The position numbers were made by a program, and so were the translations under genes. A stretch of 64,000 nucleotides of DNA, taken from assembly GCA_965213675.1 (NCBI GenBank), contig CBDCAF010000018.1, forward strand, positions 7,840 to 71,839. The letters run 5' to 3'. The notes below the pieces were generated by a model, which worked only from the letters and a program-made list of their open reading frames with translations, was not told where the DNA came from and did not search any database. Shown here in pieces: positions 1-64,000 of this stretch. This DNA is from an uncultured Candidatus Binatia bacterium. Its GTDB lineage: Bacteria; Desulfobacterota; Binatia; UBA9968; JAJDTQ01. The first letter of the stretch is position 1, and every line of letters begins with the position of its first letter.

Positions 1-583
1 CCCGGCCGATGGCGATGCGCGCGCCCGCCACGATGTAGGGGAGGGTGCTCGGCAGGATGACCTTGAGATAGAGATCGCGCTCCTTGCCGCCCAGGGACCG
101 GACCACGTTGATGAGCAGCGTGTCCACGGAGCGGACGCCGGCGAAGGCGTTGAAGATGAAGGGGAACACCGCCAGCAGGAAGATCAGGATGGCCTTGCCC
201 TTGACACCCACGCCGAACATCACGATGAGCAGCGGCGCCAGCGCCACCAGCGGGCTCGCGTACATGGCGGTGAGGAACGGGTCCAGCGCGAACGCCACGC
301 GGCGGCGCCATCCCATCACCACCCCCAGCGGAATGCCGACCACCACCGCGCCGGCGAATCCGTACACGAACGGCCTGCCACTGACGTAGAGGTCCTTCCA
401 CAACTCGCCGCTCAGGATCAGGTCGCCCGTGGCCGCCCACATCAGCGACGGCTTGGTGATGAAGAATGGGTTGAAGACGAAGACGTAGGTGAGCAGGAAC
501 TCCCACACCAGGAAGAAGCCCGCCACCGCCCCCGCCCCCAACAGGAAGCGCACGGTGCCTTCCGAAAGTCCCTTGATCCCCAT
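1..583 (-). CDS. ABC transporter permease, NitT/TauT (nitrate/sulfonate/taurine) family; 3' end lies outside the window
   Basis: Own translation of the minus strand from ATG 583: MGIKGLSEGTVRFLLGAGAVAGFFLVWEF...PLVALAPLLIVMFGVGVKGKAILIFLLAVFPFIFNAFAGVRSVD. Hydrophobic permease pattern. Starts 1 nt after the stop of the upstream ATPase gene. Missing from the ORF track because there is no stop inside the window. Confidence 0.8.
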   Translation of the reverse strand, partial: MGIKGLSEGTVRFLLGAGAVAGFFLVWEFLLTYVFVFNPFFITKPSLMWAATGDLILSGELWKDLYVSGRPFVYGFAGAVVVGIPLGVVMGWRRRVAFALDPFLTAMYASPLVALAPLLIVMFGVGVKGKAILIFLLAVFPFIFNAFAGVRSVDTLLINVVRSLGGKERDLYLKVILPSTLPYIVAGARIAIGR

Positions 584-584
584 G

Positions 585-1361
585 CTACTCCCTCGGGTTC
601 AGCTCGTCCTTGAGGGTGTTCCAGATGTCGAGCTTGATGTCGTTGAACTCGGGTGTCAGGCGCATCTCGTAGTCCCGCGGCCGCGGCAGGTGGATCTTGA
701 TGATCCGTTTGGTCCGGCCCGGCCGCGCGGTCATCACGATGACGCGGTCCGAGAGGTAGGCCGCTTCCTCGATGCTGTGGGTGACGAACAGCACGGTCTT
801 CTTGTGCTTGTCCCAGATCTGCAGCAACTCCGCCTGCATGAGGTCCCGGGTCTGCGCGTCCAGCGCGGCGAAGGGCTCGTCCATGAGCAGCACTTCGGGA
901 TCCGTGGCCAGCGCCCGGGCAAGCCCCACCCGCTGTTTCATGCCGCCCGACAGCTCGTGCGGAAAGTGTCCTTCGAATCCCGTGAGGCCCACCAGGTTGA
1001 TGAGTTCCTGGGCGCGCGGCCGGCGCGAGGCCACCGATTCTCCCTTGAGTTCCGGTCCCAACTCCACGTTGGCCATGACCGTGCGCCACGGCAGCAGGCC
1101 GAACTCCTGAAAGACCATCGCCCGCTCCACCCCCGGCCCGGTAATCTTCTTGCCGCCGATCTCCATTTCGCCGGCGTCGGGCTTGAGCAGCCCCAGGAGC
1201 ACGTTCAGGAACGTGCTCTTGCCGCAGCCCGACGGCCCCACGATGGAGACGAACTCGCCGCTGCTCAGCTCGATGTGGAAATCCTTGAGTGCCGTCACCG
1301 GATTGCGGTTCTTGGGCGTGAAGGTCAGCGTGATGTCGGTGGAGCGGATGTAGGGTTCCAT
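585..1361 (-). CDS. ABC transporter ATP-binding protein, NitT/TauT family
   Basis: ORF 585..1475 trimmed to MEPYIRSTDITLTF. Walker A GPSGCGKST, signature LSGGMKQRVGLARAL, Walker B LLMDEPFAALD. Confidence 0.9.
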   Translation of the reverse strand: MEPYIRSTDITLTFTPKNRNPVTALKDFHIELSSGEFVSIVGPSGCGKSTFLNVLLGLLKPDAGEMEIGGKKITGPGVERAMVFQEFGLLPWRTVMANVELGPELKGESVASRRPRAQELINLVGLTGFEGHFPHELSGGMKQRVGLARALATDPEVLLMDEPFAALDAQTRDLMQAELLQIWDKHKKTVLFVTHSIEEAAYLSDRVIVMTARPGRTKRIIKIHLPRPRDYEMRLTPEFNDIKLDIWNTLKDELNPRE

Positions 1362-1547
1362 TGGCCCGAAACTACTATAACGGCATCGGGGTGACAAGGG
1401 AGATTCCCAGCCCACGGCAACCCTCGTTTCGGCCCCGGGCGGCCAGCGCAAGCAGGCCGCGCCCCATGACCGCAAACCGGGGGCGACCGCCGGTCGCCCC
1501 TACGGGAACGTCCTGTGGCGCAAGCTCCTGGGCTGGGGATGGTTGCC

Positions 1548-2261
1548 CTACACCCCGAGATAGCGGTGCCGCACGTCCTCGGCGCTGGCCAGTTCGGCGG
1601 AGTCGCCGGTCCAGACGATCCGCCCCTTTTCCATGATGTAGTGGCGGTCCGCGATTCGCATCAGGGCTCCGTGGTTGCTGTCGATGAGGAGGATGGCCTG
1701 CCCCACGGCCTTGAGCCGGTCCAGGCAGCGCCAGATGTCGGCGCAAACGAGCGGGGCCAGCCCCTCGGTGGCCTCGTCCAGAAGGATCAAACGCGCGTTG
1801 GTCATGAGCGCGCGGCCGATGGCGAGCATCTGCTGCTCGCCGCCCGACAAGGCGCGGCCGTACAGGTTCCCGCGCGCCTCCAGCGCGGGGAACATCTCGT
1901 AGATGCGTTCCACGGTCCAGGGGTCCGCGCCGGGACCTTGGGAAGCGGCGCCGTATCCGCCCGCCACCACCAGGTTCTCGCGCACGGTCAGGTTGGGGAA
2001 GACCTGCCGCCCCTCTGGCACCAGACCGATGCCGGCCCGGGCCGCCATGTAGCTCGGCTTGTTCTGGATTTCGACGTCCTGAAAACGGATCCTTCCTGCC
2101 CGCGGCGGCGTCAGTCCCATGATGGAGCGCACGGTGGTGGTCTTGCCCATGCCGTTGCGGCCCATCAGGGTTACTATCTCGCCGGCGTCCACCCGCAGGC
2201 TCACGTCGAACAGGATCTGGCTCGCGCCGTAGAATGTCTGGATGCCTTCGAGTTCCAGCAT
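1548..2261 (-). CDS. livF: Branched-chain amino acid ABC transporter ATP-binding protein LivF-like
   Basis: Trimmed to MLELEGIQTFYG. Motifs GRNGMGKTT, LSGGEQQMLAIGRAL, LLDEATEGLAP. Last gene of a liv-type operon. Confidence 0.85.
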   Translation of the reverse strand: MLELEGIQTFYGASQILFDVSLRVDAGEIVTLMGRNGMGKTTTVRSIMGLTPPRAGRIRFQDVEIQNKPSYMAARAGIGLVPEGRQVFPNLTVRENLVVAGGYGAASQGPGADPWTVERIYEMFPALEARGNLYGRALSGGEQQMLAIGRALMTNARLILLDEATEGLAPLVCADIWRCLDRLKAVGQAILLIDSNHGALMRIADRHYIMEKGRIVWTGDSAELASAEDVRHRYLGV

Positions 2262-2301
2262 CGGGTTATTCCTGGAATCGCGCTGCTCCTGGCGCAAGGT
2301 C

Positions 2302-3051
2302 CTAGGCGTCCTCCCCCAGGTACGCCTCCCGCACTACCCGGTTGGCGCGGATGGCGTTCGGAGAGCCGGTGGCTACTTCGCATCCGCTTACCAGCACGGT
2401 GACACGATCCGCCAGGGTGAACACCGCGTCCATGTCGTGCTCCACCAACAGCATGGCCACGTGTCCCTTGAGTTCGCTCAGCAGCTCCACCATGCGCCGG
2501 GCTTCGTCCGGACCCATTCCGGCCATGGGTTCGTCCAGCAGGAGCAGCGTGGGGCGGGTGGCCAGCGCCATGGCGATCTCCAGTTGCCGCTGCTCGCCGT
2601 GAGCGAGGTTGCGCGCGAGGATCCCGCCGCGTGGGTCCAGGCCCACCTGCTCCAGGGCGTGGCGGGCGGGAGCCCGCAATGACGGGTCCGACCGCGCAGG
2701 ACGCCAGAAGCGGAAGGAGTGGCCGTCGTGGGCCTGCACCGCCATGGCGACATTGTCTTCGGCAGTGAATCCGCCGAATACCGACGTGATCTGGAACGAC
2801 CGCGCCAGTCCCAGCCGCGCGCGCTCGTGCATGGACCTTCGGGTAATGTCGCATCCGTCGAGGCGGATGGCGCCCTGGTCCGGCGCCACCTCCCCGGAAA
2901 GCTGCTTGATGGCCGTGGTCTTGCCCGCCCCGTTGGGGCCGATGAGCGCGTGGATCTCGCCGTGGACCACGTCCAGGGACAGGGAGTCCGTGGCCTTGAT
3001 GGCCCCGTAGGTTTTGGTGAGGGCGCGGGCGGAGAGCAGCGGTTCAGTCAT
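2302..3051 (-). CDS. livG: Branched-chain amino acid ABC transporter ATP-binding protein LivG-like
   Basis: Motifs GPNGAGKTT, LAHGEQRQLEIAMAL, LLLDEPMAGM. Overlaps the livM stop by 8 nt. Confidence 0.85.
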   Translation of the reverse strand: MTEPLLSARALTKTYGAIKATDSLSLDVVHGEIHALIGPNGAGKTTAIKQLSGEVAPDQGAIRLDGCDITRRSMHERARLGLARSFQITSVFGGFTAEDNVAMAVQAHDGHSFRFWRPARSDPSLRAPARHALEQVGLDPRGGILARNLAHGEQRQLEIAMALATRPTLLLLDEPMAGMGPDEARRMVELLSELKGHVAMLLVEHDMDAVFTLADRVTVLVSGCEVATGSPNAIRANRVVREAYLGEDA

Positions 3052-4093
3052 GGCCGTTTTTCTCTTCCTCGAACCAGCCCCAGATGCCGCGGCGGGCGAA
3101 AAGCACCACCAGGACCAGCACCGGCCCCAAAATGATCATCCAATGTTCCATGTACGCCGACAGCACCTCCTCCATGAGGAGCAGCGCCGCGGCGCCGATG
3201 ACCGGTCCGGCCAACGTGCCCATGCCGCCGAGGATGACCATCACCATGATCTCGCCCGAGACGGTCCAGTGCATCAGCGCGGGGTCCACGAACCCCATGT
3301 AGTTGGCCATGAGCGCGCCTGCGAGACCCGCCGCGGCGCCGGCCAGGACGAAGGCCGTGAGCTTGTAGCGGTAGACGGGGAAGCCGAGGGCATACATCCG
3401 CTCCTCGTTCTCCTTGCACCCTTGCAGCACCATGCCAAAACGGGAGCGCACCAGCCGCCGGCCCAGGAACAGGAAGGCGGCCAGGATGAGCAGGCACACG
3501 TAGTAGAACGCGGGCTCGTTTTCCAGGGCGAGGCCCGGAAGTCGGTTCCGCTGGGCGATGCTCAGTCCGTCGTCGCCGCCGTAGACCTCCAACGACACGA
3601 AAAAGTAGTAGAGCATCTGCGCGAACGCCAGCGTGATCATGATGAAGTACATTCCGCTGGTGCGCAGACTGACGGCGCCGATGAAAAGGGCCAGCAGCGC
3701 GGCGGTCGCTGTAGCCAACGGCCAGACCACCAGGGTGTTCTCGAACCACGGGAGGGTAAATGGCCACGCCGGGCCCGCGCCGCCGGTTCCATGGAAGGAC
3801 AGGATGGCGACCACGTAGGCGCCGGCGCCGAAGTAGGCGGAGTGGCCGAAGCTGACCATGCCGCCGAAACCCAGGATAAGGTCCAGGCTTGCCGCCGCCA
3901 GGGCAAAGATCAGGATGCGGGTCACCAATCCGATGAGGAAGGACTCGTCCAGCGACTCCGCCACGGGCGGCAGTACGAGCAGCGCGGCGGCGATGAGGCT
4001 GGCGAGCGCGGCTTTCGTCCAACGCCGGTAGCCGCCAGTTCCACCCGCGGCTACCGAACGGGAATGCGTGGCCGTTTCGAGTGAATCCTGCAT
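3044..4093 (-). CDS. livM: Branched-chain amino acid ABC transporter permease LivM-like
   Basis: ORF 3044..4450 trimmed to MQDSLETATH. Multi-TM sequence ...ASLDLILGFGGMVSFGHSAYFGAGAYV... The upstream part of the ORF is P/A/R-rich read-through. Confidence 0.8.
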   Translation of the reverse strand: MQDSLETATHSRSVAAGGTGGYRRWTKAALASLIAAALLVLPPVAESLDESFLIGLVTRILIFALAAASLDLILGFGGMVSFGHSAYFGAGAYVVAILSFHGTGGAGPAWPFTLPWFENTLVVWPLATATAALLALFIGAVSLRTSGMYFIMITLAFAQMLYYFFVSLEVYGGDDGLSIAQRNRLPGLALENEPAFYYVCLLILAAFLFLGRRLVRSRFGMVLQGCKENEERMYALGFPVYRYKLTAFVLAGAAAGLAGALMANYMGFVDPALMHWTVSGEIMVMVILGGMGTLAGPVIGAAALLLMEEVLSAYMEHWMIILGPVLVLVVLFARRGIWGWFEEEKNGHD

Positions 4094-4214
4094 GAGAAAG
4101 GCCGGCGCTCCCAAGCCGGGGTCCGGAAGTCTTCGCGGTGGACGCCGAACCGCGGGCATCCTTGGCTTGGCTTCCCAAGTGAAGGGAGTCCTGAAGCGAT
4201 GTGCGCGCCGCGCA

Positions 4215-5144
4215 TCACCGGTAACCGCCATACACCGGCAGCAGGCCGCGGGGCCGCCATACCAGGATGGCGGCCATGAAGATGTAGATGGACATGGAGG
4301 ACAGGGACGCGCCGACGCCGTTGGCGGTGGCGGGATCGAAAACGAGCCGCAGGGAGGCCGGCAGGAAGGCCCGGCCCATGATGTCGATGAACCCCACCAG
4401 AATGGAACCGACGAGCGCGCCGCGCACGGAGCCGATGCCGCCGATGACAATCACGACGAAGGTCAGGATGAGGATGTTCTCGCCCATGCCGACCTCCACG
4501 GCCCATACCGGGCCGGCCATGGCCCCGGCGAGTCCGGCCAGGAGCGCGCCGAGCCCGAACACCAGCGTGTACAGGAGGGGCACGTTGACGCCCAGCGCGC
4601 CAATGATCTCCTGGTTGCTGGCGCTGGCGCGGATCATCATGCCCATGCGCGTGCGCACGATGAGCCAGTACAGCGAGAAGGCCACCAGTCCCCCCACGAC
4701 GATGATGGCCAGCCGGTACAGTGGGTAGTCCACGCCGGGAATGATCTGCACCGACCCCGAGAGTGCCGCGGGAACGTCAAGAAACAGCGCGCGCGGGCCC
4801 CAGATGATCTTGGTCAACTCGTTGAAGAAGAGAATCAGTCCAAAGGTGGCGAGGACTTGGTCCAGGTGGTCGCGTCTGTAGAGTGTACGCAACGCCACCC
4901 GCTCCACCGCCATGCCCACCGCCGCCGAGGCGCACAACGTGACCGCCAGGGCCAGCAGAAAGGACCCGGTGAGTTGGTACACGGTGGCGCACACGTACGC
5001 GCCAACCATGTATAGCGAACCGTGGGCCAGGTTGATCATCCCCATGATGCCGAACACCAAGGTCAGCCCGGAGGCCATGAGGAAGAGCATGACCCCGAAC
5101 TGGAGGCCGTTCAGCACCTGCTCGAGGACGAGAAGGATGGGCAT
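4215..5144 (-). CDS. livH: Branched-chain amino acid ABC transporter permease LivH-like
   Basis: MPILLVLEQVLNGLQFGVMLFLMASGLTLVFGIMGMINLAHGSLYMVGAY, a typical LivH N-terminus. Confidence 0.85.
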   Translation of the reverse strand: MPILLVLEQVLNGLQFGVMLFLMASGLTLVFGIMGMINLAHGSLYMVGAYVCATVYQLTGSFLLALAVTLCASAAVGMAVERVALRTLYRRDHLDQVLATFGLILFFNELTKIIWGPRALFLDVPAALSGSVQIIPGVDYPLYRLAIIVVGGLVAFSLYWLIVRTRMGMMIRASASNQEIIGALGVNVPLLYTLVFGLGALLAGLAGAMAGPVWAVEVGMGENILILTFVVIVIGGIGSVRGALVGSILVGFIDIMGRAFLPASLRLVFDPATANGVGASLSSMSIYIFMAAILVWRPRGLLPVYGGYR

Positions 5145-5297
5145 GGGTCGCGAGACTGGCTGGCCTCCCGCCGGGATTCCGGGCTTGACCCGGAAAGTTC
5201 CGATTCAAGCCCGGAACCACAGGCGGGGGCGGTGTATGGACTGCCGGTGTCCCGGCTGGCAGGTCGGAGCCGGCGACACCGGGCCGATGGCGGGCCG

Positions 5298-6470
5298 CTA
5301 CATCTTGCACTGGCCGGCGTAGGCGTCCGCGTGGTCCGAGAAAGCCTTGCCGACGGTCTTGTTGGTCAGCACTCCCCCTTCGCGCACCACCTCGCGGACG
5401 TGGATGTCCTGCACCGGATGGTGATTGGGCCCGAACCGGAAATTTCCGCGCACCGACTGAAAGTCGGCCGTGCGCAGGGCCGCGCGAAAGGCGTCCTTGT
5501 CGTCGACCTTGCCGCCGGTGCTCTCGAGCGCCGCGCCGATCAGTTGCGCCGCGTCATAGCCCTGGCTGGCGTACAGCGACGGGAGCCGGTTGTGGGCCTT
5601 TTGGAAACCGGCCACGAAGGCCCTGTTGGCGGCGTTGTCGATATCCTTGTTCCACTGGGACGAGTTGATCACGCCCAGCGCGGCGTCGCCCACCGCCCCG
5701 AGGATGGTCTGATCGAAGGAGAACGCCGGACCGAACAGCGGAGTCTTCCCGGTCAGCCCCGCCTGATGGTATTGCTTGATGAAGCTGATGCCCATGCCGC
5801 CGGGCAGGAAGAAGAACACCGCGTCCGGGTTGGCCGCACGCAACGCCGCAATCTCCGCGGCGTAGTCCGTCTGACCCAGCTTGGTGTAGACCTCGCCGGC
5901 CAGCTTGCCCTTGTAGAAGCGCTTGAAGCCGCGCAGGGCGTCCTTGCCCGCGGGGTAGTTGGGCGCCAGGATGTAGGCGTTCTTGAAGCCTTTCCGTGCC
6001 ACGTATTGGCCCATGGCCTCGTGCAGGTTATCGTTCTGCCATGCCACGTTGAAGTAGTTGGGATGGCATTTCTCGCCCGCCAGAAGCGACGGCCCGGCGT
6101 TGGGGCTGATGTAGAAGATTCCGGCCTCCACCACCTTGGGCACCACCGCGATGGCGAGGTTGGACCAGATGATACCGGTCATGACGTCGACCTTGTCGCG
6201 CTTCATGAAGCGGTTGGCCACCTGCAGCGCCTTGCCCGACTTGCGCGCGTCGTCCTCCACCAGCAGCTCCACCGCCGTGCCGCCGAGCTTGCCGCCTCCT
6301 TGGTCCACGGCCAGCTTGAAACCGTCGCGTACGTCCACGCCGAGGGCGCTTCCGCCGCCGGACAGCGTGGTGATCATGCCGATCTTTACCTGGGCCGCCA
6401 GCGTGGCCGGTATGCCGATCAAGAGCGCCGCAGTGAGCGACGTTACGATCATTCTGATTGTCTTGCGCAT
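5298..6470 (-). CDS. Periplasmic branched-chain amino acid-type substrate-binding protein (LivJ/LivK family)
   Basis: Signal peptide MRKTIRMIVTSLTAALLIGIPATLAAQ followed by VKIGMITTLSGGGSALGVDVRDGFKLAV. First gene of the liv-type operon. Confidence 0.85.
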   Translation of the reverse strand: MRKTIRMIVTSLTAALLIGIPATLAAQVKIGMITTLSGGGSALGVDVRDGFKLAVDQGGGKLGGTAVELLVEDDARKSGKALQVANRFMKRDKVDVMTGIIWSNLAIAVVPKVVEAGIFYISPNAGPSLLAGEKCHPNYFNVAWQNDNLHEAMGQYVARKGFKNAYILAPNYPAGKDALRGFKRFYKGKLAGEVYTKLGQTDYAAEIAALRAANPDAVFFFLPGGMGISFIKQYHQAGLTGKTPLFGPAFSFDQTILGAVGDAALGVINSSQWNKDIDNAANRAFVAGFQKAHNRLPSLYASQGYDAAQLIGAALESTGGKVDDKDAFRAALRTADFQSVRGNFRFGPNHHPVQDIHVREVVREGGVLTNKTVGKAFSDHADAYAGQCKM

Positions 6471-6585
6471 TCGAATGCCCCCTTTTCAGAGTTCCGCGAA
6501 CATAGCGGGAACATGTGTGTATCGTCAAATTCGTTTCAATCCGGCGCTGAGCCAAGCGCCAAGGCTTCGAGACCGCGCGGGCGGC

Positions 6586-7842
6586 TCACGGCCCGAGTGC
6601 GCCGATGGGGATCACCCCTACATCGTGGCCGTCGTAACCCGCGTACCCGTATCCGTTCGGTACGATGACCGCGAGCGCCGACGGCCTGTCATGGTCGCTG
6701 TGCTCCATGCGCTGGGCGAGTTTGCGGAGGTTCCTGGCGCCGTCTTCGACCCATCGTTCGCCCAGCTTGACCTCGAACGCCGCCCACCGTCCGTCCGCCG
6801 TCTCCACCACCGCGTCCACCTCCAGACCTTCCTTCTCCCGGTAGTGGGACACCCGTGCGTCCACCGCCTGCGCGTATACGCGGAGGTCGCGGATGACCAT
6901 GGACTCGAAAAGGAGACCGAGAAACTCAAGGTCGGCCATCAGACGCGCTGGCGTGGCCCGCAAGGCCGCGACGGCCAGAGACGGATCCACAAAGTGTCTG
7001 ATCGGCGTGCCCCGGAGCGTCGTGCGCGAGCGAAGGCGCGGTGACCACGCCGGTTGGTTCTCCAGGATCATGAGCCGGTGGAGGGCGTCGAGATACTCGG
7101 CGACCGTGTCGGCGCGCAGGGGCCGGCCGTCGTCGCCCACGTCCGCGGCCAGCCTCGACATGGCCACGGGCGTGGCGACGTTGCGCGCGAGCGAACGCAG
7201 AAGACGGCCGACCTTGTCGGGGTCGCGGGCCTTGCCGGTGACTCGCGATATGTCGGTGCGCCGGACTTCGTCGAGGTAGCCGCGGTTTGCGCGCATCGTC
7301 TGCGGCAGCGTCTTGCCGATGTTGCCCGGCCAGCCCCCGGCGCACAGCAACTCGGCGACGCCTCGGACCGGCAAACCGGTTTGGGGCGCTCGTTGCGGAT
7401 TGCCGCCCAGGAGCGCTTCAAGCGAGATGTTCCCGGTGGAACGTCCCATCTCGTACAACGACAGCGGGCGCATGCGCAGCCGGGTGAAGCGGCCGGCGCC
7501 GCTGTGGCGGGTGATGTCGTCGGTGGGAACGGCGGAGCCCGTGAGGATGAACTGGCCGGGTGCGGCGCGCCGGTCCACTTCCCTGCGGACATGGTTCCAG
7601 ATGGCGGGTTCCAGTTGCCATTCATCGATCAGTCGCGGCGCCGCGCCATCCAGGAGGGCCGTGGGATCGGCGCCGGCCATGCGCCGCGCGTTGATGTCGA
7701 TGTCCAGCAATACCTGGCTCTGCGACGCCTGCATGGCGGTGGCGGTCTTGCCTGAAGCCTTGGGACCCTCCACCAGGACGGCCCCGGTGGCGTTCAACAG
7801 TTCCGCCAGTTCGGCGTCAACGATACGCGGGATGTAGGCCAT
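6586..7842 (-). CDS. AAA-type ATPase with C-terminal DUF4143-like region (orphan ATP-binding protein)
   Basis: Walker A VEGPKASGKT, later FILTGSA. The overall pattern matches the widespread AAA_14/DUF4143 architecture (from memory). Confidence 0.7.
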   Translation of the reverse strand: MAYIPRIVDAELAELLNATGAVLVEGPKASGKTATAMQASQSQVLLDIDINARRMAGADPTALLDGAAPRLIDEWQLEPAIWNHVRREVDRRAAPGQFILTGSAVPTDDITRHSGAGRFTRLRMRPLSLYEMGRSTGNISLEALLGGNPQRAPQTGLPVRGVAELLCAGGWPGNIGKTLPQTMRANRGYLDEVRRTDISRVTGKARDPDKVGRLLRSLARNVATPVAMSRLAADVGDDGRPLRADTVAEYLDALHRLMILENQPAWSPRLRSRTTLRGTPIRHFVDPSLAVAALRATPARLMADLEFLGLLFESMVIRDLRVYAQAVDARVSHYREKEGLEVDAVVETADGRWAAFEVKLGERWVEDGARNLRKLAQRMEHSDHDRPSALAVIVPNGYGYAGYDGHDVGVIPIGALGP

Positions 7843-7906
7843 GGTTCGAGCCCGGCCAGTGGACGGTTCACGGGAACACCTTGCCCGTGTCTGTCGCGAG
7901 TCGCGT

Positions 7907-8044
7907 GACCGGTGATTCAGCGGAAGTATAACCGGGGATTTGGCGTATTATCAACCGGTGGTTTGGCGGAATTACAACCGGGGATTTAGCGTATTATAAA
8001 CCGATGATTCGGCGCACATCCTGCGAGGGATTGGGCGGAAGTCC
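7907..8044. repeat. Six tandem 23-bp direct repeats, consensus about AACCGGKGATTTGGCGNAWTAT
   Basis: Units at 7907, 7930, 7953, 7976, 7999 and 8022 read directly: gaccggtgattcagcggaagtat / aaccggggatttggcgtattatc / aaccggtggtttggcggaattac / aaccggggatttagcgtattata / aaccgatgattcggcgcacatcc / tgcgagggattgggcggaagtcc. Confidence 0.85.
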
Positions 8045-8104
8045 GGCAGATCCGGGAGCCGCTCCGTCGCGTACGTTTCGATGAAAGAGCGGCCCCCGGA
8101 CGTT

Positions 8105-9133
8105 TCAGTTCGCCTCCTGGTACAAGTCCAGGGCCTTCACCACCGGGGAGTCGCTCATGGACAGCAGGATGGCGTCGCTGTCGGCGGATGTGTTGGCGTG
8201 GGCGTGCTGGTTCCATAGCGGCACGACGAAAGAATCGCCTTGGCGCCATTCGAAGACCTGGCCGCCAATGATGGTCGTGCCCTGGCCGCGGTAGGCGTGG
8301 TAGATCACGGTGCTCGTATGGCGGTGGGGCAGGGTTTCGTGACCGGGTTCCAGGAGTTGAACGGCGCACTGGACCGTGGGCATGGTGGGGCCGCCGGTGA
8401 CGGGGTTCAGGAACTCCAGCAGGTAGCCGTCGTAGGGGTCCCGGCCGGCCTTGTTGTGCCGGAGCCGTTCGAGGCTGCGGGCGGTGTCGGCCCACTTGTA
8501 ATGGAAGAACTGCCGCGGCGGCTTCATGGCGGGGCGCGCGTGGCCGTAGAAACCCGCGGTTTCCTCGCTGGTGGCCTCGGCGCTCTGTTGTTCCTGATGG
8601 TAGGGCTCGAAATAGAGTTGGTGCAGCGCCTGCGTGAGCGGAATGTCGAGTCCATCGAGCCAGATGATGGGCGCGCCGGAGTCGTTGACGTGGTCATGCC
8701 ACGTGAGTTGGGGCGTCAGGATCAGGTCGCCTTCTTCCATCACGCACTTCTGGCCGTTGACCGTGGTGTAGGCGTCCCGGCCTTGCAGCACGAAGCGGAA
8801 GGCTGCGGCGGTGTGACGGTGCGTGCGTGCGTACTCGCCGTGTTTCACGTACTGGAACGAAAAGTGAATGGTGTGGGTGGTGCCATGGCCGCCGGGGATG
8901 CCCGGGTTGAGGAGCCTGATGGTGCGGCGCTCCGCGTCGTCCAGGTTCACCACGTCCCCGGCCCGAATCATGCTTTCGTGCACGTCCTCCCAGCGCCAAA
9001 GGTATGGCTGCACCTGAGTGACGGGGTAGGGCGGCAGGTCCTCCAATCCCAGGCTCCAATGGCCTTCGAGACTCTTCCCGGCCATGTCCCGGTTGAGCTG
9101 GTCGATGGAATCGGTGATCCGTTCCTGTTTCAT
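8105..9133 (-). CDS. Gentisate 1,2-dioxygenase-family bicupin
   Basis: Trimmed to MKQERITDS. Sequences YLWRWEDV, RTIRLLNPG, HRHTAAAFRFVLQG, WLDGLDIPL and a second cupin half with HRHTSTVIYH. Confidence 0.8.
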   Translation of the reverse strand: MKQERITDSIDQLNRDMAGKSLEGHWSLGLEDLPPYPVTQVQPYLWRWEDVHESMIRAGDVVNLDDAERRTIRLLNPGIPGGHGTTHTIHFSFQYVKHGEYARTHRHTAAAFRFVLQGRDAYTTVNGQKCVMEEGDLILTPQLTWHDHVNDSGAPIIWLDGLDIPLTQALHQLYFEPYHQEQQSAEATSEETAGFYGHARPAMKPPRQFFHYKWADTARSLERLRHNKAGRDPYDGYLLEFLNPVTGGPTMPTVQCAVQLLEPGHETLPHRHTSTVIYHAYRGQGTTIIGGQVFEWRQGDSFVVPLWNQHAHANTSADSDAILLSMSDSPVVKALDLYQEAN

Positions 9134-9515
9134 GTCGTCTCCTCGAGGTCGGACTGGGCACGGCGTCAGAATACACCAGCGGCGGCACAAGGGAAACGCT
9201 CGCCGTCTTTCCGGGAGTCTCTCGATCTCCCCCGGGCACTGGACGACATCGGCGCATTGTTGCATTCGACGGCACGGCCGGTTATGTCCATTTCCAGGAG
9301 CCTGTCGGATCCGATCCAGGGTAGCGGCGACCGGCCGGTCGCCGCTACGGGAGATCGTTCAGTCACAATCATTCGGTCACAGTCGTTCCTGTCCCAGTAA
9401 TTGCGGCGTAATTACTGGGACAGGAACGAACCCCATCCGGCCCTCGACGCGGACGCTCGGTCAGCGTGGGATCACCCTGTCGTTGACGCGGGCATCGTTG
9501 ACACAGGACAACATC

Positions 9516-10493
9516 ATGCTGGTGATTTCGAAGAAGCAGGTAGAGGAGTTGCTCGACCTTGACGAGTTGATCGGCGCGCTGGAACAGGCGCACGTTCAGT
9601 TCTCGGCGGGCCGGGTGGTGATGCCCGTGCGCTTGGTGGTGCCGTTGCCCGAGATTCAGGGACGCATCACGAGCATGCCGGCGTTCATGAGCGAGGCGAG
9701 GGCGCTGGGGATCAAGATCATCTCCTACTTCCGCGACAACCCGAAACAGGGACTGCCGCCGATCCTGGCCAGCATCTCGCTTTACAGCGCCGAGACCGGC
9801 AACATCGAAGTGTTGATGGATGGCGTTTACATCACCGCCATTCGTACGGCCTGCGCTTCCGCCATGGCCACGAAGGCGCTGGCGCGCGTGGACACGCCGG
9901 TGCTGGGGATCCTCGGCGCCGGCACCCAGGCGCGCACCCACATCCGGGCGCTGAGCCGGGTGCGTTCCATCGAACGGGTCCTCATCTGGAGCCCGTCCCG
10001 CGTCAATGCCATCTACGTGAAGGAAGAATTGCAGGACGAGTTGGGCCTCCCCATCGAGCCGCAGGAATCCGCCGAGGCGGTGGTGCGCGGCGCGGACATC
10101 CTCACCGCGGTGACCGACTCGGCCGAGCCCATCCTGAACGCCGGCTGGCTCAAGCCCGGCGCCCACATCAACGCCGTCGGTTCGCACCGGCCCGGGGCCC
10201 GGGAGATGGGCGGCGACACGGTTCAAATGTCCACGGTGTTCGTGGACTCCGTGGACGCCATCAATACCGAGTGCGGCGACATCCTGCTGGCGATCAAGGA
10301 AGGCGCCATCGCGCCGAATCACGTGCGCGGCGAGATCGGCGAGGTGCTCGCCGGCGCCAAGCCCGGCCGCACGAGTGACGATGAGATCACGATGTACAAA
10401 TCGGTGGGCATCGCGGCCCAGGACGTGGCCGCGGCGAGCCTGGTCCACCGGCGCGCTGTCGAGCGGGGCGTGGGCACCGAGGTGGAGATGTAG
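9516..10493 (+). CDS. Ornithine cyclodeaminase / mu-crystallin family protein
   Basis: Trimmed to MLVISKKQVEELLD. Contains YITAIRTACASAMATKAL and the Rossmann motif LGILGAGTQAR. Confidence 0.85.
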   Translation: MLVISKKQVEELLDLDELIGALEQAHVQFSAGRVVMPVRLVVPLPEIQGRITSMPAFMSEARALGIKIISYFRDNPKQGLPPILASISLYSAETGNIEVLMDGVYITAIRTACASAMATKALARVDTPVLGILGAGTQARTHIRALSRVRSIERVLIWSPSRVNAIYVKEELQDELGLPIEPQESAEAVVRGADILTAVTDSAEPILNAGWLKPGAHINAVGSHRPGAREMGGDTVQMSTVFVDSVDAINTECGDILLAIKEGAIAPNHVRGEIGEVLAGAKPGRTSDDEITMYKSVGIAAQDVAAASLVHRRAVERGVGTEVEM

Positions 10494-10528
10494 GGAGCTG
10501 CGATCGATTGCGCTTTTGGACACGGCGT

Positions 10529-10610
10529 CCTTCAACTTCGCTCCGCTATGCGCAGGACGAACGGGAAGGAATCCCGCAACCGTTCGTCCTGAGCGAAGCG
10601 AAGTCGAAGG
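10529..10610. repeat. Long imperfect hairpin (REP-C type) in the intergenic spacer
   Basis: Inner perfect 12-bp stem caggacgaacgg (10553-10564) / ccgttcgtcctg (10580-10591). Outer arms cttcaacttcgctccgct / agcgaagcgaagtcgaag. Confidence 0.8.
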
Positions 10611-10630
10611 ATGCCCGTTCCGGAACACAC

Positions 10631-11821
10631 ATGATGGACCCCAACGAAGCCAGACAACGCATCGAGGAAGGGCTCGACCTGGACGAGGTCCGGCGCCTGC
10701 TGGTCACGCTGCTACAGACTCCAAGCCCGCAAACCGAGTTGCTGGAGCGGGAGCCGCAGGTGCTCGCGTTGATCCGGGACGTGGTGCGCCCGGAACTCGC
10801 AGCGGAAGGGGTCGACACCACCATCGACGACATGGGCAACCTCATCGCCCGCTTGCCCGGCGCAGGCTCGGCCTCCGGGCTGGTGCTCGTCTCCTACGCC
10901 ATGAACGCCGCTCCCAGCACCATGCCGAATCCGTATTCCGGGGAAATGGTAGACGGCGCGCCCTACGGCCTCGAAGGGCCGTGCGGCTGGGGTCGGGGCG
11001 CGTGCGAGCAGAAGGGCAGTTTGGCGGCCATGCTGAGCGCGGTGAAGCTCATCGCCCGCAGCGGCTGGGAGTTGCCCGGCGATCTCTACTTCGTCACCAG
11101 CACCGCGGGGGAAAGCGGCAAGCACGAGTCCCTCGATTACGTGCTGTCCAGCGGCGCCATCGATGCGCGCTGGGGCCTCATCGACGGACCGCCGGAGATC
11201 CAGTTGGGCAACAAGGGGCGCATTGACGTGCGCATCGTGGTGCGCGGCCGGCAAGCTCACAGCAGCCGCCCGTGGGACGGCATCAACGCCGTGGACGGCG
11301 CCGTCAAGGTGCTTGAGAAGCTCGCGCCGTTGATGCCCCATCCCGAGGACAAGAGCCACCCGGAATTGGGCCGGGTGTCGCTCACCCCCACGGATATCGA
11401 GAGCTTCCCGAAATCGACGCATACCATTCCCGGCGAGTGCCGCATTCGCATGGACCGGCGGCTGCTGCCCGGCGACGACGCCGACCGCGCCGTACAGCAA
11501 GTCGCGGATGCCATCGGCGACATCGAGCCCTACGAGATCTCGCTGGAAAAGGAAGAATTCATGTACCCGTGCGAGGTGAGCAAGGATGCCGGCGTGGTGG
11601 TGGCCTTGGCCGGCGCCATCCGGACCATGTTGGGACGGGAGCCGGAATACAGCTTTTCCACCGCGGCGAACGACACCGGCCTGCTCAATGTCCGCGGCAT
11701 CGAGACCGTGAATTATGGCTCCCGCGCCGTCCGCTTCCAGCACACGGACAACGACCTGGTTCCGCTCAAGAGCGTCATCGAGGCCGCCAAGGTATTCCTG
11801 TTCATGGCGCTGCAGCGTTGA
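10631..11821 (+). CDS. M20-family metallopeptidase / deacylase (ArgE/DapE-like)
   Basis: Trimmed to MMDPNEARQRIEE. Contains DDMGNLIARLPG, GRGACEQKGSLAAMLSAV, SHPELGRVSLTPT. Confidence 0.75.
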   Translation: MMDPNEARQRIEEGLDLDEVRRLLVTLLQTPSPQTELLEREPQVLALIRDVVRPELAAEGVDTTIDDMGNLIARLPGAGSASGLVLVSYAMNAAPSTMPNPYSGEMVDGAPYGLEGPCGWGRGACEQKGSLAAMLSAVKLIARSGWELPGDLYFVTSTAGESGKHESLDYVLSSGAIDARWGLIDGPPEIQLGNKGRIDVRIVVRGRQAHSSRPWDGINAVDGAVKVLEKLAPLMPHPEDKSHPELGRVSLTPTDIESFPKSTHTIPGECRIRMDRRLLPGDDADRAVQQVADAIGDIEPYEISLEKEEFMYPCEVSKDAGVVVALAGAIRTMLGREPEYSFSTAANDTGLLNVRGIETVNYGSRAVRFQHTDNDLVPLKSVIEAAKVFLFMALQR

Positions 11822-11838
11822 CGTCAATGCTCGGAACC

Positions 11839-11945
11839 GTCATTCCCGCGAGACAGGCTGTGTCGAAACACCATCCGAGAGAAGCAACGGCCCCCCGAAT
11901 CGTCATTCCCGCGAAGGCGGGAAACCAAGTGCGGCGGGGAATGGC
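11839..11945. repeat. REP-B palindromic repeat cluster (GTCATTCCCGCGAAGGCGGGAA type)
   Basis: gtcattcccgcga at 11839, gtcattcccgcgaaggcgggaaacc at 11902, inverse gcggggaatggc at 11934. Confidence 0.75.
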
Positions 11946-12017
11946 GCAAGGGCAGTGCCGGGCGGAATGCATGCAAGGTATTGAAACGGTTTCAGGCAAT
12001 CTCCAGGAGGCGCCATC

Positions 12018-12896
12018 ATGCCAATGACCGAGGCCAGGTTCATCGACGTGGACGGGGTGCGCACACGCTACTTCGAACAGGGCACGGGTGAGCCGTTGGT
12101 GCTGTGGCACGGCAGTCACTTCGGCACCACCGATGCCTGCGACAGTGCGCTGGACTGGGAACTCAACTTCGACGCCTTGGCCGAGTCGTTTCGGGTGATC
12201 GCTGTCGACAAGCTCGGCCAGGGACACACCGGCAACCCCAAGACCGACGATGGCTATACCCCCGCGGCGGTAGTCGAGCACGCCCACGGGTTCCTCAAGG
12301 CCATGGACCTCCAGGACGTTCACCTCTGCGGCCATTCCCGTGGCGGATACCTGGTGGCGCGGCTCACGCTGCTGCACCCCGGGATCGTCAAGTCCTGCAT
12401 CATCGTGGACAGCGGCACCCTGTCGCCGGGTCCGTCGCTCACCGAACTGGTGATGGCCGGGCGCCCCAAACCCTACCTCAGCCGCGAGAGCCAGCGCTGG
12501 GTGGTGGAACACTATTCCCACGGCACGTCGCACATCACCGGCGGTTGGATCGACGCCGCCGTGGAGATCGCCAGCCTGCCCAAGTACCAGGACTCCGTCC
12601 GCAAGATGAGCGGCGAGGGCCTGAAGGACAAGCTCTTCATGCCGAATCTGGTCCTCGACAAGGAGGAGTGCCTCGCGTGGATGATGGAGGGGCGGCTCAC
12701 GACCCCGACCCTGGTGGTGTGGGGCTACAACGACCCCACGGCCCGGTATCAGCGGGGTCTGACGCTCTTCGATTACGTCGCCAACAGCACCGAGAACGCG
12801 CAACTCCACGTCATCAACAAGGCCGGACACTTCTGTTACCGGGAACAGCCCGAGCAGTTCAACCAGGCCGTGACGGGGTTCATCAAGAGCCTTTGA
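12018..12896 (+). CDS. Alpha/beta-fold hydrolase (meta-cleavage-product hydrolase-like)
   Basis: Contains LVLWHGS and the nucleophile elbow GHSRGG. C-terminal INKAGHFCYREQPEQF. Confidence 0.8.
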   Translation: MPMTEARFIDVDGVRTRYFEQGTGEPLVLWHGSHFGTTDACDSALDWELNFDALAESFRVIAVDKLGQGHTGNPKTDDGYTPAAVVEHAHGFLKAMDLQDVHLCGHSRGGYLVARLTLLHPGIVKSCIIVDSGTLSPGPSLTELVMAGRPKPYLSRESQRWVVEHYSHGTSHITGGWIDAAVEIASLPKYQDSVRKMSGEGLKDKLFMPNLVLDKEECLAWMMEGRLTTPTLVVWGYNDPTARYQRGLTLFDYVANSTENAQLHVINKAGHFCYREQPEQFNQAVTGFIKSL

Positions 12897-13056
12897 GCAC
12901 GGGTGGGCGTAGCGCACCGAGGAAATGGGGCACGACCGTGTGCGCTTCTGCAGGGCACGACCTGCTCGCCTTGGGCCGCAGGTTGTCGGCGGTAGGGTTG
13001 GAAGTGGCGTTACCCGCCACCGCCAGAAACCGGATCACGATGCCGGACGGCCTGTT

Positions 13057-13764
13057 TCAGAGCTGCAAGGGCACGGCCTTGCCGAGAGCAATGGCACGCT
13101 CGGTGACCTTGGCCAGGTAGGCGAGCACCTCGACGCCGGTCCTCACGGATTGGCGCAGCACGCGGCCGTACTCGGGATCGATTTCGTCCGCGGGGCGGAT
13201 TGCGCTACAGTCTCCGCGCTGAATCACGAACAACAGCACGGCGCGGTGGCCGTCCTGTCGCAGTCGCATGAGTTCTTGAAGGTGTTTGGCGCCACGCAGG
13301 CTCACGGCATCCGGAAACGCGGCGACCCGATCCACCGCGAGGGTGACATTCTTCACCTCGACGAAACACCTTTCGCTCGGCCGTTGCGGATGCCCTTCGA
13401 GCAGAAAGTCGAGGCGCGTGCCGGGTCGCGTGGCGAACTCGGGACGAAGCTTCTCATACCCCCGCAACTCATCGATTCGTCCTGTCTCAATGCCTTCCCG
13501 CGCCAGCCGGTTGGCCGCCAGCGTGTTGATCCCCACCAGCGTCCGGCCCACCCGGATGATCTCCCAGGTGTAGTTCAGTTTCCGGCCCCGGCCGCTCTGA
13601 TCCGACAGGTAGACCCTGCTGCCCGGCGCGTTGCAGCCCATCATGCTGCCCGTGTTCGTGCAGTGCGCCGTCACCACCGTGCCGTCCTCAAGACGAACAT
13701 CAGCGAGGAACCGCTTGTAGCGCTCGACGAGGACGCCGGAGATCAAGGGAGAAGGAAAACGCAT
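13057..13764 (-). CDS. sfsA: Sugar fermentation stimulation protein A homologue (SfsA nuclease-like)
   Basis: Trimmed to MRFPSPLISGVLVERYKRFLADV. Contains HCTNTGSM and CFVEVKNVTL. Confidence 0.85.
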   Translation of the reverse strand: MRFPSPLISGVLVERYKRFLADVRLEDGTVVTAHCTNTGSMMGCNAPGSRVYLSDQSGRGRKLNYTWEIIRVGRTLVGINTLAANRLAREGIETGRIDELRGYEKLRPEFATRPGTRLDFLLEGHPQRPSERCFVEVKNVTLAVDRVAAFPDAVSLRGAKHLQELMRLRQDGHRAVLLFVIQRGDCSAIRPADEIDPEYGRVLRQSVRTGVEVLAYLAKVTERAIALGKAVPLQL

Positions 13765-13961
13765 GGCCGGAAAATTGAACCTCACCCCGGACTTGATCCA
13801 GGGTTGCATGGATTCGTTGCCAATCGGGCCACTATGTTTGACAGGGTATGGACTCTCCCAAAATTGAGCCGACTCCAGCAGTTCGTCTTGGCAGGGTCGA
13901 GAAAACGGATTTGCATCGCCTCATCAAGCCTGACGGACTCCAGTTTCTGCCCGTGGAGCGT

Positions 13962-14831
13962 TCAGTGAGTGCCGTCGAGGCACTGCTTGGCGGCGCGGCG
14001 CAGCAGTACGCTGATGAGGTGGCGCTTGTACTCGGCGCTGCCTTCGCGGTCGTCGGTCAGGGCGGCTTCGTCGGCGAGGGCTTCGGCGGCTGCGAGTAGC
14101 CGCTGTTCTGTCGACTCGGTGGCGCCGGCGATGAGGTCATCGGCGGCGGTGGAGCGGCAGGGGGTGGGGCTGACGCAGCCGACGGCGCAGCGGGCGGCGC
14201 GAATTTCGCGGCCGTCGTCGTTCAGGTCGAGCACCAGGGCCAAGCCCAGGAGCGGGCGCTCGTGGACCTGGAACTTGAGGTAGGCGGCGCGCTGTGTGGG
14301 AGCGGGCAGCGGCACGTCCACGCCGGTCAGGACCTCGTCCTGGGCCAGGGAGTTTTCGTAGGCGCCGGACAGAAGCTCGTTCATCGCGACGGTGCGTTCC
14401 CCGCCCTTGCCTTGTGCCCGCACGGTGGCATTCAGGGCCAGCAGCAGGGTTGCGGGATCGGAGTGGGGTTCGGCGAAAGCGAGGTTGCCGCCCAGGGTGC
14501 CGCTGGCGCGCACACGCACGTTGGCGACGTTGGCGGCCATCCCGGCCATCACGGGCAGCGATTCCTGGATCACGGTGGAGCGCTCGATGGTCCGGTGGGT
14601 GGCGCCGGCGCCGATGTGGATATGTCCGTCCCGGCGCTCGATGCGGTCCAGGCCGGTCACGGCCTTGATGTCGATCAGGTGCTCATAGCGCAGCAGGTCG
14701 TGGCGCATGGCCAGCAGCAGTTCGGTGCCGCCGGCGTACAGGGCGCCGGCGTCGCCGTAGTGGTCGAGCATGGCCGCGGCCTCGTCGAGGTCGGCGGGCC
14801 GGTGGATGTTGAAACGTCTGAGCGGCATCAT
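13962..14831 (-). CDS. Xanthine dehydrogenase/CO dehydrogenase-family FAD-binding (medium) subunit
   Basis: Contains YAGGTELLLAMRHDL, IGAGATHRTIE, ASGTLGGNLAFAEPHSD. Confidence 0.85.
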   Translation of the reverse strand: MMPLRRFNIHRPADLDEAAAMLDHYGDAGALYAGGTELLLAMRHDLLRYEHLIDIKAVTGLDRIERRDGHIHIGAGATHRTIERSTVIQESLPVMAGMAANVANVRVRASGTLGGNLAFAEPHSDPATLLLALNATVRAQGKGGERTVAMNELLSGAYENSLAQDEVLTGVDVPLPAPTQRAAYLKFQVHERPLLGLALVLDLNDDGREIRAARCAVGCVSPTPCRSTAADDLIAGATESTEQRLLAAAEALADEAALTDDREGSAEYKRHLISVLLRRAAKQCLDGTH

Positions 14832-14943
14832 GACGGGTACTCTCCACGGGTCGCGTGACGGAGACCATCCCGTGTCGGGTGTCCAGGGACGGGCGGCACG
14901 AAACTGCGTTGACCGCGCGCGGTTCGTTCAGGCGCGGCCGGCA

Positions 14944-17244
14944 TCATTTCTGGTTGTCTCCACGGCTGGCGCGCGTTTCGCGGATCGCGCGCCAGACCTT
15001 CTCCGGCGTGAGCGGCGCCCGGCGTATGCGCGCGCCGGTGGCGTTGTAAACGGCGTTGGCGATGTTGGCAGGCAGCGAGTTGAGCGACGCTTCACCACCG
15101 CCCTTGGCGCCGTAGGGTCCCACCCCGTCGCGGTTCTGCACCAGTTCCAGCTTCACGGTTCGCGGCATGTCGGAGAACCGCGGCAGGCGGTACTCCAGCA
15201 GGTTGCCGTTGAGGAGCTGGTTGCGGTCGAACTCGAGCTCCTCGAACATGCCGATGCCCATGCCGGTGGTGGCGGCGCCGATGTCCTGGCCCTCGGCCAG
15301 GGCCGGGTTGATGGCCAGGCCCACGTCGCCGCAAGTGCCGAGCTTCTCCATGGTCACCTTGCCGGTCTCCTCGTCCACGGACACCTCGATGCCCGTGGAG
15401 GCGGCTTCCCAGAAAACCGGCAACTGCGCGAAATCCTTGTCCTTGCGGATGTAGGCGCGGCCGATGACCTCCCCGTCGGGCAGGCGGTAGTAGCGCGTGA
15501 GCACCTCGGACCAGGTGAGGCGCGCCTCGCCGCAGGTGACGCCGCCGCGAACGGTCTGGATTTCCGATTCCTGGACGCCCAGCACATCAGCGGCCATGCG
15601 CACCATCTGCTCGATGGCCTCCCGGCTGGCCTCCTGCACCGCCCGGCCCATGAGGGTGGTGGTGCGGCTGGCTCCGGTGGAACGGTCGTAGGGAGTGATG
15701 GCGGTATCGGAGGACACCACCCGCACCAGGTCGAAGGGAATGCCCAATTCCTCAGCGGCAATCTGCGGCAACACCGTGTGGCTTCCCTGGCCAAGCTCCG
15801 TGCTGCCGATCATCAGCGAAGCCGAGCCGTCGGCGTGCACACGCACGGCCGTGGATGTGAGGGGGTAGGCGCCGGCGTCGCTGGCAGAGCAGCCGATGCT
15901 GCGCCCGTGGCCGCTCGGCAGCGGTTCCTTCCAGCCGATGTTGTCGGCGACGATCTTGAGGTCCTCGGTCAGGGTGCCGTCGAAGGGGCGCATGCCGGGA
16001 AAGAACTCCTGCTTGGGCCGCGCCGCGTTGTGCATGCGGAACTCGTAGGGGTCCATGCCGATCTTGGCCGCGAGTTCGTCGATCTGGGACTCGCCGGCCA
16101 TGGTCACCTGGGCGCAGCCGAAGCCCCGGAAGGAGCTGGCCGGCACCGTGTTGGTGTAGACCATGTGGTTGTCGATCTGGACGTTGGGGATGGCGTAGGG
16201 TCCGACGCAGCGGTTGGACGACTTTTCGCACACCAGAGGGCTGTTCTCAGCGTAGGCGCCGGTGTTCATGTAGATCTTGGCTTGGCGCGCGATGATCTTG
16301 CCGTCGGCGTCCACCGCGGTGCGCATCCAGGTGAGGGCGTCGTCGCCCCGGGTGGTGAGCATGGCCTCTTCCACGCTGAGCTGGAGCTTCACCGGGCGGC
16401 GCGCTTTCCATGCGCACGCCGAAACCAGCGGCTCGATCTTCGTATAGGATTTGCTGCCGTAGCCGCCGCCCACGAACGGCACGATCAGGCGGATCTGGCT
16501 CACCGGCATGTCGAAGATGGTCTTCAGATCGTGGCGCACCATGAAGGGGTGCTGCGCCGAGGAGTATATGGTGACGCTGTCGTCGCCCACCTCGGCGATG
16601 GCCACGTAGGGCTCCATGGCGTAGGCATAGGCCATGGGAAAGTAGTACTCGCCCTCCGCCACGGCCGCGGCCGTGGCGAACGCCTCGTCCACGTCCCCCC
16701 ACTTGATGTGGTGTTCCTGGCACAGGTTGCTGCCCCGGCCCGCGGTGACCTCTCCTTCGAACCCGCGCAGCGCCCCGGCTTCGAACTGGCGCTGGTGGAG
16801 CAGCGGCGCATCCGGCGCCAGCGATTCCTGGGGCTCCATCACTGCCGGCAACTCCTCGTACTCGACGTGGATCAATTCCAGCGCCTCGTAGGCGGTGAGT
16901 TCGTCTTCGGCGATGACCGCGGCTACGGGTTCGCCCGCGTAGCGCACCTTGTCGATGGCCACCAGGGGGTGGTCCTTGACGGCGTGTCCGAAATAGGGAT
17001 TCAGCCCCTCCAAATCGTCGCCCCGCAGCACGTTGTACACGCCGGGATGGGCCTCGGCCCGGGATGTGTCCATGGAGACGATGGTCGCGTGGGCGTAGGG
17101 GCTCCGCAGCACCTTGGCGTAGGCCATGCCCGCGAGTTTGACGTCGCTCACGTAGAGCGCCCGGCCCGATACCTTGGCGCGGCCGTCCCGGCGCGGCACC
17201 GAGTGGTTGACCACTTTGAAGTCGCGGCTATTGTCCTCACTCAT
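14944..17244 (-). CDS. Xanthine dehydrogenase-family molybdopterin-binding (large) subunit, substrate unknown
   Basis: Trimmed to MSEDNSRDFKVVNHSVPRRDGRAKVSG. Contains GGGYGSKS, SSFRGFGCAQ, ELGQGSHT. No AYxCSFR CODH signature. Confidence 0.85.
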   Translation of the reverse strand: MSEDNSRDFKVVNHSVPRRDGRAKVSGRALYVSDVKLAGMAYAKVLRSPYAHATIVSMDTSRAEAHPGVYNVLRGDDLEGLNPYFGHAVKDHPLVAIDKVRYAGEPVAAVIAEDELTAYEALELIHVEYEELPAVMEPQESLAPDAPLLHQRQFEAGALRGFEGEVTAGRGSNLCQEHHIKWGDVDEAFATAAAVAEGEYYFPMAYAYAMEPYVAIAEVGDDSVTIYSSAQHPFMVRHDLKTIFDMPVSQIRLIVPFVGGGYGSKSYTKIEPLVSACAWKARRPVKLQLSVEEAMLTTRGDDALTWMRTAVDADGKIIARQAKIYMNTGAYAENSPLVCEKSSNRCVGPYAIPNVQIDNHMVYTNTVPASSFRGFGCAQVTMAGESQIDELAAKIGMDPYEFRMHNAARPKQEFFPGMRPFDGTLTEDLKIVADNIGWKEPLPSGHGRSIGCSASDAGAYPLTSTAVRVHADGSASLMIGSTELGQGSHTVLPQIAAEELGIPFDLVRVVSSDTAITPYDRSTGASRTTTLMGRAVQEASREAIEQMVRMAADVLGVQESEIQTVRGGVTCGEARLTWSEVLTRYYRLPDGEVIGRAYIRKDKDFAQLPVFWEAASTGIEVSVDEETGKVTMEKLGTCGDVGLAINPALAEGQDIGAATTGMGIGMFEELEFDRNQLLNGNLLEYRLPRFSDMPRTVKLELVQNRDGVGPYGAKGGGEASLNSLPANIANAVYNATGARIRRAPLTPEKVWRAIRETRASRGDNQK

Positions 17245-17741
17245 CCGCGCGCCTCCTTCATCACCGCCGCCGCCTTGCGGATGGCCTTCACGATGGGCAC
17301 GTATCCGGTGCAGCGGCAGAGGTTGCCGTCCATGTGGTGAATGATCTCGTCGTCGGTGGGATCGGGGTTGTCGTCCAGCAGCGCCTTGGCGGACAGGATC
17401 ATGCCCGGCGTGCAAAAGCCGCATTGGAACGCGAACTCGTCGATGAAGCACTGCTGGATGGGATGCAGCGTGCGGTCACGGTCCTCGAGCCCCTCGATGG
17501 TGGTGACGGCACGCCCTTGGGCCTCGTAAGCCAGGTAGGTGCAGGAGCTCACCGGCAGGCCGTCCACCAGCACCGTGCAGGCGCCGCACACCTGCACCTC
17601 GCACGAGATCTTGGCGCCGGTGAGATTCAGGCGGTTCCGCAACACCTCCGAAAGGGTCTGCTGCGGCTCGCACTCCACGGCCACGTCCTTGCCGTTGAGT
17701 TCGAACCGCAACTCCACCAGGGCGGATCTGTTCCTAGACAT
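17241..17741 (-). CDS. [2Fe-2S]-binding (small) subunit of the XDH/CODH-family enzyme
   Basis: Contains CEVQVCGACTV and FQCGFCTPGM...CRCTGY. 4-nt overlap with the large subunit start. Confidence 0.9.
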   Translation of the reverse strand: MSRNRSALVELRFELNGKDVAVECEPQQTLSEVLRNRLNLTGAKISCEVQVCGACTVLVDGLPVSSCTYLAYEAQGRAVTTIEGLEDRDRTLHPIQQCFIDEFAFQCGFCTPGMILSAKALLDDNPDPTDDEIIHHMDGNLCRCTGYVPIVKAIRKAAAVMKEARG

Positions 17742-18756
17742 AATGCGGGATGATCTCCTCGGACCAGAGCAGCATTTCCTTGTACATGGTATCCATGTCC
17801 GGATAGATGAGCTTCAACTCGAAGTGCTGCACACCGGCCTCGATGAACTCGTCGATACGCCGGCGCACATCGTCCACCGAACCGATGATGTGCCGGTCCA
17901 GGGCGAACTGAATGTTGTCCACATCGCGCTCGTAGGTGTGGGAGCTTTCGCGGATGGTGGGCAGGGCCAAGGTCATGGCCTCGTCCCGGGTGCGCGCGAT
18001 GCAGGCCAGTTTCTCCACCGCGATCTTGATCCCCGCAGGGTCCCGGCCGGCGTCCTCGGCCGCCTTGTTGAGAATGTCGCAGCCTCGCGCCATCTCTTTG
18101 GGCGACAACCATCCAGGGATCCAGCCCTCACCGTAGCGCCCGGCCCGCACCGCGGCCTGATCCATCCAGCCGCCCACCCACACCGGCGGAAACGGCTTCT
18201 GGAGCGGCTTGGGATGGATCTCGGCGTTCTCGAACTTGAGGTACTTGCCCTCGTACGAGGCCATGGGTTGGGTCCAGATGGCCTTCATGGCTTCGATGTA
18301 CTCGTCGGTGCGGTTGCCCCGCCCCTTGATGGGCACCTCGAACACATCGAACTCGCTGGAGTCGCGGGTGGCCTTGGAACCCAAGCCGACGCCCACCAGG
18401 AGCCTCCCGTCGCACAGGTGGTCCAGGGTGGCGCACTGCTTGGCCGCGTAGATGGGGTTGCGCAGGGGCATTACCAGACAGGCCACGCCGATCTGGATGT
18501 TCTTCGTCTTGGCCGCCAAGTAGGACATGGTGGTCATGCATTCGAAGAAGTTGGCCTCCTGGGCGTCCGTGAGGGCCTCTGCGGCCCCGGACGAGATGTG
18601 GTGCCGGTGCATCTCCGAGCTCCACACCACGTGGTCGTGGAGCCAGATGGTGTCGAAGCCCAACTCCTCCGAGTTCTGCGCGGCCTTGACGATGTTCTCC
18701 TTGCTGGAGAGCGGCCCCGAGTTGGGCACCCGGATGCCGAATTCGAATTTACCCAT
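17734..18756 (-). CDS. LLM-class (luciferase-like) flavin-dependent oxidoreductase
   Basis: Contains FGIRVPNSGP, GFDTIWLHDHV, GRLLVGVGLG. Overlaps the start of the 2Fe-2S subunit gene by 8 nt. Confidence 0.8.
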   Translation of the reverse strand: MGKFEFGIRVPNSGPLSSKENIVKAAQNSEELGFDTIWLHDHVVWSSEMHRHHISSGAAEALTDAQEANFFECMTTMSYLAAKTKNIQIGVACLVMPLRNPIYAAKQCATLDHLCDGRLLVGVGLGSKATRDSSEFDVFEVPIKGRGNRTDEYIEAMKAIWTQPMASYEGKYLKFENAEIHPKPLQKPFPPVWVGGWMDQAAVRAGRYGEGWIPGWLSPKEMARGCDILNKAAEDAGRDPAGIKIAVEKLACIARTRDEAMTLALPTIRESSHTYERDVDNIQFALDRHIIGSVDDVRRRIDEFIEAGVQHFELKLIYPDMDTMYKEMLLWSEEIIPHYV

Positions 18757-18796
18757 GGTTAGCTCCTCAAACCAACGTGACCGTGATGCTGTTCCC

Positions 18797-18960
18797 TAGT
18801 GTCGCGTCCCGCAAATACCTGCGATAATTTGCTGGTCTTTTGTTGCCGTCGGCTGCGTTGCTCTTCCTCGCGTGGTGTCCGCCACTGCTCGTCATCGCGC
18901 CTTGCCGACAGCAAAAAATCCTGCGCAACTTATCGCAGGTATTTGCGGGACGCGACACTG
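18797..18960. repeat. MITE-like element bounded by a perfect 30-bp terminal inverted repeat (REP-A family)
   Basis: agtgtcgcgtcccgcaaatacctgcgataa at 18798-18827, and its exact reverse complement at 18930-18959. The arms continue imperfectly inward. Confidence 0.85.
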
Positions 18961-18967
18961 GCCGCCT

Positions 18968-19062
18968 CCGTCATTCACGCTCAAGCGGGTGTGATTCCCT
19001 GCCCCACCCCGCCTGGATTCCCGCCCCCGATCGGGGTCGAGGGCAAGCTTTCGCGGGAATGG
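18968..19062. repeat. REP-B-like repeat adjoining the MITE-like element
   Basis: ccgtcattcacgc, ggattcccgcc and tttcgcgggaatgg read directly. Confidence 0.6.
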
Positions 19063-19085
19063 AACACTCTTCCATGCCCGCGACG

Positions 19086-20000
19086 CTAGGGCTCGGTAAT
19101 GCCGATGCGGTCGTATTTCAAGTGGCGGTTGTACCAGTCCACCACCTCGCCGGCGATCTGGTCGAAATAGTCGTTGTAGACGCCGTAGTGGGTAGTCTTT
19201 TTCAGCATGACGAGCTTTTTGGGCTCGCCCGCTTTCTCGTACATGCGGATGGAATGTTCCTCGGGCGTGGTGGCGTCGTTCTCCACGGCGATGAACAGCA
19301 CGCCCCGCGGCGAGATCTTGTGCACGACGTCCTCCGGGCAGTAGTCCAGGATGGCATCGGCGCACTGGAGCGGCATCTGGTTGGGAATCTTGGACGCGAC
19401 TTCCTTCTTGATGTTGGTGGTCTTGCGCTCCGGGGTCTGGACCATGATCTCCTCGCGCGCAGCCACCAGTTCGCCGGCGCCTGTGCGCACCCGCACCCGG
19501 CGATCCTCCTCGATGCGCTTGAGATAGTCGATCCACTCGTATTCCCGGCGCATGGAATGAAGCCAGTCGCGGCCGCGGCACACGCCGAGGTAGCAGACCA
19601 CGCATTTGACCCGGCTGTCGGTGGCGCCCACCAGAACGGCGTTGCCGCCGCCGGTGCCGCCCGAACCGTAGGTGGCGATGCGGTCGGAGTCCACGTCGTC
19701 GCGGGTCTCCATGTAGGTAATGGCATTGCGGATGTCCTCCGCTTGCCAGGTGGGCATGACCCAGCCCTTCTGCGGACCTTCGCTCTGCCCCCAGCCACGA
19801 TAGTCGAAGCACAGGCACGCGTAACCCGCCGCGCACAACCGCTCGAACATCAGGATGTAGTGCTTGGCGTCCTTGAGGCCCAGGAACCCGGGGCCTTGGA
19901 CGATGCCCGGCCAGGGCTGTCCCTGATCGTCGTCCGGCAGGTAGATGGTGCCGTGGACCTTGTAGCCTTCGCTGAAGAAAGTGATGTCCTCTGTTCGCAT
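19086..20000 (-). CDS. Alpha/beta hydrolase (dienelactone-hydrolase-like)
   Basis: Trimmed to MRTEDITFFSEGYKVHGTIYLP. Contains FDYRGWGQSEG and YGSGGTGGGNAVL. Confidence 0.7.
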   Translation of the reverse strand: MRTEDITFFSEGYKVHGTIYLPDDDQGQPWPGIVQGPGFLGLKDAKHYILMFERLCAAGYACLCFDYRGWGQSEGPQKGWVMPTWQAEDIRNAITYMETRDDVDSDRIATYGSGGTGGGNAVLVGATDSRVKCVVCYLGVCRGRDWLHSMRREYEWIDYLKRIEEDRRVRVRTGAGELVAAREEIMVQTPERKTTNIKKEVASKIPNQMPLQCADAILDYCPEDVVHKISPRGVLFIAVENDATTPEEHSIRMYEKAGEPKKLVMLKKTTHYGVYNDYFDQIAGEVVDWYNRHLKYDRIGITEP

Positions 20001-20033
20001 GTGGCTCTCCCCCAAAACCAGTCCCAAGAAGAC

Positions 20034-20093
20034 AGTGTCGCGCGCTGCGAGTTCCCGCGACAAGTTGCGCAGGAATCTACGGGACACGACACT
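20034..20093. repeat. REP-A family hairpin copy
   Basis: agtgtcgcgcgctgcgagttcccgcgacaa...ttgcgcaggaatctacgggacacgacact. The right arm matches the REP-A consensus in reverse. Confidence 0.7.
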
Positions 20094-20186
20094 TGCCGCC
20101 GGTGTTGTTGCCCGGCCTCCGGCCACCCTATTGCGCAGGGTGGCGCTTGCGTGGGCGGTGTTCCAACCCGCCCGCGCCGCAGGCTC

Positions 20187-21176
20187 CTAGGCGCGCACCG
20201 CCGGCAGGACTTCTTTGCCCAGCAGTTCGATTTGCTCGTACCAGTCCGCGTAACGGAACCGGAGGTCATAGACGATGTGGTTGAGGCCGCCCTCTTCGTA
20301 GCGCTGGGTGTCCCGGACGATGTCTTCCGGCGTGCCCGCCAGCAAGAGTCCCTCGATGTCTTCGAGCTTCGAGAAGGTGCCGGACTCGGGCTTCACCCAG
20401 GTCGGCTTCTTGTTGCCCTCGTTGATGAGACCCGGCGCGTTGACCTTGCTCACGGCGGTGTCCTTGTCCCTGGCGATGCTGGTGATGGGGATGGCGCCGG
20501 TGGTGACCATGGGCTTGCCGGCCTTGTCGCACAGGTCGTGCAGGTACTTGATGCACTTGTGGAAAGTGCGCAGCGGGATGCGTCCGGGCATCCAGCCGTC
20601 GCAGTAGTCCACCGCGCGCCGACACGATGCCGGGGTACCGCCGCCATACCAGATGGGAATGGGCGCCAAGGGCGTGGGCTTGAGTTGGACATCCTTGAAG
20701 GAGAAGTAGTCGTCCTCATAGTCGACCGTCTCACCGCTCCACAGGCGCCGCACGAGGTTGGAGTTGACCTTGGCGAGGTTGAAACGGTCCTCCCGAGTGT
20801 TCTTCAGCCCGGCCGCGGCAAATTCGTGCTGGAACGTACCCGCGCCGATGCCCATGATGACCTTGCCTTCAGACAGGACGCTCAGGGCCGCCATGCACTG
20901 GGCCAGGTGAATCGGATGTCTGTGCGAGATCATCGTGCCCGTGCCCAGGGTGAGCTTTTTGCACACCGACGAGATCGCCGACAGGATGGCGACGCACTCG
21001 ATGTGCGTGTTGTCCGTGCCCTCCATGCCGTGGGGCTCGAAGACCAGGTGGTCGCGGACCCAGACGGAGTCGAAACCCAGCGACTCGGCCAGTTTCGATC
21101 CCTCGATGCACTTCTCCACAGATCCTTGATCTCCGAAATGGGGCAACAGCAGTCCGAACTTCAATTGGGTCGCCAT
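20187..21176 (-). CDS. LLM-class flavin-dependent oxidoreductase
   Basis: Trimmed to MATQLKFGLLLPHFG. Contains GFDSVWVRDHLVF and GKVIMGIGAG. Confidence 0.8.
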   Translation of the reverse strand: MATQLKFGLLLPHFGDQGSVEKCIEGSKLAESLGFDSVWVRDHLVFEPHGMEGTDNTHIECVAILSAISSVCKKLTLGTGTMISHRHPIHLAQCMAALSVLSEGKVIMGIGAGTFQHEFAAAGLKNTREDRFNLAKVNSNLVRRLWSGETVDYEDDYFSFKDVQLKPTPLAPIPIWYGGGTPASCRRAVDYCDGWMPGRIPLRTFHKCIKYLHDLCDKAGKPMVTTGAIPITSIARDKDTAVSKVNAPGLINEGNKKPTWVKPESGTFSKLEDIEGLLLAGTPEDIVRDTQRYEEGGLNHIVYDLRFRYADWYEQIELLGKEVLPAVRA

Positions 21177-21453
21177 GCGCAAAACCTCCTTGCGGTCACT
21201 GATGGTAAGATGACTTGGCAGCAGCCGGGGCGGCACCGCGGGACCGTTCCATGATCCGTCGAGTCGCGGGGTTTCCCGAGCGTCGTTCAAGGCTTGATAC
21301 AGCCTGATATAGATAGTCGGCGGTAACGAAGTCTGTCAAGCGCGCGGAGCCGGGCTGGCGTCACGGTCAAGCACGAACAGAAACCGCTGCGCCAAGCACC
21401 AACAGAAACTGGCAGGGCCGACCGGCGTTCGCCCACGCGGCGCAGACACCACA

Positions 21454-22488
21454 CTAGCACTTGTCGTCCGCACTCGAGATCTGGTGCGCGGCCACCGCGG
21501 CGCGGGCTTGGGCGAGGTAGCTTCGGCTTACCGGGATCGTGTGGCCGCCGGTGAGGCGCAGGACGGGGCGCTGATCGCGTTTGCCCCAGCCCTCCACGTG
21601 GTCAAAGGCGATCCAGTGCGAACGATGCACGCGCATGCCCCGGCTCCCGAGCTCTTCGACGGCGTCCGTGAAACGCATGAGAAGCTCGCAGCGACCCGAG
21701 GTGGTGACGACGGTCACGTAGTGGTCGTTCATCGTGAGGTGGATGACGTCCTGGCCGATCTCGGCGGGCAAGCGATCAGCCAGGGCCGATGCGGCGCCGG
21801 CAGGGGCGGTGGCGGAGTGCGCCGGTGCGGGTTGGGGCTTAGTCCGTTCGGTTTCGAGGGCGCCGCGGGCCGGGGAGTCATCCAACGATCCCGCCGCCGT
21901 TTCCTGGACCTTCGCCTCTGCCGCGGCTTCCGAAACTCCCGCAGCCTCCGCAGTCGCCGTCTCGATTTGCTCCAGGCCGTTGGGCTTCACGGGCACACGC
22001 TTGAGGCGTCGGGTCAACAGGCAGTGGACCATGGCGCTGCACAACAGGGTCGAGAACAACACGGAAGCGTAAACCGTGGTCAGGTGGAATTCGGAAAGCT
22101 GCCTGAACGAAACCGTGTCCACGCCATAGATGATGGCGGTGGAGGCTGGGGTGGTCAGGAGGGCGGCTCCAGCGACCGCCAGCGCCACGTGCAGCGGGGA
22201 TCGCCTGCGCGTGAGATAGAGTGTCACCACGTACTCGGCGTGGCACATGAACACGCACAGCGCGGCGCCGAAGCCGGTAAACGCCAAGCGCTGGACCCAA
22301 GGGGCCTCACGGGCCCCCACGGGACAGAGGGTCAGGTAAGCCCCGAGATAGACGGTCATCATGATGGCGACCCGCCCCAGCAGCCAAGGACGCAACGCCT
22401 CGCGATACGCGTACTGCCTTGACGGTCCGCCCGCATCGGTGAGGCGATTGTCCTCAATTGGTGAAGAAATAGTCCCGGAGTTGTCCAT
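21454..22488 (-). CDS. Membrane protein with C-terminal LytTR DNA-binding domain
   Basis: N-terminal TM helices. C-terminal IHLTMNDHYVTVVTTSGRCELLMRFTDAV...VHRSHWI...IPVSRSY. Start codon uncertain. Confidence 0.65.
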   Translation of the reverse strand: MDNSGTISSPIEDNRLTDAGGPSRQYAYREALRPWLLGRVAIMMTVYLGAYLTLCPVGAREAPWVQRLAFTGFGAALCVFMCHAEYVVTLYLTRRRSPLHVALAVAGAALLTTPASTAIIYGVDTVSFRQLSEFHLTTVYASVLFSTLLCSAMVHCLLTRRLKRVPVKPNGLEQIETATAEAAGVSEAAAEAKVQETAAGSLDDSPARGALETERTKPQPAPAHSATAPAGAASALADRLPAEIGQDVIHLTMNDHYVTVVTTSGRCELLMRFTDAVEELGSRGMRVHRSHWIAFDHVEGWGKRDQRPVLRLTGGHTIPVSRSYLAQARAAVAAHQISSADDKC

Positions 22489-22834
22489 GGCGTCGGCACA
22501 CCCTTACGCCCGCTTTGACCTCCGCCGTGGCCAGGGATGCACTCCCCGGCATGAGGCCCGACGCAGGCCGTTTGAAACAGGACGACCGATTGATACAGAC
22601 GTATTTGGTATCCTCCGCCATGTCAACGCGCCGCGTCAACGGTCTGGTGTTTGCGACACGGCCGCCCCTCCAGGATGGCTCCGGCGCTGAAACCCGGATC
22701 ATTCCGCGGGTGCGTTCTTGCAGGTGCATGCGGAAGTCCGGTGTCCTTTGCGTCAGTCCCGGATGCCCCCTTCTGTCATTCCCGCGCTGTGCGTTCTTGT
22801 GGCGTGCCGGGATTTTGTCTAAGTGTCTGAGTCT

Positions 22835-22997
22835 AGGAGCCTGTCGGGTTTGTCGAATCGTAGCGAGAGGCAGAGGGATGGAGGCCAGTTTCGGGCGGAT
22901 TTGAGGACAAGATTGGTAATATTGGACGAAAATCCAACCGGCAATGGACCCATTCCCCTGCCTCGCAGCAGATTCTTGATAAACCCGACAGGCCCCT
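22835..22997. repeat. About 160-bp element with long imperfect inverted arms (about 47 bp each)
   Basis: aggagcctgtcgggtttgtcgaatcgtagcgagaggcagagggatgg (22835-22881) versus the reverse complement of 22950-22997, aggggcctgtcgggtttatcaagaatctgctgcgaggcaggggaatgg. Confidence 0.75.
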
Positions 22998-23032
22998 AGT
23001 GTCGTGTCCCGCAAATTACTGCGATAATTTGC
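22998..23032. repeat. Solo REP-A copy
   Basis: agtgtcgtgtcccgcaaattactgcgataatttgc, differing at 3 positions from the copy at 18798. Confidence 0.8.
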
Positions 23033-23112
23033 CGGTATGGATACGACGCCAGGAAATGCTGAAACATGGCTTTGCGCGGGCCGTCAGCCCAGCGTGGCCC
23101 AGGGAGGAATTC

Positions 23113-24060
23113 ATGAGCGACTTTTACAGCGAATGGCTGAACACCACGGATCGGAACGAGCAGTTTGTCGAAAACGCGCCGCGGGTGGCGCGCCACACCG
23201 AACTGGATTGGGTCCAGACGCGACAGGACGCCAGGGCGGCGTTGATGATCGCGCCCGAGCGAGGCTTTCCCACCGGCGGGAGCATGATGATGCGGGCGGA
23301 GATTCCCGTGGGTTGGCACACCGGGCGTCACAGCCACGGCGAGGAAGCCATCTACGTGGAAAGCGGCACGGGCTTCATGGTGCTGGACGGCAAGCGCTAC
23401 GACTTCGGGCCGGGCACGGTCCTGCACGTGCCCTATCGGTCCGAGCACCAGTTGTTCAACACCGGCGACGTGCCGGTGGGCTACATCTCCGGGCTGGCCT
23501 GGCACCTGGAGGCCTCGATGTACATGGGCCGCATGGATCAGTTCGAGGACTGCGGCGCCAACAATCCGGAGGCGCTGACCGCCATCGGACCGGAAGAGTC
23601 GCAGGACTGGCCGGAAGACGGCCGGCGTATCTCCATGCACCAGGACCAGCACGAGCTTTCGGCCGAGTCCAAGCACGGCGCCACCTACTTCCTCATGGGC
23701 CGCAGCGGCAGCCGCAATGGTTTCAAGGCCACGGCCGCGGCCATCAGTTCCATCTTCGTTGAGTTGCCGCGCTCCAAGAGCCACAGCCACGCGCACCCCG
23801 AGGCATACCTCTACGCGCTCAAAGGGGCGGGCTACTCGGAGATCGGCGGCAAGCAGTACAACTGGGAGCAGGGCGACGCCGTGCACGTGCCGCCCGGCAT
23901 GATGCACCACCAGCACTTCAACCCCAGCGATGGCGAGACCCGTGAGCTCCGCTTCGAGTTCGGCATCCGCTACTGGCTGGTGGATCAGTGGAAGGGCTAC
24001 ACCACCATCGACAAGCACCTGCGCGCCATGTCCATGGACGAGGACGACGAGGACAAGTAG
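23113..24060 (+). CDS. Bicupin-domain protein
   Basis: Trimmed to MSDFYSEWLNT. First cupin HSHGEEAIYVESG...HQLFNTG, second cupin HAHPEAYLYALKG...HHQHFN. Confidence 0.7.
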   Translation: MSDFYSEWLNTTDRNEQFVENAPRVARHTELDWVQTRQDARAALMIAPERGFPTGGSMMMRAEIPVGWHTGRHSHGEEAIYVESGTGFMVLDGKRYDFGPGTVLHVPYRSEHQLFNTGDVPVGYISGLAWHLEASMYMGRMDQFEDCGANNPEALTAIGPEESQDWPEDGRRISMHQDQHELSAESKHGATYFLMGRSGSRNGFKATAAAISSIFVELPRSKSHSHAHPEAYLYALKGAGYSEIGGKQYNWEQGDAVHVPPGMMHHQHFNPSDGETRELRFEFGIRYWLVDQWKGYTTIDKHLRAMSMDEDDEDK

Positions 24061-24130
24061 CCCGGAAGGATTCTCTCCGTGGCGGGCGCGGGTCCGGTGG
24101 GCGCAGGATGACGAACAGGGCGACGTGACG

Positions 24131-24155
24131 GCAGCGGACGGTATCTGTCCGCTGC
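24131..24155. terminator. Hairpin between convergent genes (possible bidirectional terminator, no U-tract)
   Basis: gcagcggac-ggtatct-gtccgctgc, a 9-bp perfect stem. Confidence 0.35.
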
Positions 24156-24184
24156 CTGGACAGGACGAGCGCGCGCGCCAACCA

Positions 24185-26239
24185 TTATTCGCGGATTCCC
24201 GCCAAGTCCAGCAGAAATGCGTATTCCAGGGCGATCTCGCGATAGCGCTTGAAGCGCCCGGACGCGCCGCCGTGCCCGGCTTCCATGTTGGTCTTGAGCA
24301 ACAGGCGGTTGGGGTCGGTCTTGACCGCGCGCAGCTTGGCCACCCATTTGGCAGGCTCCCAGTACTGCACCTGAGAGTCGTGCAGTCCGGTGGTCACGAG
24401 CATGTGGGGGTAGTCCCGGGCCGCGACGTTGTCGTAGGGTGAGTACGACAGTATGTAGTTGTAGAATTCCTTGTCGTTGGGGTTGCCCCACTCGTCGTAC
24501 TCGCCGGTGGTGAGAGGAATGTCGGGGTCCAGCATGGTGGTGACCACATCCACGAACGGCACCTGCGCCACCACGCCCTGGAACAGGTCCGGCCGCAGGT
24601 TCACCACCGCCCCCATCAGCAGGCCGCCGGCGCTTCCACCCATGGCGAACAGCCGCTCCCGCGAGGTATAGCCCTCCGCGATCAGATGCTCGGCGCACGC
24701 GACGAAGTCCGTGAAGGTGTTCTTCTTCCGGAGCAGCCTGCCGTCCTCGTACCACGCCCGCCCCATCTCTTCGCCGCCGCGGATGTGCGCGATGGCGAAG
24801 ACGAAGCCACGGTCGAGCAGGCTCAGGCGCGCCGAGCCGAAGCCGGCGTCCAGGCTGTGGCCGTAGGAGCCGTAGCCGTAGAGCAGCAGCGGCGCGCGGC
24901 CGTCGCGCGCCGTCCCCTTCCGGTACACCAGCGAAATGGGCACCCGGGCGCCGTCCGCGGCGGTGGCGTGAAGCCGCTCGGTGCGGTATTGCCCGCTGTC
25001 GAAACCGCCCAGGACCTCCTCTTGCTTGAGCAGGGTCTTCTCCCGCGTCACCATGTCGTAGTCGTAGATGGAGCTGGGCGTAGTCATGGAGGTGTAGCCG
25101 TAGCGCAGTACCGTGGTGTCGAACTCCGGGTTGACGCTTGTGCCCGCGGCATAGGCGGGCTCGCCGAACTCCAGGTAGTGCTCCTCCGAGCCGTCCCACG
25201 GGATGATGCGGATGCGCATGAGCCCGTCGTGGCGTTCCTCCAGCACCAAGTGGTCCTGGAACACCTCGAAGCCCTCCAGCAACACGTCGGGCCGGTGCGG
25301 AATGACTTCCTTCCAATGGTCCTTGCCGGTGTGGTCCAAGGGCGTGGACACGAGCCGGAAATTGCGGGCTTCGTGATTGGTGTGGATGAAGAAGCGGTCC
25401 TCGAAATGGTCCACGGCGTGTTCGTGTCCCCGCTCCCGCGGCAGGAATACGGTGAACGCGCCGGTGGGGTCGCTGGCGTCGAGGTAGCGGTACTCGTTGC
25501 TCAGGGTCTGCGCGGAGACGATCATCAGGTAGCGCTTGGACTTGGTCTTGAACACGTGGGCCGAGAAGGTGTCGTCGGTTTCTTCGTAAACGAGCACGTC
25601 GTCATCCGGGTCGGTTCCCAGCGCGTGGCGGTAGATGCGGCAGGAGCGCAGGGTCTCGGGGTCCTGCTTGGCGTAGAACAGGGTTCGGTCGTCGTTTGCC
25701 CAGGTGATGTTGCTGGTCACCTCGGGGATGACGTCGGAAAGGGTCGCGCCGGTGGCGAGATCCTTGAATCGGACGGTGTAGATGCGCCGCCCCTGGGTGT
25801 CCTCGGTGTACGCCAGCAGACCCTGGCCGAAGCTCACCGCGATCCTCCCCACCGAGTAGAACTCGTGGCCCTCGGCGAGGACATTCACGTCGAGCATCAT
25901 CTCTTCCGGATTGTCCAGGGACTCGCGCTTGCGCGCATACAGCGGATACTCCTGGCCCTCCTGGAAACGGGTGTAGTAATAGTAGTCGTCCCGCCGGTAG
26001 GGCACCGACATGTCCGTCTGCTTGATGCGCCCCTTGATCTCTTCGAACAGCGCCTCCTCGAGCTCCTGAACGTGGGCCATGGCCGCCGCGGTGTGGGCGT
26101 TTTCCGCTTCCAGGTAGGCCACCGTGTCGGGGTTCTCGCGTTCCCTCAGCCAGTAATAGTCATCGATGCGCACGTGACCGTGATGCTCGAGCCTTTTGGG
26201 AGAAATCTTGGCCGTGGGTGGATTGAGGAAGCGTTCCAT
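24185..26239 (-). CDS. ptrB: Oligopeptidase B (protease II), S9 prolyl-oligopeptidase family
   Basis: Contains DDYYWLRERENPDTVAYLEAENAH and the catalytic Ser motif GGSAGGLL. C-terminal ...EAGHGGASGRF. Confidence 0.9.
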   Translation of the reverse strand: MERFLNPPTAKISPKRLEHHGHVRIDDYYWLRERENPDTVAYLEAENAHTAAAMAHVQELEEALFEEIKGRIKQTDMSVPYRRDDYYYYTRFQEGQEYPLYARKRESLDNPEEMMLDVNVLAEGHEFYSVGRIAVSFGQGLLAYTEDTQGRRIYTVRFKDLATGATLSDVIPEVTSNITWANDDRTLFYAKQDPETLRSCRIYRHALGTDPDDDVLVYEETDDTFSAHVFKTKSKRYLMIVSAQTLSNEYRYLDASDPTGAFTVFLPRERGHEHAVDHFEDRFFIHTNHEARNFRLVSTPLDHTGKDHWKEVIPHRPDVLLEGFEVFQDHLVLEERHDGLMRIRIIPWDGSEEHYLEFGEPAYAAGTSVNPEFDTTVLRYGYTSMTTPSSIYDYDMVTREKTLLKQEEVLGGFDSGQYRTERLHATAADGARVPISLVYRKGTARDGRAPLLLYGYGSYGHSLDAGFGSARLSLLDRGFVFAIAHIRGGEEMGRAWYEDGRLLRKKNTFTDFVACAEHLIAEGYTSRERLFAMGGSAGGLLMGAVVNLRPDLFQGVVAQVPFVDVVTTMLDPDIPLTTGEYDEWGNPNDKEFYNYILSYSPYDNVAARDYPHMLVTTGLHDSQVQYWEPAKWVAKLRAVKTDPNRLLLKTNMEAGHGGASGRFKRYREIALEYAFLLDLAGIRE

Positions 26240-26401
26240 GCCACCACCTTAGCAGAGAATCAGGCGCGCTCACGAACGCGGCTCGGACTCGCATTCCGTT
26301 GCCGAACGCTATAGCCTGTGCGCGAACGAAGGGGTACGAAAAGGGGTACGAAGGGGACGCGTTCGACAAGGACACGAGGGTTTCCGGGCAAGGAGGGCAT
26401 C

Positions 26402-27457
26402 ATGGCGACCAGGGCGGTCAAGGAATTCGAGGTCCATCCCTACGTGCAGTTCATGAGCGACCGGTTCGGTGCGTATGACCGCTGGATCGAGTCCGAGGGG
26501 TTGCCCGTGGTGAGCGGCTCCCATGTCCAGGACGTGCGCCGCATGGAACTGGGCGCGTGGCCGCGCCGGGGCGGCAAGGGCGCTTACCTGTCGTTCTCCG
26601 ACCAGCGCGTGGCCGACGGCTACGTGTGCGAGATCGCGCCGGGTTCGAGCCTCGAGCCCCAACGGCACCTCTTCGAGGAGATCGTGCTCATCACCCAGGG
26701 GCGCGGCGCCACCACGGTATGGTACGACGAGGCGCGCAAGCGCGCCTTCGAGTGGGAGACCGGTAGTCTCTTCGCCATTCCGCTCAATGCCTGGCACCAG
26801 CACTTCAACGCCAGCGGACAGGAACCGGCGCGCTACTTCGCCCTTACGAGCGCCCCGGTGGTGTTCGAGCTCTACCGGGACCCGGATTTCATCTTCAACA
26901 CCGACCATGTCTTCAGGGACCGCTTCGATCCGGCCCAGGAGGACTTCTTCAGTCGTGAAGGAAGGTACAACACCGACTACTACGGCGGCATCCTGGAGAA
27001 CAATTTCATCAGCAATATCCGCGACATCAAGCTGGTCCCGCGGGAGAAGCGCGGCAAGGGCAACCGCAACATGTACATCCACATGGCCGGCAGCACCATG
27101 CTCGCGCATGTCTCCCAGTTCCCGGTGGGAACCTACAAGAAGGCGCACCGCCACGGCCCCGGCGCTCACATCTACATGCTCGACTCCACCGGCTACTCGC
27201 TCATGTGGCAGGAGGGCGAGAAGCCCCAGCGCTTCGACTGGCAGGAAGGCACGGTGATGTCGCCGCCGGCCGGGAGCTGGCACCAGCACTACAACACCGG
27301 CCCGGAGCCCTGTCGGTTCGTGGCGCTGCACGCCTCCACCGCGGTCCAGGGCGAGGAGCGTGGCGTCGAGCAGATCGAGTTCGAGGACGAGGACCGGGCG
27401 TTGCGGCAAATGTACCAGGACGAGTGCGCGCGCAACGGCGTCACGGCGCAGATGTGA
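26402..27457 (+). CDS. Bicupin-domain protein
   Basis: Trimmed to MATRAVKEFEVHPY. Contains QRHLFEEIVLITQG...WHQHFN and AHRHGPGAHIYML...WHQHYN. Confidence 0.7.
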   Translation: MATRAVKEFEVHPYVQFMSDRFGAYDRWIESEGLPVVSGSHVQDVRRMELGAWPRRGGKGAYLSFSDQRVADGYVCEIAPGSSLEPQRHLFEEIVLITQGRGATTVWYDEARKRAFEWETGSLFAIPLNAWHQHFNASGQEPARYFALTSAPVVFELYRDPDFIFNTDHVFRDRFDPAQEDFFSREGRYNTDYYGGILENNFISNIRDIKLVPREKRGKGNRNMYIHMAGSTMLAHVSQFPVGTYKKAHRHGPGAHIYMLDSTGYSLMWQEGEKPQRFDWQEGTVMSPPAGSWHQHYNTGPEPCRFVALHASTAVQGEERGVEQIEFEDEDRALRQMYQDECARNGVTAQM

Positions 27458-27602
27458 CCCGCGCGTGTGACCGCATGGCCGGCGCGGCGCGTGCCGCAAC
27501 GATGTCGCGCGCCGTGTCCTCCACCACGACGCATGTGTCCTACCGGTGACGCCGCCGGTGCGCCGGCGCGGGCCAGACCCGTCAAATGCGAAAGGAGCCG
27601 TC

Positions 27603-28058
27603 ATGAGCGAAGGCACGCCCAGGAGAGCCCGGGCCATGGGCATCAACCACGTGGTGCTGGAGGTAGGGGATCTGGACGAGGCGCTGGAGTTCTACGGCGC
27701 CATCTTCGACTTCAGCCTGCGCGGCCGGAGCGACCGCAACGCCTTCATCGACCTGGGCGACCAGTTCATCCAGTTGAGCTTGGGAAAGACCCAGGAGGCG
27801 GACGGGAAACGCCACTTCGGCTTTGTCGTGGACGACCGCGAGCCGGTGCGCGCCGCCCTCGCCCGCCTCGGGGTGCCGCCCCTGGACCAGCGCCTCAACT
27901 TCCGCGACCCGTGGGGCAACCGCATCGAGGTGGTGCCCTACAATGAAATTCAGTTCTCCAAGGCGCCCCACGTGCTCAGTGGCATGGGCCTCGGCGCATT
28001 GAAGAAGACGTCATCGGCCGCCGCGGAACTTGCAAAGAAGGGCATGGCGCCGGACTGA
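27603..28058 (+). CDS. VOC/glyoxalase-family protein
   Basis: AAGGAG RBS precedes the start. Contains MGINHVVLEVGDLDEALEFY and FRDPWGNRIEVV. Confidence 0.8.
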   Translation: MSEGTPRRARAMGINHVVLEVGDLDEALEFYGAIFDFSLRGRSDRNAFIDLGDQFIQLSLGKTQEADGKRHFGFVVDDREPVRAALARLGVPPLDQRLNFRDPWGNRIEVVPYNEIQFSKAPHVLSGMGLGALKKTSSAAAELAKKGMAPD

Positions 28059-28081
28059 GGCCGGCGCCGCCCTGCGTTCGC

Positions 28082-29119
28082 TCAGGACTGCGGCTTCTTG
28101 AAGCCGGTCAGGATTTGCAGGTACTCCTTGATGTCCGGAGGCATGTTGTTCAGCCCGGTCAGGGCCTCTCGGATGGCCGTGGGCGACACATAGGCGATGT
28201 TGAGGCGCGCCTTTCGGGTCTCCTTGAGGAATTCGGGGTTCTCCATCACCGCTTGGAAGGCCTTCCGCAGGATCGCGACCCGTTCCTTGGGCGTGCCCGG
28301 TGGCAGCGTGTAGACGCGGGTGATGGTGTTCTGCCGGTCCCACGCCTTGAAGGCCTTCGCATGCTGGCCCTTGAGCACGTCGGAGAACAGCGGGACGTCC
28401 TTCACCTCCGGGTCCTGATGACGCTTGGTGATGATGAAGGGAACGAACTTGTTGTCGCCGGTGGCGTCCAGCATGCCCCGCGCGGTGACCCTCATGGACT
28501 CCCACGTCCAGCACGCGCCGTCCACTTCGCCGGACTCCATGGCGAGGCGTATCTTGGAAGTGCCGCCGTAGCCCGGAATGCTCTTGAACTTGGTGCCCAG
28601 TTGCCGGTTCAGGAACAGAAACGGGTCGGTGGTGTTGCCGGGCGCGCGCGTGCCGCCCATGGTGACCTCTCTCCCTGACTTGACGACATCATCCAGGGTC
28701 TTGAGCCCCGACCGCGCCATCAGGCCGCACGTGACCGAGTCCGACGTGGGTGTGCCGATGTACTCGAACTCCTTGGGCTCGATCTGCACCTTTTTGTCGC
28801 CCATGGCGTGGGCGAAGATCAGTGCGGGGCTCCAGACGCCGAGGGTCGCTCCGTCGGGCTTGGCCTTTCTGAATACGAAGTTGGCCGTGATCAGGCTTCC
28901 GGCCCCGGGCAGATTCTGCACAATCGGCGTGGGGTTGCCTGGGATATACTGGCCGATGTGGCGGGCAATGTAGCGGGTATAGGTGTCATAGCCGCCCCCG
29001 GGGGTGAACCCCACCAGCATGCGCAGGTTCTTGCCCTTGTAGAATTCCTCCGCTCCTGCCGCGGCAGATCCCAGTACGAGCGCCAGCACCACGGCCAGTG
29101 ACTTGATCATGCGAGACAT
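28082..29119 (-). CDS. Periplasmic solute-binding protein (Bug/TctC-like)
   Basis: GGAGG RBS. Signal peptide MSRMIKSLAVVLALVLGSAAAGA. Contains GFTPGGGYDTYTR...NLPGAGSLI. Confidence 0.55.
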   Translation of the reverse strand: MSRMIKSLAVVLALVLGSAAAGAEEFYKGKNLRMLVGFTPGGGYDTYTRYIARHIGQYIPGNPTPIVQNLPGAGSLITANFVFRKAKPDGATLGVWSPALIFAHAMGDKKVQIEPKEFEYIGTPTSDSVTCGLMARSGLKTLDDVVKSGREVTMGGTRAPGNTTDPFLFLNRQLGTKFKSIPGYGGTSKIRLAMESGEVDGACWTWESMRVTARGMLDATGDNKFVPFIITKRHQDPEVKDVPLFSDVLKGQHAKAFKAWDRQNTITRVYTLPPGTPKERVAILRKAFQAVMENPEFLKETRKARLNIAYVSPTAIREALTGLNNMPPDIKEYLQILTGFKKPQS

Positions 29120-29467
29120 CGGTAACCTCCTTGAAGTGTTTGGGGTCTTCGGTCGGACAGAACCGGCTACCCGTAACAACACGCCATGGGAGTGTCAACA
29201 CTGGCGAGGCGGTCCAGCGAAGCCTGGCACTCCTCGTGTGCCGCACCTGCTTCACAGACCCACCGATTGGATGGCTATCCAGATGGATTTCGCGCCGAAC
29301 CACGGTCATCCGCTTTCGAACCGACCCAATTTGCACGCCTCGCAACGGCTTGTTAGGTTGCCAGCCATTGGCGGTGCTTCGGCGCCGGGTGCACGGATCC
29401 TCGAACGGGGATCCTCGATGCGGTGAGGCTGGCAGGGACGCAGCCCGCTGGAAAGGAGAACGGAAGG

Positions 29468-30349
29468 ATGCGCATTCGAACGACAGGGCGGTTTGCAGGA
29501 CGGTTCGTTTCGAAGGCAATCGTGGTCCTTGGAGTAGCGGTGACGGGTGTCAGCCTGTTGCTTGGCAGTGCCGGCGCCGCATCCCTTCTGGAAAAGGCCA
29601 AGGCCGGGGAGACCGTCCGGATCGGTTTCGCCAACGAGATTCCCTGGGCCTATCCGGGAGACAATAACGTGCCCAAGGGCTTCGTGAACGCCATTGCCAT
29701 CGGCGTGCTCAACGAGATGGGGATCACCAAGATCCAACCCGTGGTCACGGATTGGGGCGGACTGATTCCCGGTCTCAAGGCCAACCGGTTCGATGTCATT
29801 ACCGGCGGCATGTACATTCTCAAGAGCCGTTGTCAGAACATCAACTTCTCGGATCCCATCGGGATCTTCGGTGACGCGTTCATCGTTGCCAAGGGCAATC
29901 CCAAGAACCTGCACAACTACCAGGACATCAAGAAGCAGAACGCCGTCCTGGTGACCGGCGCCGGCTACAATATCGTGGAGGCGGCGAAGAAGGAGGGCGT
30001 GCCCACCGCCCAGGTCATGCAGGTGCCGGGTCCCACGGAGATCCTGGCGGCGGTCCGGGCCGGACGCGCGGACGCCGGCGGCGTGACGTTTTTCACGGCG
30101 AACGCGCTGGTGAAGAAGAGTGGCGGCGCGGTGGATGTCAGCGATCCTTCGAAACAGCCGGAGTGGACCTACAACTGGGTCGGCATCGGCTTCCGCAAGT
30201 CGGACACGGCCTTCCTGAAGGCGTTCAACGAAGCCTTGGCCAAGCACCTGGGCTCGGACAAGATGATGGCCGCGGTCAAGGAGTATAGCTACACCAAGGC
30301 GCAGCTTCCCGGTGACGGCAGCACGGCATTCGCCTGCGCCAACCGCTGA
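29468..30349 (+). CDS. Amino-acid/ectoine-type ABC transporter substrate-binding protein (EhuB-like)
   Basis: Signal peptide present. Contains VRIGFANEIPWAY and LKANRFDVITGGMYI. Confidence 0.7.
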   Translation: MRIRTTGRFAGRFVSKAIVVLGVAVTGVSLLLGSAGAASLLEKAKAGETVRIGFANEIPWAYPGDNNVPKGFVNAIAIGVLNEMGITKIQPVVTDWGGLIPGLKANRFDVITGGMYILKSRCQNINFSDPIGIFGDAFIVAKGNPKNLHNYQDIKKQNAVLVTGAGYNIVEAAKKEGVPTAQVMQVPGPTEILAAVRAGRADAGGVTFFTANALVKKSGGAVDVSDPSKQPEWTYNWVGIGFRKSDTAFLKAFNEALAKHLGSDKMMAAVKEYSYTKAQLPGDGSTAFACANR

Positions 30350-30554
30350 GCCCGCCGCGGCCCCGCCCACGGGGTCAGGCGGCAGCAGCCCGGCGGCCCA
30401 CGCGGTTCAAACACGCACCGGCCGCCGGGCCGCGATGGGCGGAGCGGCCCGGGCCCGGTCCCCGCTGCTTGAACCCGGTGTGCGACCGTGCGTGACCGCG
30501 ACCGCTGTTGATCCGGACGCGTGACCGCTCCTGCTCGCGCTGGCGGGGAACCCG

Positions 30555-31220
30555 ATGTCCTACTTCGACTTCCTCGCGACACACGGTTGGCGCTTGGCCG
30601 AAGGTGTCGTGGTGACGGCGCAGCAGACCGTGCTGGCGGCGGCGCTGGCGGTGGTCATCGCATTGGTGATGGGGCTGATGCGGCTTTCGCCCAACGCCGC
30701 GGTGCGCGGCACGGCCACGTGCTACATCGAGGTCTTCCGCGGCACCTCGCTCCTCATCCAGCTCTACTGGATCTTCTTCGTGTTGCCCCTGTTCGGGCTC
30801 ACCCTTGAGAAGTTCGTCGCGGGTTTCGTGGCGGTGGGGATGAACCTGGGCGCCTATGGGGCGGAGGTGGTGCGGGGCGCGATCCAGGCCGTGCCCCGGG
30901 GTCAATATGAGGCCGCGCTGGCGCTCAACCTGTCGCCCTGGACGCGGATGCAACGCATTATCCTGCCCCAGGCCTTCCTGATCATGCTCCCGCCCTGGGG
31001 CAACCTCCTGATCGAGCTCCTCAAGGCCACCGCGCTGGTGGCCCTGATTTCGGTGACCGACCTGATGTTTCAGGCCAAGCAGATCAACGGTTACACGTTT
31101 CTGTCGGCCGAGGCTTTCGGCACTGCGCTGGTGATCTACTACGTCATGGCGCGGCTCTTGATCTCGCCTTCCATGCGCTGGCTGGAGGGCATGATGGCGC
31201 GCAAGATGGGCCGGGCCTGA
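30555..31220 (+). CDS. Amino-acid ABC transporter permease (EhuC-like)
   Basis: Contains YIEVFRGTSLLIQLYWIFFVLP and QYEAALALNLSPW. Confidence 0.8.
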   Translation: MSYFDFLATHGWRLAEGVVVTAQQTVLAAALAVVIALVMGLMRLSPNAAVRGTATCYIEVFRGTSLLIQLYWIFFVLPLFGLTLEKFVAGFVAVGMNLGAYGAEVVRGAIQAVPRGQYEAALALNLSPWTRMQRIILPQAFLIMLPPWGNLLIELLKATALVALISVTDLMFQAKQINGYTFLSAEAFGTALVIYYVMARLLISPSMRWLEGMMARKMGRA

Positions 31221-31231
31221 TCGAGGCGGGG

Positions 31232-31903
31232 ATGTTCGACTGGCGCTGGGACTTCACGTTCGAGATTCTGCCGCAGCTCCTGTGGGCGACGCTCAACACG
31301 TTGATGGCCGCGGGCATCGGCTACGGCATCGCCTTGGTGCTGGGGCTGGTGTTCTGCCTGGCGCAACGTACGCCGTGGCGCGCCTTGACCCGGGTCGTGC
31401 GCGAGGCCGTGGAGTTCATCCGCTCGACCCCACTGGTGTTGCAGATCTTCTTCGTGTTCTATGTCGGTCCGCAGTTCGGCGTTCGGCTGTCGCCGTGGAC
31501 TTCGGGCATGATCGCCATCGGGCTCCACTACGCCGCCTACCTGTCGGAAGTATACCGGGGCGGTCTCGACGCCGTGCCCAAGGGGCAGTGGGAGGCGTGC
31601 CACGCGCTCCATCTGAGCACGACGCGAACCTATTTCCGGATCATCATCCCGCAGGCGCTACCGGCCGCCCTGCCCGGCATGGGCAACTATCTCGTGGGGA
31701 TATTCAAGGACACCCCCATGCTGTCGGTCATCGCCGTCACCGAACTCTTGCAGGCCGCCAACGCCATCGGCTCGGAGACCTATCGTTTCCTGGAACCCTA
31801 CACCATGGTCGGGGTGATATTTCTGGCGATCTCGTTGCCCGCGGCGGCCGGACTTCGCGCGTTCGAGGCCTGGGTGCGGCGGGCGCTGGGGATGAGTCGA
31901 TGA
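31232..31903 (+). CDS. Amino-acid ABC transporter permease (EhuD-like)
   Basis: Contains EFIRSTPLVLQIFFVFY and QWEACHALHLS. Confidence 0.8.
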   Translation: MFDWRWDFTFEILPQLLWATLNTLMAAGIGYGIALVLGLVFCLAQRTPWRALTRVVREAVEFIRSTPLVLQIFFVFYVGPQFGVRLSPWTSGMIAIGLHYAAYLSEVYRGGLDAVPKGQWEACHALHLSTTRTYFRIIIPQALPAALPGMGNYLVGIFKDTPMLSVIAVTELLQAANAIGSETYRFLEPYTMVGVIFLAISLPAAAGLRAFEAWVRRALGMSR

Positions 31904-32110
31904 AGCGCATTCCGAGCAGGGGCAGCCGGGCGCCGGCGCCTCGCGAACCGGCACGGAAGGTGCGCGTTTCGGGCCGCCCCGCGTCATCGGCTGCTGCCGG
32001 CCGTCTGCGTCCGGACCCACGGCAGCCGCACATGATCCCCTCGGGCCGGTCCGCGTTGTCAGTCCATTGCCGGCTGTTGCCGGTTCCCGCGATTGTCCCT
32101 GGAGGGTCCC

Positions 32111-32920
32111 GTGACTGATTCCGTCCATCCCACGAGCCTCGGCGCCGGCGGCCCCATGGTGCGCTTCAGCAAGGTCACGAAACGGTATGGGTCCCTCACC
32201 GTTCTGGATGCCTTGGACCTCGACGTCGCCGCCAACGAGATGGTGTGCATCATCGGGCCTTCCGGCGCGGGCAAGACCAGCGTGTTGCGCATGCTCATGA
32301 CCCTGGAGGAAATCGACGACGGCGTCATCTACGTGGAAGGCCAGCCGCTGACGCATATGGAGCGGGACGGCGTTCTGGTGAAGGCCAACACGGCGCACCT
32401 GCGCAAGCAGCGCATGAACATCGGCATGGTTTTTCAGCATTTCAATCTGTTCCCGCACATGACCGCGCTGGCGAACTGCATGGAGGCGCCGGTCCAGGTG
32501 CTGGGGCTCAGCCGGGACGAGGCGGAAGCGAGGGCGGTGGAATTGCTGGGCATGGTGGGGTTGGAGGACAAGAAGGACCAGCACCCGTCGCGCCTTTCCG
32601 GCGGCCAGCAACAGCGCGTGGCCATCGCCCGGGCCTTGGCCATGCGTCCCAAGGTCATGCTGCTGGACGAAGTCACCTCCGCCCTGGACCCCGAGGTCAT
32701 CGGCGAGGTGTTGAACGTCATCCGCCAACTCAACAGCGAGCATAGTCTCACCATGCTCATGGTGACCCACCAGATGGGCTTCGCCCGCGAGATCTCCGAC
32801 CGGGTCTGCTTCCTGTACGAGGGCAAGATCGCCGAGCAGGGGACCCCCGGCGAGATTTTCGAAAACCCGCGCAACGAGCGCACCCAGCAGTTCCTCGCGG
32901 CGGTACTTGAGGCGCGCTGA
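32111..32920 (+). CDS. Amino-acid ABC transporter ATP-binding protein (EhuA-like)
   Basis: GTG start at 32111 lies after GGAGGG. Alternative starts are 32093 and 32156. Contains GPSGAGKTS, LSGGQQQRVAIARAL, MLLDEVTSALD. Confidence 0.85.
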   Translation: MTDSVHPTSLGAGGPMVRFSKVTKRYGSLTVLDALDLDVAANEMVCIIGPSGAGKTSVLRMLMTLEEIDDGVIYVEGQPLTHMERDGVLVKANTAHLRKQRMNIGMVFQHFNLFPHMTALANCMEAPVQVLGLSRDEAEARAVELLGMVGLEDKKDQHPSRLSGGQQQRVAIARALAMRPKVMLLDEVTSALDPEVIGEVLNVIRQLNSEHSLTMLMVTHQMGFAREISDRVCFLYEGKIAEQGTPGEIFENPRNERTQQFLAAVLEAR

Positions 32921-33055
32921 CGCGAGCTCACCGGCTCGGTCTGCAACCGGACGTGACGATACAAGCTTCGTCGGCGGTCGCCTCTGTTCGGCGTACGCCC
33001 CTGTGGTTGGCCGTTGGCAGGAGACTATCCGTGTAGGGGCGACCGGCGGCGGCCC

Positions 33056-33916
33056 CTACACGCTGTGGTTGTCGCTCTTGTTGTGGACGGTCTCGTTGAG
33101 AGAACCCGTGCGGTAGCCCTGAAGGTCGATGCTGACGTAGGTGAACCCGGCGTCCTTGAAACGTTGGACGATCCCTTCTCGCACGTCCGGCAGCAGCAGC
33201 TTGTCGAACTCGTCCGGCGCCACCTCGATGCGCGCCAGCGCGTCATGGTAGCGCACCCGGTACACCCGGAAACCCAGTTCGCGCAGCACGCGCTCGCAGC
33301 GGTTCACCTGGGTGAGCTTCTCCGGGGTGATGGCGGTGCCGTAGGGAAAACGGCTGGACAGGCACGCCAGCGCGGGCTTGTCCCATACCGGGAGCCCCAT
33401 GCGCCGGGCGGCCTCGCGGATGTCGGCCTTGGTGAAACCCAACTCGTCCAGGGGCGAGCGCACGCCCCGCTCGCGCGCGGCCTTCCGGCCGGGGCGGTGG
33501 TCGCCGCGGTCGTCCAGGTTGAAGCCGTCCAGCACGTGCGGCATGCCCAAGGTCGCGGCCTCGTCGATGGCCTTGCCGTAAAGCTCGGTCTTGCAGAAAT
33601 AGCAGCGGTTGACGGGGTTGGCGGCGTAGCGCGGGTCGTCCAGTTCGTAGGTGTCGATGAGCAGGTGGCGGGCGCCGATGCTCTCGGCCAAGCCGCGGGC
33701 GTCGGCCCCCTCCTCGGGCGCGAGGCTGGGAGAGACTGCGGTGAGCGCCAGAGCGTTGTCGCCGAGAGCATCCACGGCCTCGGCGAGCAGGTAGCCGGAA
33801 TCGACCCCGCCCGAGAAGCAGACCACGGCCTGTCCCATCTCTCTCAGCAGCGCCTGAAGTTCGGCCACCTTTCGCGCCAGTTCGGCGTCCTCAAAAGGGT
33901 CATTCCCTGGCCCCAC
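33056..33916 (-). CDS. larE: LarE-like ATP-dependent sulfur transferase (PP-loop ATP pyrophosphatase)
   Basis: PP-loop VCFSGGVDSG, then CYFCK and LACLSSRFPYG. GTG start 33916 was chosen so the REP repeats stay intergenic. An alternative ATG is at 34015. Confidence 0.8.
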   Translation of the reverse strand: MGPGNDPFEDAELARKVAELQALLREMGQAVVCFSGGVDSGYLLAEAVDALGDNALALTAVSPSLAPEEGADARGLAESIGARHLLIDTYELDDPRYAANPVNRCYFCKTELYGKAIDEAATLGMPHVLDGFNLDDRGDHRPGRKAARERGVRSPLDELGFTKADIREAARRMGLPVWDKPALACLSSRFPYGTAITPEKLTQVNRCERVLRELGFRVYRVRYHDALARIEVAPDEFDKLLLPDVREGIVQRFKDAGFTYVSIDLQGYRTGSLNETVHNKSDNHSV

Positions 33917-33938
33917 TCCGTGAACCCCGCGCACCCTA

Positions 33939-33986
33939 CCGTCATTCACCCGCACCCCACCGTCGTTCCCGCGAAGGCGGGAATCC
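33939..33986. repeat. REP-B repeat
   Basis: ccgtcattcacccgcaccccaccgtcgttcccgcgaaggcgggaatcc. Confidence 0.75.
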
Positions 33987-34041
33987 AGGCGGGGTAGTGT
34001 GGGGGAGCCCTTCATCGACGTCGTGACCGATGTCAGCGCTC

Positions 34042-34605
34042 TTACGGCGTGGACTTCACCTTCGGCCGCTCCAGCAGCGTGTTGCACCAGCGTCTCACGT
34101 TGGGCAGGTCCTCGGTGATGGACGTCCGGTAGGCGTCCTGCCGGGTGAAGAACGGCACATACGTGATGTCCGCCAGCGAGTAGTCGTCGACGATGTAGTC
34201 GCGCCCGGCCATGCGCTCTTCCAGCGTCTCCAGGTGCTGCCGCAGCCGCTTCTTGTTCTTCTCCACCTCGTGGTCGTGGCGGATGTTGCCGGCCGCGGTC
34301 TGAAGCCGGGTGTTGCAGAAGTCGATCCAGATGCGTACCTCGGCGCGCTTGGCCAGATCCTTCGGCATCAACGGCACGTCGGGAAACTTCTCGTCCAGGT
34401 ACTCGTTGACGACCGCGGATTCGTAGATCACCGCGTCCCCGTCCACCAGCACCGGCACCTTGCCGTAGGGGTTCAGGGTGACCAGCTCTTCCGACTTGTT
34501 CCTCAGGTCGCACTCGACCAGTTCGTAAGGGATGTCTTTCTCTGCCAGGACAAGCCTTGTCCTGTGGGCATACGGTCAAGGACCGTAGGACAGTAGTCGC
34601 AACAT
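34042..34605 (-). CDS. Omega/Grx-like glutathione S-transferase with in-frame TGA (codon 10) at the catalytic-Cys position; candidate selenoprotein, otherwise a pseudogene
   Basis: Own translation: MLRLLSYGP-TGA-PYAHRTRLVLAEKDIPYELVECDLRNKSEELVTLNPYGKVPVLVDGDAVIYES... runs in one frame to the stop at 34042. GGAGGA RBS lies upstream of ATG 34605. Confidence 0.7.
34546..34564 (-). promoter_or_regulatory. SECIS-like hairpin 11 nt downstream of the in-frame UGA
   Basis: RNA CAGGACA-AGGCU-UGUCCUG read on the minus strand. The UGA is at 34578-34576. Confidence 0.5.
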
Positions 34606-34654
34606 GTCTTCCTCCTTCGAAGTTTGCGCTTCCACGTGGGCGCGGAAAAGACTT

Positions 34655-35041
34655 CTACGCGATGATCGGTTCCTTCACCGGAATGTGGCTGGGCCTCCGC
34701 GGCACCCGCGTGCGCGGCTTGCCGTCCACCTGGGAGTTGCCCGCGCCGAACAGCAGCAGACGGTCCCCGCCCGTGTTGCAGAGCTGGTACGGCTGGCCCG
34801 ACCTCAGCAGGATGGTGTCGTGGGGGTTCAGGACGAACTCATCCTCCGGCGTCCGCACCGTGCACTGGCCCTCGAGGACCATGAAGACATGGTCGTCGTT
34901 CTCGTGGTAGTGCATGTCGTCCTGCATGTTCGCTTCGCAGTTGATGGTCCAGAAATAGGTCAGGTCCGTGCGCCACAACGAAAGATGGCGGATGTCCGGG
35001 TTGGCCTTGGCCTCCGTGATGGGGTTTTTCACTTCGTACAT
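34655..35041 (-). CDS. Small cupin-domain protein
   Basis: Contains MHYHENDDHVFMVLEG...PYQLCNTG. Confidence 0.7.
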   Translation of the reverse strand: MYEVKNPITEAKANPDIRHLSLWRTDLTYFWTINCEANMQDDMHYHENDDHVFMVLEGQCTVRTPEDEFVLNPHDTILLRSGQPYQLCNTGGDRLLLFGAGNSQVDGKPRTRVPRRPSHIPVKEPIIA

Positions 35042-35077
35042 GCGCGTGTCCTCCCTCTGTCTCGAGTCGAATAGCCG

Positions 35078-35326
35078 CTATTTCGGCGCCACCAGCTTGC
35101 CGTGGGTGCCGTCGCAGTACGGCCGCGTCTTCGACCGCCAGCACGCGCAAATGGCCATGGTCCGGGGCTCGTCCACCGTGATTTCCCGGGGCGTGATGGA
35201 CGTCACCTTGTGCGACCCGTCGCAGAACGGAAAGTTCCGGGTCCGCCCGCACATGCAGTAGAAGCGGCTCTTGGATTCCTGCCGGACGATCACCGGCTCG
35301 ATCAGATCATCGTATGCCAGGCCCAT
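35078..35326 (-). CDS. CDGSH-type iron-sulfur domain protein (two CDGSH motifs)
   Basis: Contains CMCGRTRNFPFCDGSH and CACWRSKTRPYCDGTH. Confidence 0.85.
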   Translation of the reverse strand: MGLAYDDLIEPVIVRQESKSRFYCMCGRTRNFPFCDGSHKVTSITPREITVDEPRTMAICACWRSKTRPYCDGTHGKLVAPK

Positions 35327-35454
35327 TCGAATTCCTCCCTCGGCGTGGGACGTGCTGTTCCGCTGATCGGGCGGCCTCCAGCCCGTCTCCCGTATGCCCC
35401 TTCACCGTATACTCCACTTTGCCCCGGAGGGCCAGACGACGTTGTGCTCGTTGC

Positions 35455-36840
35455 CTATCTCAGCACGCTCATGACCGTCCGCGCATCGACGATGTGAATG
35501 CCGGTCCGGGCGTCCGCAGCCACGCTCTCCGGAACGAACAGGGCTTGGCAAACATCGGTGCCTTCAGCGCCGGCCAGGTCGCCCGAATGAACGTGCGCGG
35601 CGGCGGTGGCCGCAACCGGGCGCGACGTCGACTTGGCCTCGCCCACCAGCAATCGGTTCCCGTCAACCGAGCGCGCGACGATGTCGAGTTCCGGCGCATT
35701 GCCGCGCCAGTATCGTTGCGCGGGCTCCCACGGACCCAGCCGGCCCAGGGTCGTGTCGGAACGGTGAAGGAGGGGCACCGCCCCGCGGCACAATTCCTCC
35801 CAGGCAAGAGCCTCAAGGCCGCGCCGGTGCCGCCGCCAGTATGCGAGCCGCGTCTCCGGGGGCGTAGCGGCCAGCGCCGCTCGATGGGGTGCGACCACCC
35901 GAAACCACAGGCGCAGAAAGGGATCGTCTATCCGGTAGAGACTCCGTTTGCCGGACTTCGGGTCAGTTCCGAACGGCGTTTCGCGGCGCACCAGCCCCAT
36001 CTCCGTGAGCGATGCCAGCGGTCTCGACAGGCTGGAGGCGGGCTTGCCAAGACGGCCCGCGATCTCGGTGACCCGGTGCGCCCCGTTGCCGATGACGTCC
36101 AGCAAGGGGCGCAACGCCGTAGCTGGAGGGGTCTCCTCCCGCAACAGCCGATCAGGTTCTGCATGCAGGGGGCCCGCGGCGTCGAGAACCAGAGTGTCCA
36201 CCGCGGCTTCGATGTCGTTTCCGAAAGGTTCGGCAAGCTCCCAATAACGAGGTATGCCTCCCCACAGCGCATAGACGCTCACCAGGTCGTGATGCTTGTC
36301 GAAGGGGAAAGCCTCGGCGAGATGCCCCGCCGGCAGGGGGCGGACGCCAAAGGCTTCGGCAGCCCGGCCGTAGAGCGGAGCGGTAGCATCGAGTATCAAG
36401 CTGTGCATCATGCGCTGACTCGATCCGCACACGACCAGGCGCAACCGCCGCTCCGGGCGGTCCAACCAGTTCTGCAAGACCCCGGTTAGAGTGGGGTCCG
36501 CGTCGATGAGGTAGGGAAGCTCGTCCAGCACCCACGGACCTTGCCAGCCGGCGCGGTCGGCGTCGGCGGAAAGCCGCGTCAGAAACGAGCGCCAGTCCGG
36601 GTACTCGACGTCTGCAAAGCCGGGGAATCGTTCAGCGACTGCTTCCGCCAGGTAGCGCCGCTGTACCGGCGGGACGGACTGATCCGCGACCGTGTACAGG
36701 CCCCGGTGGCGCCGCGACCATTCAATGAGAAGGCGCGACTTGCCTATCCTGCGGCGTCCCCAGATGACGGCGAACGCTCCAGTCCGTGTCAGCACATTGT
36801 CCAACCGCTCCATCTCGCGGCTGCGATCGAGGAACTGCAT
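35455..36840 (-). CDS. ATP-binding protein, archaeal-type ATPase + DUF234-like architecture
   Basis: Trimmed to MQFLDRSREMERLDNVL. Walker A GRRRIGKSRLL, Walker B-like VLDELPYL, C-terminal wHTH-like region. Confidence 0.75.
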   Translation of the reverse strand: MQFLDRSREMERLDNVLTRTGAFAVIWGRRRIGKSRLLIEWSRRHRGLYTVADQSVPPVQRRYLAEAVAERFPGFADVEYPDWRSFLTRLSADADRAGWQGPWVLDELPYLIDADPTLTGVLQNWLDRPERRLRLVVCGSSQRMMHSLILDATAPLYGRAAEAFGVRPLPAGHLAEAFPFDKHHDLVSVYALWGGIPRYWELAEPFGNDIEAAVDTLVLDAAGPLHAEPDRLLREETPPATALRPLLDVIGNGAHRVTEIAGRLGKPASSLSRPLASLTEMGLVRRETPFGTDPKSGKRSLYRIDDPFLRLWFRVVAPHRAALAATPPETRLAYWRRHRRGLEALAWEELCRGAVPLLHRSDTTLGRLGPWEPAQRYWRGNAPELDIVARSVDGNRLLVGEAKSTSRPVAATAAAHVHSGDLAGAEGTDVCQALFVPESVAADARTGIHIVDARTVMSVLR

Positions 36841-36846
36841 TTCCTT

Positions 36847-36881
36847 ATTATGTAGAAGAACATTATGTTTGACAACATAAT
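36847..36881 (-). promoter_or_regulatory. Sigma70-like promoter for the ATPase gene overlapping an 8+4+8 palindrome
   Basis: On the minus strand: TTGTCA, 17 nt, CATAAT, 6 nt, ATG(36840). Palindrome attatgtt-tgac-aacataat at 36862-36881. The only strongly AT-rich stretch in this area. Confidence 0.4.
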
Positions 36882-36892
36882 AATCGGCAAGT

Positions 36893-39800
36893 TTGGCCAA
36901 TTCTCGCAACTTCAGCGAATATGATAAAGCAACTACAGACTTGCCCGCACCGCTTGAGAGAACGCCCTTGGAAGACGCCGCCCGACTATTACCCGAACGT
37001 TTCCCCGACGTCGGGGAACTCGTCGAAGTGCGTTCACGCCGCTGGCTGGTGGAGGCGGTGGAGTCGGAATCGGGCCGCGTCAGCCTTGCCTGCGCGGACG
37101 ACGACGCCCAAGGGCAGACCCTGGAGGTCTACTGGGAATTCGAGATCGACCGGCGCATCCTTGAGGTGGAGGCGTGGAACGCCATCGGCGCCAAGGGGTT
37201 CGACGCGCCCCGCCACTTCAGCGCGTTCCTCCACACGTTGCGCTGGAACTGCGTCACCGCCACCGACCCGAATCTCTTCCAGTCGCCGTTCCGGGCCGGC
37301 ATCAAGATCGACGCCTACCAGATGGAGCCGCTCCGCAAGGCGCTTCGGCTGCCACGGGTCAATCTGTTCATCGCGGACGATACCGGCCTCGGCAAGACCA
37401 TTGAGGCCGGTCTCATCGCGCGGGAATTGTTGCTACGCAAGAAGGTCAAGACGATGGTCGTCGCCGCGCCGGCCTCCGTGCTGGAGCAGTGGAAGGCCGA
37501 GATGGAAGAGCGTTTCGGTCTGCTGTTCGTGATCCTCGACCGCGCTTACCTCACGCAGGTCCGGCAGGAACGCGGCTTCGGCGTGAATCCCTGGCGTACC
37601 CATAGCAGGTTCCTGGTGTCCCACAACCTGCTCATTGACCCGACCTACGCCGATCCGATGCGTGAGTGGCTCGGGGCTCTTCTGCCCGGCAGCCTGCTCA
37701 TCCTCGACGAGGCCCACCATGCCGCGCCGTCGAGCGGCGGGCGTTACGGCATCGAGTCGAAGTTCACCCGGGCGGTCCGTGATGTTGGCGGCCGGTTCGA
37801 ACACCGTCTGTTTCTGTCCGCCACTCCCCACAACGGCCACTCCAACAGCTTCTCCACGCTGCTTGAGCTGCTTGATCCGTACCGTTTTACCCGCGGCGTG
37901 CCGGTGCGGGGAAAGAAGGACCTCGACGAGGTCATGGTCCGGCGCATCAAGGAAGACATCCGCGAGGTGCAGGGCGGCTTCCCCAGACGGCACGTGGAGC
38001 CGGTTCGGATCGATGGCCTGCCGGACGACGCACCGGAACTCGTTTTGTCGAGGCTCCTTGACGAATATCGCGGCTTGCGGGAGCAGCGGCTGGCCGGCGC
38101 CAGGCCGCGAGCCCAGGCCATGGCCGGTTTGCTCGTGGTGGGGCTGCAACAGAAGCTCCTGTCATCCATCGAAGCGTTCGCCATCTCGCTCGCGCGGCAT
38201 CGCAGGACGATTGAGCGACTTTGGGCGCAAGACACTGAAGACGGTCAGAACGTCCCGGATACACGGGTTGAGACCGTGGCGACCGAACCATTTCTGAAAC
38301 TGTTCGCAAAACCGCCGGACGCGGACGACGAACGCGCGGAACAGACCGACGAAGAGAACGCGGCCGAGGAAGAGGCGCAGATCACGGCCATCAACGAGAC
38401 TGCCGAGCTAGGTACCCCCACGGATGAAGGAGCAAAGGCGGCTTGGGATAAGGAGCAGGCCCTCCTGACTCGTATGCACGAAGTCGCCGATGGCGCCCGC
38501 GGCCGCCCTGACGCCAAGACCCGCCGCCTGATCGACTGGATCTACGACAACCTCTGTCCCGACCGCCCGCGCTGGAACGAACGGCGGGTGCTGATCTTCA
38601 CCGAGAACGTGATCGGCACGAAACGGTACTTGCGCGAGATGCTGGAGCAGGCCATTGCCGGCACCGACTTCGCCGAGGAGCGCATCGAGACCATTGACGG
38701 CCAGACCGCCGGCGCCAGGCGCAAGGAGATTCAACGTCGCTTCAACGCCGATCCGGCCCACGATCCGTTACGCATCCTCATTGCCACAGACGCGGCGCGC
38801 GAGGGGCTGAACTTCCAGGCGCACTGCACCGACCTGTTCCACTTCGACCTGCCCTGGAACCCTGGCCGCATCGAACAGCGCAACGGCCGCATCGACCGCA
38901 AGCTGCAACCGGCCCCGGAGGTGCGCTGCCACTACTTCGTGCTGCCGCAGCGCGCCGAGGACCGGGTACTTGAAGTGCTGGTTCGGAAGACCGCCACCAT
39001 CAGGCAGCAGCTCGGCAGTCTCTCCAAAGTGATCGATGACGAGGTGGAGCGCCGGCTGCGCGAAGGCATCCGTCACGGAGACGTGGAGCGCATCGCGCGC
39101 GACATTGAGGCGGCCGATCTCGACCGTGAAAGGCGACGAGTAGCGGCCGAGGAACTGGAAGCCGCCCGCGAACGGCAGGACGACTTGAAGGGGCAGATCG
39201 AACGATGCCGCGGGCTGCTGGACCAGTCCCGCCGCTGGGTGCAGTTCGAGGCGCAACCCTTTCGCAACGCTCTGTCCTGTTCCCTGGAGATGCTGGGTGC
39301 GGAGCCGTTGAAGGAAACACGTACCGACGATGGCGGGGTGGTCTGGACGCTGCCGCCGCTGGCGGGCAAGGCGCGGGCGGATGCAAGTTGGACCGCCACA
39401 CTGGACACGTTGCGCGCGCCGCGCAAGACCGACCAGAAGCTCGCGGAATGGCGGCAGCAGGCGCCGATTCGTCCGGTGGTGTTCGAGGATGCGGGTGTGC
39501 TCACCGACGACACCGTGCATTTGCACCTGGAACAACGCATGGCGCAACGGCTGCTGGCGCGCTTTCGCTCCCAGGGCTTCGTCTACCATGACCTGTCCCG
39601 CGCCTGTCTCGTGCAGGCCGCGGACTCCGTCCCTCGGGTGATTCTGCTGGGGCGGCTGTGTCTCTTCGGACGCCATGCCGAGCGTCTGCACGAGGAGTTG
39701 ATCCCGGTGGCGGCCCGCTGGGTCGAGCCGTCGCGCCGCAACGGGCCGCTCAGGGCCTATGCCGAGGAGGCGGAAGCACGAACGCTGGAACGCCTGGAGA

Positions 39801-40234
39801 CGGCCTTGCAGAGCGCACGAGGCCCGAACGAGACGATTCACCGCAGGCTGCGCGACATTGCCGCTCAGGATATCGAAGACCTGCTGCCGCAACTCGAAGA
39901 CCGCGCCGAGGGTGTGGCCCGGAGCGCTGGGGACAGGCTTCGCGCACGTGGCGAAAGGGAGGGACAGCAGCTTCGGGAGACCCTGGAACGTCAGCGCCGG
40001 CGAGTGGAAACGGAACTCGGCAAGCACGAGGGCCGCGGAACCCAGCTCACGCTGGAGTTCAGTGAAGCCGAGAAGCGCCAGCTTCAGGCCGACATCGCGT
40101 CGTGGCGCGTGCGTCTGGACCGGTTCGACAAGGACCTTAAGACCGAACCGGCCCGGATCCGCGAGTTCTACGAAGTGCGGGCACAACGAGTCGAGCCCAT
40201 CGGCTTGGTGTACCTGTGGCCGGACACCGGTTGA
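36893..40234 (+). CDS. drmD: SNF2-family helicase, DISARM class 1 DrmD-like
   Basis: Contains DDTGLGKTIEAG, LILDEAHHAAP, LSATPHNG, IATDAAREGLNFQ, DLPWNPGRIEQRNGRIDR. TTG start, with no earlier in-frame start. Confidence 0.8.
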   Translation: MANSRNFSEYDKATTDLPAPLERTPLEDAARLLPERFPDVGELVEVRSRRWLVEAVESESGRVSLACADDDAQGQTLEVYWEFEIDRRILEVEAWNAIGAKGFDAPRHFSAFLHTLRWNCVTATDPNLFQSPFRAGIKIDAYQMEPLRKALRLPRVNLFIADDTGLGKTIEAGLIARELLLRKKVKTMVVAAPASVLEQWKAEMEERFGLLFVILDRAYLTQVRQERGFGVNPWRTHSRFLVSHNLLIDPTYADPMREWLGALLPGSLLILDEAHHAAPSSGGRYGIESKFTRAVRDVGGRFEHRLFLSATPHNGHSNSFSTLLELLDPYRFTRGVPVRGKKDLDEVMVRRIKEDIREVQGGFPRRHVEPVRIDGLPDDAPELVLSRLLDEYRGLREQRLAGARPRAQAMAGLLVVGLQQKLLSSIEAFAISLARHRRTIERLWAQDTEDGQNVPDTRVETVATEPFLKLFAKPPDADDERAEQTDEENAAEEEAQITAINETAELGTPTDEGAKAAWDKEQALLTRMHEVADGARGRPDAKTRRLIDWIYDNLCPDRPRWNERRVLIFTENVIGTKRYLREMLEQAIAGTDFAEERIETIDGQTAGARRKEIQRRFNADPAHDPLRILIATDAAREGLNFQAHCTDLFHFDLPWNPGRIEQRNGRIDRKLQPAPEVRCHYFVLPQRAEDRVLEVLVRKTATIRQQLGSLSKVIDDEVERRLREGIRHGDVERIARDIEAADLDRERRRVAAEELEAARERQDDLKGQIERCRGLLDQSRRWVQFEAQPFRNALSCSLEMLGAEPLKETRTDDGGVVWTLPPLAGKARADASWTATLDTLRAPRKTDQKLAEWRQQAPIRPVVFEDAGVLTDDTVHLHLEQRMAQRLLARFRSQGFVYHDLSRACLVQAADSVPRVILLGRLCLFGRHAERLHEELIPVAARWVEPSRRNGPLRAYAEEAEARTLERLETALQSARGPNETIHRRLRDIAAQDIEDLLPQLEDRAEGVARSAGDRLRARGEREGQQLRETLERQRRRVETELGKHEGRGTQLTLEFSEAEKRQLQADIASWRVRLDRFDKDLKTEPARIREFYEVRAQRVEPIGLVYLWPDTG

Positions 40235-40239
40235 GACCC

Positions 40240-43200
40240 ATGCCTGCGCCCGACCCACACACCCGCGCCCATCTCGAATGGCTCGGCTTCATCCAGCCGA
40301 ACGGCCTCGTGGTCTCCGCTCCGGCCCTGGTCAAGGCTGGGGCCATCCTCAACCGGCACGATGTCGAAGGGCAGGAGTTGCTGGACGCTTGGTTGAACCA
40401 ACGCGATGGATCGCCTGCGCGCCCTCGGGAACAGTGCCTCCAGGACTTCCGCGTATTCGCGAAGACCATCCTCGGCTGGGGTTTCTCGCCCAAGGGATAC
40501 GCGGGTACGGAGGAGACCCCTATCCCGGCGGCACTTAAGGTTCCTCTCCCCGACTACGGAGAGACGCTGCGTCCGGACTTCGCGGTGTGCGAGCGCGACC
40601 CGCAGGCCGGGGAATTGCCGTGGCAGTTGCTCGTGCAGGTGCTGGAAGAGGGTGAAGGCTTCGACAGGCCGACCGCCGGCGGACTGAAAACCTCTCCGCA
40701 GGATCGAATGGAGCGCCTCCTCCGCAGCACCGGAGTTCCTGCTGGTGTGCTCTTCAACGGCGCTGCGCTACGTCTCGTCTCGGCCCCGCGCGGCGAAAGC
40801 TCCGGCTGGATGGACTTTCGTTTGGCCGACATGGCCCAGACCGCGGGGCGGCCTCTGTGCGCGGCGTTGCGCCTTCTTTTGTGTGAGCAACGCCTGTTGA
40901 CAGGGCCGAAGGAACATCGCCTGGCGGCGCTGCTCGCCGACAGCCGCCGGTATCAGAACGAGGTCAGCGAGCGGCTTTCCGAGCAGGTCATGCACGCACT
41001 CTATGACCTCCTTCGAGGGTTCCAGGCGGCCCAGGACGAATCCCGCGGAGAGCTGCTGCGGGAACCGCTCTCCGCGGAAGGCGACCCCAACGACATCTAT
41101 CGCGGCCTTCTCGCCGTCATCCTCCGCCTCGTCTTTCTGCTCTACGCCGAGGAGCGCCGCATGCTTCCGGGCGGCGAGACCTTCATCCAGCACTATTCGG
41201 TTGGCGGCCTCTACCAGCGCCTGCGCGAGGAGGCGGCCTTGCACCCGGATACCATGGATCAGCGCTACGGCGCGTGGGCGCAGCTTCTCGTGCTGTTCCG
41301 CCTTATTCACGACGGGGCGGGTGGGCACAAGACCGGAGGCAGCGTCAGCCTTCCGGAACGCCGCGGCGTTTTGTTCAACCCGGATCGGTATCCGTTCCTC
41401 GAGGGCCGTCACAGCGGCGGCGGCCGGCAGATCACCGAGCGGGTCCAGCCGCCGCTGGTCTCCGACGGCGCCGTCTACCGGGTGCTGGAGAAGCTGGTAG
41501 TCCTCGACGGCGAGCGCATTTCCTACCGCACCCTGGACGTGGAACAGATCGGGTCCGTTTACGAGGTCATCATGGGCTTCCGTCTGGAGACCGCCACCGG
41601 CCGGTCCATGTCCGTCAAGTCCGCCAAGAAGCTTGGGGCGCCGAGCACCGTCGATCTCGACGAGTTGGCGAGACAGCCCGGCGAACGTCGTGGGAAATGG
41701 CTCCAGGACCGCGTGGACCGCACCCTCACCGACACCGTCAGGAAGGGACTGCGGGCAGCCGATACGGTGGATGACCTTCACTTGGCGCTGGACCGGGTGC
41801 TGGACAAGGACGCCACGCCGGACCTCGTCACTCCCGGCTCCCTGGTGCTGCAACCCAGTGATGAGCGCCGCCGCTCGGGCTCCAACTACACGCCGCGGGA
41901 ACTCACCGAACCGATTGTCCGCCACACTCTGGAGCCCCTGCTCAATCGGCTTCGCGGCGAGGATGGACAGGCACCGTCTCCCGCCCGGATTCTCGACCTC
42001 AAGATTTGCGATCCGGCCATGGGTTCCGGCGCCTTTCTGGTGGAAACCTGTCGCCAGCTCGCGGATGCGCTCACCGAGGCATGGCACAAGCACGATGAGA
42101 CGCCGGTAATCCCGCCTGACGAAGACGAGGGGATCCATGCCCGCCGTCTGGTCGCCCAGAAGTGCCTCTACGGCATCGACCGGAATCCCATGGCTGTGGA
42201 CCTGGCCAAGACCTCGCTGTGGCTCAGCACGTTGGCGCGGGACCACCCGCTCACCTTCCTGGACCACGCGTTCCGCCATGGCGACGCCCTCGTCGGATTG
42301 ACCCGGAAACAGGCCGAGGCGTTCCACTGGATCCCGGATAGACCTCCTGAAGAGGGTTTCGAGATCATGAGGGTGCGGGAACACATGACGGAGTTGGCCG
42401 CGCTGCGCCAGCGCATCAGGGACGCGGGCGAGGATGTCTCCGATCAAGAACTGCACGACATCTGGCAAGATGCGCGCGACGAGCTTGGCGCCGTCCGGCT
42501 CTACGGCGATCTGGCGCTGGCGGCGTTCTTCGCTGAAACCAAACGGGGGCCAAGGGAAGGGAAGAGGCGCGAATTCGCCGCAGCCGCCTGGGGTGGTCAG
42601 GCCGAGCGCTACCTGGGATGGATCGGGGACCAGCGCGGCAGCGACCCGCCGCTCGCTCCTTTCCACTGGGAAATCGAGTTCCCCGAGGTGTTCGAGCGCG
42701 AGAATCCGGGGTTCGACGCGTTCGTCGGGAACCCGCCGTTCGCCGGGAAAAATAGCGTCGTCGCTGGTAACGTCGTGGGTTATCCCGACTGGCTCAAGAC
42801 CGTCCACAGAGAGAGCCACGGCAACGCCGACCTTGTAGCGCACTTCTACCGGCGTGCGTTCAACCTCCTGCGTGAAGGGGGCGCGTTCGGTCTGATTGCC
42901 ACCAACACCATCGCCCAAGGCGATACCCGTTCCACCGGACTGCGCTGGATTTGCGAGAACAACGGCTCGATCTTCCGCGCCACCAAACGGGTCAAGTGGC
43001 CCGGCGACGCGGCCGTGGTGGTCAGCGTGCTGCACGTCGCCAAGGGCGAATTTGCAGGAACCAAGGTGCTCGACGGCAGGGATGTGGAGAACATCACCGC
43101 GTTCCTCTTCCACAAGGGCGGCCACGCCGACCCGGCGCGCCTCGAAGCGAACGCCGGCAAGAGCTTCCAGGGAAGCATCGTCCTCGGAATGGGCTTCACC

Positions 43201-45390
43201 TTTGACGACACGGACAAGAAGGGCGTCGCCAACCCGCTGTCGGAGATGCAGCGGCTGATCGAAGCAGACCCGCGCAACGGCGAGCGCATCTTCCCGTACA
43301 TCGGTGGCGAGGAGGTGAACACCAGCCCGACCCACGCCCATCACCGATACGTGATCAACTTTGAGGACTTTCCGTTGCGGAGGGAGGACCTGGGAAAGCA
43401 GTGGGCGGACGCGGGGGAAGACTTGCGCCGCACATGGCTGCGGCGCGGGGTGGTCCCGCTGGACTATCCGGAGCCGGTGGCAGCGGATTGGCCGGATTTG
43501 CTGGCGATTGTGGATGAGCGAGTGAGGCCGGAGCGAAGCAAGCTCACGAAGAATCCCATCGGTCGAAAGCGAGCGGAGTTCTGGTGGCGTTACGGCTCGA
43601 CGGCAAACGAACTCTACGCCGCCAGCGCCAGTCAGCCTCGAGTTTTGGTGATTTCGAGATACGGACAAGTTGCTGCATTCACGTTCTTGCCCGCCGGCGC
43701 TGTCTATAGCGATTCATGCATCATATTCCCGGTCGACACCTATGCCGCCCTGTGCGTCCTCCAGTCCCGCCCCCACGAGATCTGGGTGCGCTTCTTTGGC
43801 TCGTCGATGAAGGACGACCTCCGCTACACGCCATCCGACTGCTTCGAGACTTTCGCTTTTCCTGATGATTGGGCAACGGCCACGGCGCTGGAGGCCGCAG
43901 GCAAGGCGTATTTTGAGCACCGAGTGACGCTGATGCTCTGTAACGGTGAGGGTCTGACCAGAACCTTAAACCGCTTTCATGACCCCTACGATGGCAATCC
44001 GAATATCATCCGTCTCCGAGAACTCCACGCCGCCATGGACCGCGCCGTCCTCGACGCCTACGGCTGGACCGACATCCCCACCGACTGTGATTTCCTCCTC
44101 GACTACGAAATCGACGAGGCTACTTGGGGCGTGAAGAAAAAGCCGTACCGCTATCGCTGGCCCGACAAAATTTGCGACGAAGTCCTTGCTCGCCTTCTCG
44201 CCCTCAATGTTGAGCGTTCCGAAGAGGAAGCCCGTGCACGGCTGGTGCAGAAGCCGGTCCGAAAGAAACGCCATCGCGTCCTGATGGTGGCAGAACAACC
44301 TCCTCTCTGGGATCGTCCAATGACTGACCAGACTCCACAGCGGTTCACGCCGTTGGTGAAGCGCTCTCGTCCCAAGCCTTCGACGATCTATCCGGTTCTC
44401 TGGAAATTTGCGTGTGAGCGCCAGCGGGTCTATCTACGGCGCGTCGCAGGCGACCCAAGCCCGTGGACTACGGACACTGTGCTGTCAGAATACAAGTTCA
44501 CGAATGCCTTCAGAGCCGCTGACAGGGTGAGTCAGTACCTGATTCAGTTGATCTATTCTGATGCTAAGGCCAGCGGCGCCAACGTGTTTCTGAGAGCCCT
44601 TTTATTCAAGGTCTTCAACAAGATCGAGACGTGGGACAGGGTCGTTAACGGACTCGGCATGCCTGTCGCTCACGAGTTCGACTACGCGGCGTGCGACGAT
44701 TTGCTTGTCAATCTTCGTCGGCAGGGGGCGCCGATTTACTCCGCCGCTTACATCATGCCATCGGGAGGACGAGTCGGGATGCCGAAGCACCGGATGCATC
44801 TCGAACTGATTCGCAGAATGCTTGATGAACGCCTTCCGGAGAAGCTGCAGGAGTCGAAGTCGCTGGCTGAAGCCTACGAGATGGTTCTTTTGTATCCCAC
44901 GTTGGGACCCTTTCTCGCTTTCCAGTACGTTATCGACCTAAATTATTCGACCCTGATGAACCACTCGGAACAGAGATTCGTGGTTGCCGGCCCCGGCGCC
45001 TTGGATGGACTGTCCAAGTGCTTCGAGTCGCTTGGGGAGTATGATCCGGCCGACGCCATCCTATGGTTGTCCGACATCCAAGCGGACGAGTTCGCGCGGT
45101 ATGGACTCGAATTCGGGGGTCTATGGGGACGCCCGCTTCAGCCGATCGATGTCCAGAATCTGTTCTGTGAGGTCTCGAAGTACACTCGGGTGACACATCC
45201 AGAGATAAGAGGCCTGACCAAGCGTAAACGCATCAAGCAAAGATTTGCGATGACAGGGCCGCTCGCCAAGCCCTTCTTCCCGCCCAAATGGGGCTTGAAT
45301 CAACGAATTGACGAGTGGCTCCCGCGCCGAACGGGTGCAACTCTCGAACAACGCGAGCTTTTCTTCCCAACCCCAGCCAGGCCTACGTGA
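40240..45390 (+). CDS. drmMI: N6-adenine DNA methyltransferase (Eco57I/type IIG-like), DISARM DrmMI-like, fused to an extra C-terminal domain of about 356 aa (from 44320)
   Basis: SAM motif ICDPAMGSGAFLVE and catalytic FVGNPPFAGKN. ATG lies 5 nt after the drmD stop. The C-terminal part has no methylase motifs: LWKFACERQRVYLRR...PWTTDTVLSEYKFTNAFRAADRVSQYL. Confidence 0.8.
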   Translation: MPAPDPHTRAHLEWLGFIQPNGLVVSAPALVKAGAILNRHDVEGQELLDAWLNQRDGSPARPREQCLQDFRVFAKTILGWGFSPKGYAGTEETPIPAALKVPLPDYGETLRPDFAVCERDPQAGELPWQLLVQVLEEGEGFDRPTAGGLKTSPQDRMERLLRSTGVPAGVLFNGAALRLVSAPRGESSGWMDFRLADMAQTAGRPLCAALRLLLCEQRLLTGPKEHRLAALLADSRRYQNEVSERLSEQVMHALYDLLRGFQAAQDESRGELLREPLSAEGDPNDIYRGLLAVILRLVFLLYAEERRMLPGGETFIQHYSVGGLYQRLREEAALHPDTMDQRYGAWAQLLVLFRLIHDGAGGHKTGGSVSLPERRGVLFNPDRYPFLEGRHSGGGRQITERVQPPLVSDGAVYRVLEKLVVLDGERISYRTLDVEQIGSVYEVIMGFRLETATGRSMSVKSAKKLGAPSTVDLDELARQPGERRGKWLQDRVDRTLTDTVRKGLRAADTVDDLHLALDRVLDKDATPDLVTPGSLVLQPSDERRRSGSNYTPRELTEPIVRHTLEPLLNRLRGEDGQAPSPARILDLKICDPAMGSGAFLVETCRQLADALTEAWHKHDETPVIPPDEDEGIHARRLVAQKCLYGIDRNPMAVDLAKTSLWLSTLARDHPLTFLDHAFRHGDALVGLTRKQAEAFHWIPDRPPEEGFEIMRVREHMTELAALRQRIRDAGEDVSDQELHDIWQDARDELGAVRLYGDLALAAFFAETKRGPREGKRREFAAAAWGGQAERYLGWIGDQRGSDPPLAPFHWEIEFPEVFERENPGFDAFVGNPPFAGKNSVVAGNVVGYPDWLKTVHRESHGNADLVAHFYRRAFNLLREGGAFGLIATNTIAQGDTRSTGLRWICENNGSIFRATKRVKWPGDAAVVVSVLHVAKGEFAGTKVLDGRDVENITAFLFHKGGHADPARLEANAGKSFQGSIVLGMGFTFDDTDKKGVANPLSEMQRLIEADPRNGERIFPYIGGEEVNTSPTHAHHRYVINFEDFPLRREDLGKQWADAGEDLRRTWLRRGVVPLDYPEPVAADWPDLLAIVDERVRPERSKLTKNPIGRKRAEFWWRYGSTANELYAASASQPRVLVISRYGQVAAFTFLPAGAVYSDSCIIFPVDTYAALCVLQSRPHEIWVRFFGSSMKDDLRYTPSDCFETFAFPDDWATATALEAAGKAYFEHRVTLMLCNGEGLTRTLNRFHDPYDGNPNIIRLRELHAAMDRAVLDAYGWTDIPTDCDFLLDYEIDEATWGVKKKPYRYRWPDKICDEVLARLLALNVERSEEEARARLVQKPVRKKRHRVLMVAEQPPLWDRPMTDQTPQRFTPLVKRSRPKPSTIYPVLWKFACERQRVYLRRVAGDPSPWTTDTVLSEYKFTNAFRAADRVSQYLIQLIYSDAKASGANVFLRALLFKVFNKIETWDRVVNGLGMPVAHEFDYAACDDLLVNLRRQGAPIYSAAYIMPSGGRVGMPKHRMHLELIRRMLDERLPEKLQESKSLAEAYEMVLLYPTLGPFLAFQYVIDLNYSTLMNHSEQRFVVAGPGALDGLSKCFESLGEYDPADAILWLSDIQADEFARYGLEFGGLWGRPLQPIDVQNLFCEVSKYTRVTHPEIRGLTKRKRIKQRFAMTGPLAKPFFPPKWGLNQRIDEWLPRRTGATLEQRELFFPTPARPT

Positions 45391-46462
45391 TTTCGCGGTA
45401 AAGAAGTTGCCGTTGATTCATGTCGAGCGTTACGTGTCCTCCCTCGTGTTCCCGGAGAGACCTGAACACGCGATATCCTTTGAGAATGGCGGTTTCCCAC
45501 CGCCATAGGGGAAGTTTGGCGACCTCGAAGCCTTGTATGAACTCCTTTACGGCCTTGAGCAGGTCATAGTCGACCTGGTCGATATTGTCGTAGTAGTTCA
45601 TTTTCTTTGCCCGGCTGAATACAATGGCGGATACGGCCTCTTCGATAATTCTCGCCCGCGCACCGTCCTCGTTCTCGTCCACCAGTGGATCGCTCTTCCG
45701 CTTGCACTTCAGTAGGTGTCTTATGACAGGTGACCATCCGAGGTACACGGCGTAAGCGAAATGGAAAACATCGTGAAACCGGTAGAAGTCAGGCTGTCCG
45801 ATATTGTCCGTCAGGCGATCCCCGAAGTTCAGTCCGTTACACCGGAGTATGGCCGTCACCTTGCTGTCCCGCTGGACTTGGCGAAAGTCGATATCGAGTT
45901 TACGTGGGAGCTGTTCCTCTTCCGGGAAGCCCTCATCGAAGAAAGGTGGGACGACATACCTCTCGGGCCATCGGCTCTGCGTCTTTTCCTGGTTCGTTCG
46001 CGCGGCCTCGTAGAGGTCGACGCCGGCGCCTTCCGCAACGTGAAATAGGGCGTCCCAGGTTGGCCCAAGCCTTCCGGAATCCATTCGGTCACGGTTTTGC
46101 ACTGCACTGAGTAATTCGCCCGCCGCAACCCCGAGGGCCACTCCATCCCCCAAGGGTCCTGGGCTTCGCCCCGATAGGGCCTGCGCTCGCTTGTTCGCAC
46201 GGTTCAGTGCCGACGGATCAAGAATGGCGGAGAGGCGCGCCAAGTACCAAAGACAATCTCCGATTTCTTCGACGAGCCGCTTACGGTATGCGGGATAGGC
46301 GTCGGTTTCACGTTGTTCCTTTTTCAATTCGGCGAGAACACTCCCCGCTTCACCGAAAAGACCTGCCGCAAGGATGAGGGCGTGGTTCGGTTTGTCGACG
46401 AGTTGATCCGTTCGCTTTGCAGACTTGGCGTATTCAATGAGCCAAGACATCGGCTTTCTCAT
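45383..46462 (-). CDS. MazG-like (all-alpha NTP pyrophosphohydrolase) domain protein with a C-terminal extension
   Basis: Contains LAAGLFGEAGSVLAELKKEQRE...RLVEEIGDCLWYLARLS. C-terminal region has FGDRLTDNIGQPDFYRFHDVFHFAYAVYLGWSPV. The stop overlaps the drmMI 3' end by 8 nt. Confidence 0.65.
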   Translation of the reverse strand: MRKPMSWLIEYAKSAKRTDQLVDKPNHALILAAGLFGEAGSVLAELKKEQRETDAYPAYRKRLVEEIGDCLWYLARLSAILDPSALNRANKRAQALSGRSPGPLGDGVALGVAAGELLSAVQNRDRMDSGRLGPTWDALFHVAEGAGVDLYEAARTNQEKTQSRWPERYVVPPFFDEGFPEEEQLPRKLDIDFRQVQRDSKVTAILRCNGLNFGDRLTDNIGQPDFYRFHDVFHFAYAVYLGWSPVIRHLLKCKRKSDPLVDENEDGARARIIEEAVSAIVFSRAKKMNYYDNIDQVDYDLLKAVKEFIQGFEVAKLPLWRWETAILKGYRVFRSLREHEGGHVTLDMNQRQLLYREIT

Positions 46463-47228
46463 GTGCTTCCTTCAAGGAACGGAGATCGTCGAGCAGTTTC
46501 TGTAGCCGTCTTTCCGACCCCTCAAGGGTGGCATAAGACGAGTGGACCACCAGGGTGCCCATGTCCTGCCCGGTCTCTTTGGCGACACAATCCTGGAGGC
46601 GGGCCAAACCAAGCAGGTTGCCTGGTACCTTGTATCGGTAGTCATGGCTCCGGTAGAATGCTGTCAGGTGGACCGCACCAACGAAGAGCTTGAACGAAAG
46701 GTGGGAGAGACAAGGATCGCCCCGTCGGCGTTTACCGTCTTTCACCGTGTTGTAGAGGGGCATGTCGTATTCCCCTTCGGCGACATTAATGTCGTAACGG
46801 GATTTCATGGTTCCCTTGGTCGAAAGCTCCTTCTTCATATTGTCTATCATCTCCTTCAAGGGGTTCATGTCCGTGCCATCGGCTGTCTTTCGTCGAACCA
46901 GCCGATAGGCGTAGGTGTCCCAAAGGATCTTTGGATGCCGCTTGATCGCCGGAAAGGTCTTATCGGGGTAGTCGTCGTAGACGCCCTTCAGTCCCCGCCT
47001 GCGATATTCTGACAAGGGAAAGATCGTTTCGGCCACCGAGTGAATCGGTAGTTGGTTTTCGCCCATAAAGAAGTCATCGAGTTTTTGCTCTGCGGCCTTG
47101 GGATAGCCCCTCTTTCCCGGTTCTCCGATCTCCAGCACAAGGTTCAGCATGGGACCGTTGGACAACAGGAACTCGGCGGCGTCAACCCAGGCATCCATCC
47201 AGGCAGCGGTCTGGATCAATTTTGCCAT
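46434..47228 (-). CDS. Thymidylate synthase-fold (ThyA / pyrimidine hydroxymethylase-like) protein
   Basis: GDPCLSHLSFKLFVGAVHLTAFYRSHDYRYKVPGNLLGLARLQDCVAKETG aligns with E. coli ThyA [56 protein letters not shown] RBS. Confidence 0.65.
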   Translation of the reverse strand: MAKLIQTAAWMDAWVDAAEFLLSNGPMLNLVLEIGEPGKRGYPKAAEQKLDDFFMGENQLPIHSVAETIFPLSEYRRRGLKGVYDDYPDKTFPAIKRHPKILWDTYAYRLVRRKTADGTDMNPLKEMIDNMKKELSTKGTMKSRYDINVAEGEYDMPLYNTVKDGKRRRGDPCLSHLSFKLFVGAVHLTAFYRSHDYRYKVPGNLLGLARLQDCVAKETGQDMGTLVVHSSYATLEGSERRLQKLLDDLRSLKEAHEKADVLAH

Positions 47229-47857
47229 CACGTCACCTCCTCCGTGAGGGCCAGTAGGTCGCGTAGATGACGGGCGAGGAAGGCGTCGTCGAGCCATGCA
47301 TGGCCGTTGTCACCCCATTCGGCACCCCAGCTATTCCTGACCAGGAAGCACCGCGATGTATCGGCGGTCCCCAAACCGACCGCTACGACTGCGTGAAGAC
47401 CTCGGATCGGGCCGTCGTGCGAGATTAACCAAAGAGGTGTAGGCGACAAAAAGTCGTCTGGTATGGAAATGCCGAGAACAGGCGTTTGCCCAGCGTTTAG
47501 CAGGGTTTCGACCTCATCTGCGGTAGCATCCTTCTGAACGCTCTTGCGTGGGTACAGTCGCACGCCTGCCGGTGGCATCCAGCCGAGAGGCAAACCGTCG
47601 GGATAGTAGGGGCAGTCTGCTTCCGCGGGCTGCCCAGGGTCTTGCAGGGCACGAGATGTCTCCAGGAATGCTGCGCCATCCGTCGGATTGTGGACCGACG
47701 CAAAGTAGTGGAGATACTCCGGCGAGAGCGCCATCTTGGAGCCGCGCACGCGTTCGTGTGCGCTCGTGCAGGCAAATGATAGACATGTGGGCCGGGCGCC
47801 CTGGTCCCGAATCGGGCCGAGGCTTTGCCGGTGGTCGACGAGAACGGTGATGTTCAT
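47228..47857 (-). CDS. Papain-family (C1) cysteine peptidase without a signal peptide
   Basis: Contains IRDQGARPTCLSFA (Gln/Cys), GLHAVVAVGLG (His), VRNSWGAEWGDNGHAWL (Asn). Its ATG overlaps the upstream stop (ATGA). Confidence 0.75.
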   Translation of the reverse strand: MNITVLVDHRQSLGPIRDQGARPTCLSFACTSAHERVRGSKMALSPEYLHYFASVHNPTDGAAFLETSRALQDPGQPAEADCPYYPDGLPLGWMPPAGVRLYPRKSVQKDATADEVETLLNAGQTPVLGISIPDDFLSPTPLWLISHDGPIRGLHAVVAVGLGTADTSRCFLVRNSWGAEWGDNGHAWLDDAFLARHLRDLLALTEEVT

Positions 47858-48837
47858 GCTGCATTTGCCAGTGCGTCGAGTTTGGCTTTTCTCGGGAAGC
47901 CGCCGGATTCCTTTCCATGAGCATCGATTTTGATCGCGATATGGTCGAGTGTCGCGCCGCTCCATGGGCGGGCGTGTTCAAAGGCGAGTCGATGTGTGCC
48001 AGGAGTATTGAAACGGACATACACGACACGGGCTGAAGGCCGTCCATAGACTCTGTCCGAGTCTGCTGTGTGCTCTGCGATGACCTCGGAGCTGGCTCCG
48101 GTGTCGATGAGCCTCCAGATGTAGCCGGCGGAAACGTTGTCCTCCAGATGGACTGCGAAGAGATCGTCGGGTCCGGCTTCGAGAAACGTGTCGGTGTCAC
48201 CACAGGTCAAAGCCCAGACGTCGGCCCAGGAGTTCGTGATCAGTTCTGCGGGTGCCAACGCCCGCTTCAGTTCCTTGACCGGCGTCGCTTCGAGTTGTTT
48301 GGCTTCCGCGCGCGTAAGGACCTTGGACGTTACCAAACCCCAGCATGCGGCTTGGTAGCTGATGCCCAAGCGAAGGGAAAGTTGGTAGATGTTGCGCGGT
48401 TGATGCAGCTCTTGCCTTTTCCAGCCATGGCGTGTGGCGGATTCTACCATGAGCTGTTTTGATGCCAGCAGCTCCGAGGCAAAGGTGTCAGCGGCCACCT
48501 CCTCAATCGCACGTGACCCTGAAGCGTGACGTCCCGCGAACCCAACGGTTTTATCCAGGCTTGACTCATGCCCCAGCACCCAGTGTCCGAGCTCGTGGGC
48601 CAGTGTAAACCGCTGAACGGCCAGTCCCATGCGACTCGTAACGATGATGCCTCGGGCACCCTTGCCAGCGGGAACAACGGCGCCCCAAAGATGATCCAGC
48701 GGCCGAAAGACGAGGGGGATGTCCCGCGTGGTGATCGCGCTGACAATGTCGAAACTGGTGCGGTCACTCTTGGCAGTTGAGGCGAGAATCTTGGCTGCTT
48801 CTCTGACGGCTCGCAAAGTCTCGTTACGTCTGTTCAT
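47854..48837 (-). CDS. ImmA/IrrE-type Zn metallopeptidase domain fused to a chagasin-like (I42) cysteine-peptidase inhibitor domain
   Basis: HEXXH motif LAHELGHWVLGH. The C-terminus FAVHLEDNVSAGYIWRL...PGTHRLAFEHARPWSGA matches chagasin NPTTGFAW...AGTHAVNLTYMRPWTGP. Confidence 0.75.
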   Translation of the reverse strand: MNRRNETLRAVREAAKILASTAKSDRTSFDIVSAITTRDIPLVFRPLDHLWGAVVPAGKGARGIIVTSRMGLAVQRFTLAHELGHWVLGHESSLDKTVGFAGRHASGSRAIEEVAADTFASELLASKQLMVESATRHGWKRQELHQPRNIYQLSLRLGISYQAACWGLVTSKVLTRAEAKQLEATPVKELKRALAPAELITNSWADVWALTCGDTDTFLEAGPDDLFAVHLEDNVSAGYIWRLIDTGASSEVIAEHTADSDRVYGRPSARVVYVRFNTPGTHRLAFEHARPWSGATLDHIAIKIDAHGKESGGFPRKAKLDALANAA

Positions 48838-49186
48838 CCGGTTTCCTCGACCGCAGGAATTGGGCGAAACGAAGAACCTCCTCCCGGTCGGTCACCGACA
48901 GTTCAGCGGTCGCCCGTGCTACCAGTCGTACCGACTCCGGCTCCGGGCTCTCCAGATCGGGTCCGGTGAGGCTCTCCATGTTGGTCTGATAGAGCGTGGC
49001 AAGGCGCTGAAGTTCCAATGCATCGACACGTCGCGCCCGATTCTCCATGAGTGAAATGGCGGATCTGGGAAGGCCGAGATGTGCGGCAACCTCTTCCTGG
49101 GTGAACCCGCAGTATTCCCGCGCCTCCTTTAGCCGCGTGCTCAGGGTGCCACGCTTGGCTGGCTGGCCGTGATTATCGTCGTTCAT
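48824..49186 (-). CDS. XRE-family helix-turn-helix transcriptional regulator
   Basis: Contains LKEAREYCGFTQEEVAAHLGLPRSAISLMENRARRV. 14-nt overlap with the ImmA-like gene. Confidence 0.85.
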   Translation of the reverse strand: MNDDNHGQPAKRGTLSTRLKEAREYCGFTQEEVAAHLGLPRSAISLMENRARRVDALELQRLATLYQTNMESLTGPDLESPEPESVRLVARATAELSVTDREEVLRFAQFLRSRKPDEQT

Positions 49187-49220
49187 TTACCACCTCCAAT
49201 CGGATGGGTTGGCGTCAAGC

Positions 49221-49616
49221 TCAGGAGATCTTTCTCATCATTTCGGGTACAAGATGATCGATCATGTCGTCGATGCTCTGGTAACCTCCAGGACGAATCA
49301 GCCGAACGTCAATGGGGCGACCTAGGTATCGCTGAAAAATCGGAGAGCTGCGGGCCACAGCCTTTGAGTCCAACTCAGGCATGGAATCCCACAGGTCGGA
49401 GTTGCTCCTGTCACTGACCATTCCGTTACGACTCGCTTCCACTTGTAAATCCCAGTCTCCCATCTCCTGACTCGCCCATTCCCTGAGTTCTTTTCTCAAG
49501 AGGGCCTCCTTGTTCGGCCCACGGCCCCTCACGGTCCTCAGCGTGGAGGTATCCCAGAACGAAAGGGGAATCTGGGATGAAGATTTAGGGGCTTGGGTAG
49601 GGATTTTGTGTTCCAT
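49221..49616 (-). CDS. Hypothetical protein; the C-terminal half resembles a phosphopantetheine carrier domain
   Basis: ELDSKAVARSSPIFQRYLGRPIDVRLI..GYQSIDDMIDHLV resembles the PCP/ACP pattern GxDS[LK]xAV...F...L...SI..L..HL. Located 34 nt downstream of the PPTase gene. Confidence 0.45.
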   Translation of the reverse strand: MEHKIPTQAPKSSSQIPLSFWDTSTLRTVRGRGPNKEALLRKELREWASQEMGDWDLQVEASRNGMVSDRSNSDLWDSMPELDSKAVARSSPIFQRYLGRPIDVRLIRPGGYQSIDDMIDHLVPEMMRKIS

Positions 49617-49650
49617 AACGGAACAAGATTAGCACCGTAATGTTCGAAAG

Positions 49651-50322
49651 TCAAACATTGCGTTGGGGCAATTCCGGCTGTTGTGACAACAAGGCAACTG
49701 AGCCCACCCAGGGACGGACGGCGGTGGTGCAGCAAACCTCTACAGCGATTCGGTCGAAATGAGCAACGCCGTTCATCATCCCTTGTGGCGCAACTTCCTT
49801 CCACGAGAGTCGTACGTTGTCGTAGCCGAATCGGACACCAAGAACAGGGTTCAAAGCCTTGAAAACGGCTTCCTTCACCGACAGTAGGATCACCGAGCCT
49901 GCAACACCCCAGTCCAGAGGCAACTCGTCGGACGCGATCAGTCCTTTGATTGACAGGAGTTCCCGACCGCGGTCCAGAGTCTCGATGTCGATGCCGACGG
50001 ACCTCACGTGACTGATCCGAGATAGCCCAGCCACAACTTTGGTGCCTTTATGGCTCACGCTCCCCGTGTAACCCGGTGGCCAGTCTCGGGCGCCGGAGGC
50101 GAGGTGCCCTGGCTCATTGGCAGACAGCCCAGCACTCTCCAGCAGATTGGTCAGACAGGTCGCCGTGGCCTTCCGTCTCGCGCGTTCCACGACGGGGACA
50201 CGTTCAGCGGACAGGACGTCCTGAGGGCCTGGTAGCCAATGCGCAAAAGAACCGCCCCTGATGCTCACTTCAGGTGCCAAGCGTTTGAGTTCGTCAACGA
50301 GGGGGTCACGTTGCAGATACAT
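49651..50322 (-). CDS. 4'-phosphopantetheinyl transferase (EntD/Sfp-type)
   Basis: Trimmed to MYLQRDPLVDEL. Contains WPPGYTGSVSHKG, VGIDIE, LSVKEAVFKAL. Confidence 0.75.
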   Translation of the reverse strand: MYLQRDPLVDELKRLAPEVSIRGGSFAHWLPGPQDVLSAERVPVVERARRKATATCLTNLLESAGLSANEPGHLASGARDWPPGYTGSVSHKGTKVVAGLSRISHVRSVGIDIETLDRGRELLSIKGLIASDELPLDWGVAGSVILLSVKEAVFKALNPVLGVRFGYDNVRLSWKEVAPQGMMNGVAHFDRIAVEVCCTTAVRPWVGSVALLSQQPELPQRNV

Positions 50323-50504
50323 GGTTTGATTTTTGCCGTTTACGGGTCTGCGTGGGGTCGATATCGGTTGGGTGCCGTGACGACGGCTGGCTTCTCGTTG
50401 TCTCCCGTGCCCCAGTTCTTCCGCTTGGGGCATATCGTCTCATCGGGTAACCTATTCTATAGGCCGCCGGTTCCGTGGGCGAGCCCCCATTGGACGCGAT
50501 CCTG

Positions 50505-50903
50505 ATGGAAGCCAAACTCAAGCACCTTGAATTTATCCAGGGCGTAGTGAATCGCCTAGCGTCTGACTCCTTCCGAATGAAGGGCTGGGCGGTGGCCTTG
50601 GTTGCTGCGTTCTTTGTCCTGTTGGCAAGGGAAGGACGGATCGAATTTGCCCCGATAGCCGTGGTTCCCGTGCTTGTCTTCTGGGGACTCGACGGCTACT
50701 TCCTGTGGCAGGAACGTCTCTTCCGTGCCCTGTACGATCACGTTCGGCGTGTGAGTGAAGTCGACATTGACTTCTCCATGGATGTCGGCCCGTTTCGAAT
50801 GGGCTGGCGACGAACTTGGTTGGGCGCAACATTCTCGAAAACGCTGATCTTCTTCTACGGCGCGTTGACCATCGCTGTCGGCTTGGTGACGTGCATCTAC
50901 TGA
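50505..50903 (+). CDS. Small integral membrane protein (about 3 TM helices)
   Basis: Contains GWAVALVAAFFVLLA, IAVVPVLVFWGLDGYFLW, LIFFYGALTIAVGLVTCIY. An alternative GTG start is at 50475. Confidence 0.6.
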   Translation: MEAKLKHLEFIQGVVNRLASDSFRMKGWAVALVAAFFVLLAREGRIEFAPIAVVPVLVFWGLDGYFLWQERLFRALYDHVRRVSEVDIDFSMDVGPFRMGWRRTWLGATFSKTLIFFYGALTIAVGLVTCIY

Positions 50904-50922
50904 CCGCGAGGAGACACATCCA

Positions 50923-51420
50923 ATGACACGCAGGGTGTTCTACAGCTTTCACTACAACGCCGACAACTGGCGAGCTGCCATGGTGCGCAATATCGGCAGT
51001 ATCGAAGGGAGCAGCCCCGCATCGGACAACGACTGGGAGGCCGTGAAGAGGGGCGGGGAAGCAGCGATCAGGAAATGGATCGCCAACCAAATGCAATACC
51101 GCTCCTGTACAGTCGTACTGGTCGGGTCGAATACTGCGAACCGCAAGTGGATCAACCACGAAATCGTCAAGTCGTGGGATGACGGTATGGGTGTGATAGG
51201 GATCCACATTCACGGGCTGAAGGATGCCGACGGCAATACGTCAGCCCGAGGAGCCAATCCGTTTGACTTCATCACGCTTGGAGATTCTGCGAAGCGGCTA
51301 TCATCCATAGTGAGGTGTTGTGTTCCCGGCGGCAGCAATAGTCAGGAGAAATATGCCTGGATCTCGAAGCACCTCGCGAATGCAGTAGAAGAAGCCATAA
51401 AAATACGAAACAATAATTGA
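50923..51420 (+). CDS. ThsB-like TIR domain protein (DUF1863 / MTH538 TIR-like)
   Basis: Contains RVFYSFHYNADNWRAAMVRN, CTVVLVGSNTANRKWINHEI, GVIGIHIHGL. Confidence 0.7.
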   Translation: MTRRVFYSFHYNADNWRAAMVRNIGSIEGSSPASDNDWEAVKRGGEAAIRKWIANQMQYRSCTVVLVGSNTANRKWINHEIVKSWDDGMGVIGIHIHGLKDADGNTSARGANPFDFITLGDSAKRLSSIVRCCVPGGSNSQEKYAWISKHLANAVEEAIKIRNNN

Positions 51421-52673
51421 AGACCGCTATCGTCTGTATGAAAGCATCCATCGAGCAACCCAACCCTGGAGCCGATCCCGGAACGATCACGCGCGTAGCC
51501 CTGCGTAACTACAAAAGCATTGCCGCCTGCGATGTCGAGTTGACGCCGCTCACTGTCCTCGTGGGTCCCAACGGTTCCGGCAAGAGTAATTTCCTTGACG
51601 CCCTGTGCTTTGCGGCGCAGGCATTGCGTTTTTCTCTGCACCATGCTGTACACGAGCGCGGTGGGATCAACGAGGTGCGCCGGCTTTCCCACGGCCATCC
51701 CAACCGCTTTGGCATCCGTCTGGATTTCCGTTTGTCCGACGCAACAGGGTGGTACGCGTTCAAGATCGGAGTGCGACGGAACGGCGGCTGTGTCGTACAC
51801 CGCGAGGAATGTGCTATCCAACACGCCGACCCTGGAGAAAGGCAGTATTTCCGAATAGGCGACGGTCGTCTACTGTCTACCTCCATCCCACACCCGCCGC
51901 CGACAGGTGGAAGTGACCGACTTTACCTACAGTCGGCCTCAGGATTTCGAGCGTTCCGGCCGATTTACGATATGTTGGCGGGAATGGGGTTCTACAATCT
52001 CAAGCCGGACCGGATTCGAGACTTCCAGTCGCCGGACCGCGGGGATCTCCTCAAACGGAATGGAAGCAACATCGCCAGCGTTCTCGCCAACCTTGAGTCA
52101 CGTTCCCCAGAGGTTGCAACACGGGTCGGCCAATACCTGTCCAAGGTCGTCCCGGGAACGGTCGGCGTGGCGTCGAAGACGGTCGGACCCAAGCTGACCC
52201 TGGAGTTTTGTCAGCAGGTGCGTGGCGATCCGCACCCTCGGCGGTTTCTTGCCAACAACGCTTCAGAAGGGACGTTGCGGGTCGTCGGGGTACTCGTAGC
52301 GCTTTGTCAGAGTATCGGAGTGGAATCGGGGAACGTGAAACTGGTCGGCATCGAAGAACCGGAAGGCACCCTTCACCCTGCGGCTGCCGGAGTGCTGTCC
52401 GACATACTGCGCGAGGCGAGCGAGCGTGTGCAGGTTGTCGTCACCAGCCAGAGTGCGGACTTGTTGGATCGGAAAACGATTCCATTGGAATCCATCCTGG
52501 CGGTCGTCTCCGAGGACAATGAGACGAAAATTGCCCGGCTTGATGCGGCAGGCCACACGGCACTCCGGGAAGATATGTTCACGGCGGGGGAGATGCTTCG
52601 GATGAATCAGCTTACGCCGAATCCAAAGCAGGTGGCGCCCGTTCACCTGGACCTCTTCCGTAAGGAGGAGTAG
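51417..52673 (+). CDS. ABC/SMC-type AAA ATPase (AAA_21/COG4637-like)
   Basis: Walker A LVGPNGSGKSNFLDAL, signature-like ASEGTLRVVGVL, Walker B LVGIEEPEGTLHP. The TTG start overlaps the TIR stop by 4 nt. An alternative ATG is at 51438. Confidence 0.75.
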   Translation: MKTAIVCMKASIEQPNPGADPGTITRVALRNYKSIAACDVELTPLTVLVGPNGSGKSNFLDALCFAAQALRFSLHHAVHERGGINEVRRLSHGHPNRFGIRLDFRLSDATGWYAFKIGVRRNGGCVVHREECAIQHADPGERQYFRIGDGRLLSTSIPHPPPTGGSDRLYLQSASGFRAFRPIYDMLAGMGFYNLKPDRIRDFQSPDRGDLLKRNGSNIASVLANLESRSPEVATRVGQYLSKVVPGTVGVASKTVGPKLTLEFCQQVRGDPHPRRFLANNASEGTLRVVGVLVALCQSIGVESGNVKLVGIEEPEGTLHPAAAGVLSDILREASERVQVVVTSQSADLLDRKTIPLESILAVVSEDNETKIARLDAAGHTALREDMFTAGEMLRMNQLTPNPKQVAPVHLDLFRKEE

Positions 52674-52698
52674 GGGAAGGTGTCAAGGAGGCGTGTTC

Positions 52699-53049
52699 AT
52701 GCCGCGCAACACATCGGTTTCTCTCGGGTATCACTTCATCGGTTTCATCGACGAGCGTGTGCAGTCCGGTCGTTACAACTCGGCAAGCGATGTGGTGCGC
52801 GCCGGGCTGCGGCTGTTGGAAGAGCACGAAGCCAAGGTTGAGGCTCTGAGGGAAGCCCTCATCGAAGGCGAGCAATCCGGTCCGGCGACACCGTTTGACT
52901 TCGACGCGTTCATTACCCGCAAGAAGACTACTCAGGACGGTCAAGAGGGCCGTCCTGAGACCCAGTCCGAGTTTGCCAGCCAAGACCGCTACCCGGCCGG
53001 CCATGAAACGGGACGCCTGAACCGAGACGACATTGACGAAGGCGGTTAG
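52699..53049 (+). CDS. parD: ParD-family (RHH) antitoxin-like protein with an atypical C-terminal tail of about 35 aa
   Basis: Contains MPRNTSVSLGYHFIGFIDERVQSGRYNSASDVVRAGLRLLEEHEAKVEALREALIEGEQSGPATPFDFDAF. Confidence 0.8.
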   Translation: MPRNTSVSLGYHFIGFIDERVQSGRYNSASDVVRAGLRLLEEHEAKVEALREALIEGEQSGPATPFDFDAFITRKKTTQDGQEGRPETQSEFASQDRYPAGHETGRLNRDDIDEGG

Positions 53050-53058
53050 TTTCCTACA

Positions 53059-53298
53059 ATGAGCACCATGATTGACCCGAAGGCATGCGCCTTCCAGGAA
53101 GATCGCGCTGCGGCTGAAGTCGAAGCTGCCCTGGCGGCGGCCAAGGAAGACGCCAAGAGAGTCAGGGCAGAGTTTGTCGATAGTTTGCCGCCAGACTCTC
53201 TCGCATACGATGCCGAATGGACTACCGGGTACGGCAGCGAGGGTCGCTTGATCTTCACGATAACCTCCGTATGCGTGACTACCCCAGAGAAGCGGTGA
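53059..53298 (+). CDS. Hypothetical small protein (weak call)
   Basis: ATG lies 9 nt after the parD-like stop. No recognisable motif. Confidence 0.25.
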   Translation: MSTMIDPKACAFQEDRAAAEVEAALAAAKEDAKRVRAEFVDSLPPDSLAYDAEWTTGYGSEGRLIFTITSVCVTTPEKR

Positions 53299-53461
53299 AC
53301 CAAGTGACTGCCGACCTGCGAAGGCGACTCGTCGGCACAAGAGTCGATGCATGTGGTGTATGGGTGGTCACCATCATCCTGCGGCCCAGGCCGTCGGGTT
53401 GATCCCATGCCTAGAGATCCACGCCAATTGACAACCGCGGACCATCCCGTACGTTCAAGGC

Positions 53462-53842
53462 ATGACCTACCGAGAGCCATTGCCCCCTGGATGTCCGCCG
53501 AACCCCGCGGACGAAATCAACCTGCCACGTGAGCTGTTCCGGTTGGTGCGGAGCCTTCCACCCGCCGCAGAGGACTTCAGATCGTGGCGCGCGGAACAAC
53601 CGCAACGCGGTTTACCGAAGGAGTTGACGGAGTGCCAAGCCCGGGGACTGTCGGTCTATGCAGAGCGCTACGACCTGGAGAGCATCTTGAAGCTCCCGAA
53701 GTTCCGCGGACGTTGGATCTGTCGCCTGCGGCTGGGAGCGGGCGCGGGCCGGATTCAACAGACGGGGAGACCTTCGCACCATACTTGGTGGCCGCTGGCT
53801 GATTACGATTTCCTCGGCCAGTGTCACGTGGAAACGGCATGA
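53462..53842 (+). CDS. Hypothetical protein translationally coupled to drmA
   Basis: 126 aa. Its stop overlaps the drmA ATG (ATGA at 53839-53842). Composition resembles the flanking DISARM genes. No motif recognised. Confidence 0.55.
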   Translation: MTYREPLPPGCPPNPADEINLPRELFRLVRSLPPAAEDFRSWRAEQPQRGLPKELTECQARGLSVYAERYDLESILKLPKFRGRWICRLRLGAGAGRIQQTGRPSHHTWWPLADYDFLGQCHVETA

Positions 53843-56800
53843 GTACGATCCGTTACACCGCCAGTCTGCTGTACTACGACGGCCCACAGATCATCGAAGC
53901 CCGCGACGATGAGGGTCACGATTATCTGGCGTTGTTGGTGGAGAGTGACGGGGAAGACCGCTATCTGGCCGTGGAGGTTGCCGCTGATCGGTTGCACCAA
54001 TTTCGCAATGGTTCGCTGGACTTGAGGACGCTGCTGACCGAGTCGGCGAAGAATGGGTGGTATCTGACGACGACCGCGGATCTCGATCAACCGTTGACGA
54101 TTGTGCGCCAGCAGACGCCGGTCGGGGAAAGCGGATTTCTTCCCGCGGACGGCTTTGTGCTGCATGAATTGGGCTCGCCCGTTGAGCGCAAGCAAGAGAG
54201 CGTTGAGATGCCCACGAGACCGCCGAAGCTTGCCGACTCCGCTGAAGCGCGCGCCGAAATCACCCGCGCCCTCCGCCTGGACCTCGTCGGCCCCGGCGCG
54301 GACGGCTATCTCGCCGACGAGCAACTCCCCGGTTGGGTGCGTCCGTCCAACTGGTACCTCACCGGCTTCCTTGTTCCACGCTATGCCGGCTTTGAGCAGC
54401 GCGCCGATGCGGACTCGGACGATGAGATGGAGCCGGAGGTCTGCGAGGACATAGGCGCTGGCGACGACTCCAGCGAAGACCGTCGTGCCGCCAAGGCGGG
54501 GTTCTTTCCGTCGTCCATGGGTTTGAGCTTTCTCGCGGCGCCGGGGACCGACCGTGTCACCGCGGTCGTGCGCTGGGGCGACTACCGGAAGGTCGAGGGC
54601 AAGGTTTCCGCTGAAGAGGGAAGCGAATTGCCGGTTCGGTGGCAACGCACGCGGTGCGAAGCAACCCTGTCCATGGTCTTGCCGGAAGACAATTCGCCGC
54701 GGCATCTGCCTGTGCCCCACTCACGGGGCCTCGAAGTCCACGTCGTGGCCCGGACCATGGACGCGAGCCTCTTTGCCGGGAAGATCGCTCGGGACACGCG
54801 CTCCGTCTCCGTATTTCTGGTCAACGCCCGAGCACCGGCCGAGGACGACCGGCGGGACGAGGCATTTGCCTTTCAAGCACAGATCGAAGTGCAGTCCGAT
54901 GTCCCTTTCGCCGTGCGGCCCGACCTTCGCCCTGTATCGGGCGACAACTGGGATGAACGGGTGGCCGACCTGCACTATGCCGATGTTCCCGAGTATGCTT
55001 CCGGGCACGGCGTGGCAGCGACTTGGGAGGTCCGGGGCGGCGCCTGTCATGCCTTGCGAACGGACTGGACGCCCATCGCGGAAGTGGAGCATACCGAGCC
55101 GCTCACACACCTTGCCCGAACCGAACTGGACATGACTGCGCTGGGCCGGCTCGCCGATGGCGAGGCCGTGCGAACGGCTCTGATGCCGCTGGTATCCGGA
55201 TACCGTGAGTGGGTCGAAGCGCATGCACTCGGAGACCTCCCGGAGCAGCGGAAAGAGGTCGCTCGGGAGTTGCTGCACCGTGCCCGCCTGGCGGCAAGGC
55301 GCATGGAAAAGGGCATCGGCGTACTGGCCTCCGATGTGGAGGCGCGAGATGCTTTCTGCATGGCCAACCGGGCCGTCGCTGCGGCATTGGCGCGGCGCAT
55401 CGAAGACCCTCCCCGGTGGCGCGCCTTCCAACTCGCATTCGTGCTGTTGAACCTGCCCGGAATCGCCGACCCTTCCGATCCCGAGCGCGAGATCGTCGAC
55501 CTGCTGTTTTTTCCCACCGGCGGCGGCAAGACCGAGGCGTATCTCGGTCTGGCGGCCTTCACCATGGCGTTGCGGCGGCTGCGCAACCCTGCGGACAACG
55601 GACGCGCTGGCGCCGGCGTCAGCGTCATCATGCGGTATACGCTACGCCTGTTGACACTGGACCAACTCGGTCGCGCCGCCGCGCTGGTGTGCGCGATGGA
55701 ACTTGAACGTAAACGCGATGTTGAACGCTACGGCGTGTGGCCGTTCGAGATCGGCCTGTGGGTCGGCAAGGCGGGCACTCCCAACTGGCTCGGCAAGAAG
55801 GGCGACCGCAATTCGGATTCCGCGCGTGCCAAGGTCAACCGGTACAAGGACAATCCGCAGGCTCGGCCCATACCCATCCCGCTGGAGAACTGTCCCTGGT
55901 GTGCCCACAGGTTCACGCCCGATTCCTTTGCGCTGCTGCCGAACGCCGACGCGCCCACGGATTTGCGCATTTCTTGCTCGAACTGGGAATGCGAGTTTTC
56001 CGGCGACCCGCCGCTTCCTATCGTTGCTGTGGACGAGCCCCTGTACCGGCGTCTGCCGGCCTTTCTGATTGCCACGGTGGACAAGTTCGCGTCTCTGCCT
56101 TGGGTTGGACAGTCCGGGGCGCTGCTCGGCGGCGCGGACCGCTTCGATGACGAAGGGTTCTACGGCGCCGCCGACCCGCGAACAGGGAATCCGCTCACGA
56201 CGCCGTTGTTGCCGCCCGATCTGGTGATTCAGGACGAGATGCACCTCATCTCCGGGCCGCTCGGCACCATGACCGGCTTGTACGAGGCGGCCATCGAGAC
56301 GCTGTGCGTGCGCGAGGCGGAGGGCCGGATCGTAAGGCCGAAGATCGTCGCCTCTACCGCCACCGTGCGGCAGGCCCACGAGCACATCCAGGCGCTTTTC
56401 GCCCGGCCCGACACCCAGGTGTTTCCGCCGCCGGGGCCGGACCGTCGCGATTCGTTCTTCGCCCGCACGGTCCCGGCCGCTGAGAAGAACGCTCGTCAGT
56501 ACGTTGGCGTCGTGGCCCAGGGGCGCAACCCCAAGGTGGTGATGCGCCGGGTGCTGCTGGCGCTGATGGCCGCGGCGGAGCGCGTCTGGCGGGACGCCGG
56601 CGGCCCGGGCAACAAGCAAAATCCCGCCGACCCGTACATGACGGCTCTCGGCTACTTCAACAGCCTGCGGGAACTCGGCGGGGCACGGCGGATTCTGGAA
56701 GAGGAAGTGCAGAATACGCTGAAGGGCTACAGCAACCGCAAGCGGCTCAATGAAGCGACGAGTCTGTTCCGTGATCGCACACGGTTCTCGGACGTAGTGG

Positions 56801-57621
56801 AGCTCACGTCGCGGGTCAGCGCCGACCAGGTGGCCGTGGCGCGCCGGCGGCTGGAACGTCCCTTTTTTGATGACGAGCACAACGAGCGGGTGGACTGCGC
56901 CATCGCCACCAACATGATTTCCGTGGGACTGGATATCCAGCGGCTGGGGTTGATGGTGGTGAACGGACAACCGAAGACTCATGCCGAGTACATTCAGGCC
57001 ACCAGCAGGGTGGGGCGGGACGACAGCCGCCCGGGGCTCGTGGTCACGCTCTATAACGTCCACAAACCGCGGGACCGGTCCCACTACGAGCAGTTCCTGA
57101 ACTACCACAACACGTTCTATCGTTCGGTGGAGGTCGTCAGCGTGACCCCCTTCGCCGCGCGGGCGCTGGACCGAGGTTTCGCGGGCGCGCTGGTCGGACT
57201 GGCCCGGCATGGCCGTTCGCGGATGACGCCACGGACTGGCGCGCAGGACATCGAAGCAGAGCGCGCGGTGCTGGAGCCCCTGCTGCTTCACGCTTTCGAG
57301 GAGCGAGTGCGCGGCCAGCCGGTTCAGGACGACGCGGAACGCGACGAGCGGCTGCGCAGCGTTCGGCGTCGCGTCGGCGACCTGCTCGATTCCTGGACCG
57401 CCATTTGGCAGGACTACCGTGCCAGCGGCGCGGCCATGCAGTACCAGCGTTATGAACGGGGGGGCGTGGAGAAACCGTTGCTCAGGGACATGCTGGATGC
57501 GGATTTCGAGTCGGAGCACCACAGGAAGTTTTGCGCCAACCGCTCGCTCCGCGATGTCGAGCCCGCGGTGGACCTTTACGTGCAGGACCTCCCAAGCGCC
57601 CTGGATGGGGGCGGTGGATGA
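53839..57621 (+). CDS. drmA: DEAD/DEAH-type helicase, DISARM DrmA-like
   Basis: Contains LFFPTGGGKTEAYLGLAAF, VIQDEMHLISGPLG, ASTATV, IATNMISVGLDIQRLGLMVVNGQPKTHAEYIQATSRVGR. Confidence 0.8.
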   Translation: MSTIRYTASLLYYDGPQIIEARDDEGHDYLALLVESDGEDRYLAVEVAADRLHQFRNGSLDLRTLLTESAKNGWYLTTTADLDQPLTIVRQQTPVGESGFLPADGFVLHELGSPVERKQESVEMPTRPPKLADSAEARAEITRALRLDLVGPGADGYLADEQLPGWVRPSNWYLTGFLVPRYAGFEQRADADSDDEMEPEVCEDIGAGDDSSEDRRAAKAGFFPSSMGLSFLAAPGTDRVTAVVRWGDYRKVEGKVSAEEGSELPVRWQRTRCEATLSMVLPEDNSPRHLPVPHSRGLEVHVVARTMDASLFAGKIARDTRSVSVFLVNARAPAEDDRRDEAFAFQAQIEVQSDVPFAVRPDLRPVSGDNWDERVADLHYADVPEYASGHGVAATWEVRGGACHALRTDWTPIAEVEHTEPLTHLARTELDMTALGRLADGEAVRTALMPLVSGYREWVEAHALGDLPEQRKEVARELLHRARLAARRMEKGIGVLASDVEARDAFCMANRAVAAALARRIEDPPRWRAFQLAFVLLNLPGIADPSDPEREIVDLLFFPTGGGKTEAYLGLAAFTMALRRLRNPADNGRAGAGVSVIMRYTLRLLTLDQLGRAAALVCAMELERKRDVERYGVWPFEIGLWVGKAGTPNWLGKKGDRNSDSARAKVNRYKDNPQARPIPIPLENCPWCAHRFTPDSFALLPNADAPTDLRISCSNWECEFSGDPPLPIVAVDEPLYRRLPAFLIATVDKFASLPWVGQSGALLGGADRFDDEGFYGAADPRTGNPLTTPLLPPDLVIQDEMHLISGPLGTMTGLYEAAIETLCVREAEGRIVRPKIVASTATVRQAHEHIQALFARPDTQVFPPPGPDRRDSFFARTVPAAEKNARQYVGVVAQGRNPKVVMRRVLLALMAAAERVWRDAGGPGNKQNPADPYMTALGYFNSLRELGGARRILEEEVQNTLKGYSNRKRLNEATSLFRDRTRFSDVVELTSRVSADQVAVARRRLERPFFDDEHNERVDCAIATNMISVGLDIQRLGLMVVNGQPKTHAEYIQATSRVGRDDSRPGLVVTLYNVHKPRDRSHYEQFLNYHNTFYRSVEVVSVTPFAARALDRGFAGALVGLARHGRSRMTPRTGAQDIEAERAVLEPLLLHAFEERVRGQPVQDDAERDERLRSVRRRVGDLLDSWTAIWQDYRASGAAMQYQRYERGGVEKPLLRDMLDADFESEHHRKFCANRSLRDVEPAVDLYVQDLPSALDGGGG

Positions 57622-59447
57622 ACGGCAACGAACGCGGGCAGATACGCCGCAGCCAGGTCATCACGACGTTCGGGCCGGGCGCGTTGATCGACCTGCCGCG
57701 ACACTCCGCCATCGTCGGCGGACTGGAGACCTGGAGCCCGGACCTGGAGGAAATAGCCGAACCGCGGCTCACGGCGAAGCTGATGCAGATGACGGGGGTT
57801 CCCCACCCCCGGCTCTACGCTCCTCCACCGGAGCAGCGGAGGCCGTTGGACAAGAAGCGGAACATCGGCGCGTGGCGCTTTCCGGAGTGGTTCGTGGTGC
57901 AGGAGGGCAACTGGGACGGCCGGAACTCCCGCTCCCGGCGTCTCGTGCATCGCAAGGCGCTGAACCCCAAGGGAAGATTCGAGATCCTCGACGACAACGG
58001 CAGGCGTGCCGGCAACGACGTGGTGGCCACCCGTTTTGTCCGCGCCTGCGCCCGAGGCCATGTGGACGACATCGACTGGTACGCCTTCGTGCACGGCGGC
58101 AACGACCCATGCCGGCGACAGTTGTGGCTGGACGAACGCGGCACCAGCGGCGACCTGGCGGAACAAGTCGTTCGTTGTGAATGCCGTAAGCAGCGGCGCA
58201 TGTACGAGGCCACGCGGTTTGAGGATTTCCCCTTGGGGGTTTGCAGTGGCGCGCGGCTCTGGCTGGGCCGCCACGCCAGGGAGGAATGCCATGAGCCGAG
58301 CCGGCTGCTGATCCGCACCGCGTCGAACGCCTGGTTCCCTCAGGTCGTGAGCGTGCTGTCGTTGCCGGACCGAGGCAGTAAGGTGGAACAGGCGGTCGAA
58401 GCGATCTGGGACCGGCTGCAGATCGTTGACGATGCCGCCGGTCTCGGCTTCGTGAAGAAATACCCGGAGGTGGCCACGCGGCTGGCGCCGTTCCCGGACC
58501 AGGATGTGCTGGACGTGATCGCGGCCCGCCATGCCGGAGGGTCCGCCGGTTCGCGCCCCATCAAACGCGCCGAGATGGATGTCCTGCTCGCGGCAGCCGA
58601 GGGTTACGGCGATGACATGGCTGTCGACCCCGACTTCCACGCCCGCCGCCTGCCGGACTCGGCTTGGCGCCGTTCGGGGCGGTTCGATGCCGTCGAAGCA
58701 GTGATCCAGGTCCACCGGCTTCGGGAAGTGCTGGCGCTAGCCGGGTTCACGCGACTGGAAGCCGTGATGCCCGACGTGGACGGGGAGTACGACGCCACCG
58801 TCGAGCGGGCCGACATCGCACGGGAGCCGCAGTGGTTCCCCGCGGTCGAAAACCGCGGCGAGGGCATCGTGGTGCAACTCCGGGCCGAAAACGTGCGGGA
58901 GTGGCTGGGACGGGATGCGGTCAAGACACGGCTCGATATCCTGATGGCCGGACACGACGCCTGGGCGGAGAAACAGAGCGGAAGGCGCTCCACACCGCCA
59001 CAGTTTCCGGGCGGACCGTACGTGCTCCTGCACACGCTGGCGCATCTGCTGATTCAATCATTGTCCCTGCGGTGCGGCTACCCGGCCGCTTCCATTCGCG
59101 AACGCATCTTCGTCGATCCGGCCGGCGCCCGGCATGCTTTGCTTCTCTATACCGCGACGCCGGACGCCGAAGGCACCTTGGGCGGTCTCGTGCAGCAGGC
59201 GCGCGATGTCGAAGCGCATCTCCGCCAGTCTCTGGAAGCCGGAGCGCTGTGCTCCAACGATCCCGTCTGCGCCGAGCACGTACCCGGCGACAGCATGGAA
59301 GAACGTTGGCTGCACGGCGCCGCCTGCCACGGCTGCGCGCTCATCGCGGAGCCTTCCTGCGAGATGCGCAACGAGTACCTGGATCGCGCGCTGGTGGTGC
59401 CGACCCTCCAGGCGCGGGCCGCGGCTTTTTTTGACGTCCTCGTCTGA
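57618..59447 (+). CDS. drmB: DUF1998-domain protein, DISARM DrmB-like
   Basis: The ATG overlaps the drmA stop (ATGA). Contains RRSQVITTFGPGALIDL, LLHTLAHLLIQ, PDAEGTLGGLV and the C-terminal Cys cluster CHGCALIAEPSCEMRNEYLDR. Confidence 0.8.
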   Translation: MNGNERGQIRRSQVITTFGPGALIDLPRHSAIVGGLETWSPDLEEIAEPRLTAKLMQMTGVPHPRLYAPPPEQRRPLDKKRNIGAWRFPEWFVVQEGNWDGRNSRSRRLVHRKALNPKGRFEILDDNGRRAGNDVVATRFVRACARGHVDDIDWYAFVHGGNDPCRRQLWLDERGTSGDLAEQVVRCECRKQRRMYEATRFEDFPLGVCSGARLWLGRHAREECHEPSRLLIRTASNAWFPQVVSVLSLPDRGSKVEQAVEAIWDRLQIVDDAAGLGFVKKYPEVATRLAPFPDQDVLDVIAARHAGGSAGSRPIKRAEMDVLLAAAEGYGDDMAVDPDFHARRLPDSAWRRSGRFDAVEAVIQVHRLREVLALAGFTRLEAVMPDVDGEYDATVERADIAREPQWFPAVENRGEGIVVQLRAENVREWLGRDAVKTRLDILMAGHDAWAEKQSGRRSTPPQFPGGPYVLLHTLAHLLIQSLSLRCGYPAASIRERIFVDPAGARHALLLYTATPDAEGTLGGLVQQARDVEAHLRQSLEAGALCSNDPVCAEHVPGDSMEERWLHGAACHGCALIAEPSCEMRNEYLDRALVVPTLQARAAAFFDVLV

Positions 59448-59480
59448 TACGCCATGAAATCGTCACTTCCGCCTCGCCCC

Positions 59481-59600
59481 CGTCATTCCCGCGAAAGCGG
59501 GAATCCAGGGGCGGTGGTGGGGCAGCCAGACCGATGAACCCCATCCCTGTATTCCCGCTTTCGCGGGAATGACGGAAGAGGGGTGCGGGAATGACGGAGG
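59481..59600. repeat. REP-B repeat cluster: two mutually inverted hairpins plus a half-site
   Basis: cgtcattcccgcgaaagcgggaat (59481-59504), attcccgctttcgcgggaatgacg (59551-59574), gcgggaatgacgg (59585-59597). Confidence 0.85.
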
Positions 59601-59739
59601 GATGGAGACGGATGGAGATGACCCTCGAATATGCCTGGGTGTACGGGTACGTTAGTTGACATCCCCTCCGCCCATATACTACGCTTTGCTTCCAGCCTCG
59701 GCATGGCTTTCCGGACGACATTGTAGGCGGCGATGCTTC

Positions 59740-60150
59740 ATGGGTAGCGAGACACTCTGGCCGCTGGGCCTTTACTTTCTGATGGCTCTCGTTGTGGCGG
59801 GAAGCATGATCGGGCTGTCGTTCGTCCTCGGCGAGCGGCACTCGGATCGCGCCACCGGGCAGCCCTACGAGTCCGGCATCCTCTCCACCGGCTCGGCGCG
59901 TGTGCGCCTTTCCGTGAAGTTCTACATCGTCGCGATGCTCTTCGTGATCTTCGACCTGGAAGCGGTTTTCATCTTCGCTTACGCCGTGGCTCACGAAGAG
60001 GTGGGTTGGTCGGGCTATGTCGGCATGGTGATATTCGTGGCGGTGCTGGTGGTGGGGCTGATCTATGAGTACCGCATGGGCGCGCTCGACTGGGAGCCCC
60101 TCCGTCTGAGACGGGCCAGGGCCGGTCGGGAAAGGATCGGTATTTCATGA
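59740..60150 (+). CDS. nuoA: NADH-quinone oxidoreductase subunit A
   Basis: Trimmed to [17 protein letters not shown]. Contains [22 protein letters not shown]. Confidence 0.9.
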
Positions 60151-60779
60151 AGTGGTCGCTGTCCAAACCCCAGGCCGCGCAGGAACCGGGGAAGGGCGCC
60201 TTCGACGACGCCATGCAGCGGCTCCTGGTGATGGCGCGCCTGGACGACCTGGTGCGCTGGGGGCGCAAGAATTCGATGTGGCCCTTCCACTTCGGGCTCT
60301 CCTGCTGCTTCGTGGAAATGGCCACGAGCCTCACCAGCAAGTTCGACGTGGCCCGCTTCGGCGCCGAGGTCATTCGCGGTACGCCCCGGGAGGCCGACGT
60401 CATCGTGATCGCCGGCACCCCCTTCATCAAGATGGCGCCGGTGGTGCGGCGACTCTACGAGCAGATGATGGAGCCCCGCTGGGTGATCTCCATGGGCGCC
60501 TGCGCCAACTCCGGCGGCATGTACGACATCTACAGCGTGGTCCAGGGAGTGGACAAGATCCTTCCCGTGGACGTGTACGTGCCGGGGTGCCCGCCCGCTC
60601 CGTGGGCGTTTCTGGAGGCGTTGACGCTCTTGCAGAAGGCCGTGGGCAACGAGCGCCGGCCCCTGAGCTGGATGGTGGGCCCCCAGGGTGTGGAGAAGGC
60701 GGAACTGCCCGCCATGCGCGACGTGAAGCGGCCCGACCGGGTTCGAGCCACCAGCCTGCGTACGCCGAACGAAGTCTGA
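60147..60779 (+). CDS. nuoB: NADH-quinone oxidoreductase subunit B
   Basis: Contains [30 protein letters not shown] overlap with nuoA. Confidence 0.95.
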
Positions 60780-60893
60780 GTCTTCCGGTATCGCATTGAG
60801 GCCGATGAACACGGTGTATTCGACTTCCAGCAGGAATGACCGAATGATCGGCGCGACGCCTGCCTGGCGGGGAAAGGCGAGCGGGTCCGGACG

Positions 60894-62636
60894 ATGAGTG
60901 ACGCCGCGGTCGCCGAGCTCGAAGACCGTTTCGGCGCCGAAGCCTTCACGGTGCAGGAGACCGGTTCCGGTCTGCCCACCCTGTGGACGTCGCGGGACAA
61001 CCTCCCGGCATTCCTGAAGTTTCTCAAGACCGAGGTGCCGCGTCCCTTCGGCACGTTGTACGACCTTACGGCCATCGACGAACGCTTCCGCAAACACCGC
61101 GACGGCCAGCCCGAGAGCGACTTCACGGTCCTTTACCATCTCCTCTCCTACGACCGTAACGAGGATCTGTGCATCAAGGTGCCGCTGCCGGACGGTGACG
61201 CCGCGTTGCCCACGGCCACCGGCCTGTGGCCCTCGGCCAACTGGTACGAGCGCGAGGTCTGGGACATGTTCGGCGTGCGCTTCGACGGACACCCGGCGTT
61301 GCGCCGTATCCTCATGCCGCTCACTTGGCAAGGCCATCCGCTGCGCAAGGAGCACCCGGCCCGGGCCACCGAAATGGGGCCATTCCAGCTTTCCGACGAG
61401 CGTCAGGACCGGGAACAGGAGGCGCTGCGTTTCCGCCCCGAGGACTGGGGCATGAAGCGCACCCGCGAGGGCTCGGACTTCATGTTTCTGAACGTCGGTC
61501 CGCAGCATCCCGGCACTCACGGGGTCATCCGCATCATCCTGCAGCTCGACGGCGAGGAGATCGTCGACTGCCTGCCGGAGATCGGCTTCCATCACCGTGG
61601 CGCGGAGAAGATGGGCGAGCGCCAGTCGTGGCATTCGTTCATCCCCTACACCGATCGCATCGATTACCTTGGCGGGGTGATGAACAACCTCGCGTACGTG
61701 CTGTCGGTGGAGCAGTTGGCCGGCATCGACGTGCCGCATCGCGCCCAGGTGATTCGCGTGATGATGTGCGAGCTGTTCCGCATTGCCAGTCACTTGGTGT
61801 GGTACGGCACCTTCGCCCAGGACGTGGGTTCTCTTTCCGCGGTCTTCTACATGTTCAACGACCGCGAGCGCATCTTCGACATCGTACAGGCGGTGTGCGG
61901 CGGGCGCATGCACCCGAGCTGGTTCCGCATCGGCGGCGTCGCCCACGACCTGCCCAAGGGCTGGCAGGCCATGGTGAGGGACTTCGTCGACTACATGCCG
62001 GACCGGCTTGCGGAATACGACAGGCTCGTGATGCAGAACCGCATCTTCAAGGCGCGCACCCAGGGCATTGGCGCGTATTCGGCGGCGGAAGCCATCGACT
62101 GGGGCGTCACCGGCCCGGGTCTCCGCGCCTGCGGCTTCGAGTGGGACTTCCGCAAGAAACGGCCCTACTCGGGCTACGACCAGTTCGACTTCGACGTTCC
62201 CGTTGCCTGGAAGGGCGACTGCTATGACCGCGCGCTGGTGCGCATCGAGGAGATGCGCCAGAGCCTGCGCATCATCGATCAGTGTCTCAAGAACATGCCC
62301 GCCGGGCACTACAAGTCGGATCATCCCCTGGCCACGCCGCCGCGCAAGGAGCGCACGATGCACGACATCGAGACGCTCATCAATCACTTCCTCAGCGTGA
62401 GCTGGGGCCCGGTGATCCCGGCCGGCGAATCCTTCGTGGGCATCGAGGCGACCAAGGGCAACAACGGCTACCGCCTGGTGAGCGACGGCGGCACGATCCC
62501 GTACCGGGTGCGCATCCGCACGCCGTCCTTCGCCCACATGCAGATGGTCCCGCTCATGAGCCGCGGCGTCATGGTGCCCGATCTGCTGGCGATTCTGGGG
62601 AGCATCGACTTCGTGCTGGCGGACATAGACCGATGA
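60894..62636 (+). CDS. nuoC: NADH-quinone oxidoreductase fused subunit C/D
   Basis: The C part has [19 protein letters not shown]. The D part has [32 protein letters not shown]. Confidence 0.95.
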
Positions 62637-62661
62637 ACAGCGAAGTCCGGGGGCACGGGAC

Positions 62662-63168
62662 ATGGCGAAGTCGAAGGACAGGGACGCGATGCTGACCGAA
62701 GACGAGCGCAGGAAGATCCGGGAGGAGGCCGCCCACTACGACCATCCACAGGCCGCGTGCGTGGAGGCGCTGAAGATCGTCCAGGAGCACCACCGCTGGG
62801 TGTCGGACGAGCATCTGAAGGAAGTGGCCGCGCTCCTCGACATGAGTCCGGAGGCGCTGGATAGTGTCGCCACGTTCTACAATCTGATCTTCCGCAGGCC
62901 CGTGGGCGAGAACGTCATCCTTTTGTGCGACAGCGTGAGTTGCTGGATTCTGGGCTACGACGGCATCCGTACCCATCTCAAGGAGCGCCTCGGCGTGGAG
63001 TCGGGAGAGACCACCACGGACGGCAAGTTCACGCTTCTTCCCATGGCCTGTCTGGGCACCTGTGACCGGGGGCCGGCGATGATGGTGGGTAACGAGCTTT
63101 ACCGTAATCTCGACAACGACAAGGTGGACGAGATTCTCGCCCGCTACCGGCACTCGTCGGGCGCCTGA
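62662..63168 (+). CDS. nuoE: NADH-quinone oxidoreductase subunit E
   Basis: Contains VATFYNLIF, LLCDSVSCW, MACLGTCDRGPAMMV. Confidence 0.9.
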   Translation: MAKSKDRDAMLTEDERRKIREEAAHYDHPQAACVEALKIVQEHHRWVSDEHLKEVAALLDMSPEALDSVATFYNLIFRRPVGENVILLCDSVSCWILGYDGIRTHLKERLGVESGETTTDGKFTLLPMACLGTCDRGPAMMVGNELYRNLDNDKVDEILARYRHSSGA

Positions 63169-63182
63169 GCGGACTGGACGAC

Positions 63183-64000
63183 ATGGCGAACGCATCATCC
63201 ATGGACAAGCCCCTGACGGGCGACTTGCGGCCGGACGGCGCGGTCCTCGACCTGCCCGCCTATGAAAAGGCGGGCGGTTACGAGGCGTTGCGCAGGGTGC
63301 TCAAGGAGATGGCTCCGGCGGACGTCCTCAAGGAGGTGACCGACTCCAGGCTGCGGGGGCGCGGCGGCGCGGGCTTCCCCACCGGCCAGAAGTGGAGCTT
63401 TGTGCCCATGGGCGAGAACGCGCCCACCACCAAGTATCTCGTCGCCAACGCCGACGAGATGGAGCCGGGGACCTTCAAGGACCGCCTGATCCTGGAAGGG
63501 AATCCGCACCTGCTCATCGAGGGGATGATCCTCGCGGCCTACACCATCCAGTCGACCCAAGGCTACATCTTCCTGCGCTGGGCCTACAAGCTCGCGGCGG
63601 AGCGCATCACCCGCGCGTTGGCGGAAGCCTACGACAAGGGCTACCTGGGCGAGAACATCCTGGGCTCGGGTCACAGCTTCGAGCTGCGCCTGCACACCAG
63701 CGCCGGGCGCTACATGTGCGGCGAGGAGACCGGGCTCCTGAACGCGCTGGAGGGCAAGCGCGCCAATCCCCGCGCCAAGCCGCCGTTCCCTCAGGTGAGC
63801 GGCCTGTGGGGCAAGCCCACCATCGTCCAGAACGTCGAGACCCTGTGCAACGTGGCGCCGATCCTGCGCAACGGCGCCCAGTGGTACCTGGGCCTGAGCC
63901 GCAGCGAGGACGGCGGCACCAAGCTCTATGGCGCGAGCGGCAAGGTGCGGCGGCCCGGGGTGTGGGAGCTGCCCTTGGGCACCACCATCCGCGAGATTCT
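63183..64000 (+). CDS. nuoF: NADH-quinone oxidoreductase subunit F, 5' part (continues beyond the window)
   Basis: Own translation: MANASSMDKPLTGD...RLRGRGGAGFPTGQKWSF...ANADEMEPGTFKDR...RYMCGEETGLLNALEG. Confidence 0.9.
   Translation, partial: MANASSMDKPLTGDLRPDGAVLDLPAYEKAGGYEALRRVLKEMAPADVLKEVTDSRLRGRGGAGFPTGQKWSFVPMGENAPTTKYLVANADEMEPGTFKDRLILEGNPHLLIEGMILAAYTIQSTQGYIFLRWAYKLAAERITRALAEAYDKGYLGENILGSGHSFELRLHTSAGRYMCGEETGLLNALEGKRANPRAKPPFPQVSGLWGKPTIVQNVETLCNVAPILRNGAQWYLGLSRSEDGGTKLYGASGKVRRPGVWELPLGTTIREI

Follow-up and report, generated by a model that had tools for sequence, protein, structure and literature searches.

Proteins of the HMUDK_hel family (aGPT-Pplase clade 1; Pfam PF18723), which NCBI names 'putative DNA base hypermodification protein', occur in phages beside or fused to a P-loop 5-hmU DNA kinase, alongside AADT (aGPT-Pplase clade 2). 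Both stand-alone and fused forms exist, and they include gp55 of Pseudomonas phage M6, gp160 of Salmonella phage ViI and the C-terminal half of gp186, the 5-hmdU DNA kinase of Bacillus phage SP10. HMUDK_hel is the sole component of the phage thymidine-hypermodification gene sets without an assigned function, and M6 gp55 is dispensable for the glycinyl-thymidine reaction in vitro (PMC8989533). In E. coli, the family contributes to DS-4 ('NTTI'), a validated defence system from the DefensePredictor study that consists of a thymidylate synthase (TS), a dNMP kinase, HMUDK_hel, a TIR protein and Nmad2; with DS-4, lambda plates about 0.9 log lower and its plaques are smaller (PMC13092281). DISARM loci, for their part, commonly carry embedded systems (Payne et al., bioRxiv 10.1101/2024.01.29.577857).

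Here we analyzed a stretch of 64,000 nucleotides (the window) in which an HMUDK_hel module forms the C-terminus of the DISARM methylase DrmMI. An earlier note on this DNA had considered such a fusion undescribed and, in agreement with this, we found no paper in the literature that reports HMUDK_hel within DISARM or its fusion to a defence methylase.

DrmMI carries a complete HMUDK_hel protein at its C-terminus

A single ORF of 1724 codons (40216..45390, + strand) can be translated without any internal stop across drmMI and the module, which are thus in frame, as had been claimed. From its likely start it encodes 1716 aa, which agrees with the numbering of the earlier note, and all of the strings quoted there (ICDPAMGSGAFL, NPPFAGKN, MTDQTPQRF, LWKFACERQRVYLRRVAGDPSPWTTDTVLSEYKFTNAFRAADRVSQYLIQ, GPFLAFQYVIDLNY and VVAGPGALDGL) are found in it. 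Residues 15-1354 match positions 6-1332 of the PADLOC DrmMI profile PDLC02643 (1347 positions in length) with 1261 bits. This portion contains the Pfam domains Eco57I, MmeI_Mtase, MmeI_TRD and N6_Mtase, as well as the DPAMGSG and NPPF motifs. Because the profile coverage ends at residue 1354, the methylase is complete ahead of the module, and by homology the first ~1360 residues are a complete DrmMI, the methylase of class 1 DISARM. The module is foreign to canonical DrmMI: the DrmMI profiles end upstream of it, the DrmMI proteins of the relatives are 1365-1371 aa long with their own stop, and a DrmMI::HMUDK_hel fusion was present in none of the 80 surveyed genomes.

Within the fused ORF, residues 1391-1665 (44386-45210) match PF18723 over profile positions 3-280 of 281, with an E-value of 8.2e-93 and 311 bits (the cut-off is 25 bits); the module searched alone gave an E-value of 3.1e-94. 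Its closest homologs are stand-alone proteins of 356 aa, 89% identical at 100% query coverage, and its coordinates coincide exactly with those of the former stand-alone gene. All columns that are invariant across 37 homologs are intact in the window, including the C-E pair formed by C283 and E284 in QNLFCEVSKYTR. The AlphaFold2 model of the module is all-helical (pLDDT 84.6, pTM 0.81). A Foldseek search against BFVD matched it to the SP10 5-hmdU DNA kinase (E 7.6e-13, TMq 0.73); further matches included a number of 'helical domain-containing' and 'Pplase1 clade 1' proteins, with weaker ones to AADT proteins and PUGT (PDB 8z2n). We conclude that these bases encode a complete HMUDK_hel protein, a member of a helical DNA-glycosylase-like family. 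Profile search and structure prediction have therefore borne out the earlier assignment to the aGPT-Pplase / 5-hmdU-kinase helical family and the description of a separate, helix-rich module of about 356 aa.

The module is not the kinase itself, as the same note had held. Pfam profiles and motif inspection revealed no kinase family and no Walker A in it, and neither the module nor any cassette gene of the window contains PF18748 or a thymidylate-kinase-like P-loop domain, either of which would mark a 5-hmdU DNA kinase. The PF18724 (AADT) profile had no match to the module at E<=1. An AADT identity was rejected after hhalign of the module family against M6 gp51, an AADT, returned a probability of 0.5 and no detectable homology. 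The family profile retrieved no sequence from the PDB, and the PDB fold matches of the module all had E > 1e-3; consequently, no close relative of the module has been solved.

Table 1. Features of the DISARM locus and its embedded genes (positions refer to the window).
Feature	Coordinates	Strand	Evidence and remarks
drmD, SNF2-type helicase of class 1 DISARM	36893..40234	+	PADLOC DrmD PDLC02621 E 2.8e-303; Pfam SNF2-rel_dom, Helicase_C
DrmMI portion of fused ORF	40216..44319	+	complete N6-adenine methylase, MmeI-type TRD; likely start ATG 40240
Fusion junction CCAATGACTGA	44317..44327	+	alignments with L004/L005/L006, L007, L010, L011
HMUDK_hel (aGPT-Pplase clade 1) module, 356 aa	44320..45390	+	PF18723; formerly a separate gene, now the DrmMI C-terminal domain
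MazG pyrophosphohydrolase fused to MazG_C	45383..46462	-	PF18722 MazG_C E 1.8e-78; PF03819 MazG
Thymidylate-synthase-like enzyme	46434..47297	-	probable start 47228, 264 aa; Pfam Thymidylat_synt weak, E 5e-5
Papain-like (C1) cysteine peptidase	47228..47965	-	probable start 47857, 209 aa; Pfam Peptidase_C1 E 7e-10
CapP-like M78 metallopeptidase fused to chagasin-type (I42) cysteine-peptidase inhibitor domain	47854..48837	-	PADLOC capP E 7e-16
CapH-like HTH regulator	48824..49186	-	PADLOC capH E 1.1e-11; Pfam HTH_31, HTH_3
4'-phosphopantetheinyl-transferase-like gene (weak)	49651..50433	-	Pfam ACPS, 4PPT_N weak matches
HEC-01A-like ABC ATPase	51417..52673	+	PADLOC HEC-01A PDLC04178 E 7e-150; Pfam AAA_21, AAA_15
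drmA	53821..57621	+	PADLOC DrmA PDLC02575 E 2.6e-277
drmB	57531..59447	+	PADLOC DrmB PDLC02583 E 2.7e-80; Pfam MZB

Loss of one A joined two overlapping genes

The module is a separate gene in L004-L007, L010, L011 and L013. In the nearest unfused relatives this 356-aa gene begins within the end of drmMI, its ATG and the drmMI stop overlapping by 8 nt (CCAAATGACTGA), and the stop/start overlap (ATGACTGA) is kept in L004/5/6, L007, L010 and L011, an arrangement whose sequence is typical of translational coupling. In the alignments, these same loci all read ..AAATGACTGA or ..GGATGACTGA at the junction. The A-run at 44319-44320 comprises two A in the window versus three in the unfused relatives, and the old drmMI stop TGA (44325-44327) is out of frame in the window. 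The alignments indicate that the ancestral module was a separate gene and that the loss of one A joined both frames exactly at the module ATG. A promoter/terminator scan around the junction detected no promoter-like site near it, and terminator-like sites were no more numerous than in shuffled sequence.

While all known relatives had separate genes, a sequencing error or private frameshift was suggested for the window: either an error in the short A-run or a recent inactivating frameshift leading toward a pseudogene. The nearest unfused relatives, all one A longer and with two genes, fit this suggestion. So does the protein collection, from which the fused protein and the 356-aa protein of the window are both absent while the neighbouring MazG protein is present, as if an annotator had called a frameshifted pseudogene; moreover, some other 'fusions' (L008, P0124, P0166) sit on contigs with several frameshifts. 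The suggestion was overturned by a junction-pattern scan of metagenome contigs, which revealed the same AA junction form in a diverged, independent JGI/GenBank contig (L091/L092; MKWU01003858 / Ga0209020_1001951) with 87.9% DNA identity to the window. The sister genome L092 has an intact fused ORF of 1719 aa, and neither of the two fused ORFs is interrupted over its ~1716 codons. At a divergence between the window and L092 of dS about 0.25, dN/dS is 0.16 in the DrmMI core, 0.17 in the 60 aa immediately ahead of the junction and 0.155 in the module; over all comparisons made, the module values span 0.14-0.18. In addition, the window can be compared with L004/L007 across DrmD, DrmMI and the cassette genes without any other frameshift. 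Given 12% divergence, shared erroneous data behind L091/L092 are implausible. Because the same junction in the independent contig is combined with purifying selection, an assembly artefact is ruled out, and error or decay is largely refuted.

In a module phylogeny of six sequences, the window and L092 are closest to each other, L004 and L007 form a pair, and the greatest distances are those of L010 and L011. Comparison of the genomes indicates that the fusion arose in the clade of the window and this contig, yielding a DrmMI::HMUDK_hel product of ~1716 aa, and that purifying selection has kept it intact since the window and the sister genome diverged.

The module belongs to the core of a widespread cassette

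In the lineage of the window, the module lies within a cassette located inside DISARM, between drmMI and drmA, and the DISARM core genes are separated by an insert of ~8.4 kb. The MazG-MazG_C gene is convergent with the module, their 3' ends overlapping by 8 nt. The TS-like enzyme matches the PHROG thymidylate synthase, and its alignment to PDB TS retains the catalytic P-C, R-S-x-D and P-x-N. The catalytic Gln/Cys/His/Asn of the C1 peptidase are seen in the translation, and the CapP-like protein carries Pfam Peptidase_M78 and Inhibitor_I42 together with an HELGH motif. We know of no description of a CapP with a C-terminal chagasin domain followed by a papain-like peptidase. PDB sequence searches with the MazG-MazG_C and TS-like proteins returned marginal matches only, and PADLOC has no models for the module, MazG_C, TS-like and C1 proteins. 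PADLOC identified DrmD, DrmA and DrmB, and no DrmC among the tested ORFs downstream of drmB. From its sequence, the HEC-01A-like ATPase is a candidate for a second, separate system embedded in the same DISARM locus.

Across the 80 surveyed genomes, the gene most commonly adjoining the module is MazG (62), followed by M78 (58), the TS-like gene (50) and C1 (28); a 4'-phosphopantetheinyl-transferase-like homolog adjoins the cassette in 13 of the 80 loci and in L007-L009. DISARM genes are near the module in only ten. The cassette is spread over at least 583 species genomes, and distant versions are encoded on one strand in the order M78 - TS - HMUDK_hel - MazG. This gene neighbourhood places the module among the core genes of a cassette that is widespread and comprises HMUDK_hel, MazG-MazG_C, the TS-like enzyme, the papain-like protease, the CapP-like M78-chagasin protein and the CapH-like repressor. 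The module did not originate with DISARM; it was ancestrally a separate gene whose usual partners are those of the cassette. In the sister genome, the fusion and MazG-MazG_C are retained and Nmad2 and a membrane protein replace the TS-like, C1, CapP and CapH genes. The lack of the TS-like gene there implies that a TS-based step is not essential to the role of the fused protein.

HMUDK_hel has also been joined to other proteins. It is fused to MazG-MazG_C in L055, L072, P0139, P0146 and P0149; other proteins join it to a thymidylate-kinase-like P-loop domain, the kinase domain being found in more distant bacterial relatives such as L021. Fusions to a methylase occur in the window/L092 clade, in the L008/P0124 lineage, in the fragment P0166 and, with a different type IIG methylase, in L009; in one phage protein, NADAR, HMUDK_hel and an N6_N4 DNA methylase form a single chain. 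HMUDK_hel-DNA methylase fusions recur independently, which makes a functional link to the methylase possible. Outside the DISARM clade, a large methylase is not generally found upstream of the module (17 loci checked).

Proposed function of the fused protein

We consider it probable that the module of the DrmMI::HMUDK_hel fusion is a base-flipping reader or enzyme that works with the cassette, co-opted from a phage pathway. In our model, the cassette would correspond to the early steps of thymidine hypermodification as carried out by phages. A 5-modified dUMP, for example 5-hm-dUMP, may be produced by the TS-like enzyme, whose Pfam match is weak and for which dTMP is the other candidate product. 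MazG-MazG_C would alter the pool of pyrimidine dNTPs, and CapH/CapP would keep this toxic activity repressed until the cell is infected or its DNA damaged. An aberrant thymidine analogue would then enter freshly synthesised (phage) DNA and be recognised by HMUDK_hel, acting as a DNA-binding, base-flipping protein that reads 5-substituted uracil or serves as an enzyme on it. Pfam profile searches detected neither a P-loop kinase nor AADT in the window cassette, which consequently cannot complete the known phage pathway. We hypothesize that the module partners the cassette, not the methylation chemistry. The fusion would most likely hard-wire the 1:1 co-production already given by translational coupling, and it may tether the reader to the DNA-bound methylase. 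Given the recurrent methylase fusions, the module might also act directly together with the methylase, a role that is secondary in our model.

Alternatively, and in line with the reader idea of the earlier note, the module could recognise 5-hmU-derived bases or nucleotides of phages that evade restriction by hypermodifying their thymidine, with MazG-MazG_C destroying modified dNTPs and the DrmMI tether extending the reach of DISARM. This would suit a family that is native to phages with hypermodified thymidine (it matches 504 phage records, ViI-like and M6-like phages among them), whose fold resembles base-flipping enzymes acting on 5-PmdU and which several independent lineages have translationally coupled or fused to large defence methylases; it would also suit L092, where only the fusion, MazG-MazG_C and Nmad2 are retained. 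However, a TS-like biosynthetic enzyme and a CapH/CapP repression switch are ill-suited to a harmless sensor, and most family members have no adjoining restriction system. Moreover, the only tested system with HMUDK_hel, DS-4, acted on lambda, whose thymidine is unmodified. We regard this alternative as unlikely.

A more speculative proposal, and a rather unlikely one, is that HMUDK_hel physically associates with large defence methylases, so that a reader tethered to the DISARM methylase would tell 5-hydroxymethyl-uracil-type DNA from normal DNA. Such a base could come from the embedded TS-like/MazG cassette on demand or from hypermodified phages, and the partnership would have its Rosetta-stone signature in the fusions that arose repeatedly and independently. 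If true, DISARM would possess a second, thymidine-based self/non-self channel.

The earlier note had also raised the idea that the fusion adds a second self-mark, in which case DrmMI::HMUDK_hel and the cassette would put a thymidine-derived modification on host DNA beside m6A. The module is indeed fused or coupled to a methylase with both parts under selection, the TS-like and MazG enzymes could supply 5-hm-dU nucleotides, and the phage chain with NADAR and a methylase offers a parallel. Nevertheless, the enzymes required, a 5-hmU DNA kinase domain and an amino-acid:DNA transferase, are missing from the window, 70 of the 80 module-bearing genomes lack DISARM, the sister genome lacks the TS-like gene, and the stand-alone phage homolog is dispensable for modification in vitro. 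A capH/capP pair keeps its system repressed, and a switch of this type is unsuited to a constitutive mark. The idea is therefore decidedly improbable. Finally, that the fusion reflects a base error or a decaying gene is, given the diverged contig described above, highly improbable.

Returning to the cassette-partner model that we favour, the cassette looks like a DNA-modification pathway of phages that bacteria have put to new use, and the selected natural fusion, together with the conserved stop/start overlap, ties HMUDK_hel to an m6A methylase. The fused and unfused loci represent an experimental pair one base apart with which to address the binding target of the domain and thymidine analogues in bacterial immunity. 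Even if the methylase link is incidental, the locus is a clean example of an embedded defence gene fusing to its host system.

Comparison with known systems

The phage HMUDK_hel proteins belong to the same Pfam family as the module, which scores 311 bits against 190 bits for M6 gp55. M6 gp55 is 26% identical to the module over nearly its full length (BLASTP E 7e-21), the C-E motif being common to both, and the SP10 protein has the same predicted fold. In phages the domain is associated with the 5-hmU DNA kinase and AADT, whereas the window has neither, and its domain is the extension of an N6-adenine methylase of 1360 aa that belongs to a defence system.

AADT provides the best PDB fold match of the module (PaMx11 gp46/PUGT, PDB 8z2n; probability 0.98) in addition to the BFVD matches, and both have a conserved cysteine near an acidic residue (PMC8989533). 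In contrast, there is no relationship at the sequence level, and TM-scores are only 0.35-0.48. According to the predicted model, the module and AADT share a distantly related helical, glycosylase-like fold, and the module is not an AADT member.

DS-4 resembles the cassette in having a TS and a stand-alone HMUDK_hel of 340 aa, its gene 3 product, annotated as a 'putative DNA base hypermodification protein' and of the same Pfam family as the module and M6 gp55. Only these two components are common to both. Instead of the dNMP kinase, TIR and Nmad2, all absent from the window cassette, the window has MazG-MazG_C, a papain-like protease, CapP-chagasin/CapH and a module fused to DrmMI; Nmad2 is common to DS-4 and the sister genome. 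As in CBASS and other defence operons, capP and capH matches stand at the head of the cassette operon. The difference is that the M78 peptidase of the window bears a C-terminal chagasin (I42) domain and is followed by the papain-like peptidase.

The locus also fits the 'guilt by embedding' arrangement of DISARM, BREX and type I RM loci, with the cassette and the HEC-01A-like ATPase placed between drmMI and drmA. The paper describing it does not mention MazG or thymidylate synthase (10.1101/2024.01.29.577857), and the window differs from the arrangement in that an embedded gene has fused to a gene of the host system.

A continuous reading frame joins DrmMI to a helical module

The drmMI frame of the window runs for 1724 codons without a stop and, from its likely start directly past the drmD stop (ATG 40240), yields a 1716-aa product. 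Residues 15-1354 spanned the PADLOC DrmMI profile PDLC02643 nearly end to end (1261 bits), and this part matched Eco57I, MmeI_Mtase, MmeI_TRD and N6_Mtase in Pfam. The last 356 residues are the HMUDK_hel module (PF18723, aGPT-Pplase clade 1), in which we found no second Pfam family at E ≤ 1, no NCBIfam match and no Walker A motif. Its AlphaFold2 model, built from an alignment of 37 homologs, consists entirely of helices (pLDDT 84.6, pTM 0.81). An earlier note, made from the sequence alone, had described methylase motifs ending well before residue 1360 and a separate, helix-rich module without a P-loop, and this description held. Its residue numbering agrees with the 1716-aa protein, every peptide string that it cited occurs in the translation, and its module coordinates were exact.

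Divergence in DrmMI is much higher in the C-terminal ~290 residues (TRD region) than in the rest of the protein. Compared with two unfused relatives (L004 and L007), identity was 63-64% there and 88-89% over residues 1-1080; against the sister genome (L092) the values were 76% and 92%. G+C in this region is 0.59 versus 0.66, both in the window and in L004/L007. Judging from these alignments, the target-recognition domain seems to have been swapped or diversified.

Loss of one base created the fusion, which is maintained by selection

As its nearest homologs, the module has proteins of 353-365 aa that stand alone; the best match (356 aa, 89% identity, 100% query coverage) starts at the same Met. 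Four related contigs (L004-L007) carry drmD, drmMI (1365-1366 aa) and a 356-aa HMUDK_hel gene, followed by a convergent operon for MazG-MazG_C, a TS-like enzyme, a C1 peptidase, an M78+I42 protein and an HTH protein; in L007, drmA lies further downstream of this cassette. In all four, the module ATG overlaps the drmMI stop (...CGTCCAAATGACTGA), drmMI being read as CCA AAT GAC TGA and the module starting as ATG ACT GAC. The same 8-nt overlap, ATGACTGA, is present in a Binatia MAG (L010) and a Thermodesulfobacteriota MAG (L011). At the window junction, CGTCCAATGACTGA, the A-run is one A short, so that the drmMI frame runs exactly into the module ATG. The fusion is a one-base event of recent date, found in a small clade, and would probably fix the stoichiometric co-production which translational coupling already gave. 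At its other end, the module gene overlaps the convergent MazG-MazG_C gene by 8 nt, as it also does in L004-L007.

A homopolymer error at the junction was the first suspicion, and it was ruled out by diverged contigs with the same deleted form. A collection of 15 billion proteins includes the neighbouring MazG protein of the window, but neither its fused protein nor its 356-aa module protein. JGI metagenome contigs were then scanned for the junction with both forms (AA / AAA) allowed. This returned two contigs, Ga0209020_1001951 (L091) and MKWU01003858.1 (L092), both with the deleted form; since these are identical over 6.6 kb, they were taken as a single organism. Their identity to the window was 87.9% over 5.6 kb, and the deleted junction in so independent a contig disposes of the assembly error that the earlier note had named as a refutation.

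L092 carries an intact 1719-aa DrmMI::HMUDK_hel frame with the junction ...LWDRPMTDQTPQRF... as in the window. Between the two (dS ~0.25), dN/dS was 0.16 in the DrmMI core, 0.17 in the 60 residues just ahead of the junction and 0.155 in the module. In pairwise comparison of six module sequences at the nucleotide level, the window and L092 were mutually closest (92.4%), L004 and L007 paired (93.8%), and L010 and L011 were the most distant. A decaying pseudogene is ruled out by the intact fused frames and by dN/dS of ~0.16 on either side of the junction. Together, the common junction, the intact frame, the low dN/dS and the module identities show that a small clade shares the fusion as a derived character and that selection maintains it.

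The module belongs to the hypermodification family

Among viral predicted structures (Foldseek), the module model matched the 5-hmdU DNA kinase of Bacillus phage SP10 (E 7.6e-13, TMq 0.73) and proteins called 'Pplase1 ... clade 1', with amino-acid:DNA-transferase proteins as weaker matches (TM 0.38-0.48). A PDB structure search gave no match at E 1e-3, and the family profile found no sequence in the PDB. The two best PDB fold matches for this predicted model are still coherent, namely the 5-PmdU glycinyltransferase gp46 of PaMx11 (8z2n; probability 0.98, TM 0.35/0.42) and the human queuine-salvage enzyme DUF2419 (probability 0.57).

Pseudomonas phage M6 gp55, a 323-aa stand-alone protein adjoining the P-loop kinase gp54, falls in the module's Pfam family (E 8e-56) and is 26% identical to the window module (E 7e-21), with a Cys-Glu motif common to both. 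The proven glycine:DNA transferase of this phage, gp51, belongs to a different family (PF18724), and no profile-level homology to the module was detected. SP10 gp186 is listed as a kinase + aG/PT-PPlase fusion, and ViI gp160 and M6 gp55 as paralogous 'DNA-glycosylase-fold' genes (Lee et al. 2018, PMC5889632). M6 gp54 and gp51 are sufficient in vitro, which makes gp55 dispensable (Lee et al. 2021, PMC8989533). Pfam, BLASTP and structure evidence thus bear out the family call of the earlier note, through the family common with M6 gp55 and the SP10 kinase fold match. The module belongs to aGPT-Pplase clade 1, and is neither of the transferase clade nor a kinase.

The module is a core gene of an independent cassette

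Relatives of the module are encoded in at least 583 species genomes. We searched the 10-kb flanks of 80 module-bearing genomes with the window's own proteins (phmmer), and since divergent members are missed, the following counts are lower bounds. MazG(-MazG_C) was nearby in 62 loci, an M78 peptidase in 58, a TS-like enzyme in 50, a papain-like peptidase in 28 and a PPT-like gene in 13 (the last also in L007-L009); at least one of MazG, TS-like and M78 was present in 75. Any DISARM gene was found in 10, eight of them in the closest clade (module identity at least 65%). In more distant loci the genes point the same way and are arranged as M78 - TS - HMUDK_hel - MazG. A thymidylate-kinase-like P-loop domain with a Walker A motif precedes HMUDK_hel in 16/80 loci, inside M78 - TS - kinase/HMUDK_hel - MazG operons; in these bacteria it is the true '5-HMUDK' arrangement, as known from the 5-hmU DNA kinases of phages. 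In other proteins, HMUDK_hel is fused C-terminally to MazG-MazG_C. No large ORF precedes the module in the loci checked outside the DISARM clade.

By these counts and gene orders, the module is core to an independent and mobile cassette, which in one lineage sits between drmMI and drmA. Its home is this embedded accessory cassette rather than DISARM itself. There are also decayed DISARM loci in which an intact module is surrounded by short remnants, namely DrmMI C-terminal fragments upstream in L010 and L011, and DrmD and DrmA fragments in L001-L003. This suggests that the module outlives the DISARM system in which it was embedded.

Features of the fused gene, the cassette and comparison loci
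Feature	Position	Strand	Details
Fused DrmMI ORF	40216..45390	+	
DrmMI TRD region	43456-44316	+	
Junction	44319-44320	+	one A lost
HMUDK_hel module	44320..45390	+	
Module/MazG-MazG_C overlap	45383-45390	+/-	8 nt
Cassette	45383-50433	-	G+C 0.56-0.58 vs 0.65
MazG + MazG_C		-	PF18722, E 2e-78
TS-like		-	catalytic Cys and R-S-x-D / P-x-N dUMP-binding motifs kept
Papain-like peptidase		-	Gln/Cys/His/Asn set intact
M78 peptidase + chagasin I42 inhibitor domain		-	HELGH; PADLOC capP match
Papain-like protease and M78-chagasin genes	47228-48837	-	
capH-like HTH		-	PADLOC
PPT-like (4'-phosphopantetheinyl-transferase-like)	49651-50433	-	weak
Second embedded candidate system	51417-53049		HEC-01A-like ABC ATPase (PADLOC, E 7e-150)
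Short ORF	52693-53049		ParD-type antitoxin look, by eye
ORFs tested for DrmC	59448-62700		downstream of drmB
Nmad2/8xMP block, L092	262-927	+	Nmad2 PF18753, E 1e-68
Nmad2/8xMP block, L091	6820-7503	-	
P-loop + HMUDK_hel fusions	~9200-11000 (locus)		L021, L028, L029, L042, L053, L057, L058, L088 and others
P0205 (phage-like contig L093)	8001-11024		1007 aa

In the window's cassette, the cytoplasmic papain-like cysteine protease gene lies directly downstream of the CapP-like gene. By sequence, the C1 protease and the chagasin-bearing M78 protein would form a protease/inhibitor pair in a defence cassette, which may work as an effector switch of the toxin-antitoxin kind. The sister genome kept the fusion and MazG-MazG_C, and the place of the TS-like, C1, CapP and CapH genes is taken by genes for an 8xMP membrane protein and for Nmad2, which also occurs in the validated DS-4 system. 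Beyond the cassette, the HEC-01A-like ATPase is followed by the short ORF and is fragmented in L091. No DrmC (PLD nuclease) was found among the ORFs tested; this DISARM locus may have no drmC or a divergent one.

Methylase fusions are rare but recurrent

Fusion to DrmMI was seen in none of the 80 GTDB species genomes carrying the module, and no full-length fusion was among the best 150 of 7669 matches in 1.84 billion representative proteins. With the separate gene of L004-L007, the survey of 80 genomes shows that the module is no regular part of DrmMI; the earlier note had named the opposite result as a refutation. P0123 (L008) and P0124, from two different long-read assemblies, have in common an in-frame linker of ~70 residues that connects DrmMI's C-terminus to the module, with no canonical DrmMI tail found in another frame. 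In P0166, a 200-aa fragment, a frameshifted DrmMI tail continues into the module. In L009 a type IIG restriction-methylase other than DrmMI (PADLOC PDLC03614, positions 1186-1572 of 1584) has the module behind its C-terminus, in frame and without a Met, and the methylase gene is interrupted upstream. Methylase fusions of the module are thus rare yet recurrent. An unrelated further fusion, P0205, combines NADAR, HMUDK_hel and an N6_N4 DNA methylase on a contig with DNA polymerase A and an intein-containing gene.

The cassette may mark and recognise phage DNA

From its fold relatives and its family's obligate association with 5-hmU in phages, we infer that the module may be a DNA-binding, base-flipping protein that reads 5-substituted uracil or acts on it as an enzyme. 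With a dUMP hydroxymethylase-like enzyme, a dNTP pyrophosphatase and sometimes a kinase, the cassette is similar to the phage pathway's pre-replicative half, here placed under a capH/capP-type switch. On our best reading, the cassette would, when induced, rewrite the pool of thymidine nucleotides; phage DNA made in infection would then gain an aberrant base, and the module would recognise this base in the newly made DNA. The main rival reading has the module as a sensor arm, directed at phages in which 5-substituted-uracil bases are already present. A direct partnership of module and methylase is rather improbable, and we retain it because methylase fusions recur. Least likely is the 'second self-mark' on host DNA offered by the earlier note, since kinase and transferase are missing, the cassette carries a repression switch, most family members occur without DISARM and no TS-like gene is present in the sister genome.

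Relation to known defence systems

DefensePredictor lists a 5-hydroxymethyluracil-kinase-annotated domain and thymidylate synthase as newly validated defence domains; in one row, DS-4 lowered lambda plating by ~0.9 log with smaller plaques, and systems with MazG, MazG-C and aGPT-Pplase were predicted but unvalidated in that study (PMC13092281). We found the 340-aa protein of DS-4 to be a PF18723 member. Embedded genes are frequent in DISARM according to Payne et al., who do not mention this cassette (bioRxiv 10.1101/2024.01.29.577857), and full-text literature searches returned no paper on HMUDK_hel within or beside DISARM. The main value of the locus is a natural fused/unfused pair, one base apart, which makes HMUDK_hel function testable. 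Embedded defence cassettes and HMUDK_hel-containing defence systems are kinds already known, and the window locus is a variant of them.

Follow-up and report, generated by a model that had tools for sequence, protein, structure and literature searches.

A thymidylate-synthase-fold protein (TSL) and a MazG-MazG_C protein are encoded at the distal end of a translationally coupled operon. Together with an HMUDK_hel module and a 4'-phosphopantetheinyl-transferase (PPTase)-like gene, this operon probably constitutes a widespread, mobile and uncharacterised cassette for phage defence acting on uracil nucleotides. In the window, i.e. the whole 64-kb stretch of DNA analyzed, the cassette is carried by a low-GC island that splits a class 1 DISARM locus between DrmMI and DrmA. 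This bears out the defence context noted earlier for the two enzymes, as does the related DS-4 system, which protects E. coli (PMC13092281). The cassette comprises the following features:

44320..45390, plus strand: HMUDK_hel (PF18723) module, convergent on the MazG gene (Pfam E 8e-93)
45383..46462, minus strand: predicted MazG all-alpha NTP pyrophosphohydrolase fused to MazG_C (PF18722, PF03819)
46434..47228, minus strand: TSL, predicted divergent thymidylate-synthase-fold enzyme (sub-threshold PF00303, Foldseek TS fold)
47228..47857, minus strand: papain-family (C1) cysteine peptidase, 209 aa (Pfam Peptidase_C1 E 6.8e-10)
47854..48837, minus strand: ImmA-I42, an ImmA/IrrE (M78) zinc metallopeptidase with a C-terminal chagasin-family (I42) inhibitor domain (Pfam)
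48824..49186, minus strand: XRE-family helix-turn-helix repressor, CapH/ImmR-like (HTH_31, PADLOC capH)
49221..49616, minus strand: c5, small carrier-protein (ACP/PCP)-like, first operon gene (invariant Ser84, PDB profile search)
49651..50433, minus strand: PPT, PPTase-like gene directly upstream of the operon (weak Pfam, NCBIfam)

The operon reads c5, XRE repressor, ImmA-I42, C1 peptidase, TSL, MazG-MazG_C, with PPT upstream and HMUDK_hel convergent on it. Start and stop codons overlap at the HTH/ImmA (ATGA), ImmA/C1 (ATGA) and C1/TSL (TGATG, one base common to both codons) junctions, and 17-29 nt at the 3' end of TSL are shared with the MazG gene; an overlap of roughly 22 nt recurs in the related loci L002, L003, L005, L009 and L011. 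The preliminary description had treated a ThyA-like and a MazG-like gene as a pair. Both ORFs are present on the minus strand as listed, but they are no stand-alone pair: c5, PPT, the repressor, the ImmA-chagasin fusion and the papain-like peptidase, all overlooked in that description, belong to the same unit. PDC-M50/ThsB-like and HEC-01 genes also adjoin the cassette.

TSL is a distinct thymidylate-synthase-fold clade below the Pfam threshold, and not ThyA. Read from an internal ATG preceded by a GGAGGTG ribosome-binding site, it is 264 aa long (260-264 aa in homologues). PF00303 matches at E 5e-5 and 23.0 bits, under the 24.3 cut-off, and the curated Pfam and NCBIfam ThyA/TS thresholds are not reached. 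Its AF2 model (pLDDT 83, pTM 0.86) nevertheless matches thymidylate synthases, MilA and dCMP-modifying TS-fold enzymes in Foldseek (probability 1.0, E about 1e-10, TM 0.5-0.66), at about 15% identity to ThyA. HMM alignments equate C173, R193, S194, D196 and N204 with E. coli C146, R166, S167, D169 and N177; the corresponding motifs are DPCLSH (46701-46718), FYRSHD (46641-46658) and VPGN (46617-46628). The fold, nucleophile and uracil-type Asn noted earlier are thus upheld, as C173 and N204 are invariant among 73 homologues, in which PCLSHLSFK, Y106, R109 and R193 are likewise invariant or nearly so. Asn rather than Asp at N204 points to a uracil ring as the base. The YxRSxD motif is present in the window copy, whereas its Asp (the D169 equivalent) is found in 16 of the 73 and is no family feature. 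One phosphate Arg (R193) is kept across the family. Equivalents of the second-subunit Arg pair (R126'/R127') and of the 3'-OH His/Tyr (H207/Y209) were undetected in the alignments, R21 could not be aligned (no Arg is seen there by eye), no folate-site residue is conserved, and the long C-terminal segment of ThyA is missing. TSL also has features of its own: PCLSHLSFK as an invariant strand, an insert conserved at 149-172, and a C-terminus that is short; the window copy itself deviates at two near-invariant positions (G104D, E146D). Assignment as a dUMP hydroxymethylase, as first proposed, is still a guess, because of the failed thresholds, the undetected binding residues and a D169 not conserved in the family. 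The family comprises 1216 clusters at 50% identity (E<=1e-3), and homologues number 705. TSL was absent from 50,697 phage records; one IMG/VR-classified contig (L084) carries the cassette.

The neighbouring gene, described as MazG-like, does encode a MazG domain with an invariant acidic metal-binding motif, yet it is no simple MazG: a PF03819 match (23.9 bits, over the 22-bit cut-off) is followed by MazG_C (PF18722, E 1.8e-78). The likely start lies at 46450 ('MSWL', as in homologues) and EEIGDCLWYL at 46241-46270; all 32 homologues keep E38, E45, E66 and D69. By Foldseek the N-domain is similar to dimeric dUTPases (probability 0.9-0.99), and its sequence has a weak likeness to DCTPP1. MazG_C has no fold match in the PDB. 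Its kinase function is a prediction, made by others and suggested by gene displacement; the predicted MazG-C systems reportedly go back to Burroughs et al. 2015 in NAR. At least 3600 MazG-MazG_C homologues were found, and such modules also occur away from TSL, e.g. in L083 (MazG-MazG_C with a UDG-like gene).

HMUDK_hel (PF18723), which we take to be the family formerly named aGPT-Pplase1, occupies aa 1391-1665 of a 1724-aa ORF (40216-45390) that also encodes, in the same frame, the DISARM methyltransferase DrmMI. In L002, L003 and L007 a gene of its own encodes it, from the equivalent 'MTD' Met onwards, and in L026 a single ORF fuses HMUDK_hel, MazG and MazG_C. No P-loop kinase domain (5-hmdU DNA kinase) was found in the window ORF. 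Nor is HMUDK_hel of the clade-2 type, for which amino-acid:DNA transferase activity has been demonstrated; no clade-2 transferase is present. The link to a hypermodification-like domain drawn in the preliminary description holds, given the fusion in L026 and HMUDK_hel beside TSL in 45 of 82 loci. Other related loci carry an alternative arm with a UDG-like gene (plus DUF4031), which that description also passed over, and type B loci have the MazG arm as an operon of convergent orientation.

Among the remaining genes, the XRE repressor matches HTH_31 (E 1.7e-10) and PADLOC capH (E 1.1e-11). ImmA-I42 combines Peptidase_M78 (E 1e-9, aa 61-165) with Inhibitor_I42 (E 3e-10, aa 224-302), and PADLOC capP matches its peptidase part only (E 7e-16); the HExxH residues (H81/E82/H85), E113 and the chagasin-like G238/W241 and P291-W292 are kept in 50-57 of 57 homologues. 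The C1 peptidase retains Q19, C25, H155, N175 and W177 in 61-62 of 62 homologues and has no extension of pro-domain length, its N-terminus lying 18 residues before Gln19. c5 is a probable carrier protein: Ser84 does not vary among 28 aligned sequences and falls on the phosphopantetheine-attachment Ser ('DS') of carrier proteins, most PDB hits of a profile search are acyl/peptidyl carrier proteins (best E 0.015), Pfam PP-binding matches three of the 28 members (E 0.005), and about 70 of 82 loci have a motif-bearing ORF in this position. PPT matches ACPS/4PPT_N below the cut-offs (E 4e-4 and 7e-4) and NCBIfam PptT at E 2.5e-6; its homologue on a Haloarcula plasmid is annotated in RefSeq as 4'-PPTase superfamily.

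We compared 82 TSL loci from many bacterial phyla and one archaeal plasmid (Haloarcula). Plasmid records account for 24, 14 of them conjugative, and integrases lie at the edges of some loci. A C1 peptidase adjoins TSL in 74 loci, and ImmA, the HTH repressor and MazG_C are found in 71, 69 and 65, respectively. HMUDK_hel (45 loci) and the UDG-like gene (29) never occur together, and one or the other lies within a few kb in 74. PPT is present in 29 loci, 24 of them with a detected HMUDK_hel and none with the UDG-like gene; six further loci have an ACPS-type PPTase. A second, DS-4-type TS (E 9e-26 to DS-4 TS) accompanies TSL in seven loci and never co-occurs with MazG_C. A dCTP-deaminase-like gene is found in 11 loci and an adjacent DISARM methyltransferase in seven. 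On the Haloarcula plasmid, where no MazG domain was detected, HMUDK_hel adjoins a dTMP kinase gene and an Mrr-type endonuclease domain, whose family has modification-dependent enzymes among its members.

The closest tested relative of the cassette is DS-4 ('NTTI'; DeWeirdt, Mahoney and Laub, Science 2026; PMC13092281), a validated E. coli defence operon of TS, dNMP kinase, HMUDK_hel, TIR and Nmad2 that lowers plaquing by phages including lambda, and whose HMUDK_hel is described as a 'putative DNA base hypermodification protein'. Both systems combine a TS-family enzyme with HMUDK_hel, stand-alone in DS-4, and the window module is homologous to the DS-4 component WP_087900470.1 (24% identity, E 2e-25); between TSL and DS-4 TS no pairwise similarity was detected. 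DS-4 has a P-loop dNMP kinase, TIR and Nmad2; the cassette has MazG-MazG_C, a carrier-like protein, an ImmA-chagasin fusion and a papain-like peptidase, all of which DS-4 lacks. The phage pathway to hypermodified thymidine (Lee et al. 2018, PMC5889632; 2021, PMC8989533) offers a parallel series: a TS homologue acting on dUMP (dUMP hydroxymethylase), a dNMP kinase, a dTTP/dUTP hydrolase (the dTTPase of the 5-hmdU pathway; PMC8989533) and a 5-HMUDK/aGPT-Pplase-type DNA module. Unlike that pathway, the cassette is a mobile, repressed system of cells and no component of a phage replication module, its TS-fold enzyme is of another clade, and it has neither a P-loop 5-hmdU DNA kinase nor a clade-2 transferase. 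TSL is roughly equidistant from ThyA, the dCMP hydroxymethylase T4 gp42, the CMP hydroxymethylase MilA and the phage dCMP hydroxylase AfhB (TM 0.5-0.66, 13-18% identity), sharing their fold, Cys nucleophile, one phosphate Arg and base-reading Asn position. The MazG-MazG_C arms with a UDG-like gene (plus DUF4031) or with HMUDK_hel appear to be the MazG/MazG-C/UDG/NMAD and MazG-C/dUTPase/aGPT-Pplase systems of DefensePredictor (Fig. 6F and S12), which are predicted and unvalidated; the available part of that account does not mention TSL, the C1 peptidase, ImmA-I42 or the carrier-like operon among these sets. Immune operons of the CapH/CapP, IrrE/DdrO and ImmR/ImmA type likewise begin with genes for an XRE repressor and then an M78 metallopeptidase (Lau et al. 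2022; PMC13228613), although here a carrier-like gene precedes the repressor. The trigger may differ from that of CapP, because ImmA bears a chagasin domain and CapP an ssDNA-binding GAF domain. As in chagasin-papain pairs, an intact C1 peptidase adjoins an I42 domain with chagasin-like Trp/Gly motifs, but the inhibitor is fused to a metallopeptidase and the pair sits within a nucleotide-enzyme operon.

Several functions could be served by such a gene set. The abortive-infection pair that corrupts or depletes dNTPs, offered earlier as an alternative, is compatible with the data, which do not set it apart from hypermodification. One credible if unlikely possibility is that the cassette makes no base and instead counters hypermodified-thymidine phages: MazG would cut the modified dNTP, TSL would act on the monophosphate by binding or reversing its C5 substituent, and the modified base in DNA would be read by HMUDK_hel or the UDG-like protein, with destruction of 5-hmdU-type nucleotides and DNA. 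The cassette would then be a complement to DISARM, from which phages of this kind could escape. All modules do look specific for uracil or its derivatives (TSL Asn, dUTPase-like MazG, HMUDK_hel, UDG-like gene), HMUDK_hel forms an in-frame fusion with DrmMI, the Haloarcula module lies beside an Mrr-type domain, and BREX and other systems embed defences against modified DNA (10.1101/2024.01.29.577857). However, DS-4 acts on lambda, whose DNA lacks hmU, few loci adjoin a DISARM methyltransferase, kinase-type partners (Tmk, dNMP kinase, predicted MazG_C) suit synthesis better than degradation, and the carrier-like protein and peptidase are left unexplained. Abortive infection through pyrimidine starvation or uracil poisoning, a 'thymineless death' type of arrest with no new base, is distinctly unlikely in our estimate. 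MazG would deplete dTTP or another dNTP, TSL would trap dUMP or block thymidylate supply, and the UDG-like or HMUDK_hel protein would process uracil-rich DNA. Defences that deplete dNTPs, such as dCTP deaminase and dGTPase, are an established class, and the dCTP-deaminase-like gene, the UDG-like arm and the lack of conserved folate-site residues in TSL would fit, as would tight repression with a predicted double latch, which a toxic effector should require. Conversely, the invariant Cys/Asn/Tyr set points to catalytic turnover and not to binding alone, depletion has no need of kinase partners, and we know of no role of HMUDK_hel on plain uracil.

It is improbable that two independent neighbours, the c5-HTH-ImmA-C1-TSL operon (with the peptidase or TSL as effector) and MazG-MazG_C with HMUDK_hel or with the UDG-like gene and DUF4031, were merely co-located by defence islands. 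Locus L083, the larger MazG-MazG_C family, the convergent MazG operon of type B loci and the DefensePredictor sets, predicted as systems in their own right, would be explained, but the window-type MazG-MazG_C gene overlaps TSL in one operon, and the association of TSL with either HMUDK_hel or the UDG-like gene, seen in many phyla and in one archaeon, exceeds by far what ordinary island neighbours would show. Very improbable is a modification arm of DISARM that hypermodifies host thymidine as a self mark. The shared DrmMI-HMUDK_hel ORF and the position between DrmMI and DrmA would suit it, yet DISARM genes are missing from most loci, a repressor/peptidase switch governs the operon in place of constitutive expression, relatives encode HMUDK_hel separately, and the UDG-like enzyme found in its stead in other loci would attack marks of this kind. 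A housekeeping thymidylate synthase with a house-cleaning MazG is scarcely believable: TSL has the fold and the Cys/Arg/Asn core, but its low identity to ThyA, its sub-threshold matches and the several canonical binding residues not detectably retained argue otherwise, as do its low-GC island, its plasmid carriage (one archaeal) and its peptidase and regulator neighbours.

We tentatively favour an inducible, mobile anti-phage cassette that would alter or corrupt uracil/thymine nucleotide supply and act on the resulting DNA base. The overlapping-gene operon and linkage across 82 loci, the conserved catalytic residues of the TSL, MazG, papain and chagasin motifs, the DISARM island, plasmid and conjugative carriage, the DS-4 relative and the parallel with the parts of the phage 5-hmdU pathway argue for this reading. 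Against it stand the near-universal carrier-like protein and papain-like peptidase, which are given no necessary role; the ThyA residues for which TSL has no detectable equivalents and the C-terminal segment that it lacks, with D169 unconserved; a MazG_C kinase role without a structural match; the absence of a P-loop 5-hmdU DNA kinase and a clade-2 transferase; the occurrence of MazG-MazG_C without TSL and in greater number; and the altered near-invariant positions of the window TSL. Under the favoured reading, the XRE repressor would keep the operon off until infection or DNA damage activates the ImmA/IrrE-type peptidase, as in CapH/CapP, IrrE/DdrO and ImmR/ImmA, while the chagasin-inhibited papain-like peptidase may serve either as a further latch or as a proteolytic effector. 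With its Cys, Asn, Arg and Tyr, TSL would attack a uracil nucleotide at C6 and activate it at C5, yielding a C5-substituted (hydroxymethyl-type) or trapped uracil nucleotide rather than dTMP. MazG would hydrolyse a competing canonical pyrimidine dNTP (dUTP or dTTP), and MazG_C would replace the dNMP kinase of sister systems by re-phosphorylating the altered nucleotide. Incorporated into replicating DNA, the altered base would be recognised and processed by HMUDK_hel, or by a UDG-like enzyme in variants, and phage replication would be blocked.

TSL, the thymidylate-synthase-fold protein, and MazG-MazG_C form the tail of a larger operon, most of which the preliminary description missed. Both genes were recovered on the minus strand with their quoted motifs: DPCLSH (46701-46718), FYRSHD (46641-46658) and VPGN (46617-46628) in TSL, and EEIGDCLWYL (46241-46270) in MazG-MazG_C, an ORF of 359 codons. 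TSL is contained in a minus-strand ORF of 287 codons (46434-47297), within which an ATG at 47228 is preceded by a GGAGGTG ribosome-binding site and has one base in common with the preceding stop (TGATG). Given this start, and homologues that are 260-264 aa long, the gene is placed at 46434-47228, with the same end coordinate as first described. The operon and the gene upstream of it comprise:

49651-50433, minus strand: 4'-phosphopantetheinyl-transferase-like gene (PPT)
49221-49616, minus strand: c5, 131 aa
48824-49186, minus strand: XRE repressor
47854-48837, minus strand: ImmA/IrrE M78 metallopeptidase with a C-terminal chagasin-family I42 inhibitor domain
47228-47857, minus strand: papain-family C1 peptidase
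46434-47228, minus strand: TSL
45383-46462, minus strand: MazG-MazG_C

Adjacent genes meet in ATGA or TGATG overlaps, with 17-29 nt shared between MazG and the end of TSL. Scans for promoters and terminators did no better than chance, and a search for operator-like inverted repeats yielded none. A TTGACT-17-TAATCT element (49617-49654), too weak for the promoter scan, spans the PPT stop and lies with its end 9 nt ahead of the c5 ATG, so that a transcript from it would be nearly leaderless.

The thymidylate synthase (TS) fold first recognized in TSL is borne out by an AF2 model built from 31 homologues (pLDDT 83, pTM 0.86), which clearly has the α/β fold of ThyA. Foldseek matches to this model (probability 1.0, E 1e-10 to 1e-11, TM 0.5-0.66, identity 13-18%) are about equally close to thymidylate synthases, MilA (a CMP hydroxymethylase), AfhB (a phage FAD-dependent dCMP hydroxylase) and T4-type dCMP hydroxymethylases, with no specific similarity to phage TS-type enzymes. 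TSL thus branches separately within the TS fold and is close to no characterised subfamily. It scores 23.0 bits (E 5e-5) against Pfam PF00303, under the 24.3-bit cut-off, and 14-39 bits against NCBIfam TS models with cut-offs of 108-427, reaching no curated ThyA threshold (PF00303 or TIGR03284). The best NCBIfam match is TIGR03283, a short archaeal-type TS model (E 5e-10, far below cut-off), and a PDB sequence search returned weak ThyA matches (E 0.05-0.26) confined to a 60-residue catalytic core.

HMM and hhalign alignments, the latter made against five TS sequences (four of them provisional) and covering residues 117-228 only, equate C173, R193, S194, D196 and N204 of TSL with C146, R166, S167, D169 and N177 of E. 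coli ThyA, respectively. Among 73 family members (33-77% identity), C173 is kept in all, R193 and N204 in 72 each, and S194 in 54; the family thus retains the catalytic Cys, R166, S167 and N177 of ThyA. Also invariant or nearly so are S175, H176, S178 and K180, which share the PCLSHLSFK segment with C173, as well as G203, F70-P71, W14, Y106 and R109. The last two belong to a WGTYAxR motif that lies beyond the reach of the hhalign and PDB alignments and was matched by eye to the region of Y94 in ThyA. The machinery to attack C6 and activate C5 of a uracil ring is therefore intact, and the uracil-type Asn noted earlier, in place of Asp at N204, argues for a preference for uracil over cytosine. 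The YxRSxD phosphate-binding motif claimed for TSL is present in the window copy (D196), but its Asp is found in only 16 family members, the others mostly having Tyr (27), His (13), Phe (7) or Trp (7). Positions aligned to the second-subunit R126'/R127' and to H207/Y209, the 3'-OH ligands, vary within the family, and the R21 region has no reliable alignment. In ThyA a long C-terminal segment closes over the folate; beyond the last strand of TSL the AF2 model places a single helix instead. The sugar-phosphate and cofactor sites thus differ from those of ThyA. A housekeeping ThyA, with which TSL shares this catalytic core, was rejected on scores under the Pfam and NCBIfam thresholds, an identity to ThyA of about 15%, several canonical binding residues that are not detectably kept, the occurrence of the gene in a low-GC island and on plasmids (one of them archaeal), and its constant flanking by peptidase and regulator genes; it is barely credible as an account of the cassette.

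At 50% identity the TSL family forms 1216 clusters with E<=1e-3, of which 633 remain when the limit is tightened to E<=1e-10. No members were found in 50,697 phage records, apart from weak matches to true phage TS genes, while 24 plasmids carry one, 14 of them conjugative. The window copy has Asp at residue 104, where 71/73 homologues have Gly (G104D), and Asp at residue 146, where 71/73 have Glu (E146D); P0001, its closest relative, shows the E146D change only.

MazG-MazG_C is a two-domain protein. Its N-terminal part (about 165 aa) scores 23.9 bits against Pfam PF03819 MazG, above the cut-off of 22, and carries the E..E and EExxD motifs of that family, with the acidic metal-binding residues E38, E45, E66 and D69 invariant in 32/32 aligned homologues, in keeping with the MazG-type NTPase first described. 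It is nearest by sequence to DCTPP1/RS21-C6, weakly (E 0.2), and by predicted fold to dimeric all-alpha dUTPases (Foldseek probability 0.9-0.99). The C-terminal part (190 aa) is PF18722 MazG_C (262.9 bits, E 1.8e-78, 185/190 model positions covered), a densely conserved, highly charged domain with the motifs RCNGLNFGDRLTDNI, FHDxFH and CKRKS..DE.DGARA, for which Foldseek of the MazG-MazG_C model found no PDB fold match. MazG_C has been labelled a predicted nucleotide kinase (PMC13092281). Two database proteins, P0307 (674 aa) and P0338 (303 aa), combine fragments of M78, TSL, MazG and MazG_C; they are likely degraded or mis-called genes, and were set aside as evidence of fusion.

Two of the upstream genes resemble a regulatory switch. 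PADLOC assigns capH to the XRE repressor (E 1e-11) and capP to ImmA (E 7e-16), and the two overlapping genes lie at the head of a putative immune operon as in CapH/CapP systems; TSL, MazG-MazG_C and the C1 peptidase are not covered by any PADLOC model. In CapH/CapP-type switches, ssDNA activates the peptidase via a GAF domain, and the immune operon is de-repressed (PMC13228613). The capP model covers only positions 8-146 of 242 in the window ImmA, whose C-terminal domain is Inhibitor_I42 rather than a GAF domain with an ssDNA-binding groove. Because a chagasin-like domain replaces GAF, we regard the switch as of CapH/CapP type and not as a CapP orthologue. ImmA keeps its HExxH motif, like its chagasin-like G/W and P-W motifs, in 50-57/57 homologues, and the C1 peptidase keeps Q19, C25, H155, N175 and W177 in 61-62/62. 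In c5, Ser84 is invariant and aligns on the phosphopantetheine-attachment Ser of the ACP/PCP "DS" motif in a PDB profile search, where ACP/PCP entries make up most of the matches at weak scores (best E 0.015). Pfam PP-binding (PF00550) matches 3/28 c5 members at E 0.005, the window c5 not among them. As the Ser aligns in this way and a PPTase-like gene lies beside c5 in 35/82 loci, c5 would most economically be read as a carrier protein.

The defence setting proposed for these genes is upheld, since the cassette lies within a class 1 DISARM locus (36893-59447; PADLOC E 2.8e-303 to 2.7e-80), assigned from DrmD, DrmMI, DrmA and DrmB. Embedding in DISARM is a predictor of defence function (10.1101/2024.01.29.577857). 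The locus and the further genes inserted in it are:

36893-40234: DrmD
40216-45390, plus strand: ORF with DrmMI at aa 15-1354
50475-51420, plus strand: PDC-M50A (142 aa) then ThsB-like TIR (165 aa), a candidate defence pair
51417-52673, plus strand: HEC-01A-type AAA/ABC ATPase (PADLOC E 7e-150), a candidate defence gene
53821-57621: DrmA
57531-59447: DrmB

Between 43 and 53 kb, GC drops from about 0.66 to about 0.56, and this low-GC island (about 44.3-53.8 kb) splits DISARM between DrmMI and DrmA. It holds the cassette, the HEC-01A ATPase and the PDC-M50A/TIR pair (PDC-M50A E 1.7e-45; TIR protein E 3e-67 to ThsB-like and 1.5e-62 to PDC-M50B). A 118-aa ORF (52693-53049, plus strand) has an N-terminus that presumably resembles a ParD/CopG-type antitoxin. 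DrmMI and HMUDK_hel (PF18723) share one in-frame ORF of 1724 aa (40216-45390, plus strand). In three related loci (L002, L003, L007) the methyltransferase ends just ahead of a separate HMUDK_hel gene, which starts at an "MTD" Met equivalent to window position 44320. The window ORF is either a real fusion or the result of stop-codon loss, in which case HMUDK_hel would start internally at 44320; given the separate gene in these three loci, HMUDK_hel belongs to the cassette and not to DISARM.

Querying genomes with TSL alone gave no relatives. With an alignment as the query, a scan that took one genome per species identified 80 TSL loci, which with two annotated plasmid loci make up the 82 counted here by tblastn and ORF clustering. 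They span more than ten bacterial phyla, conjugative plasmids and one archaeal (Haloarcula) plasmid, the bacterial taxa being Acidobacteriota, Binatia, Thermodesulfobacteriota, Planctomycetota, Myxococcota, Bdellovibrionota, Verrucomicrobiota, Nitrospinota, Chloroflexota, Actinomycetota, Spirochaetota, and Alpha-, Beta- and Gammaproteobacteria. Beside TSL lie a C1 peptidase (74/82 loci), ImmA (71), an XRE repressor (69), a c5-like ORF at the equivalent place (about 70), MazG_C (65), HMUDK_hel (45) and a UDG-like gene (29). The link to a hypermodification-type domain is thus recurrent, and extends to a single 742-aa ORF of HMUDK_hel, MazG and MazG_C in one locus (L026, 8488-10716, minus strand). 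The UDG-like protein, c6 (223 aa), is named from its RefSeq annotation as uracil-DNA glycosylase and from DefensePredictor figure legends, and had no match in Pfam, NCBIfam or PDB; DUF4031 accompanies its gene in 23/29 loci. No locus holds both HMUDK_hel and the UDG-like gene. One of the two is found in 74/82 loci, and among the eight with neither are short or truncated contigs (e.g. L004, L019, L022). PPTase-like and UDG-like genes never occur in one locus, nor do MazG_C and a second TS (0/82). This second TS (about 340 aa) is more canonical (PF00303 E 8.5e-18) and lies beside HMUDK_hel in seven loci (L019, L025, L031, L033, L035, L037, L050), often with a dCTP-deaminase-like gene. The archaeal copy (L081, Haloarcula marina plasmid NZ_CP100410.1, 183-7807) comprises an Mrr_cat endonuclease, dTMP kinase, HMUDK_hel, PPTase, c5-like protein, HTH, ImmA-I42, C1 peptidase and a TSL 43% identical to that of the window; no MazG domain was detected there, and Tmk adjoins HMUDK_hel. 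Minimal loci (L039, L041, L044) hold c5, TSL and HMUDK_hel only. Judging from this linkage, the cassette would have three functional slots. One is a regulated core (c5-HTH-ImmA/I42-C1-TSL). The second, a nucleotide-pool arm, is filled by MazG-MazG_C, by Tmk or by a second TS, the last either alone or accompanied by dCTP deaminase. The third, a DNA-level arm, is HMUDK_hel, or UDG-like with DUF4031.

The closest tested relative is the E. coli system DS-4, validated by the DefensePredictor study (Science 2026, PMC13092281). In DS-4 a TS and an adenylate-kinase-like dNMP kinase are combined with HMUDK_hel, described as a "putative DNA base hypermodification protein", and with a TIR and Nmad2. Lambda is among the phages affected in its plaque assays, and a defence function of nucleotide-modifying enzymes was shown just recently (PMC13092281). 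The window HMUDK_hel is homologous to that of DS-4 (E 2e-25, 24% identity over 251 aa), as is the second TS of the seven TSL loci to the DS-4 TS (E 9e-26), whereas the window TSL has no similarity to the latter (BLASTP E 1.1). No DS-4-type P-loop dNMP kinase, TIR or Nmad2 was found in the HMUDK_hel ORF, TSL, MazG-MazG_C, C1, ImmA, HTH or PPT; the nearby ThsB-like TIR is a member of the PDC-M50 pair and not a DS-4-type component. In hmU phages, 5-hmdUMP is the product of a TS homologue and is raised to the triphosphate by a dNMP kinase together with host kinases; a dTTPase clears the competitor, and the base is then elaborated in DNA by a P-loop 5-hmdU DNA kinase and clade-2 aGPT-Pplases, which are amino-acid:DNA transferases (PMC8989533). 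The cassette has analogues of the TS, dNMP kinase and dTTPase steps, but the 1724-aa ORF matches only HMUDK_hel, with neither a P-loop 5-hmdU DNA kinase nor a clade-2 aGPT-Pplase, and Pfam found neither elsewhere in the scanned cassette genes. For the suggested dUMP hydroxymethylase/aGPT-Pplase pathway, a conserved Asn and analogous parts are in place, while the label itself is not established. MazG/MazG-C/UDG/NMAD and MazG-C/dUTPase/aGPT-Pplase have been listed as predicted, unvalidated systems, citing Burroughs et al. 2015 (PMC13092281). Our literature search found no text on TSL, the C1 peptidase, the chagasin or the carrier part, and an older bioinformatic mention of the cassette is possible. 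The contexts of MazG_C and aGPT-Pplase were probably first described in Iyer et al. 2013 and Burroughs et al. 2015.

We consider it probable that this is a conflict or defence cassette that acts on nucleotides or bases of uracil or thymine. A specific pathway through TSL, MazG and HMUDK_hel or the UDG-like protein is, as a whole, a tentative proposal, whose steps we infer from gene structure, residue conservation, linkage and exclusion, and the defence-island and DISARM context. The XRE repressor would silence the operon until the ImmA-type peptidase removes it, and until then the chagasin domain would hold the papain-like peptidase inactive. TSL would activate C5 of a uracil nucleotide to give a non-thymine product, MazG would remove the competing canonical pyrimidine dNTP, and MazG_C (Tmk or a dNMP kinase in sister systems) would drive the TSL product toward the triphosphate. 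Once the altered base entered replicating DNA, HMUDK_hel or the UDG-like enzyme would act on it, and phage replication would fail.

Several other readings must be weighed against this pathway. A counter-measure against phages already bearing hypermodified T is unlikely. Uracil poisoning or starvation for pyrimidines, without a new base being made, seems to us more doubtful still. A viral-contig scan with MazG-MazG_C returned just two loci, both IMG/VR contigs. One, classified viral (L084), carries HTH, ImmA, TSL, HMUDK_hel and MazG-MazG_C; the other (L083) pairs MazG-MazG_C with a UDG-like gene and has no TSL, so that arm can stand alone. The natural fusion in L026 links the nucleotide-pool and DNA-level arms. 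We judge two independent systems side by side to be improbable. Self-marking for DISARM, which the location of the cassette brings to mind, is very remote; a DISARM methyltransferase is nearby in only 7/82 TSL loci.

A further reading, which we regard as a long shot, is that TSL and a phosphopantetheinylated, carrier-like c5 give rise to a thioether adduct in which protein is bound covalently to a nucleotide or to DNA, and that this adduct stops phage replication. TSL, or HMUDK_hel with a kinase, would make an electrophilic exocyclic C5-methylene on uracil or 5-hydroxymethyluracil, which the carrier's pantetheine thiol would trap; the papain-like peptidase, freed from the ImmA-fused chagasin, would process or resolve the adducts, or be the executioner. 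If true, this would be a defence chemistry without known precedent.

Overall, we rate the cassette as a nucleotide-modification-type defence like that of DS-4, which brings in several components not linked to immunity before: a TS-fold clade of its own whose uracil-activating core is intact, a cytoplasmic papain-type peptidase predicted to be held by a chagasin domain fused to the ImmA sensor peptidase, and a putative carrier-like protein with its own PPTase. Its natural variation is informative, given the mutual exclusion of HMUDK_hel and UDG-like genes and the alternation of MazG_C with a second TS and, in one plasmid, with Tmk. The cassette, whose genes are currently annotated "hypothetical protein", would offer a second and far more widespread entry point to nucleotide-modification defence than DS-4. 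Solving it could reveal a new TS-fold reaction and a new cellular use of modified pyrimidines against phages, and could explain how a toxic pathway is kept in check by a double latch of proteolytic enzymes.

Follow-up and report, generated by a model that had tools for sequence, protein, structure and literature searches.

A candidate repressor–protease–inhibitor switch built on an ImmA–chagasin fusion and a prodomain-less papain-type peptidase

The stretch of DNA analysed here (the window; 64,000 nucleotides from an uncultured Candidatus Binatia bacterium) carries on its minus strand, in this order, genes for an XRE repressor, an ImmA zinc peptidase with a chagasin-type (I42) domain and a papain-type (C1) peptidase without a prodomain, all three translationally coupled. 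We consider the odds about even (probability roughly 0.5) that this triad is a repressor–protease–inhibitor switch, similar to Rosmer and CapHP, which heads a mobile defence operon and in which ImmA-I42 holds the peptidase inactive. The initial annotation had grouped the same three genes, and its coordinates and sequence claims for all of them hold. However, they do not form a free-standing unit, as the triad heads a conserved cassette that surrounds it and that had been missed.

Repressor, fusion protein and peptidase

The first gene encodes an XRE/CapH-like helix-turn-helix repressor of 120 aa (48824..49186, minus strand), matched by Pfam HTH_31 (1.7e-10) and HTH_3 (1.4e-9) and by PADLOC capH (1.1e-11), with further matches to the RmrA N-terminus. 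A GGAGG ribosome-binding site lies 7 nt upstream of its ATG. According to the junction sequences, the XRE and ImmA-I42 reading frames share 14 nt, the ImmA-I42 stop and C1 peptidase start overlap in ATGA, and the peptidase stop overlaps the start of a thymidylate-synthase-like gene in TGATG. No promoter or operator was identified for the triad operon.

The second gene encodes a protein of 327 aa (47854..48837, minus strand), in which an ImmA/IrrE HEXXH domain and a C-terminal I42 domain had been proposed. Both Pfam scores exceed their cut-offs, with Peptidase_M78 (PF06114) at residues 61-165 (38.7 bits, cut-off 22) and Inhibitor_I42 (PF09394) at residues 224-302 (40.6 bits, cut-off 27.2). Based on Pfam, PADLOC capP and Foldseek, the ImmA/IrrE (M78) zinc-metallopeptidase domain spans about residues 1-140 (48418..48837, minus strand). 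It is followed by a helical linker at about residues 141-196 (48250..48417, minus strand), which by model and Foldseek corresponds to the HTH-like middle domain of IrrE and CapP, by the chagasin-family domain at about residues 197-305 (47923..48249, minus strand; Pfam, fold and loops), and by a conserved C-terminal tail, GKExxGxPRxxR and then a short helix (47857..47922, minus strand; alignments A1 and A5). The protein contains the motifs FTLAHELGHWVLGH, NVSAGYIW, YGRPS and ARPWSG. The zinc-peptidase residues H81-E82-x-x-H85 and E113 are invariant in both alignments. The three chagasin loops, which had been recognized earlier, are located at residues 236-241 (L2, SAGYIW), 264-265 (L4, YG) and 290-292 (L6, RPW); in A5, whose members are 28-52% identical to the window protein, no exchange occurs at G238, W241, G265 and W292, and R290 and P291 are at least 90% conserved. 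In the tail, the deep-family alignment A1 shows no variation at G308, E310, G313 and R316, and in the divergent set A5 only G313 is invariant, with E310 at least 90% conserved.

The AlphaFold2 model of the fusion protein (pLDDT 84, pTM 0.85) has helices at residues 141-194 and an all-beta I42 domain, the tail being modelled at low confidence (pLDDT 58-61). Foldseek matched the first ~170 residues to IrrE, PprI and CapP, the alignments with IrrE and CapP covering 169-186 columns; the PADLOC capP match (7e-16) is limited to profile positions 8-146 of 242. For the C-terminal domain, the closest PDB folds were those of EhICP2, amebosin, chagasin (protease complexes included) and PbICP-C, with E-values down to 1e-5 and target-normalised TM-scores of 0.62-0.71, and profile matches were obtained to amoebiasin-2 and chagasin. 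Pfam, AlphaFold2 and Foldseek thus confirm both the M78 and the I42 assignment. The I42 domain stands in the place of the GAF sensor domain of CapP and IrrE, a point absent from the initial annotation.

The third gene encodes a papain-type (C1A) cysteine peptidase that has 209 aa when read from the ATG at 47857 (47228..47857, minus strand), identified by Pfam (Peptidase_C1, PF00112; 39.8 bits, cut-off 20.7), a family profile and Foldseek. The Foldseek matches are C1A enzymes, obtained with a model of moderate confidence (pLDDT 75) and a poorly modelled L-domain. The family profile aligns end to end with mature Der f 1 (1e-16) and cathepsin K (1e-15). As this match starts about five residues into the mature enzymes, the peptidase lacks a propeptide in addition to the signal peptide whose absence had led to its description as cytoplasmic. 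No family member has more than ~25 residues before the catalytic Cys. Without a prodomain, the peptidase would therefore be constitutively active unless inhibited. All 80 homologues share Q19, C25, H155, N175, S176 and W177, which include the full Gln/Cys/His/Asn set reported earlier, and judged by its sequence the enzyme is catalytically intact. Among the 97 fusion and 80 peptidase homologues, down to 28-36% identity, conservation is strongest at HExxH and the Glu, in all three I42 loops and at the papain Gln/Cys/His/Asn. The domain identities are agreed, since profile HMMs, structure prediction with Foldseek and the invariant catalytic and inhibitory-loop residues all support them.

Linkage of fusion and peptidase across genomes

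The ImmA-I42 architecture occurs in hundreds of database proteins, and because it is found again so often the fusion is not a matter of chance. The family comprises dozens of clusters at 50% identity from at least six bacterial phyla and a haloarchaeal plasmid; the loci stem from Binatia, Thermodesulfobacteriota, Acidobacteriota, Gemmatimonadota, Alpha-, Beta- and Gammaproteobacteria and one Haloarcula plasmid. A literature search found no published description of the fusion, in line with the novelty claimed for it, but its sequences are already common in public genomes under generic names. The XRE gene is located directly 5' of the fusion gene in every locus with upstream sequence except L247, where the fusion protein itself bears an N-terminal HTH.

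An intact C1 peptidase gene directly follows the fusion gene in 28 of ~31 distinct loci, and the ATGA or a near-zero gap is conserved between them, so that the gene overlap described earlier reflects a near-obligatory linkage. I42-bearing ImmA proteins without the peptidase occur (L009, L010), whereas no C1 peptidase of the family without an I42-bearing ImmA was found among the loci examined. An inhibitor without its peptidase, but never the reverse, is the pattern expected of an antitoxin/toxin pair. In contrast, the L247 fusion has a STAND NTPase as neighbour and no visible peptidase, which counts against a protease switch.

The L247 arrangement would also fit an I42 domain aimed at a phage or eukaryotic-host cysteine protease, with the adjacency to C1 being incidental. 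Known I42 proteins are free-standing and have ~110 aa, and those of bacteria are secreted or lipoproteins; host enzymes are the presumed targets of the bacterial homologues of chagasin investigated to date, and for Pseudomonas a foreign cysteine protease has been proposed. However, ImmA-I42 has no signal peptide, its inhibitor domain being joined to a cytoplasmic regulator, and in distant phyla its gene is directly followed by the translationally coupled peptidase gene, which makes a foreign target scarcely credible. Direct inhibition of the C1 peptidase by the I42 domain, on the other hand, appears likely.

The surrounding cassette and its mobility

The conserved cassette comprises eight genes, encoding a PPTase-like protein, a small protein, the triad, a thymidylate-synthase-like protein, MazG-MazG_C and HMUDK_hel. 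The thymidylate-synthase-like gene (264 aa; 46434..47228, minus strand), preceded by a GAGGAGG ribosome-binding site, lies 3' of the peptidase gene in most loci. Its product matches Thymidylat_synt slightly below the Pfam cut-off (5e-5) and NCBIfam TIGR03283 (4.8e-10), and keeps the PC(L/H) cysteine motif. Next is a MazG pyrophosphohydrolase fused to MazG_C (359 aa; 45383..46462, minus strand; Pfam MazG 5e-5 and MazG_C 1.8e-78, PHROG 229 MazG-like); MazG-C is a predicted nucleotide kinase (PMC13092281). The HMUDK_hel domain, a helical domain found in 5-hmdU DNA kinases (44278..45390, plus strand; PF18723, 3.5e-94), here makes up the C-terminal end of the DrmMI ORF, with which it is in frame; in other loci it has a gene of its own, convergent to the cassette. 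PADLOC has no models for the C1 peptidase, the thymidylate-synthase-like protein or MazG_C, a point against the defence switch. In some related loci a TIR gene is added.

Upstream of the triad, u131 is a protein of 131 aa with an invariant D-S-K motif (49221..49616, minus strand; alignment A4 and synteny), encoded directly 5' of XRE in most loci and without a match in Pfam, PADLOC, NCBIfam or PHROG. The adjoining gene (49651..50433, minus strand; true start likely near 50322) was assigned to an Sfp-type 4'-phosphopantetheinyl-transferase-like protein by synteny, weak Pfam matches (ACPS, 4PPT_N) and NCBIfam matches (PptT/Npt/EntD); its orthologues in L244 and L250 match the same two Pfam families, there not marked as weak. 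Transferases and amidases exist among Cys-His-Asn papain-fold enzymes. Given the conservation of these two upstream genes, the papain-fold enzyme could be an I42-gated thiol hydrolase or transferase that serves the cassette's nucleotide or carrier chemistry, acting for example on a group borne by u131 after PPTase-like modification. However, it matches true C1A endopeptidases end to end, I42 inhibitors are by family definition known against C1 peptidases only, u131 resembles neither acyl carrier proteins nor solved structures, and the triads of L014, L092, L248, L252 and L253 lack a PPTase-like gene. A non-proteolytic role is thus very improbable.

In the window, the cassette sits inside a class-1 DISARM locus, with DrmMI on one side and DrmA on the other; PDC-M50 and HEC-01A candidates adjoin it, and the insert is low in GC. 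Most genes embedded in DISARM belong to defence systems, and 96.7% of embedded defence genes have the orientation of the flanking system. The cassette is antiparallel to the flanking DISARM genes, which counts against a defence function. Signs of mobility include integrases, plasmids and insertion between housekeeping genes: L244 has integrases and a primase on either side of the cassette, L250 and the Burkholderia plasmid locus L253 each have an integrase close by, many plasmids carry the fusion, and L248/L249 represent a replicon that encodes Prim-Pol and DNA polymerase A. We infer, as part of the best explanation, that the cassette is horizontally mobile.

As the L248 triad resides in a phage- or plasmid-like replicon, it could have a role in the element's own biology. 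ICE and prophage induction are classically controlled by ImmR/ImmA pairs, and phage thymidylate-synthase and 5-HMUDK pathways yield hypermodified thymidine (PMC5889632, PMC8989533). An ImmR/ImmA-type induction switch, with the protease pair in its circuit, might accordingly drive thymidine hypermodification through hydroxymethylase, MazG, kinase and HMUDK_hel, shielding the element's DNA from restriction during transfer. This is unlikely, as searches of IMG/VR viral contigs, INPHARED phages and a viral structure library gave no instance of the fusion, and neither a P-loop 5-HMUDK kinase domain nor aGPT-Pplase was detected in the cassette by Pfam. In addition, leucine-catabolism genes lie on both sides of the cassette in a Gammaproteobacteria MAG, where the inspected flanks contain no mobility genes, and the cassette of the window lies inside DISARM.

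The related HMUDK_hel system DS-4 of E. coli (thymidylate synthase, kinase, HMUDK_hel, TIR and Nmad2) is an experimentally validated anti-phage defence. The HMUDK_hel proteins of DS-4 and of the window are homologous (BLASTP 2e-25), and like the cassette, DS-4 and the phage thymidine-hypermodification sets comprise an enzyme of the thymidylate-synthase fold together with a nucleotide kinase or pyrophosphatase. In contrast, the DS-4 thymidylate synthase has no detectable BLASTP similarity to the protein found here, DS-4 lacks the XRE, ImmA-I42 and C1 module, and no Nmad2 was found in the cassette. We judge an anti-phage function of the cassette to be somewhat more probable than not.

Proposed switch and relation to known systems

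In the preferred reading, XRE would repress the operon, and the I42 domain would plug the active-site cleft of the co-translated C1 peptidase, standing in for the absent prodomain, and ImmA-I42 would thereby act as an antitoxin-like partner as in Rosmer. Upon infection or DNA damage, the ImmA domain would cleave XRE, as ImmA, IrrE and CapP do with their XRE partners. Derepression would raise expression of the thymidylate-synthase-like protein, MazG-MazG_C and HMUDK_hel and may thereby alter the pyrimidine nucleotide pool or DNA. If ImmA-I42 were lost, cleaved or out-titrated, the freed peptidase might cut host or phage proteins, and the whole cassette would constitute a horizontally mobile anti-phage system, here embedded in DISARM. 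Chagasins bind very tightly. Together with stoichiometric co-translation of inhibitor and peptidase, which leaves no obvious way to free the latter and counts against the switch, this makes the release step purely conjectural. As the triad is part of a conserved cassette, the peptidase may be a regulator rather than an effector, and its role as toxic effector is only tentatively proposed, at somewhat less than even odds.

The toxin/antitoxin-like logic suggested in the initial annotation has a published precedent in RosmerTA, where the ImmA-protease domain is a hub antitoxin domain with an experimentally validated antitoxin role (PMC10440598). As in the RosmerTA/NetFlax hub, an ImmA-protease protein accompanies a variable partner that is harmful, here putatively so, in phage-defence settings, and both XRE and ImmA-I42 give weak PADLOC RmrA matches. 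However, RmrA combines HTH and ImmA in one protein, whereas they are separate here. The partner is a C1A peptidase, which is not among the Rosmer toxins reported in PMC10440598, the neutralising surface would be provided by a dedicated inhibitor domain that can be recognised as such, and five more conserved cassette genes are present, four co-oriented with the triad and HMUDK_hel convergent. The order of repressor, neutraliser and harmful enzyme in overlapping reading frames also recalls omega-epsilon-zeta, with the differences that the neutraliser here is an active protease that probably destroys the repressor and that the putative harmful enzyme is a protease. With chagasin/ICP (MEROPS I42), the domain shares fold and loops (L2 xxGYxW, L4 G, L6 RPW); as in chagasin-cruzipain the target class is C1A, here encoded next door, and, as chagasin does in Trypanosoma, the domain would regulate an endogenous peptidase. 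In contrast to chagasin, the I42 domain is here the C-terminal module of a cytoplasmic metallopeptidase, and its partner peptidase lacks a prodomain.

CapH/CapP-type pairs are known beside defence systems, including DISARM. Like IrrE/DdrO and ImmR/ImmA, they consist of an XRE repressor adjoining an M78 HExxH peptidase; the PADLOC capH and capP models match XRE and ImmA-I42, respectively, and IrrE, PprI and CapP superpose on the peptidase and helical linker of the fusion. A cysteine-switch loop is absent, and the triad is co-directional and translationally coupled with its cargo, whereas CapH/CapP is encoded divergently from its own. In CapP and IrrE, GAF domain and peptidase form an ssDNA-sensing groove. 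With I42 exactly at the GAF position, and the full-length pTM suggesting a fixed orientation of the ImmA and I42 domains, the C1 peptidase might be the ligand of ImmA's sensor domain in place of ssDNA-GAF binding, and not a toxin. Its binding or release, possibly cued by oxidation of the peptidase cysteine or engagement with a phage protein, would toggle ImmA, which would then cleave XRE, leaving the downstream nucleotide-modifying enzymes as effectors. The overlapping stop and start codons of the peptidase and thymidylate-synthase-like genes fit this arrangement, and such nucleotide-enzyme sets can defend unaided, as does DS-4. However, the invariant catalytic residues imply that the peptidase must cleave something, as a mere ligand would be free to drift, and in L004, L006, L011 and L248, where the triad lacks thymidylate-synthase, MazG and HMUDK genes, it is the sole candidate output. 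A purely sensory peptidase is therefore rather doubtful. Nonetheless, with the I42 domain in this position, binding of the peptidase might control ImmA, within a putative, hitherto undescribed ImmA-I42/C1 switch that is conserved in bacteria and archaea.

Architecture of the ImmA-I42 protein and its peptidase partner

The triad on the minus strand is headed by an XRE gene (48824-49186), whose product of 120 amino acids matches Pfam HTH_31 and HTH_3 and the PADLOC capH model (1.1e-11). It lies directly upstream of the ImmA-I42 gene (47854-48837, minus strand), with which it overlaps by 14 nt. The 327 amino acids of ImmA-I42 comprise a Peptidase_M78 domain (PF06114, residues 61-165; 38.7 bits, cut-off 22) and an Inhibitor_I42 domain (PF09394, residues 224-302; 40.6 bits, cut-off 27.2). 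In Foldseek comparisons of the AlphaFold2 model (pLDDT 84.1, pTM 0.85), the N-terminal 170-185 or so residues, consisting of the peptidase and a helical linker, resembled IrrE (3dti, E-value 6e-5), PprI (8sln, 8e-5) and CapP (7t5t, 4e-4). The top PDB fold matches of the C-terminal domain were all I42 proteins, with EhICP2, amebosin and chagasin as the best, and further matches to the chagasin-cathepsin L and chagasin-falcipain-2 complexes, PbICP-C and the Pseudomonas aeruginosa ICP. A profile of ImmA-I42 searched against PDB sequences returned the same two sets, amoebiasin-2 and chagasin being among the matches. The PADLOC capP model covers only the first 164 residues, corresponding to profile positions 8-146 of 242.

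ImmA-I42 has 723 relatives, and the best 120 of these are nearly all about 327 amino acids long, with both Pfam domains present in almost all. When 97 of these relatives were aligned, H81, E82, H85 and E113 (the HExxH motif and the downstream Glu ligand) were invariant or near-invariant, as were S236-A237-G238-Y239-x-W241, Y264-G265 and R290-P291-W292. Among members 28-52% identical to the protein of the window, HELGH, E113, G238, W241, G265 and W292 were still invariant, and R290 and P291 were conserved in at least 90%. The three inhibitory loops L2 (NPTTG-type), L4 (Gly-rich) and L6 (RPW) are all present and belong to the best-conserved positions of the I42 domain. By motif, Pfam score and fold, ImmA-I42 is a member of the M78 metallopeptidase family, and by Pfam, beta-sandwich fold and the three loops its C-terminal domain is a chagasin/ICP (I42) domain. 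The initial annotation had described such a fusion of an ImmA/IrrE HEXXH domain to a chagasin domain and had made its reading depend on an I42 beta-sandwich at the C-terminus; Pfam, the modelled fold, whose best matches are I42 inhibitors, and loop conservation bear this out, and all motifs quoted there are present. The aligned fusion proteins also share a C-terminal tail behind the I42 domain, GKExxGxPRxxR (47857-47922, minus strand), which has low confidence in the model. Within its GKExxGxPR part, the members 28-52% identical all keep G313, and at least 90% of them keep E310. Conceivable roles of the tail are those of a degron, a cleavage site or a contact surface.

The open reading frame of the C1 peptidase was listed as 47228-47965 (minus strand); its true start is the ATG at 47857, yielding a product of 209 amino acids and an ATGA overlap with the stop codon of ImmA-I42. 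The peptidase stop codon in turn overlaps the start of the next gene (TGATG), which is preceded by a GAGGAGG ribosome-binding site, and the genes are translationally coupled. Scans for promoters, terminators and inverted repeats around the operon gave nothing above chance and no candidate operator. Peptidase_C1 (PF00112) was matched with 39.8 bits (cut-off 20.7), and 233 relatives of 209-210 amino acids were found. Q19, C25, H155, N175, S176 and W177 are invariant in 80 aligned relatives; Q, C, H and N-S-W are also kept in peptidases from divergent loci, in all of which no more than about 25 residues precede the catalytic Cys. The match of the family profile to mature Der f 1 (1e-16) and mature cathepsin K (1e-15) runs from end to end and sets in around residue 5 of these mature forms, so that the peptidase possesses neither a signal peptide nor a propeptide; its catalytic Cys is residue 25. 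A zymogen form with an N-terminal inhibitory propeptide, which is usual in the papain family (typical, not strictly defining), is therefore absent. The model of the peptidase is of moderate confidence (pLDDT 74.9), yet it structurally matches C1A enzymes. By its catalytic Gln/Cys/His/Asn set and Pfam score the protein is a member of papain family C1A, and the earlier description of an overlapping gene for a C1 peptidase with the full catalytic set and no signal peptide agrees with the Pfam scan, the alignment of the 80 relatives and the ATGA junction. Clusters of truncated peptidases of 168 amino acids were considered as cases of toxin inactivation and set aside: the one locus examined (L254) is a low-coverage assembly with several split genes, so that these truncations are probably frameshift errors.

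Spread of the fusion and linkage of inhibitor and peptidase

A search with the I42 domain alone against 1.84 billion representative proteins yielded 182 matches. Among the best 150, a large proportion is 320-350 amino acids long with the domain at about residues 200-330, and nine divergent examples all scanned as M78 plus I42 (9/9). The fusion architecture, which the initial annotation had proposed to look for elsewhere, recurs in many genomes. Loci were collected from genomes, metagenomes, exact-protein look-ups and plasmids and were compared with the proteins of the window by tblastn, HMMER and phmmer; the exact sequence of the protein of the window itself matched no contig. About 31 distinct loci had an I42-bearing ImmA and enough downstream sequence; in 28 of them an intact C1 peptidase gene starts no more than a few to a few tens of bases away, making the co-occurrence near-obligatory. 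The exceptions are L009, with a peptidase remnant only, and L010 and L247, with none. Orphan inhibitors occur, and no peptidase without inhibitor was seen among the loci examined.

The hosts comprise Binatia, Thermodesulfobacteriota, Vicinamibacterales, Longimicrobiales, Paracoccus, Rhizobium, Bradyrhizobium, Burkholderia, Sphingomonadaceae, a Gammaproteobacteria MAG and a Haloarcula marina plasmid. A phage origin of the fusion was considered and rejected, as no example was found in IMG/VR contigs, INPHARED phages or the viral structure library BFVD.

Some loci show other arrangements. At L247 (295-5935), a protein of 454 amino acids, with an HTH at its N-terminus and an I42 domain at its C-terminus, adjoins a STAND/NACHT-type NTPase of 1373 amino acids, with no C1 peptidase in view, which suggests that I42 domains can also be linked to other immune modules. 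A protein of about 160 amino acids with the N-terminus VFISHRHEDD follows the C1 peptidase in L006 (9893-10384), and such a protein takes the place of the peptidase in L009 (9717-10190) and L010 (9090-9563), where the I42-bearing ImmA is kept; judged by eye, we take it to resemble a TIR domain.

A mobile cassette within a DISARM locus

The initial annotation had presented the three genes as a toxin/antitoxin-like switch. The triad itself was confirmed, but it belongs to a larger cassette, which recurs down to about 24-40% identity in the order PPTase-like gene, u131, XRE, ImmA-I42 and C1 peptidase, followed by a thymidylate-synthase-like protein of about 260 amino acids and nucleotide enzymes. 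In the window, an Sfp-type phosphopantetheinyl-transferase-like gene (49651-50433, minus strand) lies upstream of u131 (49221-49616, minus strand). The latter, found ahead of XRE in most loci and even in the phage-like L248, encodes a small protein with an invariant Asp-Ser-Lys and no detectable relatives of known function. A role of u131 as acyl carrier protein for the PPTase-like gene was not supported: no solved structure was matched by the u131 profile, and comparison with E. coli AcpP by hhalign gave a probability of 0.2%.

The nucleotide enzymes differ by locus, the commonest set being MazG-MazG_C and a convergent HMUDK_hel gene. The scores of the cargo proteins were 3.5e-94 for HMUDK_hel (PF18723), 1.8e-78 for MazG_C, and 5e-5 (Pfam) and 4.8e-10 (NCBIfam) for the thymidylate-synthase-like protein. 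MazG_C and HMUDK_hel were most likely introduced by Burroughs et al. (2015, NAR 43:10633) and Iyer et al. (2013, NAR 41:7635). Other loci contain a second thymidylate synthase, a dTMP kinase, a metallophosphatase or a uracil-DNA glycosylase. On plasmids of Rhizobium (L252, 9450-10130) and Burkholderia (L253, 9536-10219), a convergent gene of the uracil-DNA-glycosylase family downstream of the thymidylate-synthase-like gene replaces MazG_C and HMUDK_hel.

The triad also occurs without nucleotide genes, in L004, L006, L011 and L248/L249. In L248 (7642-9714) and L249, XRE, ImmA-I42 and the C1 peptidase lie without nucleotide-enzyme cargo in a replicon with Prim-Pol, AAA_24 and a family-A DNA polymerase, which looks like a phage or plasmid. 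These loci bear on the main alternative to a proteolytic effector, according to which the C1 peptidase may be a ligand of the ImmA sensor domain and the nucleotide enzymes the effectors. Both the occurrence of the triad alone and the invariant catalytic residues of the peptidase favour a real proteolytic output, be it killing or signalling.

The cassette is mobile. In the Gammaproteobacteria MAG it is flanked by genes of leucine catabolism; other copies adjoin integrases and a primase or lie on plasmids, including those of the cultured strains Rhizobium leguminosarum WSM1689, Burkholderia glumae BGR79S and Haloarcula marina. On the Haloarcula plasmid (NZ_CP100410.1, 64717-79664) it consists of the PPTase-like gene, a small protein, XRE, ImmA-I42, C1 peptidase, a protein of about 268 amino acids and a 'nucleotide kinase domain' protein, and its neighbours are a restriction endonuclease and a dTMP kinase. 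The system is thus shared by bacteria and archaea. It is possible that the cassette serves the mobile element itself, in induction and DNA hypermodification. It differs from DS-4 and hypermodification sets in that no P-loop 5-HMUDK kinase, aGPT-Pplase or Nmad domain was detected in its proteins. DS-4, an E. coli system validated in the DefensePredictor study, consists of a thymidylate synthase, a kinase, an HMUDK_hel protein, a TIR protein and Nmad2, and MazG and MazG-C are listed among the predicted defence domains of that study (PMC13092281). The HMUDK_hel domain of the window is homologous to the HMUDK_hel protein of DS-4 (BLASTP, 2e-25), and the cassette shares with DS-4-type sets the combination of HMUDK_hel, a thymidylate-synthase-fold enzyme and a nucleotide kinase; between the thymidylate-synthase-like protein and the DS-4 enzyme BLASTP detected no similarity.

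In the window, the cassette is located in a defence island. GC content drops to 55-60% at 44-54 kb compared with about 65% elsewhere, and a low-GC block of about 9 kb splits a class-1 DISARM locus (36893-45390 and 53821-59447), with DrmD (36893-40234) and DrmMI (40216-45390) on one side and DrmA (53821-57621) and DrmB (57531-59447) on the other. The block bears at least three other gene sets. In the stretch 50475-51420 and 51417-52673 (plus strand), the cassette is directly adjoined by the two-gene candidate PDC-M50, composed of a membrane protein (PDC-M50A) and a ThsB-like TIR protein (PDC-M50B), after which comes a gene for a HEC-01A-like AAA ATPase with overlapping start codon. An open reading frame of 118 amino acids (52693-53049, plus strand) presumably resembles a ParD/CopG-type antitoxin. 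The genes that lie embedded within DISARM, BREX and type I restriction-modification loci mostly belong to defence systems, and 96.7% of them are oriented like the flanking system (bioRxiv 10.1101/2024.01.29.577857); the orientation of the cassette differs from that of the flanking DISARM genes. The HMUDK_hel domain (3.5e-94) forms the last 355 or so residues of the DrmMI reading frame (44278-45390, plus strand), whereas elsewhere it is a separate gene of 343-347 amino acids (e.g., L081, 13245-14288). In the closest metagenomic relative (L084, 9599-14729), the tblastn pieces of DrmMI and HMUDK_hel abut with a one-base offset, so that there the two parts do not form one reading frame. The fusion in the window may be real, or may be due to a lost stop codon or an assembly artefact.

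Relation to known systems and a possible immune switch

In CapP and IrrE, a peptidase domain is joined to a GAF domain through an HTH-like linker, and ssDNA in the groove between peptidase and GAF activates cleavage of CapH or DdrO (PMC13228613; bioRxiv 10.1101/2022.04.27.489752). ImmA-I42 has the I42 beta-sandwich instead of the GAF domain. In addition, the CapH/CapP genes lie upstream of the operon that they regulate and on its other strand, whereas XRE and ImmA-I42 are co-directional with the downstream genes and overlap them. ImmA-I42 is therefore an M78 member that departs from CapP in two respects, the replacement of GAF by I42 and the co-directional rather than divergent genes. In RosmerTA defence, the ImmA domain is a validated hub antitoxin partnered with varied toxins; neither a papain-type toxin nor chagasin is mentioned there (PMC10440598). 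PADLOC RmrA matches were weak and split over two separate proteins (XRE 4e-8, ImmA 5.6e-6): RmrA unites HTH and M78 in one protein, whereas the window has XRE and ImmA-I42 separately and L247 has a fused HTH...I42 protein. Bacterial chagasin homologues studied to date are extracytoplasmic and thought to target host proteases (bioRxiv 10.64898/2026.06.02.729523), in contrast to the I42 domain described here, which sits on a cytoplasmic M78 protein beside a C1A gene.

The initial annotation knew of no description of the fusion, and our full-text searches (chagasin with ImmA, defence, toxin-antitoxin and nucleotide enzymes) likewise found none, although the two papers that most likely introduced MazG_C and HMUDK_hel may mention the neighbourhood. 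RefSeq names are only generic ('ImmA/IrrE family metallo-endopeptidase', 'protease inhibitor I42 family protein', 'C1 family peptidase'). Switches of the ImmA-hub toxin-antitoxin or CapHP-like kind, I42-C1A pairs and nucleotide-modifying defence are each known; their combination was not found described.

In the mechanism proposed here, the I42 domain would block the neighbouring C1 peptidase, and the ImmA domain would cleave XRE upon some trigger and derepress the operon. The peptidase would at some point be freed to cleave its targets. Chagasin-type binding is tight, and as both proteins are co-produced, release of the peptidase is the weakest step of this proposal. By analogy to securin-separase or IAP-caspase, the cassette could act as an immune switch, in which a constitutively active papain-type protease of the cytoplasm is kept in check by an inhibitor domain tethered to a second, signal-responsive protease. 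Infection would then destroy or displace ImmA-I42, leading to a derepressed nucleotide-poisoning operon and a freed protease serving as effector or activator. We regard this reading as tentative, with a probability of roughly 30%. The observation behind the initial annotation is confirmed and its interpretation supported in part: it has to take in the whole cassette and to claim less about inhibition and toxicity.

If the immune-switch reading holds true, it would suggest that the pairing of chagasin and C1A peptidases began in prokaryotic conflict systems and later spread to protozoa. It would also provide an endogenous partner for the bacterial and archaeal chagasin-family domains, so far discussed mainly as inhibitors of host proteases, and a cytoplasmic C1A protease would join the caspase-like, Lon and metallopeptidase examples in prokaryotic immunity. 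For ImmA-hub (Rosmer-like) systems, in which toxin neutralisation is otherwise unclear, the recognisable inhibitor domain would represent a neutralising surface. The cassette couples the switch to genes of a class (thymidylate synthase, MazG, HMUDK_hel) whose anti-phage role was demonstrated only recently, and could reveal how nucleotide-modifying defence enzymes stay silent until needed. Its presence in cultured strains makes the system directly testable.
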